Source: Bacteroidia bacterium (GTDB taxonomy: Bacteria; Bacteroidota; Bacteroidia; UKL13-3). Taken from it: a stretch of 37,309 bases of DNA. The notes beneath the pieces are model-generated. The model worked only from the letters and a program-made list of their open reading frames with translations. It was not told where the DNA came from and ran no database searches. Each line of letters opens with the position of its first letter. Within the stretch, counting starts at the first letter, position 1. The translations under genes and the position numbers were made by a program. Shown here in pieces: positions 1-37,309 of this stretch. The stretch is from positions 1 to 37,309 of the forward strand of contig JBIINH010000004.1 in the NCBI GenBank assembly GCA_044337585.1. The letters run 5' to 3'.

Positions 1-2
1 GT

Positions 3-3000
3 GGCGCTATCGTAAATAAGAATGGATATTTTTCGAATGCTGCCAATTACAACGCAATGAATTATTTGGGTACAAATTACCCTACCTATAATAACTGGAG
101 AACATTTATTAATACAATAGATCAAATGAGTAGTGACTTCAATCCATTATTTACAGACGCTGCCAATGCAGATTTTAGACCACGTGAAGGATGGTATGCA
201 GGAAATGGAGATACCATTGCTGTTGTAACTTCATATTATAACGGTGTCACTAGAACTTTACCAGTAGATATTGGGGCATTTCAAGCCAATCCTTTGATGC
301 TGGATGTGGCGGCAGGCAATTTAATTCTACCAACAACTCCTTTTGCAGCCGGTTCGCAACCTATTTCTGTTACCATTCGTAATGGAGGAGTTGCGACTAT
401 TACTTCAGCAATAATTGATTGGACAGTGAACGGTGTGCCTCAAACACCGTTAACATTTACAGGCTCCTTGCTCCCTGGAACATTTTCGGCACCAATTTTA
501 TTGGGAACTCTAACAGTTGCTCAAGGACTGTTATATAATATTTCAGCAACAGTAAGTGCACCAAATTCATCAATAGATGGTAACCTTACAAATAATACTA
601 TAACAGGCCAGACCGCAGCTTTGCTTCCAGGTGGAACATATACCATTAATGCAGGAGGAGTTGGTGCTACCAACTTTACTTCGTTGGGAGCATTTACCAA
701 TATAGTAAACATAGGAGGCATTGGTGGAGCCATAACAATTAACTATGTAGCAAACTCCGGCCCTTATACTGAACAGGTATTTTTCAGGGCCATTTCCGGA
801 TTATCAGGCATCAATAATATTACAGTGAATGGAAATGGAGAATTCGTTCAATTCAATAACCTTGATGCTAGCAGCATAGGTATCATCAATTTATTGGGTA
901 CCGATTATGTTACTTTCAATGGATTAAATGTAAGAAGTCTAAACCCATCAAATGGAATTGGATACCTTTTATCTGCAGGTGCAGATTCAATTAATATTCT
1001 AAATTGTACAATCGATATTTCATCTGTTACTGGCAGTTTAAATAGTGCCGGAATTGCGGTTACAGCTGCTTTAAATTCACCAACAACCAACGGACCAAAC
1101 GTGGGACGATTTAATAGGTTTGAAAATAACACCATAACAGGTAGTGGAACAGGTGGCCCGTTCTATGCCATCTCTATTTCATGTCATAACTCTTCTTCAG
1201 GGCCTAATAATGGATATGTTGTCCGCAATAATATCATGCGTGACTTTACTTCTTATGGAATCTATTTGTATGGAACGATAGGAAGTATTATTTCAGGAAA
1301 TGTAATGTCTAGACCTAGTCGTAACTTCAATACTACGATTTATGGTATTTATGGCATTCAATTTATGAGTGGAGACACTATCGAAAACAACCGCATATTT
1401 AAACCTTTTGACGCAATCCAAACCTCGACCAGTCAGTTTTATGGGATGTACTTTATTGCAACAAATACGCCATCAAATCGTCCATTAATTGTCAAAAATA
1501 ATTTGATTTATGATATCAAATCAAACGGTGCGATTTATGGGTTTTATTCACTAGTAAGTAATAGTATCCGTTTCTATCATAATACTATTGAGTTTGACCA
1601 TATAGCAAGTACATCTACTCAACCAGCGAGTCATGTTTATGTAAGTTCATCAGCTACTGGACTTATTTATAGAAATAATATATTCTTAATGAATAGAGGC
1701 GGAACAGGAGCAAAGCATCTGATATACCTTACCAATACCGGAACAATAGCCAATTACTTATTTACAAATAACTGCTATCATTTAAAAGTGCCAGCAGGAG
1801 GAGGTACAAGTAACCATATTGGCTTCTATAATGCAGCTAACCGCACATTACTTTCTGACTGGGTGACAGCAACAGGATTTGATTCAAGCAGCACAAATGC
1901 AGATCCCAAATTCCGTACTTTTCTTTTAAATGCACCTTTAACACCAGGTAATGATTCCCTCAATAACAGAGCATTTAATGTGAATACAGAAGTACAGCGT
2001 GATGTTGCTGGTTTCTTAAGAAGTGCTACTCCAGATATTGGTGCATATGAATTCATTGTTCCAGCTGCTGATGCTGGGTTAGTTAAATTTACTGCGCCAG
2101 TGATTAGAAGTGTTTCATTGTTTTCGTCTGTGAATGTTGATGTGCAATTAAAGAATTTTGGTGCAGCTCCACTTTCTACAGTTGATTTAAATTGGAGAGT
2201 AGATACCAATGCTATGACTGGAACCACTTGGTCAGGAACATTGGCACCTGATGATACCGTTAATACTGCATTAGGCTCATTTTTTGTATCAGTAGATGGA
2301 TTATACTCAGTCAAAGCGTGGTCTTCAAATCCTAATTTCATAACAGATAGTATCAGAATCAATGACACCATCAATACATTCTTTTGTACTCCTTTATCTG
2401 GCATTGTTACATTAAACCCAACATTACCACTCTCGTCTACTAATGTAACATCTTGGCAAGAGCTTGGCTCATTGCTATCTGTTTGTGGTGTCAATGGTCC
2501 ATTAACAGTAAACGTGTCATCAGGAACATACAATAGTTTTTTTAACCTGACTTCTATCCCAGGTGCAAGTTCAACAAATAGAATAACCATCAATGGCTTT
2601 GATAGTGCTACCTGTGTGTTAACATATAATGGTGCATTGCAGCGTCCAACCATGTTATTAAATGGTGCGAAATATCTAGAGTTTAGAAATATCAAGTTCG
2701 TAACAACTGCAACATCTACTGGCACGGCCGTTCAATTGATTAGCAATGCTGATAGCAATACTTTTGTACGATGCGCTTTTGTTGCTCCTACACAAACAGT
2801 TATTAATTTAAATGTTAATGCATTTGTTGCATCAGGTTCAATAATTTCACCTACAGCACTTGGCAACTCTGCAAATAACCTTCTTATTGATAGCTGTAGT
2901 GCCATTGGAGGATATTTTGGAATTGATTTGTATGGAACAACTTCACCCAAAGCATTAAATAACATTGTGCGCAATTCATTTGTAAACGGACCATCTCAAT

Positions 3001-6000
3001 ACGGTATTTATACAAACTTCCAAAATGGAGTAAAAATTATCAATAACCGAATCCTCAATGTAGGTTTCTTTGCCAACAATCTTAGTACAGTAATGGCTTC
3101 TATTTCTGTGTTGAACTCAGATAATGCAAATGAAGCTGTACGAAATGAAATACAAAATATGCCTGCAGGAAGGGGTATTGAATTTGTCACAAATCTGGGA
3201 ACCAATACAAACCGTCAAATTATTGCCAATAATATAATTAACATAGGTCTTGCTACAAACATCACTTACGGTGTATTTGAATCTAATAATGCCTTTCTTG
3301 ATTTGGCATTTAATGCTGTAAAATTGAATACTGGCGATCAGTCTTATGCCGGTGCTGCGCTTTATACCAACAATACATCAACAACATATTCTAACGTGCG
3401 TATTGTTAATAATATTTTCGCTGCACCATCAGGAACATTAGCAGCATATGCAGTGAATGCGACCAATATGAATGCAGCCACTTATACAATGAACAATAAT
3501 GTCTATTTTTCATCAGGAACGTTTCCTTTTCGTCACGGTGGATTTATTACACCAACATTGGCAAACTTTTCAACTGCAGGTAATATGATGGGTCCATTGG
3601 TAGGAAACAATATCAATAGTCAATTTTTATTGCCAACATTCTTCTCAAGCACCAACTTACGTTCAATAAGTCCCGAACTTGATGATTCTGCATTCTTTCT
3701 AACAACAGTAACAACTGATGTAGACGGAAAAGTAAGAAGCACATCAACACCAGATATTGGCGTATTTGAATTTACTCGTCCGGCTGCAGATGCTGGAGTG
3801 TTAAGAATAACGTCTCCGGTTAAGCCGCTTATTACAGGATTAAATGATATTGTTGTTATTATTAAAAATTACGGAGTAAGCACCATCACAACAGCAAACG
3901 TACATTACAATATAGATACCGTTACACATGTAAAAGCTTACACAGGTACATTGGCACCTGGAGCAATAGATACTGTGAGGTTCGACTCAACAAGTGGTCC
4001 TTCAGGTTCAAGCCAACAGTTTAACTTTGGTTCTCAGTTTGTATCAATCAAAGCATGGACATCTGCTCCAAACTCAGTTGTAGATTCACTTAATTTAAAT
4101 GATACAGCATTTGCAGGAATTTGTGGAAGCTTAAGTGGCAATTATACCATTAACCCGGCAGGTTCTGGTTCAACTAACTTCACCAGCATACAAGCTGCCG
4201 TAGATAGAATGAACTGCGGTGGTGTATCTGGTCCGGTTGAGTTCGCAATTTCACCTGGAACGTACAATGGCCCATTTGATATTCCATATATTTTTGGAGC
4301 AAGTTTAACCAATACAATTACTTTCCGATCTGCTAACAATAACGCAGCATCAGTAACGCTTACGAATACTTCGCCAACCGCTGCTACTAACTTTGTGTTG
4401 CGTTTATTTGGAACACAGTTCGTTAGATTGAATCGTATTACATTCTCTACAAATAATCCATCATTTGGTAGGCTATTGGTAATTGCAAAAGATCTTAACA
4501 ATAACCTTAATGTGCAAGAATTAAATGTTCGAAACTGTATATTTAACGGTACCAATACAACATCTACTGCAGATGCACTTGCATTGGTATTTGGTCCAAA
4601 TGGTGATAATGCTACATTTTTAAATTTTATAGGCAATGCATTTACAAATGGCTCACACGGAATTTGGATTGGTGGGCAGAATATTGTTAATCAAAATGCT
4701 TTTGGCTTTGTTGCCGATAGCAATATTTTCGAGAATCAATATTACTCAGCTATTTGGTTGCAAAATCGTTTTTCTACATTCATACGTAGCAATGTTATTA
4801 ATCTAAATCCAGGTTTTGTTGGCAGTTATGGTATATACATGCTAGGTGTAGGACAAGAAAGTGAAATAAGTTATAACCGCGTTAATAATCAAGGTGGATA
4901 TTATGGTATTAGCATTCAACAAAATGCTTATTATGATGCACCTGGTTTACATACTGTAAAAAACAATACCATATGGACGCAAAATACTTCATTGAATTAT
5001 GGATTGTTTGTAACCAACAGCAATAAGATGCGTATTTATAACAATACTATTCGCATGGCGTCATCATCTTCTGCTTTTGGTTTTTATTTACAAGGTCATG
5101 CTTCGTTTTTTACTGGTTCTACATCCTATCCAGCATCTTATGACATTATGTTTATAAATAATATCGTGCAAGGGGCTCAATCAAGTACAGGCACATTTGG
5201 TATCTACACTACCAACGCTCAAGCAAATACTTCCCTTGTCAATATTAATAATAACTTGTATTTCTCTGCATCAACAAACGTGATGTTTTTAAATGGAACT
5301 AACTATACAGCAGCCAACTTCTATAGTACATATCGCAGGGCGTTGAATCCTAATTTTGAAAGCCGTTCAATGTTTGGGCAACTTACATTTGCATCAGGTT
5401 CAAGTCTTAAAGCAAACGAAACAAATCCAAGCGTATGGCTTGCAAATGGAAGGGCACAACATTTGTTCTTTGTAAATAACGATATTGATGGCAATCAAAG
5501 AAGTATTGATGTACTTACAGGTATGCCAGATATTGGTGCACACCAATTGACACCAAATGCAATACCCGATGCAACAACAATTAGCGGCACTATTGGCACC
5601 GGAAATACTCAACATATAATTCAGTATGGAGATACATTGGCTACTATAAACTGGGGATTCTCTGGAACTTTGCCTAGTTCAATAATCGCTCGCCATTATC
5701 CTGGTTCATTGATAAGTCATCCTAACTTATTTGGTATGACAAACTTGACAAATAAAATGGATGAATTTATTAGAGTTAACAGAACTGGTGGTAGTTTCTT
5801 CGATTATAGCATTACCTATCGTTTTGATTCTACACGTTTAGGGACAGTAAATTCACAAACAGATTTGAAAATGGCTCACAAAATTGATACTGTTTGGACC
5901 AACTATCCATTTACTTTAACTACAGTTGATACTGTGGCAAATACATTTAGTGTAACAGGTTTAGCTGAATTTGGTGATTTTACTGGAACTGACGATATTA

Positions 6001-6578
6001 ATCCTTTACCTGTTCAAATTAGTCGTTTCGAAGCGATGAGAAGAGGAGCTGATGCCGAATTGATATGGACAACTGCATCTGAAATTAATGCATCACATTT
6101 TGTAATAGAACGAAGCGTAAACAACAAAGATTGGGATGCAGTAGGTAAGGTTTCTAGCAAAAATGGAAATTCAAATACAACTCAGTCTTATATCTTCCTT
6201 GATGTTAATGTTCAACAAACTTCTGGAGCTTCGTTAGTATACTATCGCTTAAGAGCTGTAGATATTGACGGAACATCAGAGATAACTCCAACTAGAAAAG
6301 TAAATTTCGAAAGTCGAATTGGCGAAAGAGAAATAAGTGTTTATCCAAACCCATTCAGAAACCAAATCACATTAAACATCAATAGTACAGTTGATACAGA
6401 TGCAACGATTAATGTTTATGACATTTATGGAAAACGCGTTTTACAATTTACTAGATCAATTGTGTATGGCGAAAATGGAATTATTATCAATGATTTAAAT
6501 ATTCTAAAACAAGGTATGTATATTGTTAAAGTTTCCATAGACGGAAAAGAACAAGCAGCAAAGTTGATTAAAGAATAA
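3..6578 (+). CDS. Giant T9SS type A sorting-domain protein with repeated right-handed beta-helix and CARDB/Ig-like modules (5'-truncated by window)
   Basis: Frame is open from position 3 (GAIVNKNGYF...) into the ATG at 57, so the true start lies upstream. N/T/G/S-rich beta-helix strands (IxNNxI). Four (P/V)DIGx(F/Y/H) motifs. Pre-CTD Ig domain 'PLPVQISRFEA...WTTASEIN...ERS'. CTD 'SVYPNPF...INVYDIYGK...LKQGMYIVKV...KLIKE*'. Confidence 0.9.
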   Translation, partial: GAIVNKNGYFSNAANYNAMNYLGTNYPTYNNWRTFINTIDQMSSDFNPLFTDAANADFRPREGWYAGNGDTIAVVTSYYNGVTRTLPVDIGAFQANPLMLDVAAGNLILPTTPFAAGSQPISVTIRNGGVATITSAIIDWTVNGVPQTPLTFTGSLLPGTFSAPILLGTLTVAQGLLYNISATVSAPNSSIDGNLTNNTITGQTAALLPGGTYTINAGGVGATNFTSLGAFTNIVNIGGIGGAITINYVANSGPYTEQVFFRAISGLSGINNITVNGNGEFVQFNNLDASSIGIINLLGTDYVTFNGLNVRSLNPSNGIGYLLSAGADSINILNCTIDISSVTGSLNSAGIAVTAALNSPTTNGPNVGRFNRFENNTITGSGTGGPFYAISISCHNSSSGPNNGYVVRNNIMRDFTSYGIYLYGTIGSIISGNVMSRPSRNFNTTIYGIYGIQFMSGDTIENNRIFKPFDAIQTSTSQFYGMYFIATNTPSNRPLIVKNNLIYDIKSNGAIYGFYSLVSNSIRFYHNTIEFDHIASTSTQPASHVYVSSSATGLIYRNNIFLMNRGGTGAKHLIYLTNTGTIANYLFTNNCYHLKVPAGGGTSNHIGFYNAANRTLLSDWVTATGFDSSSTNADPKFRTFLLNAPLTPGNDSLNNRAFNVNTEVQRDVAGFLRSATPDIGAYEFIVPAADAGLVKFTAPVIRSVSLFSSVNVDVQLKNFGAAPLSTVDLNWRVDTNAMTGTTWSGTLAPDDTVNTALGSFFVSVDGLYSVKAWSSNPNFITDSIRINDTINTFFCTPLSGIVTLNPTLPLSSTNVTSWQELGSLLSVCGVNGPLTVNVSSGTYNSFFNLTSIPGASSTNRITINGFDSATCVLTYNGALQRPTMLLNGAKYLEFRNIKFVTTATSTGTAVQLISNADSNTFVRCAFVAPTQTVINLNVNAFVASGSIISPTALGNSANNLLIDSCSAIGGYFGIDLYGTTSPKALNNIVRNSFVNGPSQYGIYTNFQNGVKIINNRILNVGFFANNLSTVMASISVLNSDNANEAVRNEIQNMPAGRGIEFVTNLGTNTNRQIIANNIINIGLATNITYGVFESNNAFLDLAFNAVKLNTGDQSYAGAALYTNNTSTTYSNVRIVNNIFAAPSGTLAAYAVNATNMNAATYTMNNNVYFSSGTFPFRHGGFITPTLANFSTAGNMMGPLVGNNINSQFLLPTFFSSTNLRSISPELDDSAFFLTTVTTDVDGKVRSTSTPDIGVFEFTRPAADAGVLRITSPVKPLITGLNDIVVIIKNYGVSTITTANVHYNIDTVTHVKAYTGTLAPGAIDTVRFDSTSGPSGSSQQFNFGSQFVSIKAWTSAPNSVVDSLNLNDTAFAGICGSLSGNYTINPAGSGSTNFTSIQAAVDRMNCGGVSGPVEFAISPGTYNGPFDIPYIFGASLTNTITFRSANNNAASVTLTNTSPTAATNFVLRLFGTQFVRLNRITFSTNNPSFGRLLVIAKDLNNNLNVQELNVRNCIFNGTNTTSTADALALVFGPNGDNATFLNFIGNAFTNGSHGIWIGGQNIVNQNAFGFVADSNIFENQYYSAIWLQNRFSTFIRSNVINLNPGFVGSYGIYMLGVGQESEISYNRVNNQGGYYGISIQQNAYYDAPGLHTVKNNTIWTQNTSLNYGLFVTNSNKMRIYNNTIRMASSSSAFGFYLQGHASFFTGSTSYPASYDIMFINNIVQGAQSSTGTFGIYTTNAQANTSLVNINNNLYFSASTNVMFLNGTNYTAANFYSTYRRALNPNFESRSMFGQLTFASGSSLKANETNPSVWLANGRAQHLFFVNNDIDGNQRSIDVLTGMPDIGAHQLTPNAIPDATTISGTIGTGNTQHIIQYGDTLATINWGFSGTLPSSIIARHYPGSLISHPNLFGMTNLTNKMDEFIRVNRTGGSFFDYSITYRFDSTRLGTVNSQTDLKMAHKIDTVWTNYPFTLTTVDTVANTFSVTGLAEFGDFTGTDDINPLPVQISRFEAMRRGADAELIWTTASEINASHFVIERSVNNKDWDAVGKVSSKNGNSNTTQSYIFLDVNVQQTSGASLVYYRLRAVDIDGTSEITPTRKVNFESRIGEREISVYPNPFRNQITLNINSTVDTDATINVYDIYGKRVLQFTRSIVYGENGIIINDLNILKQGMYIVKVSIDGKEQAAKLIKE
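261..5550 (+). repeat. Degenerate protein-level tandem repeat, period ~1.72-1.78 kb (~585 aa)
   Basis: PVDIGAFQ (~261), PDIGAYEF (~2031), PDIGVFEF (~3750) and PDIGAHQL (~5526). The first three are each followed by a D(A/V)x...VxI(R/K)NxG Ig domain and a G(T/I/N)(Y/V)T(I/L)N...TN(F/V)TS motif. Confidence 0.8.
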
Positions 6579-6595
6579 TAAGTTCGTTATATTTC

Positions 6596-6633
6596 ATAGA
6601 AAAAGGTTGGTAGAGATACCAACCTTTTTCTAT
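6596..6633. terminator. Bidirectional intrinsic terminator after the giant T9SS gene
   Basis: Perfect 17-bp inverted repeat ATAGAAAAAGGTTGGTA-GAGA-TACCAACCTTTTTCTAT, 17 nt after the stop, with A/T tracts on both sides. Confidence 0.85.
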
Positions 6634-6688
6634 TAGCATTTAAATACAACCATATCTAATTTTGCAGTAGGTAGAAAAAATGGACTAT

Positions 6689-6726
6689 AAAAAAAGGGTC
6701 TCAGACTAAATTATCTGAGACCCTTT
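6689..6726 (-). terminator. Intrinsic terminator of tRNA-Val
   Basis: 13-bp stem AAAGGGTCTCAGA/TCTGAGACCCTTT (6693-6726), followed on the minus strand by a T-run, just downstream of the tRNA 3' end. Confidence 0.8.
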
Positions 6727-6734
6727 GTATTTTG

Positions 6735-6809
6735 TGGAGGCTATAGGATTCGAACCTATGACCCTCTGCTTGTAAGGCAGATGCTCTAAACCAGCTGAGC
6801 TAAGCCTCC
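6735..6809 (-). tRNA. tRNA-Val(TAC), CCA not encoded
   Basis: Reverse complement GGAGGCTTAGCTCAGCTGGTTTAGAGCATCTGCCTTACAAGCAGAGGGTCATAGGTTCGAATCCTATAGCCTCCA: acceptor stem GGAGGCT/AGCCTCC, D-arm, anticodon loop CT-TAC-AA, GGTTCGAATCC T-loop. Confidence 0.97.
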
Positions 6810-6825
6810 TTATATTAAGGGAGTG

Positions 6826-6855
6826 CAAAGATATCAATGGATAGACAATTTGCAA
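6826..6855 (-). promoter_or_regulatory. Bacteroidota sigma-A promoter for tRNA-Val
   Basis: Minus-strand TATCTTTG (-7 box, 6826-6833) with TTG (6853-6855) 19 nt upstream; matches the TTG-N19-21-TAnnTTTG consensus. Confidence 0.75.
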
Positions 6856-6993
6856 GTAATCTGGAAAAAAATATCAGATATTCTAATTTTCAAGGTTTTG
6901 GGATTAGTAAATCAATAATTTCATCAACCAAATCACGTTAATAACATGGCATCTTGAACAGTTAAAGACACCATATATTTGGACAAATTTAAA

Positions 6994-9435
6994 ATGAGTA
7001 AGTCAACAAAAAATATAATTGTAGTGTTTGCTTCAGTGCTATTGTTAGCTGCCAGTATTGCACTATGGGCATATTCAAACCGTGACGAAATAAAGCAGTA
7101 TGTATTAACTGAAATCAATAAGTCATTAAAAACAAATATTAAGGTCGAAAGTATTCGTATTGATTTGTTTAAGCAGTTTCCAAAAGTTGGATTAAATTTT
7201 AGCGGAGTATGGGTAGAAGATGCATTTAAGAGTGATCAACCACTAATGGTAGCAGAACATGTTTATCTAGGGTTTAATTTTTGGAATATTGTTAATCACA
7301 ATTATAAAATACAACAAATCACTATAGAAAATGGGCAAATTGCATTGTCTTATGATAAATCTGATCAGCCTAATTTTGCCATATTTACAGAAGGTAGTGA
7401 CACATCTGAAATGGTTTTAAACCTTCAGAAAATTACATTAAATAATGTCGAATTTAAATATTTAAGAAAATCACTGAAGCAAGACATTAGGTTAACATTT
7501 CTTAATCAAGATGCACGGATAGATATTTCAGATACAAAAACGAGTCTTCAATTTATTGGATCTGCAACTGTTGCAAAAGTTAAGATAGATAAGACCAATT
7601 GGATTAAGGAAAAACTCATGGAAATTGATGCCTCAATGGTTTATATCGCCTCGTCTCAAACATTTATCTTTGATATACCTAAGTTATTAATTGGGAAACT
7701 AAATTTAAACGTAGATGGCAATTATATTTTTGGAAAAAGTAGAGATGAAATCGATTTGCGTATAAATACGAATAAGGTTGACATTCCTGCGATTCTAAGT
7801 ATGCTACCTATTAAACCTGAAATTATCGAAGAATGGGATGGAGACGGATTTGTGAAAATATCGGGTAACATTAAAGGTAGAGTAGGTGCCCAAAATACTC
7901 CGAATATTGATTTTGCTTTTGATGTTGATAACGGCACCCTTGTCCGTAAAAAAGATAAATTTACACTTTCACATATTACCACTAAAGCAAAACTGTCTAT
8001 AACCAAATCGCAATCAATTTTGGAGTTAGAAAAGCTATCATTAAGCATGAATAACTCTACAATGAATGGCTCACTTAAAATAGCGAACTTCAATAATGCT
8101 TATATCGAATCAAAAGTAAATATAAAAATGGATGCAACTGATTTTGCAGCATTGGCAGGCTTTGCAAATCATCAAGAAGTGTTTGGAAATATCGACTCAG
8201 ACATAGAAGTGAAAGGCTACCTAAAAGATTTAATTGACGAGAATAAAATTTTACAATCAGATATAAAAGGCAGTGCCTCATGGAATCTTAAAAATTTACA
8301 ACCCACATTTTCTAAGAATAAAATAATTGAAACAGCTGCGAATATTACTATCGGAAACTTTATTTCTATTCACTCTTTAACAGTTAAAACACAAACATCT
8401 TCAATTGTTGCTAATGGTATAATCAATAACCTTGCTGGGTATGTATTGGAGAATAAAAAATTAGATGTGAAGTTGAATCTTACAACTGATTATTTGAATT
8501 TAAATGATTGGAACTTTATATCAGAAGGTAGTGATGAAGATGAAAAATATAAACCATATGAAATTGTATTAATTTCAAAAGTTGATCGCTTTCATTACAA
8601 TAAAATTGAAGCGAGTTCTGTTCGAGCCATAGTTAACATTTCACCAAATTCGATTAATATTCAGTCGCTAGAAGCAAATGCTTTTGAAGGAAAAGTTAGA
8701 GGAGAGGTTACTTTATTCAATAACCCTAATGGATACACCATAAAGAATAATTTTGTAGTTGATAATGCTAATTTAAAAACCCTGTTTAGGCAATGCGAAA
8801 ATTTTTATCAGCAAGAAATTACAGATAAAAATCTTTCAGGTAATGTATCCGGAAATCTTCAAATGGTATCTAATTGGGATACGTTGTTGCGATGTGACTA
8901 CCCAACAATCAATGCACTATTGGAACTAGATGTCACAGAAGGTAATATTATAAACTACGAACCGTTATCCAATTTATCGAAGTTTGCAGATATAGAAGAC
9001 TTGAAAAATTTGAAAATTGCAACGCTGAAGACAACTATTTATATTAAAGACAATAAAATACAAATTCCTGAGACTGATATCGTAAACAACGCATTAAACC
9101 TTAGCATATATGGTTTTTATAGATTTGATGGATACATGGATTATCATGTAAAGGTTAAGCTTTCAGAATTGCTCATTAAGAAACGAAAGGTTAAAGTACC
9201 AACAGAATTTGAAGAGGAAACTGAAAATAAAGGAATGTATGTTTATTTGGTGATGCAAGGAACCTCTGATAATTTAAAAATTTACTATGATAAATTGTCG
9301 GCAAAGAAAAAAGTCAAGCAAGATTTGCAAACAGAGAAATCGACTATAAAGGAAGCATTCAAAAAGGAGTTTATAAAAGAAAAAAGTCCTGTAAAGGAAA
9401 CTGACTCAAAAGATTTAGAATTTGAAATAGAATGA
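6994..9435 (+). CDS. AsmA-family (AsmA-like C-terminal region) periplasm-spanning protein
   Basis: N-terminal TM anchor, then 'EINKSLKTNIKVESIRIDLFKQFPKVGLNF', long beta-rich body, and C-terminal 'NNALNLSIYG...FDGYMDYHVKVKLSELL'. ATG at 6994 is preferred over TTG at 6979 because a TATATTTG promoter box lies at 6974-6981. Confidence 0.8.
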   Translation: MSKSTKNIIVVFASVLLLAASIALWAYSNRDEIKQYVLTEINKSLKTNIKVESIRIDLFKQFPKVGLNFSGVWVEDAFKSDQPLMVAEHVYLGFNFWNIVNHNYKIQQITIENGQIALSYDKSDQPNFAIFTEGSDTSEMVLNLQKITLNNVEFKYLRKSLKQDIRLTFLNQDARIDISDTKTSLQFIGSATVAKVKIDKTNWIKEKLMEIDASMVYIASSQTFIFDIPKLLIGKLNLNVDGNYIFGKSRDEIDLRINTNKVDIPAILSMLPIKPEIIEEWDGDGFVKISGNIKGRVGAQNTPNIDFAFDVDNGTLVRKKDKFTLSHITTKAKLSITKSQSILELEKLSLSMNNSTMNGSLKIANFNNAYIESKVNIKMDATDFAALAGFANHQEVFGNIDSDIEVKGYLKDLIDENKILQSDIKGSASWNLKNLQPTFSKNKIIETAANITIGNFISIHSLTVKTQTSSIVANGIINNLAGYVLENKKLDVKLNLTTDYLNLNDWNFISEGSDEDEKYKPYEIVLISKVDRFHYNKIEASSVRAIVNISPNSINIQSLEANAFEGKVRGEVTLFNNPNGYTIKNNFVVDNANLKTLFRQCENFYQQEITDKNLSGNVSGNLQMVSNWDTLLRCDYPTINALLELDVTEGNIINYEPLSNLSKFADIEDLKNLKIATLKTTIYIKDNKIQIPETDIVNNALNLSIYGFYRFDGYMDYHVKVKLSELLIKKRKVKVPTEFEEETENKGMYVYLVMQGTSDNLKIYYDKLSAKKKVKQDLQTEKSTIKEAFKKEFIKEKSPVKETDSKDLEFEIE

Positions 9436-9440
9436 TAATA

Positions 9441-9977
9441 ATGGAAAAAGAATTAGGAATAGGCTCAAGGGTTTCGCATCCCAACTACGGAAATGGCGTG
9501 GTAATTAATACAAAATCGAATCTATATTCAATTGTATTTATTGACTATGGACGTAAAGACATTAGCAAAGATCAGAATCAACTCGAAATTGTTGAGTTAA
9601 TAGAATCGCCTGACGACCTTATTAGCAGCGCAGATGTAGAAAGAAGTTTGATTCAAATATTGAAGCGATGGAGCGATATACAAGAAGATGTGAGTTTAGG
9701 CAGCAAATGGCTTGGCGGAAAAATGATATTGCAACCAGCTGATAGAAATGTTCAGGGCAAAGAAATTCCGATTGAAACATTTTTTCATAAAATAGTGATG
9801 TTACGAGATAGGCTTCGTGTAATGGAACAACGCATTAATGCGCATGAAAAATTGACAGATGAAGATAAGGTAAATATGCAACAATATATTACCCGAATAT
9901 ATGGGTCTCTAACCTCTTTTAATATCCTTTTCAAATTTCCACATGATCATTTCGTTGGAGAAAAGGGTAAGGAGTAA
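9441..9977 (+). CDS. Conserved hypothetical protein with N-terminal Tudor/SH3-like motif
   Basis: 'LGIGSRVSHPNYGNGVVI' resembles the GxxVxHxxFGxGxV motif. Helical C-terminus 'FFHKIVMLRDRLRVMEQRINAH'. Start at 9432 (ATGA overlap) or 9441. Confidence 0.75.
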   Translation: MEKELGIGSRVSHPNYGNGVVINTKSNLYSIVFIDYGRKDISKDQNQLEIVELIESPDDLISSADVERSLIQILKRWSDIQEDVSLGSKWLGGKMILQPADRNVQGKEIPIETFFHKIVMLRDRLRVMEQRINAHEKLTDEDKVNMQQYITRIYGSLTSFNILFKFPHDHFVGEKGKE

Positions 9978-9982
9978 ATGTT

Positions 9983-11050
9983 TTAGAAATCTAACCTAAA
10001 CCTTTCTTTTCGGTGTAGTATAAAAGGAAGCGGATTAGTGTTTAATTTGATATTCTCGTTGCGGGTTCGTAGGATATCATATGCATAAAAAATAGCATTT
10101 CGAAGTGATTTCTCAGATGCCTCATTTTTGCCGGCAATATTATATCCGGTTCCATGGTCTGGTGATGTTCTTATAAAAGGAAGTCCAGCCGTGTAGTTAA
10201 CACCATCCTCAAATGACATGTACTTAAACGGAATTAATCCTTGGTCGTGATACATCGCAAGAACTGCATCAAACATCTCAAACTGAGATGAACCGAAAAA
10301 TCCATCTGCTGAGTAAGGTCCATAAGCAATAATTCCTTCATCTCTAGCTTTTGCCAAAGCTGGAGCAATAATGTCTTTATCTTCATTGCCAAGTAATCCA
10401 TTGTCACCAGCATGTGGGTTTAGTCCCAATACAGCAATTTTAGGTTTGGTTATGCTAAAGTCTTTTTCTAAAGATTTTTTCATAATGCGCAGTTTTCGCA
10501 AAATCAACCCTTCATTTATTTTTGAAGAAATGTCTTTAATTGCAACATGACCGGTAACCAAACCAACCTTTATCCGTTCAGAAATAAGCATCATCATAAA
10601 GTCATCCGTACCTGATTGTTGTGCCAGGTATTCTGTATGTCCAACAAATGGTCTTGATTCGGTATGTACATTATGTTTGTTTAAAGGAGCGGTAACTAAA
10701 GCATGAATTTTACCTTCTTTCCAATCTTTGGTTGCCATTTCTAGCGATTTAAACGCATATCTTCCAGCAGTTTCGGTTGCTTCACCCGGTTTTATTTCTA
10801 CTTCCTCTTCCCAGCATACCAAAATATTTGCTTTGTTGTGATGAATCTGGTCAATGCTTTTTGCAATGTGTAATTGAAATTCATTGTAGCCTAAAAGCTT
10901 TTTCCAAAAACTAATTGATTTTGGAGAGCCATAAACAACAGGAGTAAAAAATTGTGACATCCGATTGTCGAGAAGTGTTTTTATTATCACTTCTATGCTT
11001 ACACCATTAATATCGCCTTGTGTAATGCCAATTATTGGAAGTTTACTCAT
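9983..11050 (-). CDS. pdxA: 4-hydroxythreonine-4-phosphate dehydrogenase
   Basis: Motifs GDINGV, VTAPLNK, GHTEYL, GLNPHAG, MYHDQGL, GLPFIRTSPDHGT. Confidence 0.95.
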   Translation of the reverse strand: MSKLPIIGITQGDINGVSIEVIIKTLLDNRMSQFFTPVVYGSPKSISFWKKLLGYNEFQLHIAKSIDQIHHNKANILVCWEEEVEIKPGEATETAGRYAFKSLEMATKDWKEGKIHALVTAPLNKHNVHTESRPFVGHTEYLAQQSGTDDFMMMLISERIKVGLVTGHVAIKDISSKINEGLILRKLRIMKKSLEKDFSITKPKIAVLGLNPHAGDNGLLGNEDKDIIAPALAKARDEGIIAYGPYSADGFFGSSQFEMFDAVLAMYHDQGLIPFKYMSFEDGVNYTAGLPFIRTSPDHGTGYNIAGKNEASEKSLRNAIFYAYDILRTRNENIKLNTNPLPFILHRKERFRLDF

Positions 11051-11057
11051 ATAGAAA

Positions 11058-12494
11058 TTATTTTATACTGTTTTTAACGAAATCAAATATAAGTCGAACG
11101 GCCACACCTGTAGCGTTTTTACTGCGGTAGCTATCTTGTAATGATATGTAAGCAGGCCCTGCAATATCAAAGTGCATCCAATTATAATCTGTATATTTTT
11201 CAAGGAATTTACCTGCTGTGATTGCACCCCCAATAGGTCCACCAATATTTTTCATGTCGGCAAGGTCGCTTTTAATGAGTTTTTCGTATTCACTCCAAAA
11301 AGGAAATTCAACCAAACGCTCGTATACATTATTTCCACTCGTTTTCAAATCTTCTTTGGTTTGCTCATTAGCTGTACCCATGCACACAATGCCATAAGGT
11401 CCTATCGCAGCAGCAGCTGCTCCAGTAAGTGTGGCAAAGTCTAGCACCAATTCTGGCTTGTATTTTTTTGCGTAAGCCAAAGCATCTGCAAGAATCATTC
11501 TTCCCTCAGCATCTGTATTTAAAACTTCTACTGTTTGTCCGTCATACATGTGAATAACATCTCCCGGAGTGTAAGCATTTTCGCCAGGCCTGTTATCGGT
11601 GGATGGCACAAGTGCAATAACATAATATGGTAATTCGGCTTTGGCAATTGCATAAATTGCAGCAGCTACAGCAGCGGCACCAGCCATATCACATTTCATT
11701 GTGTCCATTGAGTTTGGTGTCGGCTTTAGACTCAATCCTCCTGTGTCATACACCACACCTTTTCCCACCAGCACCAGTGGTTTTTTATTAAAATGTTTTT
11801 TAGGTTTCCATTCCATAATGGTAAACGTTGGTGGAGTTTGGCTGCCTTTATTAACCGCTAATAACCCACCCATTTTAAGGGCTTCGATTTGTTTTTTATT
11901 TAAAACCTCAACTGATACACCGGCTTTTTTGCAGAAGTTTTTCATTTCATGTGCAAATGTTACTGCATCTAAATGTGACTGTGGTTCATTAACCCAATCT
12001 CTTGCTTTCATTACAGCATCAGAGATTATTTGAAGTTGTGCAATTTCGTTTTTTGAAATTTTGTTTGAACAAACCCTAATATGTTTAAGTGTATTGTGTG
12101 TTTGTTTCCCTGTTTTGTATTTTAAGAATTGATAGTTTCCTAAAGCACACCCTTCAGCGGCATAGATTAGCAAGTGGTTGTATGTTTCAGTAGCTGAAAA
12201 AATATCTACTGCATCATATTTTTGTGAATTGATGGCAACAGCAGTTTTAAAGCCGGCATCTCTGATACTCTCATGAAGCTGAAAGGCTTTTTCCGACTTT
12301 TCATCTACCAATTGAATAATGGATAGTTTGCTGAAATGGTTCACGGTAATAAACTTTTCATCTGCTTTTATTTTCTTCTCGATGTGCGTAATTTCAGCAG
12401 GTGTAAAGTCCAATTTTTTCCAGTCCTGTTTTTTATCACATATAATCAGGCGGCTGTTATTTTTATCTGTTTTGGAATGTAGCTCGATATGCAT
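11058..12494 (-). CDS. pepA: M17 leucyl aminopeptidase
   Basis: Motifs LVGKGVVYDTGG, MKCDMAGAA, NTDAEGR, DFATLTGA, HFDIAG. Confidence 0.93.
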   Translation of the reverse strand: MHIELHSKTDKNNSRLIICDKKQDWKKLDFTPAEITHIEKKIKADEKFITVNHFSKLSIIQLVDEKSEKAFQLHESIRDAGFKTAVAINSQKYDAVDIFSATETYNHLLIYAAEGCALGNYQFLKYKTGKQTHNTLKHIRVCSNKISKNEIAQLQIISDAVMKARDWVNEPQSHLDAVTFAHEMKNFCKKAGVSVEVLNKKQIEALKMGGLLAVNKGSQTPPTFTIMEWKPKKHFNKKPLVLVGKGVVYDTGGLSLKPTPNSMDTMKCDMAGAAAVAAAIYAIAKAELPYYVIALVPSTDNRPGENAYTPGDVIHMYDGQTVEVLNTDAEGRMILADALAYAKKYKPELVLDFATLTGAAAAAIGPYGIVCMGTANEQTKEDLKTSGNNVYERLVEFPFWSEYEKLIKSDLADMKNIGGPIGGAITAGKFLEKYTDYNWMHFDIAGPAYISLQDSYRSKNATGVAVRLIFDFVKNSIK

Positions 12495-12517
12495 ATTGAA
12501 TTATATTTTTTGCCCTG

Positions 12518-12525
12518 CGAAAGTA
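12518..12525 (-). promoter_or_regulatory. Putative -7 promoter box (TACTTTCG variant) for pepA-pdxA
   Basis: Minus-strand TACTTTCG 23 nt upstream of the pepA ATG; one mismatch to TAnnTTTG. Confidence 0.5.
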
Positions 12526-12623
12526 TGAAAAAATGAAGCATCACCTAAATGATTCTATTTGATGTTGAAAACAAGCATCACATCACCTACATTGCAACCC
12601 TCAATTCGAAATCAGAATTATTC

Positions 12624-13418
12624 ATGCAACAAAAAGTAAGGGCAAAAAAGCATTTAGGGCAGCATTTTCTGAACGATGAGCGCATTGCATACAATATAGT
12701 GAAGGCTTTGACGGATAGTTGCACTTCAGATGTTGTGCTTGAGATTGGTCCTGGAATGGGAGTGCTCACAAAACATTTATTAACAAATAACAAGTTCAAA
12801 ACATATGCCTTGGAGGTGGATTTGGAATCGGTTGATTACTTGAAGGCTCACTACCCAGAAATTACAGAAACATTATTTCAGAAAGATTTTTTAAAAACGG
12901 ATTTACCAATTCTGATACCCGGGAATTTCTGTTTAATTGGGAATTTTCCATACAATATATCGTCTCAGATTGTATTTAAAATGCTTGAAAATAAACAGCA
13001 TATTCCAATAATGGTGGGTATGTTTCAAAAAGAAGTAGCTGAACGAATAGCTGCGCCATCGGGAAATAAATCATATGGCATTCTTTCTGTATTAAGTCAG
13101 GTATTTTATGATGTTGAATACTTGTTCACTGTTCATGAGGACGTTTTTATCCCCCCGCCAAAAGTGAAATCAGGGGTGATAAGGATGGTAAAAAAAACTG
13201 ATGAACTTGAGGTTGATGTGAAATTATTTTACAGGGTAGTAAAAACAGCGTTTAACCAACGTAGAAAAAAATTAAGGAATGCTTTGCACGTATTTAATAT
13301 AAATGATGCCATATTGCAAGCAAGTGGATTCATTGACAAAAGAGCCGAACAACTATCTGTTACTGATTTTATAACACTAACTAAATTAATATCGATACAT
13401 GGAGAACATCACGATTGA
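12624..13418 (+). CDS. rsmA: 16S rRNA m6(2)A1518/1519 dimethyltransferase KsgA
   Basis: KKHLGQHFL, EIGPGMG, GNFPYNISS, MFQKEVAERI, FIPPPKVKS, FNQRRKKLRN. Start at MQQKVRAKK (12624) rather than 12549. Confidence 0.96.
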   Translation: MQQKVRAKKHLGQHFLNDERIAYNIVKALTDSCTSDVVLEIGPGMGVLTKHLLTNNKFKTYALEVDLESVDYLKAHYPEITETLFQKDFLKTDLPILIPGNFCLIGNFPYNISSQIVFKMLENKQHIPIMVGMFQKEVAERIAAPSGNKSYGILSVLSQVFYDVEYLFTVHEDVFIPPPKVKSGVIRMVKKTDELEVDVKLFYRVVKTAFNQRRKKLRNALHVFNINDAILQASGFIDKRAEQLSVTDFITLTKLISIHGEHHD

Positions 13419-14751
13419 TAACATATTCGTGAAGCAAATAAAACAGTTGCTTGAGCAAAATGCTGAACAAGAGTTAAGGCAATTACTTGATAACATGTAT
13501 GAGCAAGATATTGCCGAATTGGTTGATAAGCTTGGTATTGATGATGCCAGAGATATTATCCTGCTTATTCATAAGGATAAAATAATAAAAGTGTTGGTAG
13601 AGATGGAAGATTCCCTCCGTACTCAATTTTTGTCTGCTTATGGACCTGGTGAAATTGCAGAGCGTTTTATACAAAATATGGATTCGGATGATGCCACTTA
13701 TGTGCTAGGGCATTTTCCTAACAAACAAAAAGAAGAAGTAATTGCCAACCTCACTGATATTGAATACGCATCCAGTTTATTGTCATTGCTGAGCTACGAT
13801 GAATACACAGCCGGAAGCCTTATGGCTGTTGAGCTTGTAAAAGCTAATGTAAATTGGACAGTAGGGCAATGTATTGAAGAGATAAGAAGACAAGCCGAGA
13901 ATGTAGACAATATTTATGTGGTATACATTGTTGATAATTACGAACGCCTTAGCGGAATCATTACTTTGAAAAATTTGATTTTAGCGAAAACCTCAGCAAA
14001 GCTTGAAGAGGTGATGAACAAGAAAGTGATATCAGTAACTACCTCAACCGATTCTGAAGAGATTGCCAATATATTTAAGAAATACGATTTGGTTGTGTTG
14101 CCCGTGATCAATGCCATAGGTCAGTTGGTAGGAAGAATTACGGTAGATGATGTTGTAGAAGTAATTAATGAAGAAGCAAAGGAGGATTACCAACTTATGT
14201 CGGGTATTACAGAAGATGTGGATGCTACTGACAGGGTTTGGTTGCTTTCTAGAGCTCGATTACCATGGCTTATTATTGGGCTTGCTGGCGGAATTGGATC
14301 TTCGAGGTTCATTGCAATGTATGAAGACCAGATACAAATTCATCCTGAAATGGCTTTTTTTATGCCCCTAATTGCCGCAATGGGAGGAAATGCAGGTGTG
14401 CAATCATCAGCTATTGTGGTACAAGGGCTGGCAAATAATACGTTAGGGACTAAAAATATCATTCCCAAAATTTTTAAAGAGTTTCGAGTATCGTTGCTTA
14501 ATGCTCTCATATGTTCTGTATTAATATTTACCTACAATATAACTTTTTCTGATTCGCAAGATTTGGCTATCACCGTCAGTCTCGCATTATTTAGTGTGAT
14601 TATTTTTGCGTCCTTATTAGGAACGTTTATTCCGATGGTATTGGACAAGTTGAAAGTTGATCCTGCTATCGCTACAGGTCCGTTTATTACTACTACAAAT
14701 GATTTGCTCGGGCTTGCTTTGTACTTTAGTATTGGAAGGATGTTGTATTAA
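13399..14751 (+). CDS. mgtE: Magnesium transporter MgtE
   Basis: N-domain with DD motifs, CBS pair (KYDLVVLPV...GRITVDDV), RLPWL, MGGNAGVQS, DPAIATGPFITTTND. Confidence 0.95.
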   Translation: MENITIDNIFVKQIKQLLEQNAEQELRQLLDNMYEQDIAELVDKLGIDDARDIILLIHKDKIIKVLVEMEDSLRTQFLSAYGPGEIAERFIQNMDSDDATYVLGHFPNKQKEEVIANLTDIEYASSLLSLLSYDEYTAGSLMAVELVKANVNWTVGQCIEEIRRQAENVDNIYVVYIVDNYERLSGIITLKNLILAKTSAKLEEVMNKKVISVTTSTDSEEIANIFKKYDLVVLPVINAIGQLVGRITVDDVVEVINEEAKEDYQLMSGITEDVDATDRVWLLSRARLPWLIIGLAGGIGSSRFIAMYEDQIQIHPEMAFFMPLIAAMGGNAGVQSSAIVVQGLANNTLGTKNIIPKIFKEFRVSLLNALICSVLIFTYNITFSDSQDLAITVSLALFSVIIFASLLGTFIPMVLDKLKVDPAIATGPFITTTNDLLGLALYFSIGRMLY

Positions 14752-14811
14752 ACATATTCATGCAACCATTTATTTACAAAATGATACTACTAATATATAA
14801 ATGAGCTTGTA

Positions 14812-15756
14812 ATGAAGATTTTAATTGTAGATAATGTTCATGAACTCCTGATAATTGGATTGCAAAATGAAGGGCATGAAGTTCATTATCTTCCATTGAT
14901 ATCAAGAAATGAAATCAAACAGATCTTACCAGCATTTGAACTTTTAGTTATAAGAACAAAAACAGAAGTAGATGCACATTTACTGGGCGCTGCCAAAAAC
15001 TTAAAACTTATTGCAAGGGCAGGAGCTGGATTGGATAATATTGATATAGCATACTGTGAAAAATATAATATACATTGTATTCACGCTGGAGGTGCAAATG
15101 CCAACTCGGTTGGTGAGCACGCTGTTGGGATGTTATTATCACTTTTACATAAGTTAACCAAAGCAGACAAAGAGGTTAAGTCCTTAATATGGGACCGAAA
15201 TGGAAATACTGGAAATGAATTAAGAGGAAAAACAATAGGAATTATTGGATACGGAAATACAGGGTCTGCTTTTGCAAAATGCCTTTCAGGTTTTGGGGTG
15301 AAGGTATTGGCATATGATAAATACCGAAAAAACTACTCAGATACATTTGCTCAAGAAGCCAGTCTTGAAATGATTTATGAGCAGGCAGATATTGTCTCAT
15401 TCCACGTGCCACTTACTTTAGAAACTAAGTATTATTTTAATGACGTTTTTGTAGCCCAAATGAAAAAACCGTTCATATTGCTGAATTTAAGTAGGGGAGA
15501 AGTTGTGCAAACATCAGCGATAATAGATGCGTTGGAAAAAAATAAAATGACTTCAGCTGGTTTAGATGTATTGGAAAATGAGAAAATTGAAAACCTTTCA
15601 AATGAGCAAAAAGTGCTTTTTGAAAAGCTTATACAATACCCAAATGTGATGCTTTCACCACATGTTGGGGGGTGGTCACAACAATCATACGAAAACATTG
15701 CAAAACTTTTATTGCGTAAAATCAAAGAGTTAACCCCAATGTTAGCACATAGTTAA
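14812..15756 (+). CDS. D-isomer-specific 2-hydroxyacid dehydrogenase (SerA-like, no ACT domain)
   Basis: ARAGAGLDNID, GIIGYGNTG, HVPLT, NLSRG, LDVLENE, SPHVGG. Confidence 0.9.
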   Translation: MKILIVDNVHELLIIGLQNEGHEVHYLPLISRNEIKQILPAFELLVIRTKTEVDAHLLGAAKNLKLIARAGAGLDNIDIAYCEKYNIHCIHAGGANANSVGEHAVGMLLSLLHKLTKADKEVKSLIWDRNGNTGNELRGKTIGIIGYGNTGSAFAKCLSGFGVKVLAYDKYRKNYSDTFAQEASLEMIYEQADIVSFHVPLTLETKYYFNDVFVAQMKKPFILLNLSRGEVVQTSAIIDALEKNKMTSAGLDVLENEKIENLSNEQKVLFEKLIQYPNVMLSPHVGGWSQQSYENIAKLLLRKIKELTPMLAHS

Positions 15757-15817
15757 GTGATAATTAAAAAGACATTTTGATATATAATTTTAAAATAATT
15801 TAATTTACAAACATTAA

Positions 15818-15849
15818 TTTGATAAAGACTGTGCAGTTTTATATCCTTG
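15818..15849 (+). promoter_or_regulatory. Putative promoter of the TBDR-cargo-PorV operon
   Basis: TTTG (15818-15821), 20-nt spacer, TATCCTTG (15842-15849; one mismatch to TAnnTTTG). Confidence 0.5.
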
Positions 15850-15898
15850 TAAACCATTCAATGGGTTAAATCTGCCTTACATAAAAAATCAATTGCGC

Positions 15899-18800
15899 AT
15901 GAAAAACATATACAGTTTATTATTAGCCTTATTTGGCTTTTGTTTAGTAGCTAACGCACAATCCCAACTCGGAGAAATCAGGGGTAAAGTAATAGACTCA
16001 AAATCTAAAAAACCACTTGAATATGCAAGTGTTACCATCGAATTAAACGGCAATGCTAGGGCAACAACCCTTACAGATGATGATGGAAACTTTATTGTAA
16101 AAACCTTACAACCTGGCGAGTACATCATAAAAGTTACCTATACAGGATATGTTAATGCAGTAGTGAGTGGAGTAGATGTTATCAGTGACCAAATCACATT
16201 TCAAAATGTTACCATGCAACTGAAAGAAGACGGTAAAGTATTGGAGGAAGTAGTCATAAAACGTAAAAAGCCATTGGTTGACCCTGAAGGAAAAGGCGGA
16301 GGCACCAAAACATCGAAAGAAATCATGGCTTTGCCACAACGTAACGTAAACATGGTGGCAAATACAGTTGCCGGTGTGGATGCAAGGTCAGGAGGAACAC
16401 CTAATATTCGTGGAGCACGTGCTGATGGTACTGCTTATTACATTGATGGTGTTCGTGTGCAAGGTGGTTCAAGTGTTAATATTCCTCAAAATGCCATTGA
16501 CCAAATTCAGATTATTACCGGTGGAACGCCCGCACAATATGGCGACTTTACTGGAGGTGCCATCGCCATAAATACCAAAGCTCCTTCAAGAAATTGGAAT
16601 AGGGGGTTTGAATACATTACAGCTTCACCTTTTAATGGTTATTTAGACAATACCCAGTACAATGAACTCCAAATGTTTGTTTCGGGTCCAATGAAGATAT
16701 TTAATAAAGGAAGAGGTGAACAAGAGCGTATTTTAGGATTCTCATTGGCTGCAAGTGGTGTTTATGTTTTAGATGGACGACCTTCCGCAGTTGATTTATA
16801 TAAGGTAAACGATGCCAAACTAAAGGAGTTAAAAGAAAGACCACTCGTTCAACAGCAAGGGGGAGGATTTGTTCCAGCAGGAGAGTATCTTTTAAATTCT
16901 GATTTGACAAGAGTAGATTACAGGCAAAATGCATCAAATTACAATATTTCACTTCAAGGAAACTTTACCTACCAAGCAAGTAAAAACATATTCATAAGGG
17001 TAGGTTACCAAGGAACCATGTCTCGAGGAAGAAACTTTAACTATGCACAATCACTTACCAATTCAGATTTAAACTCGTTTAGTAAAGACAACACATTTAG
17101 AACATACCTTCAATTTACCCAAACATTCGCTCCTAAAAAAGGAGAAGATGGAAAGGTAAAACCTCAAACTGTTACCAATGCATATTACACAGTACGTGCA
17201 TCTTATGAAGTAAGGAATGCAGAGACCATGGATGCAGACTATGGCACCGATTTTTTCAACTATGGATTTTTAGGCACATTTACTAATTACAGCACTCCTG
17301 TATATCAACGAGTAACGAAACAATTTGGTGACTCAGCTGATGTCTATTATTTAGATGGTACAGGTCAAGAAATTAGATTGAGCTCTACTTATGCAAAGCA
17401 AGTTGGTACATTTGATACCCTACTTACATTTCAACAAGCTAATTACAATACAACAAGAGGGAATTATACAAACCAAATTTATGATTTCTTTGGACAAGCA
17501 GGACAACGTGTAAGCAATATCAGCCAGCTTCGTGGATTGGGTGGATTGGTAAACGGTGACCAACCACAAGGTATTTACTCTAATTTATGGGCAAGCCCGG
17601 GATTACAGCAGGGTGCCAGCTATTCTAAATTTAACAACGAAGCCATTACCCTATTTGTAATGAGTGAAGCTTCAGTAGCCCCTAAAAACAAACCCAAAGC
17701 AAAACACGATTTACAATTTGGATTTACATACGAACAGCAGTTTAGAAGACAGTATGTTTTAGGTGCAAATGGTCTTTGGTCTTTAATGCGCTTATTGGTG
17801 AACTCACATATATTAGGACCAGACTCCTCTCGTGCAATTGTTAAATATGACCAAAACGGGGTGTTCCAAGATACGGTTTGGTTTAAAGATAGAGTTGATT
17901 TTTCATCACAAAGTAACTTTGACAAAAATCTGCGCGATAAATTAGTAGCCATGGGTGCTCGTGATGCAAATGGCAATTTGATTGATGAATCAACAAGACT
18001 TAATCCAAATATGTATGATCCTAGTATGTATTCATTGGATATGTTCACCGCAGATGAATTGTTGAACAATGGAAATTCATTTGTAGGATACAATGGATAT
18101 GACCATTTAGGAAGACGTGTAAATGGACAAGTTTCCATTGACCAGTTTTTAAATGATCCAACAAGAAGATTACTTGGAGCATACCAACCAATTTATACGG
18201 CTGCTTGGATTCAAGACAAATTTGTTTTCAAAGATTTGATTGTAAGATTAGGTCTACGTATGGAAAGATTTGATGCCAATCAGCTTATCTTAAAAGATCC
18301 GTATTCGATGGCGCCTGTATTTACAGCAGGAGACGTTAGAAGAGGGGCAGCAAGCAAAGTTGGCGAATCGGCTATCCCAACATCTATAGGAGATGATTAC
18401 GTGGTTTACGTTAATGACCATGAACAAAGAGGCTCTACGCTTCAAGTGACTGGATTTCGTCAAGGAAATAGCTGGTTTGATAGAAACGGAAACCCAGTTA
18501 CCGATCCCAACGCTTTATGGAGAGATGCGCAAGAAGCCGGTATTAATACATCACTCAATCAAAACATTCCTTATCTTCAAAAAGCCGGACAACGCACACC
18601 TGATCAAAATTCATTTGTTGGGTATACACCTGATTTAAAGTTTTTACCACGTATCTGGTTCTCATTCCCAATCTCAACCACATCTCAACTTTTTGGAACT
18701 TATGATGTACTCGCACAACGCCCAACTGAAGGTAATATCGCTCAATTTGATGATTATTATTTTTTACCAAATCGATTGAATGGTGTAATTGCCAATCCTG

Positions 18801-19702
18801 ATTTGCGTATGACACAAGTAACAGATTATGAAATAGGATTCCGTCAGCAAATAGGACAAGATGCAGCATTAGGTATTATTGCATCATATCGTGAATTTAG
18901 AAACTTGATTACTCTATTCCGTTATGCTCAAGCATGGCCAAATGAGTACAATTCATTTGGAAACTTAGATTTTTCAACTGTAAAATCAGTTAGGTTAGAG
19001 TATGAATTAAGAGAACTTGGAAATGTAAATATTTCAGCAAACTACATGTTACAATTTGCCGATGGTACTGGTTCCAACTCTCAACAAAGCGCACAATTAA
19101 TCCAATCGGGTTTAGGTAACCAACGAAACATATTCCCGATGAACTTCGACACACGCCACACTTTGAAAGGAATTTTTGATTTTCATTACAGAAGTGGAAA
19201 AGAATACAACGGACCAATTGTTGGAGGTAAAAAAATATTTGAAAATGCAGGTATAAATATGATTTTCAACTTTACTTCAGGAAGACCATATACACAACAA
19301 ATCATACCTACTCCTGAAGTACAACCAGGTGTAGTAGCTCGTAGCCAAGTAAAAGGTACAATCAATGGAGCCCGCCTTCCCTCTCAGTTTTTTGCTGATT
19401 TGAATGTTGATAAAAACTTCAATTTTACAAACCAAAGATTGGATGGAAAAACAACAGTATACCGGTTGCGTGTTTACCTATGGGTTCAAAATTTATTTAA
19501 TAATATTAATGTGCTAAACGTTTATCGCTACACAGGTTCTGCTTATGATGATGGGTATATAACATCATCTTTAGCACAGGCACAAAGAGATGCTGCAACC
19601 AATGCACAATCTTTAGTTGACTTGTATAACGTAAGGGTAGTGGATCCTGGTAATTTTGCCTTGCCACGTATTACCCGTTTAGGTTTAGCACTTTACTTCT
19701 AA
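15899..19702 (+). CDS. Large TonB-dependent receptor with N-terminal carboxypeptidase-regulatory-like domain
   Basis: Signal peptide (ANA|QSQ). CarboxypepD_reg-like 'GEIRGKVID...PLEYASV...TDDDGNF...PGEYIIKVTYTGY'. Plug 'NIRGAR...YYIDGV...IDQIQIITGGTPAQYGDFTGG'. Barrel strands ending in the C-terminal aromatic 'LGLALYF*'. Confidence 0.88.
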   Translation: MKNIYSLLLALFGFCLVANAQSQLGEIRGKVIDSKSKKPLEYASVTIELNGNARATTLTDDDGNFIVKTLQPGEYIIKVTYTGYVNAVVSGVDVISDQITFQNVTMQLKEDGKVLEEVVIKRKKPLVDPEGKGGGTKTSKEIMALPQRNVNMVANTVAGVDARSGGTPNIRGARADGTAYYIDGVRVQGGSSVNIPQNAIDQIQIITGGTPAQYGDFTGGAIAINTKAPSRNWNRGFEYITASPFNGYLDNTQYNELQMFVSGPMKIFNKGRGEQERILGFSLAASGVYVLDGRPSAVDLYKVNDAKLKELKERPLVQQQGGGFVPAGEYLLNSDLTRVDYRQNASNYNISLQGNFTYQASKNIFIRVGYQGTMSRGRNFNYAQSLTNSDLNSFSKDNTFRTYLQFTQTFAPKKGEDGKVKPQTVTNAYYTVRASYEVRNAETMDADYGTDFFNYGFLGTFTNYSTPVYQRVTKQFGDSADVYYLDGTGQEIRLSSTYAKQVGTFDTLLTFQQANYNTTRGNYTNQIYDFFGQAGQRVSNISQLRGLGGLVNGDQPQGIYSNLWASPGLQQGASYSKFNNEAITLFVMSEASVAPKNKPKAKHDLQFGFTYEQQFRRQYVLGANGLWSLMRLLVNSHILGPDSSRAIVKYDQNGVFQDTVWFKDRVDFSSQSNFDKNLRDKLVAMGARDANGNLIDESTRLNPNMYDPSMYSLDMFTADELLNNGNSFVGYNGYDHLGRRVNGQVSIDQFLNDPTRRLLGAYQPIYTAAWIQDKFVFKDLIVRLGLRMERFDANQLILKDPYSMAPVFTAGDVRRGAASKVGESAIPTSIGDDYVVYVNDHEQRGSTLQVTGFRQGNSWFDRNGNPVTDPNALWRDAQEAGINTSLNQNIPYLQKAGQRTPDQNSFVGYTPDLKFLPRIWFSFPISTTSQLFGTYDVLAQRPTEGNIAQFDDYYFLPNRLNGVIANPDLRMTQVTDYEIGFRQQIGQDAALGIIASYREFRNLITLFRYAQAWPNEYNSFGNLDFSTVKSVRLEYELRELGNVNISANYMLQFADGTGSNSQQSAQLIQSGLGNQRNIFPMNFDTRHTLKGIFDFHYRSGKEYNGPIVGGKKIFENAGINMIFNFTSGRPYTQQIIPTPEVQPGVVARSQVKGTINGARLPSQFFADLNVDKNFNFTNQRLDGKTTVYRLRVYLWVQNLFNNINVLNVYRYTGSAYDDGYITSSLAQAQRDAATNAQSLVDLYNVRVVDPGNFALPRITRLGLALYF

Positions 19703-19713
19703 TTTTAAAAAGT

Positions 19714-22700
19714 ATGATGAAGATGAAAAATAGGTTTAGTAGCATAATTCCCACTATATTAATGTGGACACTACTTTGCACGCAAGTTGCACCCTCATTT
19801 GCAAAACAAAATGCAGGATCTCCAAATGATCCAAAACAGCCACCAAGAGAACGACAATATCAGAAAGCAGGATGTCGCCCAGCAACCGCACAACGTGACT
19901 TGGATTTGAATAATGTTAGAACAACCATTTTGAATGGAGGAGACATGTGGTGGAATTTAAGTAATGCACGTTATGAAATTCCTAAAGTGCAAACAGGTCA
20001 AGTTGCTAAGCATTCTATGTTTGCTGGTGCCTTATGGATAGGAGGAGTTACTGCTGGTAATTTGCGAATTGCAGCACAAACTTATCGCCAAAGTGGAAAT
20101 GATTATTTTCCTGGTCCTCTAACTAATGGGGCTGCTTCCATTACCGAAGAGCGTTGCAAAGAATTTGATTACATATCAAAAGTAACGTTACAAGAAATTG
20201 ATGCTTTTAGAATTGATGAAACCAGATGGGCAGATCCTAGCGAAGAATTCGTTAAATGGCCTATGGGTAACCCGGCAAATGGCGAAGAACAAAATCTCGC
20301 TCCTTATTATGACAATAATGGAAATAATATTTACGAACCATCAGAGGGTGATTATCCATCGTTTGAGCAGAATAACCCACGCAATATTCCTGATATGATG
20401 TTATTTGTACTTTACAATGATAAAGGAAATATTCATACAGAATCAGAAGGTTTGCCAATTGGTTTAGAATTACAAACTACATGTTTTGCCTACGCAACAA
20501 ATGATGAAATTAATAACATGACCTTTTACCGAACTGTGGTAATCAATAGAGGAAATGAAACAATTGACAGTTGTGTATTTGGACAATGGGTAGATCCAGA
20601 TTTGGGTAATTATGCTGATGACTATGTAGAATGTGATGTGCCAAGAAACCTGGGAATTTGCTATAATGGTGACGATAATGACGAAGGAACCTTTGGCTAC
20701 GGACTTAATCCGCCAAGTGTCGGGGTAACTTTCTTCGAAGGTCCAAGAAGGCCAGACGGCACTGAAATTGGGCTAACCAAATTTGTATATTATAATAATG
20801 ATTTTGGTTTACAAGGTAACCCAACAAGACCTGAGCATTTTTGGGGTTATCTGAATGGGCGATGGAAAGATGGAGCGCCTATTACTTATGGAGGTCAAGG
20901 ACGCGGTGGTGCAGATACTGCTAGTTTCATGTTTCCCGGAGTAACAGATCCAGCAGGGCGTGCCAATTGGACAGAACGTATTGCCGGTAATCCCCCAGCT
21001 GATAGGAGATTTTTGCAAACAGCTGGCTCATTTAGCTTACTTCCTGGTGCACGCAACAATGTAACTATTGCAGTAATTTGGGCGAGGTCATCAACAGGTG
21101 GTGCCACAGGTTCTTTCAACTTATTAAAACAAGCAAGTGATAAAGCATTCACACTTTATAAAAATAACTTTAACATCATTACTGGTCCTGACGCACCTGT
21201 ATTGCAAGTTGTTGAGGTTGATAGCCGTTTGATTTTAAATCTAACTAATACAGATGTTGTAGAGAATTTTGTGGATACATTTGCAGGCCCATGTACAGAT
21301 AGAACGGTATTCAAATTTCAAGGGTACCAAATATTCCAACTTAAGACCCCAAATATTCCAAGTGATATATACAATCAGGACGAAGCCCGATTAGTGGCCC
21401 AATATGATATTGTTGACGGTGTTGCGCGTTTGGTAAACTCAATTTATGATCCCGAGTTAGAAGAAGATGTTAAGAAAATAATGGTTGAAGGTCAAGACAA
21501 AGGTATTAGGCATTCATTAGAAATTTCGAAAGACCTTTTTGAAACAGGCTCTGATCAAACTCTTGTGAACTTTAAAAATTACCATTTCGTTATCTTTGCA
21601 TATGCATACGCTTCGAATTGTGTGAATGATGTAACCCAATATTTACCAAGTCGTAAAACAATTGGTCGCAGAGATCTGAGTGTCTATACAGCAACTCCAC
21701 ACCCTAGAGAAGGTTATAAAAATGGTGCACAAATCAATGCATCTTATGGCGATGGTTTTATTATCAACCAATTGGAAGGTATTGGTAATGGAGCGCAAGA
21801 ATTAGATTTAACAGCCCAATCTGTGACTGAATTAATGAGTCCAGCAAATAATTATTTCTCTCCTGTGAGATCTTATGTTGCGGGTAAAGGTCCAATTAAC
21901 GTGAAAGTTATTGATCCTGTAAAACTTCCAGATACAGAATTTCATCTTTATATGCGTGATACATCAGCCAATGCGAAAAAAGATTCATCACTTTCTAGAG
22001 CAGCTACTTATTGGTTCCTAAAAAATGTTTCCACTGGTGAAGTAGTACGAGGTTCAAAAGTTATTGGCTCTGATAACGAACAAATATTTGCAAATTGGGG
22101 CTTGTCAGTACAAATTAATCAAGCTTTGATTCCGGGTTCGGGCGATGCAGATCCAACAAATGGGTATATTACATCAAGCATTCAATTTGCTAATCCTGCA
22201 AATGAGTGGTTAGATGGAGTACGTGATGAAGATGCGAGTTTCTCTAACATTCCTTATGCTCCTCAGCTAACACTTGCACCACAGTTTAACTGGATTAGAA
22301 GTGGAAGTGCTGGCTCAACCAGAAGTCCGGCATTCAGCAACGGAGAATTAGACGATTATGGTTTTAGTACCGGTGCATTGGATTCTCGTAGGGCTTATAG
22401 CAATATTATTAGTTCAAAATGGGCGCCATATGCTCTAGCATCTAGTTGGAGAACAAACGAACCAACTAAATTTCCAACCTTCGGGGCGGCTTGGGACTTA
22501 TCAGCAGGAGTTAATGGTCCAGGACAAAATAATTCGTTGGGTGCTGGAACAGCTAGGATAGATAATGCATTGTCTGATTTGCAAGGAATAGATATTGTGT
22601 ATACATCTGATCGCTCAAAATGGACCCGCTGTATTGTAGTAGAAATGGGAGAGAATGCCTCATTAAATCAAGGATTAGTAGATAAGCATGATGTAAGAAG

Positions 22701-23715
22701 GGCTGCATCTGTCGATAAATTTGGCCGTAAAGTTGGTGATCCGGGTGCAATCAATGATCCTTCAAATCCTGAAGCAGCAAATTATGTAGCTGATTCTGGA
22801 ATGAGTTGGTTTCCCGGCTATGCTTATAATATTGAAACTGGAGAACGCCTCAATATTATTTTTGGCGAAGACTCATCTTTGCCATTAGAAAACGGTAGTG
22901 ATATGGTTTGGAATCCAACAGCTAGGTTCCTAGACTTCAACTCTGCAAGACCTTTGTTTGGCGGAAAACACTATGTATATGTTTTAGGTAGCAACAAGAA
23001 ATTCAATCTTGGTAGTGGCCCATCCGGATTTTCACTTATGCCAACACGTTATGACGAATGTAAGTATGTACGTTGCATAATGGATATGAATTGTGATCCA
23101 CGCGGAAATGGGATTCAGTCAGCAATTAGTCCTAATTATTTGGTACGTAAACGCATGCTATACGCACAAGTGATGTGGACTTCGATGCCTTATTTATCAA
23201 ACGGATCAAAGCTATTGTCAATCGAAGAAGGTCTTATTCCTTCTGAAGCTAAAATAAGAATCAGGGTAAAGAGGCCTTATGCTATACATTCGCACACAGC
23301 CACAACAATCAACGACAGTATGCCTTACTACACGTTTAAAACTACCGGTGTTGCACCAACCATCTCAAAAGAAGCCGGTTTGAAATTGTTAGATAATGTA
23401 GCTGTGGTTCCTAATCCATATTATGCAAATTCAATTTATGAAGACCCGGGCAATCAATTGTCTTCTAGGGTTAGGATTGTGAATCTACCTCCACGTTGTA
23501 CCATTAGGATTTATACCGTTGATGGCAGTTTGGTAAGAACCATCAAAAAAGATGACCCAAATGCACCATATATCGAATGGGATATTAAAAATGATGCCCA
23601 AGTTCCGATTGCCAGTGGCATGTATCTTATACATGTAAAAGCAACAGATTTGGGTGAAGAGCGCATTATCAAATGGTTTGGAATTATGAGAACCGCAGAT
23701 TACGATACATTCTAA
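19714..23715 (+). CDS. Large secreted protein of unknown function with T9SS-like/FlgD-Ig C-terminal domain
   Basis: Signal peptide (PSFA|KQN). C-terminus 'VAVVPNPYY...NLPPRCTIRIYTVDGSLVRTIKK...IEWD...IASGMYLIHV...KW'. Lies 11 nt after the TBDR stop; start could be 19714, 19717 or 19723. Confidence 0.85.
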   Translation: MMKMKNRFSSIIPTILMWTLLCTQVAPSFAKQNAGSPNDPKQPPRERQYQKAGCRPATAQRDLDLNNVRTTILNGGDMWWNLSNARYEIPKVQTGQVAKHSMFAGALWIGGVTAGNLRIAAQTYRQSGNDYFPGPLTNGAASITEERCKEFDYISKVTLQEIDAFRIDETRWADPSEEFVKWPMGNPANGEEQNLAPYYDNNGNNIYEPSEGDYPSFEQNNPRNIPDMMLFVLYNDKGNIHTESEGLPIGLELQTTCFAYATNDEINNMTFYRTVVINRGNETIDSCVFGQWVDPDLGNYADDYVECDVPRNLGICYNGDDNDEGTFGYGLNPPSVGVTFFEGPRRPDGTEIGLTKFVYYNNDFGLQGNPTRPEHFWGYLNGRWKDGAPITYGGQGRGGADTASFMFPGVTDPAGRANWTERIAGNPPADRRFLQTAGSFSLLPGARNNVTIAVIWARSSTGGATGSFNLLKQASDKAFTLYKNNFNIITGPDAPVLQVVEVDSRLILNLTNTDVVENFVDTFAGPCTDRTVFKFQGYQIFQLKTPNIPSDIYNQDEARLVAQYDIVDGVARLVNSIYDPELEEDVKKIMVEGQDKGIRHSLEISKDLFETGSDQTLVNFKNYHFVIFAYAYASNCVNDVTQYLPSRKTIGRRDLSVYTATPHPREGYKNGAQINASYGDGFIINQLEGIGNGAQELDLTAQSVTELMSPANNYFSPVRSYVAGKGPINVKVIDPVKLPDTEFHLYMRDTSANAKKDSSLSRAATYWFLKNVSTGEVVRGSKVIGSDNEQIFANWGLSVQINQALIPGSGDADPTNGYITSSIQFANPANEWLDGVRDEDASFSNIPYAPQLTLAPQFNWIRSGSAGSTRSPAFSNGELDDYGFSTGALDSRRAYSNIISSKWAPYALASSWRTNEPTKFPTFGAAWDLSAGVNGPGQNNSLGAGTARIDNALSDLQGIDIVYTSDRSKWTRCIVVEMGENASLNQGLVDKHDVRRAASVDKFGRKVGDPGAINDPSNPEAANYVADSGMSWFPGYAYNIETGERLNIIFGEDSSLPLENGSDMVWNPTARFLDFNSARPLFGGKHYVYVLGSNKKFNLGSGPSGFSLMPTRYDECKYVRCIMDMNCDPRGNGIQSAISPNYLVRKRMLYAQVMWTSMPYLSNGSKLLSIEEGLIPSEAKIRIRVKRPYAIHSHTATTINDSMPYYTFKTTGVAPTISKEAGLKLLDNVAVVPNPYYANSIYEDPGNQLSSRVRIVNLPPRCTIRIYTVDGSLVRTIKKDDPNAPYIEWDIKNDAQVPIASGMYLIHVKATDLGEERIIKWFGIMRTADYDTF

Positions 23716-23773
23716 TTGAAAAAATGGGGTAGGTTGAGTTGATTAATCTACCCCCTAATAAAATAAAGAAGTG

Positions 23774-24865
23774 ATGAAAAAATATATACGACTATCATTA
23801 ATAACCGTTGGATTACTTAACGGTATAGCGTTTGCTGGTAATCCTGATCGCTCAGGAGGAGCAGGTGCAAATCAAACACTCCTTAGTCCTTACGCTAGAC
23901 CCGCTTCAATGATGGGTGCGAATATGGCAAGCCTTAGAGGTGTAGAAGCCATGCACTTTAATGTTGGTGGTTTGGCTTATGTTTCTTCAACAGAGATAAG
24001 TGCGAACCGTGTGGTTTATTTACAGGGTACCGACATATTTTTAAACAACGTTTCGCTGGGCCAAAATTTAGGTGGAGGCAATGTAATTGGCATTTCTCTT
24101 ACAAGTATGCAATTGGGAGACATAAGAATACGCACTGAAGCACAGCCTAATGGCGATATTGGTACATTTACTCCACAAGTAATAAACTTAGGGTTTGCAT
24201 ATGCCAAACAATTTTCAAACAGTATAACGGCAGGTGCCCTTATCAGACTAATCTCTGAAGGTGTTCAGGACGCAAAAGCAACAGGTATTGGTTTTGAATT
24301 TGGTGTTCAATACCAAACAGCATTAAATTCAAAAGATAAATTAAAAAAGGAAGATTTTCGATTTGGAATTGGGGTTAGAAATATTGGCTCTGATATGAAA
24401 TATTCGGGCTCGGGTTTATCATTTCGTTCAGTAAATCCTAATACAGATGCTGATAGAAAAGCATATTACGATGCTGAACAATTTAACTTGCCAGCATTGA
24501 TGCATATTGGTGTTTCGTATGATATTCGATTAGACAAGAAAGGTTCTGAAACATATTACAACAAGCTCACCTTAAACGGTAATTTTAACTATAACGCTTT
24601 CTCCGGAAATATCACGTCTTTGGGTGCAGAGTATGCATATAAAGAAACATTTATGGTTCGTGGTGGATATGGATTTCAAGCAGATATATTCAATGATAAT
24701 TTCAGAACACAATATTTAGGCTATGCCGGTGGATTTGGCATGTTGCTTCCACTTACCAAAGATGGGTTGAAATTAGGGATAGATTACTCCTACGCTCCAA
24801 CACGTGTATTTAACGGAGTACATACGATAGGTCTACGTATGTTACTAGGAAATAAAAAAGATTAA
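23774..24865 (+). CDS. PorV/PorQ-family (FadL-like) outer-membrane beta-barrel
   Basis: Signal peptide (AFA|GNPDR). 'LLSPYARPASMMGA...EAMHFNVGGLA' matches the PorV-type ARxxxMG...xxNPAGL motif. 'GVRNIG', 'LPALMHIG', 'GAEY...VRGGY', 'IDYSY...HTIGLR'. Start at GTG 23771 or ATG 23774. Confidence 0.82.
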   Translation: MKKYIRLSLITVGLLNGIAFAGNPDRSGGAGANQTLLSPYARPASMMGANMASLRGVEAMHFNVGGLAYVSSTEISANRVVYLQGTDIFLNNVSLGQNLGGGNVIGISLTSMQLGDIRIRTEAQPNGDIGTFTPQVINLGFAYAKQFSNSITAGALIRLISEGVQDAKATGIGFEFGVQYQTALNSKDKLKKEDFRFGIGVRNIGSDMKYSGSGLSFRSVNPNTDADRKAYYDAEQFNLPALMHIGVSYDIRLDKKGSETYYNKLTLNGNFNYNAFSGNITSLGAEYAYKETFMVRGGYGFQADIFNDNFRTQYLGYAGGFGMLLPLTKDGLKLGIDYSYAPTRVFNGVHTIGLRMLLGNKKD

Positions 24866-24887
24866 TTATATTCGAATCAAATTATAA

Positions 24888-24924
24888 AGAGAAACGTTTC
24901 CGTTAGGAGGCGTTTCTCTGTTTT
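24888..24924 (+). terminator. Terminator-like hairpin between the PorV-like gene and greA
   Basis: AGAGAAACGTTTCC-GTTA-GGAGGCGTTTCTCT (14-bp stem with two G-U pairs), followed by GTTTT. Confidence 0.65.
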
Positions 24925-24935
24925 ATACCAAAACG

Positions 24936-25433
24936 ATGGCAAAAGCTCCGGTAAAAGTTAATACAGAAATCAACTACGTTTCAAAAGACGGATTTGAGAA
25001 AATGAACAAAGAATTGCATGAACTGAAATATGTTCAGCGCCCTTTTATTTCAAAACAAATAGCAGATGCCAGAGACAAAGGCGATTTAAGTGAAAATGCA
25101 GAATACCATGCTGCAAAAGAAGACCAAGGGCATCTTGAAGCTAAGATTGCGCAATTAGAGACATTGATTAGTCGATCGCGGATAATTGATGAAACCAAAT
25201 TGGATACAAGCAAAGTGATGATGCTAAGTAAGGTTACTGTTAGGAATTCGAGCACAAAGAAAGATATGATTTACACACTTGTTTCAGAAAATGAAGCCGA
25301 TTTTAAAACAGGTAAAATTTCATTTAAATCTCCAATTGGTGCAGGACTCATGGGAAAAAAAGTAGGCGATAAAATTGAAGTTTCGGTACCAGCCGGACAA
25401 ATTCTACTAGAAATTATAAATATCACCTTATAG
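24936..25433 (+). CDS. greA: Transcription elongation factor GreA
   Basis: ARDKGDLSENAEYHAAK, GKISFKSPIGAGLMGKKVGD. Confidence 0.96.
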   Translation: MAKAPVKVNTEINYVSKDGFEKMNKELHELKYVQRPFISKQIADARDKGDLSENAEYHAAKEDQGHLEAKIAQLETLISRSRIIDETKLDTSKVMMLSKVTVRNSSTKKDMIYTLVSENEADFKTGKISFKSPIGAGLMGKKVGDKIEVSVPAGQILLEIINITL

Positions 25434-25441
25434 TTAAATAT

Positions 25442-25837
25442 ATGGCTTCTATCTTTTCAAAAATTATAAATGGTGAAATACCTTCCTATAAAATTGCAGA
25501 GACTGATTCTTTTCTTGCATTTCTTGATGTTAGGCCTTTAGCATTAGGGCACACATTAGTTATTCCTAAAAATGAAACAGACTATATTTTCGATTTGGAA
25601 GATGAAGAATATGCCGCATTGATGTTGTTTGCCAAAATAATAGCCCGTGCGGTAAAGAAAACGGTTCCTTGTAAAAAAATAGGTGTTGCAGTTATTGGAT
25701 TAGAAGTGCCGCATGCTCACATACACTTGGTGCCTATGCAGCAAATAGGCGACTTAAATTTTGAAAAAGAACGTTATCATTTTACAGATGAAGAATACAA
25801 GAAACTTGCTAAGTCCATTGCTTCAAATATTGATTAA
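25442..25837 (+). CDS. HIT-family nucleotide hydrolase
   Basis: SIFSKIINGEIP, GHTLVIPK, histidine triad HAHIHLVP. Confidence 0.93.
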   Translation: MASIFSKIINGEIPSYKIAETDSFLAFLDVRPLALGHTLVIPKNETDYIFDLEDEEYAALMLFAKIIARAVKKTVPCKKIGVAVIGLEVPHAHIHLVPMQQIGDLNFEKERYHFTDEEYKKLAKSIASNID

Positions 25838-25859
25838 TATTGATTGTAAATATCTGCAT

Positions 25860-25895
25860 AAAAAAAGCCCCATATTTTCATATGGGGCTTTTTTT
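25860..25895. terminator. Bidirectional intrinsic terminator between the convergent HIT and RRM genes
   Basis: Perfect 16-bp inverted repeat AAAAAAAGCCCCATAT-TTTC-ATATGGGGCTTTTTTT. Confidence 0.9.
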
Positions 25896-25907
25896 GATTC
25901 TATTTAA

Positions 25908-26225
25908 TTAGAATTGATCAAGATCTCTGTTCGAACCTCTGTTGCTGTTGAACGGTCTTCTTGGTGGTCTTTCGCTACCGGCTTCGCGTGGCTTAGCTTC
26001 GTTAACGATTAGTTTGCGCTGTTTAAATTCAGTTTCGTTTAAAGACTGAATCGCACTGTTTGCGCTAGAAGAATCAGCCATTTCAACAAAAGCAAATCCT
26101 TTTGCTCTACCTGTGAATTTATCTTTTACGATATTCACTGAATTGATTTCTCCATAAGAGGAGAATAAGTCCTTAAGGTCCTGCTCTGTAGCCTGATAGC
26201 TTAAGTTTCCAACATAAAGTTTCAT
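25908..26225 (-). CDS. Single-RRM RNA-binding protein
   Basis: RNP2 'LYVGNL', RNP1 'KGFAFVEM', 'LIVNEAKPR', R/P-rich tail. Confidence 0.93.
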   Translation of the reverse strand: MKLYVGNLSYQATEQDLKDLFSSYGEINSVNIVKDKFTGRAKGFAFVEMADSSSANSAIQSLNETEFKQRKLIVNEAKPREAGSERPPRRPFNSNRGSNRDLDQF

Positions 26226-26300
26226 TATAATAGAAAATATTTAAAAGTGATGTTGCAAGGAATGAATTAATTTTCACAAAAACTAAATAAAACTGTAAAA

Positions 26301-26897
26301 TTATTTCTTTAATGGTGTTTTTGAAACAACTTTTGCTGGGTTATTACTTAAGAATGACTTCCAATTATTGTATTTTTTATCGCTACCTCCACCCGGTAAT
26401 GATTGTTGTAAATAATGACAATACGCAGCTGCCAATCCATCCGTGGCATCAAGAAATTTAGGACTCTCATTAAATTTGAGCATACGTTGTAACATTGCTG
26501 CTACTTGCTCTTTCGAAGCATTACCATTGCCTGTTATTGACTGCTTTATTTTTTTTGGAGAATACTCAATAACACTCAACTCCCTATTAATTGCTGCGGC
26601 TATAGCCACACCCTGAGCCCTGCCAAGCTTTAACATCGATTGTACGTTTTTGCCAAAAAAAGGAGCTTCAATTGCTAATTCATCAGGCTTGTATTGGTCG
26701 ATAATCGAAGTTACACGTTCGAATATTTTTTTTAAGCGAATACTGTGTTCATCGTATTTATCTAAGTGTACCACACCAAGGCTTATTATTTTTGCTTGTT
26801 TCTTTTCAATTCCAATTAGACCATATCCCATCACAATTGTTCCTGGATCTATTCCGAGAATGATACGATCGTAATTTTTTATTTCTTCAAGACTCAT
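26301..26897 (-). CDS. ruvC: Holliday junction resolvase RuvC
   Basis: [43 protein letters not shown]. Start at ATG 26897 rather than 26957. Confidence 0.95.
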
Positions 26898-26932
26898 GCA
26901 ATCTGTAAGGCTTTTTGTGCTTAATTTGAAAA

Positions 26933-26940
26933 CAAAAGTA
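26933..26940 (-). promoter_or_regulatory. Putative -7 promoter box for ruvC
   Basis: Minus-strand TACTTTTG (exact TAnnTTTG), 35 nt upstream of the ruvC ATG. Confidence 0.55.
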
Positions 26941-26949
26941 ACGTTTAAT

Positions 26950-27903
26950 TTGGCCACAAAGAAAAGATTCGTTCAATTCTCCGTTGACACCATAAAATGG
27001 TTGCTAATCTTGTGTACATTAGTTTTCATAGGCTATAAACTGTTTGCTGCTTACGAAATTCACAATCTGTTTGAACAGATTGTTTTTGGATGGACATTCT
27101 CCAAATTTTTGTTATTACTTAGTGTGTTAGTGCTTTTACCTCTTAATATCTGTATTGAAGCGATTAAATGGCAACTTCTTATCGGTAAGTTTGAGAAGGT
27201 ATCTTTTCTATGGTCATTAAGGTCATTGGTTTCGGGCATCGCCTTGGGCGTGATGACGCCAAATAACCTTGGAGATTTTGTGGGCAGAGTAATGCATTTA
27301 GAAAAATTGAACAAATGGAAAGGAGCATTGGTTGCTGTTATAGGACATACTGCACAAGTAATGTGTGTAGCCATTCCTGGGGTATTTGCTTTTATATTTA
27401 TGTTTAATGACATTCCCTTTGTTACATCAAATTTCAATTTGCTCTTAGTGATATTGATTCTGTTGTCCATAGGTTCAATCTTCGCATATTTTCATATGCC
27501 AATCCTCAGCAAATGGTTTAAAAACAGGAAGTTAACTTCGTTTGCTGACGTATTTGGTAAATACTCAAAACAAGATTTGTTATCTGTTTTTATGCTTTCG
27601 TTGCTACGATATATAGTTTTTACCATGCAGTATGTAATGCTTACTCAATTTTTCGAAGTAGGACCAACTTTTGTGCAAAGTACCCAAGCGGTTGTTGCTA
27701 CACTTTGTGCGCAAATATTTATGCCCTCATTTCTTTTGGTTGAGATTGGAATGAGAGGGGCAAGTGCATTATTTTTTTTAGGCATTTATAGTAACAATGT
27801 TGTTGCTATATTGCTTAGTGCATACACACTTTGGATTATCAATATCATGTTGCCAACTTTATGGGGGCTAATTATTATTTATCACTATAAATATCGCAAA
27901 TAA
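26950..27903 (+). CDS. Lysylphosphatidylglycerol-synthase-TM / flippase-like membrane protein
   Basis: Multiple TM segments. 'EAIKWQLL', '[11 protein letters not shown]' and 'EIGMRG' are typical of LPG_synthase_TM. Start uncertain: ATG 26896 overlaps the ruvC start, so TTG 26950 is preferred. Confidence 0.75.
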
Positions 27904-27906
27904 AGA

Positions 27907-29028
27907 ATGATTGTTTTTTGGTTGTCGTTATCGCTTACTGCCATTTATGCAATATTGATATTGGTTTACCTATGGGGATGGCTTCGTATCCCAAATTTCC
28001 AATCTCTTGATAAAACAGCTAATCACTATCATTATACGATAATTATTCCTGCACGAAATGAATCTGCTCAAATTAAAAATTGCATTACAGATATTCTTGC
28101 TCAAGATTATGATCATAACAAACTTCAATTGCTCATTATCGATGACCATTCCAATGATAATACTGTAGAGATTGTAAATGGTATCATCAAAGAAAATCCT
28201 GTAAAGTGCATTAAACTTATTTGTTTAGCAGATGATAATTTGTCACATATTAAAAACAAAAAAGAAGCCATTACATATGCAGTAGAAAACATTTCATCAA
28301 CATATTTTATTTTGACAGATGCAGATTGCACCAGAAATACACAATGGCTAGCAACAATTGATCAATTTGTTGCATTAAAGCAACCGAAATTTGTATACGC
28401 CCCTGTGCAATTTAGTGCCAATAATTTGTTTGAAGCCATACAATCATTTGAGTTTGCAGGCCTGGTTGGTATTGGGGCGTCAGCCATACAGATAGGGTAT
28501 CCAAATATGTGCAGTGCAGCAAATTTATTAGTGCGTACCGACACGTTTAAACAAATTGGCGGTTACACAGGAAATCTTCATCTAGCAAGTGGTGATGATG
28601 AGTTTTTGTTACACAAAGTATACAAACATTTTCCAAATGATGTCTACTTTCTCAAGTCAATTGATGCTATCGTAACAACAACGCCAAATGCATCCATAAA
28701 ACAACTTAATTCACAAAGGAAAAGGTGGGTTTCAAAAAGCTTGAAATATGAAAGTAGGTATATAACAATGATACTTGTTATGGCATATTTATTCAATCTT
28801 TTAATTGTTTGGAATTGCATCACCAGTCCTATGTTAGGTTTGTCAATGTTGGTAACAAAGTTGATTGTAGAAGGATTGTTTTTATGGCCGGTGCTCAGGT
28901 TTTTCAGACAGCAAAGATATATGCTATATTTGCCGCTTGCAGAAGTGTTTCACATTTTATACGTAATTGTCATTGGCATTTCTGCAAATGTTGGAGGCTA
29001 TGAATGGAAAAATAGAAAACATGAGTGA
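27907..29028 (+). CDS. Family 2 membrane glycosyltransferase
   Basis: N-terminal TM, IIIPARNE, IDDHSND, K(K)EA, TDADC, SGDDEFL, QRKRW, C-terminal TMs. Confidence 0.9.
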   Translation: MIVFWLSLSLTAIYAILILVYLWGWLRIPNFQSLDKTANHYHYTIIIPARNESAQIKNCITDILAQDYDHNKLQLLIIDDHSNDNTVEIVNGIIKENPVKCIKLICLADDNLSHIKNKKEAITYAVENISSTYFILTDADCTRNTQWLATIDQFVALKQPKFVYAPVQFSANNLFEAIQSFEFAGLVGIGASAIQIGYPNMCSAANLLVRTDTFKQIGGYTGNLHLASGDDEFLLHKVYKHFPNDVYFLKSIDAIVTTTPNASIKQLNSQRKRWVSKSLKYESRYITMILVMAYLFNLLIVWNCITSPMLGLSMLVTKLIVEGLFLWPVLRFFRQQRYMLYLPLAEVFHILYVIVIGISANVGGYEWKNRKHE

Positions 29029-29290
29029 ATTAACAGATATAGAATATGATATACTGAATGCAGTATATTTTGTTGAGCCATTTGACAATATAGTAAGTGA
29101 ATGCAACGCACCTGTACCAATTGTTGCAGATGTAATTAAACAACTTATTCATAAAAAATATATTGCTGCAATGCAATGGGATGAAGTCAAGAAAGAATAT
29201 GTGCGGTCATATATTTATGATACAGACAATATGAAAAGTTTTTTTTATTTGGCAACAAAAGATGGACTAATTGCACACAATAGCAGGTAA
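29021..29290 (+). CDS. Small hypothetical protein (possible winged helix)
   Basis: ATG at 29021 overlaps the GT2 end; 89 aa 'ELTDIEYDILNAVYF...VIKQLIHKKYI...YLATKDGL'; fits the operon packing. Confidence 0.7.
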   Translation: MSELTDIEYDILNAVYFVEPFDNIVSECNAPVPIVADVIKQLIHKKYIAAMQWDEVKKEYVRSYIYDTDNMKSFFYLATKDGLIAHNSR

Positions 29291-29291
29291 T

Positions 29292-30290
29292 ATGAAAGCA
29301 GCAATACTTGATTCGATAAACAATGAATTAAAAATAGCAGAAATAGATAAGCCAATTTTGAACGAAGGCGAATCTCTTGTTAGGTTACATGCAGCCGCAC
29401 TCAATCACCGTGATGTTTGGATTCAAAAAGGACAATATGCAGGCATTCGTTTCCCCATCATTTTAGGTTCAGATGGTGCAGGTGTGTTGGAATTAGCCAA
29501 AGGAGAGTATAATAATGAGTTGTTGAATAAAAACGTAATTATTAATCCGAGTTTAAATTGGGGAAACAATCCCCGAATACAAGCCAAGGATTATGTGATT
29601 CTTGGAACTCCAGATAATGGAACATTTGCAAAATATGTAAAAGTACCTTCTCGTTTGGTATATCCAATGCCGCCTCATTTATCATTTGAGCAGGCCGCAG
29701 CATTGCCACTCGCAGGACTTACAGCTTTTCGTGCCATCATGAAAAGAGCAGGAGCCCAAGTGGGGGATAAGGTTTTGGTTACAGGAGTAGGCGGTGGAGT
29801 GGCTCTTTTTTGTATGCAGTTTGCCATTGCTGCGGGGTGTGAGGTTTTTGTAACATCTGGTAGTGATGACAAGTTGCAAAAAGCGAAAAGCTTAGGTGCA
29901 ACAGGTGGGGTTAATTACAAACAACCAGATTGGGACAAGCAATTAAAATCAATTGCCGGTGGATTTGATGTAATCATCGACAGTAGTGGGGGAGATACGT
30001 TTCCAAAGCTTGTTGACTTGGCAAAACCAGCGGCACGAATTGCCATGTATGGTGCAACACTTGGCGAATTTAAAAGTGGAGTTGCGGCAAAAATATTCTG
30101 GAAGCAGCTAGATATTTTAGGCTCCACAATGGGAAATGATGAAGAGTTTAGAGAGATGTTAGCTTTTATAAACGAAAACAAGATCATACCAGTAGTTGAT
30201 GAAGTTTTCTCATTAGAAGAGATAAATAAGGCCATGCAAAAAATGGAATCTTCGTCACAATTTGGAAAGTTGGTGCTAAAAATTAATTAA
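29292..30290 (+). CDS. MDR-family zinc-binding dehydrogenase / quinone oxidoreductase-like
   Basis: AAALNHRD, ILGSDGAG, AAALPLAGLTA, VLVTGVGGGVA, GSTMG, QFGKLVL. Confidence 0.9.
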   Translation: MKAAILDSINNELKIAEIDKPILNEGESLVRLHAAALNHRDVWIQKGQYAGIRFPIILGSDGAGVLELAKGEYNNELLNKNVIINPSLNWGNNPRIQAKDYVILGTPDNGTFAKYVKVPSRLVYPMPPHLSFEQAAALPLAGLTAFRAIMKRAGAQVGDKVLVTGVGGGVALFCMQFAIAAGCEVFVTSGSDDKLQKAKSLGATGGVNYKQPDWDKQLKSIAGGFDVIIDSSGGDTFPKLVDLAKPAARIAMYGATLGEFKSGVAAKIFWKQLDILGSTMGNDEEFREMLAFINENKIIPVVDEVFSLEEINKAMQKMESSSQFGKLVLKIN

Positions 30291-30296
30291 ACACTC

Positions 30297-31229
30297 ATGA
30301 TCTCCCAAAGCCAGTATTCATTAGCAATTAAGCAAAAGGCATTATCGCTAGGATTCTCTAATATTGGAATCTCTAAAGCTGTATTTTTAGAAGATGAGGC
30401 TCCTCGTTTAGAAAACTGGCTTAATCAGGGTCGGCATGGTAAAATGTCTTACATGGAAAATCATTTTGACAAGCGCCTTGATCCTCGATTACTTGTTGAT
30501 GGTGCTAAATCGGTCGTTTCCTTTTTATACAATTATTTCCCTTCAACAACTATTGCTACAGGCCAACTGCAAGTATCAAAGTATGCATACGGGGAAGACT
30601 ACCATTTTGTGGTGAAAGAAAAATTAGTTGAATTGCTTGAATGGATGAAGCAAGAAATTGGTGAAATAAATGGGAGGGTTTTTGTTGATTCGGCACCAGT
30701 TTTAGAAAGGGCATGGGCAGCCAAAAGCGGATTGGGTTGGGTAGGTAAAAATGGCAATATCATAAATAAGCAAACAGGGTCATTCTTTTTTTTGGCAGAA
30801 ATGATAATTGATTTGGAGTTAGAAAATGATTTACCAACAACAGACCATTGTGGATCTTGCACGGCTTGTTTGGATGCGTGCCCTACAAATGCCATCATAG
30901 CACCACAACAAGTGGATGGGAGTAAATGTATTTCTTATTTCACGATTGAACTGAAAGAACACATCCCCACAGAAATGAAAGGAAAATTTGACAATTGGAT
31001 TTTTGGCTGCGATATCTGCCAAGATGTATGCCCTTGGAATCGGTTTTCAATACCACATCATCAACCTCGTTTTGAGCCTTCAAGCGATTTGTTGCAAGCG
31101 GATACAAATTTTTGGAAAGAACTTACAGAAGAAACTTTTCATAAAATTTTTAAAAAGTCGCCTGTACAACGTACTAAATACAACGGTTTAATTCGTAATA
31201 TTGACTTTGTATTAAATTCAACACTTTGA
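30297..31229 (+). CDS. queG: tRNA epoxyqueuosine(34) reductase
   Basis: [59 protein letters not shown]. Confidence 0.95.
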
Positions 31230-32452
31230 CATTTAAATTAACACATTATATACCACGTCTACTATTTTGTATCATCTTGATACAATTTCCGAACCTTTAC
31301 GCTCAATCGAATCAGAAAAAACCTTCCGATGATAATTTTGGAGTAAAATTGGGAATAAACTATTCCCTACTTGGAGCCAGTTATAATTCGTTCAATGGAG
31401 CAGCAATGCCAATTGGGGGTATGTTTTATTCAAAGTCAATATTAAATTTTTTGGATGTAACAGGTGAATTAGGTTTTTCAGCTATTCGCGTAAAGAAAAA
31501 TCAATCTGATACCCGATACAATTACAGTTATTTAGATGGAACCTTAATGGCTAGTCTCTATCCATCAGGAGATAATAAAGATTTTGCATTTTTGCTTGGA
31601 CTTCGTACGTATTATTTAATGTCATATAGCACAGAGGCATTTACATTGGGAAATTATTTAAGGGTTACAGATCCTACTAATTTGAACGAACAAGGCTCAA
31701 CTGGTTTCTCTCCAATGTTTGGTGTATCGCTTAGGTTGTCGCCTATTGTAAATATTGAAATGTCGTATTTACATACACTAAAGTCCAATAATACACCCCA
31801 ATCATTAGAAGGGAGGCCATCTACCATTGAATTTGGAATAAGGCTAAATGCATCCGGTATACGTATTCAATCAAATCAAGAGATAAGTAAGAATAAGCAA
31901 ACAGCTGAAGCCATGAAAAATGGTGCAGCTTTTATAATGCTAACCACAGTTAATGAAAATGAAATAAAAGCATTACGTGCTGCCGGATTTACTGAAGATG
32001 TTGAAGAAATTGAGATAGAGATGAAGCAAAGGAATGCAGCCATTGCAAAAGCATTTCGAGACAATTTTACCATCGGTAAGCTTTATTTCTTCTATGATTC
32101 GAGCGCGTCAAAAATTTTACGTGGTGATTTTAACAATGTATTTCTTGATGCAAATCTACAACCTAGTAGTATAATCCAATACAACGACACCCAATCTTAC
32201 TATATCATTTCTTTTTGTGAAGACGTATCATCCTACACCGATAGGACGCAATTTGGCTTATATGTATATGATGAAAAATTTATTCAATTACCAAAACCTT
32301 TTAATACCCCATCGCAACTCATTTCTCCTGTTTTAGAAGGGGATCCTATGAATTATTTTAAGAAAAGGCGGTACAATTTTTCTTTGGTACCATTTGGGAA
32401 TTATATCACAAAATTGCAAGCCAGGATAAATCGGCTATTGCTTGAATACTAA
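31226..32452 (+). CDS. Outer-membrane beta-barrel (PorT/OMP_b-brl-like) fused to an uncharacterised C-terminal domain
   Basis: TTGA overlap with queG, signal peptide (LYA|QS), '[10 protein letters not shown]', alternating beta strands ending at 'TIEFGIRLN', then ~200 aa of alpha/beta sequence. Confidence 0.65.
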
Positions 32453-32504
32453 TTCAATTCGCATCAATTGGTTCTATATTTTTATACTGATTAGGCTGAG
32501 TTGA

Positions 32505-32618
32505 CGACTAGGAATCAACGCAAACAGCATTCAAATCACTGAAATGAGTGAATTGTCGGCAGGTATTTACATTGTAACCCTGGATGATGGCACTGCCATA
32601 AAAGTCATTAAGCAATAA
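32505..32618 (+). pseudogene. Orphan remnant of a T9SS C-terminal sorting domain
   Basis: Frame reads RLGINANSIQITEMSELSAGIYIVTLDDGTAIKVIKQ*, containing the LxxGxYxV...KxIK CTD signature. It is bounded upstream by TGA at 32502 and followed by a terminator. Confidence 0.65.
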
Positions 32619-32641
32619 GCCGTTAATCAAAAATGATGTTT

Positions 32642-32678
32642 AAGTCGGGCAACTAAATACGGGGCTCGACTTTTTTTT
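32642..32678 (+). terminator. Intrinsic terminator
   Basis: AAGTCGGGC...GCTCGACTT stem (one G-U) running into a T8 tract. Confidence 0.75.
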
Positions 32679-32697
32679 ACTTTTTTTAGGGAAAAAC

Positions 32698-32727
32698 TTG
32701 CGGTATCAAATTAATCACCTACTTTCG
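32698..32727 (+). promoter_or_regulatory. Upstream promoter P1 (TTG-N19-TACTTTCG)
   Basis: TTG at 32698-32700, 19-nt spacer, TACTTTCG at 32720-32727. Confidence 0.55.
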
Positions 32728-32729
32728 CA

Positions 32730-32801
32730 ACCCCAATAATAACTATACGGGGTAACAAAAGTATAGTAAAGACTGATGGTTGGACCAGCTAACCCGCTCA
32801 G
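32730..32801 (+). ncRNA. Putative structured RNA (H-type pseudoknot plus hairpin), either a leader or an sRNA upstream of rpsL
   Basis: Interleaved stems ACCCC(32730-34)/GGGGT(32749-53) and ACTATAC(32742-48)/GTATAGT(32761-67); then hairpin CTGA.GGTTGG-ACCAG-CTAACC...TCAG. Starts directly after a promoter box. Confidence 0.45.
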
Positions 32802-32836
32802 CATTGAATATTTTTTAAATATTTTTTGTCAGGCAC

Positions 32837-32867
32837 TTGCTTAGCTCGGTACAACAATCTACCTTTG
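32837..32867 (+). promoter_or_regulatory. Canonical promoter P2 of the rpsL (str/S10) operon
   Basis: TTG at 32837-39, 20-nt spacer, TACCTTTG at 32860-67. Confidence 0.8.
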
Positions 32868-32902
32868 CCGTCCTTTTAACAAAAGCTAAAGCATTTAAAA
32901 AT

Positions 32903-33313
32903 ATGCCTACTATACAACAATTAGTAAGAAAAGGTCGCCAAGACGTTTCATTCAAGAGTAAATCTCCGGCACTTGATTCATGCCCTCAACGCAGAGGTGT
33001 GTGTACACGTGTGTATACTACTACGCCTAAAAAGCCAAACTCGGCTATGCGTAAAGTAGCACGTGTTAGGTTAACCAACGGAAATGAAGTAAACGCTTAC
33101 ATCCCGGGAGAAGGTCACAACTTACAAGAGCACTCTATTGTATTGGTGCGTGGAGGAAGGGTAAAAGATTTACCGGGAGTTCGTTACCATATTGTTCGCG
33201 GAGCATTGGATACAGCAGGTGTTGCAGGCCGTAACCAAAGACGTTCTAAATACGGAACCAAGAAGCCAAAACCTGGACAAGCAGCAGCAGATCCTAAAGC
33301 AAAGAAAAAATAA
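32903..33313 (+). CDS. rpsL: 30S ribosomal protein S12
   Basis: [33 protein letters not shown]. True start is ATG 32903. Confidence 0.98.
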
Positions 33314-33339
33314 TTAGACATTAGGAAAGATTCATATTT

Positions 33340-33810
33340 ATGAGAAAAAGTAAACCTAAAAAACGCATTCTAGTACCAGATCCGAAATTTAATGACGTGA
33401 TGGTAACTCGCTTTGTAAACAATATGATGTGGAGCGGTAAGAAAAGTACAGCTTACGCAATTTTTTATGATGCGTTAGACAAAGTTGAAGGCAAAATGCA
33501 AGAGCGTGGACTTGATGTTTGGAAAAAAGCACTAGGAAACGTTATGCCATCTGTAGAAGTAAAAGCGCGTAGGGTAGGTGGTGCAACTTTCCAGATTCCT
33601 ATTGAAGTTCCTGCAGATCGCAAAATCGCAGTAGGGATGAAATGGTTAATTGATTATTCACGCAAGCGTTCTGAGAAATCAATGGCTGATAAACTTGCAG
33701 GCGAAATCATTGCGGCATCAAAAGGTGAAGGAGCTTCTGTTAAAAAACGTGAAGATACACACCGCATGGCTGAAGCAAATAAAGCATTCTCTCACTTTAA
33801 AGTTAGTTAA
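33340..33810 (+). CDS. rpsG: 30S ribosomal protein S7
   Basis: RRVGGATFQIP, HRMAEANKAFSHF. Confidence 0.98.
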   Translation: MRKSKPKKRILVPDPKFNDVMVTRFVNNMMWSGKKSTAYAIFYDALDKVEGKMQERGLDVWKKALGNVMPSVEVKARRVGGATFQIPIEVPADRKIAVGMKWLIDYSRKRSEKSMADKLAGEIIAASKGEGASVKKREDTHRMAEANKAFSHFKVS

Positions 33811-33842
33811 CAATAATCTCTTAAAAATCCATAAAAGATAAA

Positions 33843-35948
33843 ATGTCACGCGACTTATCATTAACAAGAAACATAGGTATTGCAGCCCATATTGATGCCG
33901 GTAAAACTACAACTACCGAACGCATTCTTTATTATTCTGGTGTAAACCACAAGATAGGAGAGGTGCATGATGGTGCTTCAACAATGGATTGGATGGTTCA
34001 GGAAGCAGAACGTGGTATTACCATTACATCTGCTGCTACTACTGTACCTTGGAAATACAGAAGTAAAGATTATCAAATTAATATTATTGATACACCAGGC
34101 CACGTGGACTTTACTGTAGAGGTAAATCGTTCGTTGCGTGTCTTGGACGGATTGGTATTTTTGTTTTCAGCGGTTGATGGTGTGGAGCCACAGTCAGAAA
34201 CTAACTGGCGCTTAGCAAATAATTACAACGTAGCTCGTTTAGGTTTCGTAAATAAAATGGATCGTGCAGGTGCCGATTTCTTGAACGTGTGCAAGCAAGT
34301 TCGTGAAATGTTAGGTAGCAATGCCGTTCCTCTTCAATTACCTATTGGTGCCGAAGATGGATTCCGTGGAGTTGTTGATTTAATCAACTTCCGTGGAATG
34401 ATTTGGAATGAAGCTGATAAGGGTATGACCTACGAAGTGATTGATATTCCTGCTGATATGTTGGAAGAATCATTGGAATGGAGAGAAAAACTTCTTGAAG
34501 CCGTTTCAGAATACGATGACAAATTGATGGAGAAATTTTTCGAAGATCCTAAGTCAATCTCTGAACGCGAAATACTAGATGCTTTACGCAAAGCCGTGGT
34601 AGACATGAAAATTGTACCTATGCTTTGTGGATCGTCATTTAAAAATAAAGGAGTACAAACCATGTTGGACTTGGTAATGGAATTATTACCTAGTCCACTT
34701 GATAAGAAAAGTATTGTAGGAACAAACCCTGATACAGGTGCAGAAGTTTCCCGCAAACCAAGCTATGATGAACCTTTTGCTGCCTTGGCATTTAAAATTG
34801 CTACAGATCCATTCGTAGGTCGCTTAGCATTTATGCGTGCTTACTCAGGTAAATTGGATGCAGGTTCATACGTGTTAAATATGCGTAGTGGAAACAAAGA
34901 ACGCATCTCACGTATCTTCCAAATGCACGCCAATAAGCAAAATCCAATTGAATATTTAGGTGCAGGTGATATCGGAGCAGCAGTAGGATTTAAAGATATA
35001 AAAACAGGAGATACCTTATGCGATGAAAAGCACCCAATCGTGCTTGAAGCGATGAACTTCCCAGATCCCGTAATCGGTTTGGCTGTAGAGCCAAAAACAC
35101 AAGCTGACTCTGATAAATTAGGTATGTCTTTGGCTAAATTAGCTGAAGAAGATCCAACATTCCGTGTTCATACAGACGAAGAAACAGGACAAACTGTAAT
35201 ATCTGGAATGGGTGAATTACATTTAGAAATCATTGTTGATAGATTGAGACGTGAGTTCAAAGTAGAATGTAACCAAGGAGCACCTCAGGTATCATATAAA
35301 GAAACGATTACAAAAAATGTATCACACCGAGAGGTATATAAGAAACAAACAGGTGGTCGCGGTAAATTTGCAGACATTCAGTTTGAATTAATACCAGGAG
35401 ATAATGAAAAAGTTGGTCTTGAATTTGTAAACGAAATTGTAGGAGGTTCAATTCCTAAAGAATTTATTCCTTCAGTACAAAAAGGTTTCGACCAAGCGAT
35501 GAAGAATGGTGTATTGGCAGGGTATGCTATCGAGAGTTTGAAAGTTCGTTTGTTTGATGGTTCATTCCACGCAGTCGATTCTGATGCCTTATCATTCGAA
35601 TTAGCCGCAAAAATTGGATTTAAAGAAGCAGCTCGTAAAGCAAGCCCGGTTTTATTGGAGCCAATCATGAAATTAGAAGTTTTAACACCAGAAGAGAATA
35701 TGGGAGATGTGATAGGTGATTTGAACAAACGCAGAGGACAATTAGAAGGTATGGATTCAAGAGCCGGATCTCAAGTTATCAAGGCAAAAGTTCCATTAGC
35801 AGAAATGTTTGGATATGTTACACAATTACGCACCCTTTCATCAGGACGCGCAACTTCTACTATGGAATTCAGTCATTACTCCGAAGCACCACGAAATGTT
35901 CAAGAAGAGGTGTTAGCAAAAGTACAAGGTAAAGCAGCAAAAGCTTAA
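33843..35948 (+). CDS. fusA: Elongation factor G
   Basis: [48 protein letters not shown]. Confidence 0.98.
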
Positions 35949-35952
35949 TAAC

Positions 35953-36261
35953 ATGGTTAATCAAAAAATCAGAATTAAACTCAAGTCGTTCGATTATAAT
36001 CTAGTTGATAAATCAGCAGAAAAAATCGTTCGCACCGTTAAATCAACGGGAGCTATAGTAAGTGGACCGATTCCACTTCCTACTCAAAAGAGGATTTACA
36101 CAGTGTTGCGTTCGCCACACGTGAACAAAAAAGCAAGAGAGCAGTTCCAACTTTGCTCATATAAGCGTATGTTGGATATATACAGTTCTACCGCAAAAAC
36201 TGTTGATGCACTTATGAAATTGGAACTACCTAGCGGGGTAGAAGTAGAAATTAAAGTTTGA
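35953..36261 (+). CDS. rpsJ: 30S ribosomal protein S10
   Basis: [30 protein letters not shown]. Confidence 0.98.
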
Positions 36262-36272
36262 TTTTAAACATT

Positions 36273-36890
36273 ATGTCAGGACTTATAGGTAAAAAAATTG
36301 GTATGACCAGCATCTTCGATAAAAATGGCAAGAACGTAGCTTGTACCATTATCGAAGCAGGACCTTGTGTGGTAACTCAGGTGAAGACTCCGGAAAAAGA
36401 CGGATACACCGCTGTGCAGCTGGCATATGGCGAGCGTAAAGAGAAAAACACTCCCGCTCCTCTTAAAGGTATTTATGCGAAAGCCAATACAACTCCAAAA
36501 TCAAAAATGGTAGAATTTACCGGTTTTGAAAACGAACTTCAACTTGGACAAACAGTAACTGTTGACCTATTTGAAGAAGGAGAATTTGTAGACGTAGTAG
36601 GTACATCAAAAGGAAAAGGCTTTCAAGGTGTTGTAAAACGTCATGGTTTTAGTGGTGTTGGTATGGGTTCACACGGTCAGCATGACCGTCAACGCGCACC
36701 AGGTTCAATCGGTGCATCTTCATTCCCTTCAAAGGTTTTGAAAGGCATGCGTATGGCCGGTCGTATGGGTGGTGTAAGAGTGAAGAAAACCAATCTTGAA
36801 ATTTTAAAAGTGTATAAGGATAAAAATCTTTTAGTAATAAAAGGTAGCATTCCTGGACACAATGGTTCATTCTTATTTATCGAGAAATAA
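36273..36890 (+). CDS. rplC: 50S ribosomal protein L3
   Basis: [49 protein letters not shown]. Start at ATG 36273. Confidence 0.98.
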
Positions 36891-36892
36891 AC

Positions 36893-37309
36893 ATGGAATT
36901 AGCAGTATATAATATCAGCGGTTCTGAAACCGGAAAAAAGGCGAGTTTGAATGATGATATCTTCAATATCGAACCTAATGATCACGCCATTTATTTGGAT
37001 GTGAAACAATATCTGGCTAACCAACGTCAGGGAACACACAGCGCAAAGGAAAAAAGCCAAGTGAGTGGTTCTACTAAGAAGTTACACCGTCAAAAAGGTA
37101 CAGGTGGATCACGTAAAGGTAGTATCAAGTCTGGAACTTTTGTTGGTGGAGCCCGTATCCATGGACCACGTCCACGTGATTACAGTTTTAAATTGAATAA
37201 GAAAGTGAAACAACTTGCACGTAAATCAGCATTGACTTACAAAGCAAAAGAAAATAGCATCACTGTATTGGAGAATTTCAATTTAGATACTCCTAAAACG
37301 AAACAATAC
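36893..37309 (+). CDS. rplD: 50S ribosomal protein L4 (3'-truncated by window)
   Basis: Manual translation [10 protein letters not shown]...[10 protein letters not shown]...[10 protein letters not shown]...GPRPRDY...ARKSAL; no stop before the window end. Confidence 0.95.

Follow-up and report, generated by a model that had tools for sequence, protein, structure and literature searches.

The locus described here spans positions 15899-24865 of the window, the whole 37,309-nt stretch of DNA that was analysed, and ORF calls place three genes on its + strand, to which all coordinates below refer, in the order TonB-dependent transporter (TBDT), cargo and barrel. The TBDT gene (15899..19702; ATG start, 1267 aa, or 1269 aa from an upstream TTG at 15893) is followed after 11 nt by the cargo gene (19714..23715), which encodes a secreted, Pfam-dark protein of 1333 aa, and after a further 55 nt by the barrel gene (23771..24865; GTG start, 364 aa), whose first ATG lies at 23774, 58 nt from the cargo gene. 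A small inverted repeat, GGGGTAG...CTACCCC, can be read from the sequence within this second gap (23726..23754); it was not called by the terminator scan because its loop is longer than 8 nt. The scan did call an intrinsic-terminator-like hairpin of 14 pairs followed by GTTTT (24888..24919), the sole + strand terminator-like site within 15500-25200. A first-pass annotation of this DNA had described a co-oriented trio with gaps of 11 and ~58 nt closed by a hairpin, and the ORF calls and the terminator scan agree with it. The promoter-like box that it had placed ahead of the first gene fared less well: the AT-rich intergenic stretch presumed, on a reading of the sequence, to be the promoter region (15757..15898) has zero exact matches to TAnnTTTG, the Bacteroidota -7 consensus, and sigma-70-like sites are not above the level in shuffles (29 found vs 34.6 expected). 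The flanking genes are housekeeping ones, ksgA-like, mgtE and 2-hydroxyacid dehydrogenase genes upstream and greA, HIT, RRM protein and ruvC genes downstream. As had been noted, no susD, CAZyme, ECF/FecR or HTCS gene occurs among the neighbours of the module in the window, and with no linked regulator or catabolic enzyme the surroundings give no clue to the substrate.

The TBDT has a signal peptide at its start and ends in ...LALYF. Its CarboxypepD_reg N-terminal extension (15977..16219; PF13620, 58.2 bits vs a cut-off of 32.3) and plug domain (16310..16558; PF07715, 40 bits vs 23.9) are joined by a strand, LEEVVI (16241..16258; residues 115-120), located in an alignment of 22 orthologues. Plug motifs are conserved across these orthologues, and the plug profile of the family matches the plugs of PirA and PfeA (E 9e-6 to 1.5e-3). 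The strand is hydrophobic in most of the 22 sequences, yet variable: it reads GEVVVEYERPLI in distant classes and is poorly kept in some close relatives (LTTAVI or LKTFTKK). We call it TonB-box-like for its resemblance to the TonB box of SusC-like transporters. The barrel part of the window protein matches no Pfam barrel model (PF00593, PF25183) even at E ≤ 10, so its pore and transport direction are assumed from orthologues, among which the distant L088, L089 and L100 match PF00593 and L086 matches PF25183 (OMP_b-brl_4). No NCBIfam family matched the TBDT at E ≤ 0.01, the SusC/RagA signature (TIGR04056) included. An N-terminal CarboxypepD_reg extension followed by a plug (PF13620 plus PF07715) is the architecture by which the accessible text of PMC6434023 defines the Oar subclass. 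By homology, the first protein is shown to be an Oar-type TBDT with a large, divergent barrel.

The cargo matched no Pfam family, and its sequence profile found nothing among PDB chains at E ≤ 1; its family is very large, with 9908 clusters at 50% identity matching the N-terminal half. Residues ~54-489 (19873..21180) are predicted, with a pLDDT of 81.8, to form a galactose-mutarotase-like beta-supersandwich head. This fold emerged via VIA-align, in which the head model aligned to 9ju0 (Z 19.4, rmsd 3.2, 252 residues) 1lf6 (Z 17.4) and the P1 domain of YidC (Z 13.4); Foldseek on a model of the N-terminal half returned low TM-scores only (~0.25). Two acidic motifs, DxDLGNxxDDY and YNGDDNDEG, are invariant in the orthologue alignment columns of the head. 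As supersandwiches are common to enzyme accessory domains and YidC P1, glycan binding by the cargo is not established by this likeness. The middle region (residues ~680-1215; 21751..23358) is confidently modelled and resembled no solved chain at Z ≥ 8 in a whole-model structure search; Chitinophagales-like relatives have Ig/cadherin-like repeats in its place.

The last ~110 residues of the cargo (23374..23712) form, by fold match and alignment, a PorZ/PorU-like T9SS C-terminal domain (CTD) that carries the motif PNPYY and, in addition, a KWFGIMRxxDxDTF tail. The best structural match was PorZ (5m11_A; Z 10.2, rmsd 2.6, 88 residues, 24% identity), followed by PorU (6za2; Z 7.6) and the RemA CTD (8gl6_D; Z 7.0), and Foldseek recovered the PorZ match at E 8e-6; the domain has the Ig-like beta-sandwich of solved CTDs. 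Among NCBIfam models, this end of the cargo gives only weak matches to those of PorZ and PorU, at their C termini. The cargo is not itself PorZ, since NF052228 (PorZ) reaches 28.6 bits vs a cut-off of 260 and covers model positions 671-748 only, while the true PorZ of the genome sits on another contig (C94) with 570 bits; within the genome this model ranks PorZ first and the cargo CTD second, ahead of the CTD of PorU. The type A CTD models TIGR04183 and PF18962 gave no match to the cargo at E ≤ 0.01; they do match the window ORF at 57-6578 and an own-genome paralogue on contig C178. Type B features were likewise missing in Pfam and NCBIfam searches, which found neither a TIGR04131 CTD in the cargo nor a PorP/SprF barrel. 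The description of this CTD as atypical was therefore apt: the type A models fail, yet the fold is that of the PorZ CTD. According to the accessible part of a review (PMC10202324), the CTDs of PorZ and PorU are retained on PorQ and PorV, respectively.

The third protein passes the PorV/PorQ family model NF033709 (132.6 bits vs a cut-off of 90, model positions 9-323) and has a Pfam match to PorV at 30.6 bits. It scores far below the cut-offs of the PorV, PorQ and PorV2 equivalogs (69.8, 51.4 and 31.8 bits vs 250, 220 and 325), each of which is passed by a separate protein of the same genome (496, 322 and 471 bits); the PorV gene adjoins that of PorU, and the genome also encodes SprA, GldM, PorZ and PorQ. 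A profile of triplet barrels gives 380-497 bits for such barrels and at most 175 bits for all other paralogues, and in a tree 24 triplet barrels group together with an SH-aLRT support of 99, outside the clades of PorV, PorQ and PorV2. An identity as canonical PorV, PorQ or PorV2 is rejected by the scores, the own-genome copies, the profile separation and the tree, which upholds the earlier view that this barrel is distinct from the canonical PorV of the genome. The CTD:barrel interface expected by the first-pass reading was also predicted, with clean controls: three runs gave ipSAE values of 0.86, 0.88 and 0.88, shared at least 91% of contacts and had a partner pLDDT of at least 73, whereas the best of 3 controls scored 0.00; the pass mark is one that 58 of 80 solved complexes and 2 of 110 mismatched pairs attain. 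Because PorV-CTD complexes have already been solved, this prediction shows likeness more than proof; it may echo remembered structures such as 8gl6, and as a model it does not show whether the barrel anchors the CTD stably or shuttles it transiently.

Gene order was compared in 79 related loci, of which 22 were dropped for lacking room for both neighbours. Of the 57 loci scored, 55 have all three genes on one strand in the order TBDT, cargo, barrel. Both exceptions (L052, L055) hold extra cargo copies and do not count as counter-examples, the full triplet lying elsewhere in each genome. Among 15 hand-picked distant loci, at 25-35% identity, 13 keep the order. The synteny on which the first-pass reading turned is therefore present across genomes, and its recurrence (55/57) goes beyond chance. 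Over 61 loci the identities of the three proteins co-vary (r 0.95-0.98), which could arise from shared descent alone. The three genes are one co-inherited outer-membrane module, and the trio is widespread in Bacteroidota. With presence called at E ≤ 1e-70, a triplet-type barrel was present in 111 of the 401 genomes sampled from the phylum, all 111 in SprA-positive families, and in 0 of 89 SprA-negative genomes; 21 of the 111 carry 2-3 apiece. The earlier annotation had suggested a core rather than mobile function. Vertical inheritance and the housekeeping surroundings support part of this, but the module is accessory (111/401) and was found in no sampled T9SS-positive genome of two families of the same class (0/28 and 0/12), a distribution on which a core component of the T9SS was rejected.

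The window triplet can be placed, as one well-conserved example, in a broader group that combines an Oar-type TBDT, a CTD protein and a PorV-family barrel and is present in multiple copies in other classes of the phylum. In two genomes from such classes (G036 and G128), 14 of 20 regions round other PorV paralogues show a TBDT, a CTD protein and a barrel in that order, and two further regions have a TBDT directly adjoining the barrel; all 14 middle proteins are Pfam-dark. We found no description of the triplet as a unit in the literature, subscription journals being outside our coverage, and the accessible text of PMC8319329, consulted for Oar-like TBDTs in blooms, held nothing relevant; PorV-CTD complexes as such are already known.

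The reading that we favour, with somewhat less than even confidence, is that the T9SS delivers the cargo, the barrel anchors it, and outside the cell it partners a TonB-powered importer. The importer would be the TBDT of Oar architecture, with its N-terminal extension, TonB-box-like strand, plug and divergent barrel. Its partner would be exported by Sec and then by the T9SS, as suggested by a signal peptide, the CTD fold and the complete T9SS of the genome. The CTD would then stay uncleaved and docked in the private barrel, like PorZ on PorQ, a step proposed because of the PorZ/PorU-like CTD, the dedicated co-encoded barrel and the predicted complex. Such docking would display the cargo at the surface without a lipid anchor, and the small barrel probably does hold the cargo there. 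The displayed protein would turn the conserved supersandwich head at its N terminus towards the TBDT next to it and might act as capture, lid or processing partner in the TonB-energised import of a substrate that would probably be polymeric or a glycan, filling the role that SusD-type lipoproteins have for SusC; the cargo:TBDT contact and the lid role we infer from gene order only. The first-pass interpretation is upheld in part: the synteny, the separate barrel and the predicted CTD:barrel interface stood, and an unqualified core function did not.

It is less probable, and in our judgement unlikely, that the barrel is a private shuttle, which does no more than accompany the cargo away from the T9SS translocon in the way that PorV handles type A cargo, with no stable complex formed. 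After cleavage the cargo would be set free or fixed elsewhere, and, as an enzyme or binding protein either free or at the surface, would yield products for import by the co-expressed TBDT. A shuttle role is known for PorV-family proteins (accessible parts of PMC12618676 and PMC10202324), and co-regulation suffices to explain the gene order alone. The predicted interface suits such an escort in that it runs through the regions of the PNPYY and SG.Y motifs, which CTDs have in common, but the extra conserved C-terminal tail of the cargo also touches the barrel in the model. The cargo CTD, moreover, is closer to the two retained CTDs, of PorZ and PorU, than to cleaved cargo CTDs and fails the type A HMMs, and a dedicated one-cargo barrel kept phylum-wide despite the genome's own PorV would be costly for mere escort.

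Cargo co-encoded with a dedicated barrel is likewise found in type B CTD systems with PorP/SprF (SprB-SprF, Fjoh pairs), in which, to our knowledge, no TBDT takes part. There the cognate barrel sets the destination of the cargo (accessible parts of PMC12618676 and PMC9143113), whereas the module CTD has no TIGR04131 match and its barrel is of the PorV/PorQ family. A parallel to the anchoring that we favour is offered by PorZ-PorQ and PorU-PorV of the Porphyromonas gingivalis attachment complex, in which a T9SS-exported protein keeps an Ig-like CTD bound by a PorV/PorQ-family barrel. The module differs in that its cargo is unrelated to PorZ beyond the CTD, its barrel falls in a clade apart from PorQ and PorV, and it is accessory and co-inherits a TBDT in a genome that has its own PorZ, PorQ, PorU and PorV. 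Bacteroidota BAM offers a second parallel, a FadL-like 14-strand barrel, BamG, that serves as a pillar holding an extracellular subunit, BamH (accessible parts of PMC12578637 and PMC12611786); in F. johnsoniae BamG is the FadL-like anchor and BamP is periplasmic (same sources). BamH, however, is a lipoprotein and not T9SS cargo, and both proteins are reported as universal in the phylum in the accessible text of PMC12611786, compared with 111 of 401 genomes for the triplet-type barrel.

An alternative that we consider quite improbable is a surface or envelope machine not engaged in nutrient import, either attachment-complex-like or for adhesion or surface-layer assembly, in which the TBDT-like barrel would serve as a structural scaffold or as the conduit by which an envelope component is exported. 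The anchoring of BAM surface subunits by FadL-like barrels would fit it, as would a cargo CTD most like those of T9SS components, the housekeeping surroundings with no regulator and the Ig/cadherin-like repeats that replace the middle region in some lineages. It is at odds with the 201 of 312 SprA-positive genomes that have no triplet-type barrel at E ≤ 1e-70, including 28/28 and 12/12 in the two same-class families, so that the module is no core T9SS or envelope part; with the conserved plug and TonB-box-like strand; and with the multi-copy, diversified modules of other classes, which resemble substrate-specific uptake loci.

More doubtful still is a TBDT that acts outward, exporting or helping to assemble the cargo or another substrate for the PorV-like barrel to receive. 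Its model is Oar of Myxococcus xanthus, which shares the CarboxypepD_reg extension and the plug, has a TonB box and a barrel to which the TonB-box-like strand and the divergent barrel part here would correspond, and is one Oar-type TBDT shown to serve protein secretion, that of PopC, and not import (accessible text of PMC6434023); the OMP_b-brl_4 match of orthologue L086 points the same way. Oar belongs to a different phylum and works with neither a CTD protein nor a PorV-like partner, and the window barrel is too divergent for PF00593 or PF25183. Oar-type architecture also dominates Bacteroidetes TBDTs generally, according to the same text, and is thus not diagnostic of secretion, while the T9SS CTD of the cargo and the restriction of the module to SprA-positive families (111/111) make the T9SS the obvious export route. 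Mere adjacency of genes with no functional link is hardly credible, given order and strand kept in 55/57 and 13/15 loci down to 25-35% identity, the 11-nt spacing here and the identical layout round other PorV paralogues.

The TBDT-partner complexes SusCD, RagAB and BtuBG are central to Bacteroidota feeding, as is the T9SS to the building of their surface. In SusC/SusD, RagAB and BtuB-BtuG, a TBDT with an N-terminal extension is likewise followed immediately by the gene of a large extracellular partner, and, like SusC/SusD-type pairs, the module is multi-copy and diversified in some genomes. Unlike SusD, the cargo is no lipoprotein and is not SusD-like (no Pfam match), with T9SS delivery and anchoring by a third protein proposed instead; the TBDT lies outside the SusC/RagA family (no NCBIfam match), and any physical contact between it and the cargo is putative. 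The SusD models PF07980 and PF14322 had zero matches in the window's own genome (94% complete), in G083 and in G128. It is conceivable, though on balance doubtful, that Bacteroidota own a second, lipoprotein-independent route to give TBDTs an extracellular partner. An uncleaved PorZ-like CTD would, just as tentatively, plug a large T9SS-delivered protein into a private barrel of the PorV family, next to the transporter. The cassette would be multi-copy and diversified outside the Bacteroidia, two genomes having at least 8 each, and SusD-less Bacteroidia such as that of the window would retain it as one conserved triplet. Functionally it may be the equivalent of SusCD, or may even have preceded it.

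If the favoured reading is true, the module joins T9SS protein secretion directly to TonB nutrient uptake, gives a defined role to many unexplained PorV-family paralogues, of which some genomes carry 14-16, explains how transporters are equipped in those members of the phylum that lack SusD and provides a first functional handle on the very large Pfam-dark cargo family. The module occurs in complete genomes, probably from isolates, and is therefore open to experiment. No CAZymes were seen among the fourth genes of the distant loci, which encode GWxTD-domain proteins, on which we found no literature, or TPR/multihaem-like proteins.

Three co-oriented genes on the + strand make up the locus: an ORF for a TonB-dependent transporter (TBDT; 15899-19702, 1267 aa counted from ATG), one for a secreted protein of 1333 aa, here called the cargo (19714-23715), and one for a barrel of the PorV/PorQ family (23771-24865, 364 aa counted from GTG). 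They are separated by 11 nt and 55 nt, and a hairpin of 14 pairs followed by GTTTT (24888-24919, +) is the sole terminator-like site on that strand within 15500-25200. The ORF coordinates and the terminator scan bear out the compact, hairpin-closed arrangement described in the first-pass annotation, as do the flanking genes its housekeeping setting, with no susD, CAZyme or regulator gene among the flanks in the window; the promoter-like box that it placed upstream of the triplet was not confirmed. The cargo/barrel gap holds an inverted repeat, GGGGTAG(15 nt)CTACCCC (23726-23754), which could be an attenuator or a processing site setting the barrel:cargo ratio.

The third protein matches PorV in Pfam and the PorV/PorQ family in NCBIfam (132.6 bits, cut-off 90), and scores under the NCBIfam equivalog cut-offs for PorV, PorQ and PorV2. 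Six PorV-family matches, this barrel included, were found in its own genome (a 2.3-Mb assembly, 94% complete), among them a true PorV (496 bits) adjoining PorU, a true PorQ (322 bits) and a PorV2 (471 bits); the others are an unclassified paralogue on contig C193 and a weak match on C110. A profile of triplet barrels gave 380-497 bits to triplet barrels and at most 175 to all other paralogues. A tree was built from 53 sequences: 29 paralogues taken from six genomes, and 24 triplet barrels chosen as alternate rows of the triplet-barrel alignment together with its last six. All 24 fell into one clade (SH-aLRT 99) separate from those of PorV, PorQ and PorV2. Equivalog scores, own-genome copies and tree together rule out a canonical PorV, PorQ or PorV2, and the barrel is, as first supposed, distinct from the PorV of its genome. 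The C193 paralogue (3475-4485; 188 bits, no equivalog passed) adjoins a 417-aa protein without a family and groups in the tree with a paralogue whose region has a TBDT directly upstream (L124 and L154, genome G128).

Scanning a single genome for each species yielded 579 stretches encoding cargo relatives, of which the best 79 loci were fetched; synteny was counted in the 57 where the sequence extended 3.9 kb or more upstream and 1.3 kb or more downstream. The order and strand of TBDT, cargo and barrel were kept in 55 of these; L052 and L055, which depart from it, are additional copies of the cargo in genomes that have a full triplet elsewhere. This deep synteny extends to 15 regions hand-picked around cargo-like matches among 401 sampled genomes of the phylum; 13 of these regions hold the full triplet at 25-40% identity. 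The remaining two are a lone cargo paralogue of the own genome (L098) and a variant cassette (L100; G353:C1:2325000-2344000). In the latter a TBDT carrying PF00593 and a PorV-like barrel accompany an 1181-aa protein that resembles the window cargo in its C-terminal domain (CTD) only, and upstream of the cassette lies a gene for an FG-GAP protein bearing a T9SS tail. Other variants have tandem TBDTs (L053) or a second cargo 3' of the barrel (L094). Across 61 loci, the percent identity of each protein rises and falls with that of the other two (r 0.95-0.98), which fits a triplet inherited as a unit, although shared descent alone would also be expected to produce it. A GWxTD-domain protein (PF20094), of which we found no mention in the literature searched, directly follows the barrel at L086 (12717-14249), L087 (5420-6853) and L099 (4196-5590 and 2800-4161). 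At L088 (5103-7274), L089 (13163-15328) and L090 (12468-14657) the next gene encodes a protein of about 725 aa with C-terminal TPR repeats and weak multihaem-cytochrome-like matches, the single stretches mostly below threshold. These fourth genes give no clear clue to the role of the triplet.

At E<=1e-70, 111 of the 401 sampled genomes have a triplet-type barrel. Inside the window's class, barrel and full-length cargo coincide exactly, both being present in the same 16 genomes and in the own genome. Among the genomes searched, G083, G107 and G167 are complete and carry the triplet. SprA, our marker of T9SS, was detected in 312 genomes. All 89 SprA-negative genomes (one family, SprA 0/87, and two others) lack the barrel, so that all 111 carriers are T9SS-positive. 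Conversely, 201 T9SS-positive genomes have no barrel at E<=1e-70, among them 28/28 and 12/12 from two families in the window's class. Judged by gene content, the module apparently depends on T9SS, yet is not part of it. Two or three barrel copies are present in 21 carriers, all from other classes. SprA of the own genome is split between C19:638-5995 (model positions 511-2319) and C189:6474-8156 (positions 1-554), most likely by an assembly break rather than in a broken gene.

The last ~90 residues of the cargo weakly match the C-terminal ends of the NCBIfam PorZ and PorU models, and its CTD passes neither the type A nor the type B CTD models of Pfam and NCBIfam. When own-genome proteins were ranked with the PorZ model, PorZ came first, the cargo CTD second and the PorU CTD behind. 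In the predicted model the last ~110 residues align with the PorZ CTD (Z 10.2, rmsd 2.6 over 88 residues, 24% identity), and also with the CTDs of PorU (Z 7.6) and of RemA in the substrate-bound T9SS (Z 7.0). The PNPYY and SG.Y motifs are retained, with an extra conserved tail, KWFGIMRxxDxDTF. The atypical T9SS-like tail of the first-pass annotation is a PorZ CTD-like fold.

The anticipated interface between CTD and barrel was also predicted: barrel residues 23-363 and the last 139 residues of the cargo gave ipSAE values of 0.86, 0.88 and 0.88, the best of three controls giving 0.00, with a contact agreement of at least 91% and a partner pLDDT of at least 73. In calibration, 58 of 80 solved complexes attained the ipSAE mark applied, as did 2 of 110 mismatched pairs. 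The pass may reflect likeness to PorV-CTD complexes already solved. The model supports binding of the CTD to the barrel in the way CTDs bind PorV, and does not settle stability or specificity. According to PMC10202324, the PorU CTD is retained on PorV and the PorZ CTD on PorQ, and cognate PorV-like barrels are suggested to shield CTDs from cleavage. The cargo would be exported by T9SS and its CTD retained on a private barrel. The best rival to this reading, a transient private shuttle from which the cargo is then released, would use the same predicted interface; the PorU and PorZ precedents lean towards retention.

No Pfam family was found in the cargo, which has at least 2809 relatives in a large protein collection, those named being 'hypothetical' and one 'T9SS type A sorting domain-containing'. 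AlphaFold models were made of its two halves, the input alignments comprising 38 and 40 natural sequences. The N-terminal half (residues 40-720, pLDDT 81.8) contains a predicted galactose-mutarotase-like beta-supersandwich resembling the N-terminal domains of GH15, GH65, GH94 and GH116 enzymes, its top structural match being 9ju0 (Z 19.4, rmsd 3.2, 252 residues aligned), with 1lf6 at Z 17.4. Because the YidC P1 domain shares this fold (Z 13.4), it leaves the function of the cargo unfixed. Invariant acidic motifs in the domain look like possible calcium sites. Outside the last ~110 residues, the C-terminal half (residues 680-1333, pLDDT 86.3) matched no solved structure. In Chitinophagales-like relatives, Big_9 and Cadherin_5 repeats take the place of the middle region, leaving the N-terminal head and the CTD as the constant parts. 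A profile of the N-terminal half matched 9908 clusters at 50% identity (5633 at E<=1e-30), and 29 of 32 sampled representatives had no Pfam family at E<=1e-5. The lone paralogue in the own genome (C178:17957-20611; L098:6958-9612), a stand-alone protein of 884 aa with no TBDT or barrel adjoining, has a cargo-type N-terminal domain, 30% identical over residues 57-474, but ends in a canonical type A CTD.

Several features suggest that the first protein is a TBDT. It has CarboxypepD_reg, as an N-terminal extension (NTE), and Plug matches in Pfam; its barrel portion had no Pfam or PDB sequence match, and distant orthologues carry PF00593 or PF25183. The plug motifs RG.R..YYIDG and PA.YGD..GG.I.ITTK are kept among orthologues, its profile matches the PirA and PfeA plugs, and its atlas neighbours are annotated as TonB-dependent receptors. 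Between NTE and plug lies a TonB-box-like strand, LEEVVI, which reads GEVVVEYERPLI in distant classes and varies among some of the close relatives. The weakest step of our proposal is that cargo and barrel would co-operate with this TBDT in import. Rivals here are a surface machine without a nutritional role and an outward-acting Oar-like TBDT, the latter in keeping with an architecture of the Oar type defined in PMC6434023, where one such TBDT functions in protein secretion.

Two complete genomes from other classes show an expanded PorV family, with 16 genes in G036 and 14 in G128, compared with 3-6 among the Bacteroidia genomes inspected. For G036, every one of the 14 paralogues that are neither PorV nor triplet barrels was inspected with its surroundings (13 regions); for G128, 7 of 12 such paralogues were. 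In 14 of the 20 regions, an NTE+plug TBDT (129-215 bits) is followed first by a protein of 615-1319 aa whose CTD is related (47-90 bits) and then by a PorV-like barrel; in two the TBDT directly adjoins the barrel, and four have neither arrangement. Each of the 14 middle proteins is Pfam-dark; in those TBDTs that were checked, CarboxypepD_reg, Plug and barrel models all matched. This recurrence makes the window triplet the best-conserved member of a multi-copy, diversified cassette type, comparable in these respects to PUL cores. The two SusD models used, PF07980 and PF14322, had no match in the 94% complete own genome, G083 or G128; G036 has six PF07980 and five PF14322 matches, in overlapping ORFs. 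We found no account of the triplet or of its cassette class in the literature searched, which covers few subscription journals. The nearest precedents are PorZ-PorQ, SusCD-type pairs, BamG-BamH and type B CTDs with PorP/SprF pairs (PMC12618676, PMC9143113); the parts of the triplet are already known, and their assembly and the TBDT link are undescribed in that literature.

The window encodes a second giant T9SS cargo (57-6578, +; 5' end open from base 3) of at least 2173 aa. Its tail is of the canonical type A (PF18962, 40.5 bits; TIGR04183, 45.6 bits), and nothing else in it matched a family. Downstream, two + strand ORFs of 818 aa (6979-9435) and 181 aa (9432-9977) that overlap by 4 nt had no Pfam or NCBIfam match at 1e-5, and this region (6979-9977) has the lowest GC content in the window, 0.31-0.33.
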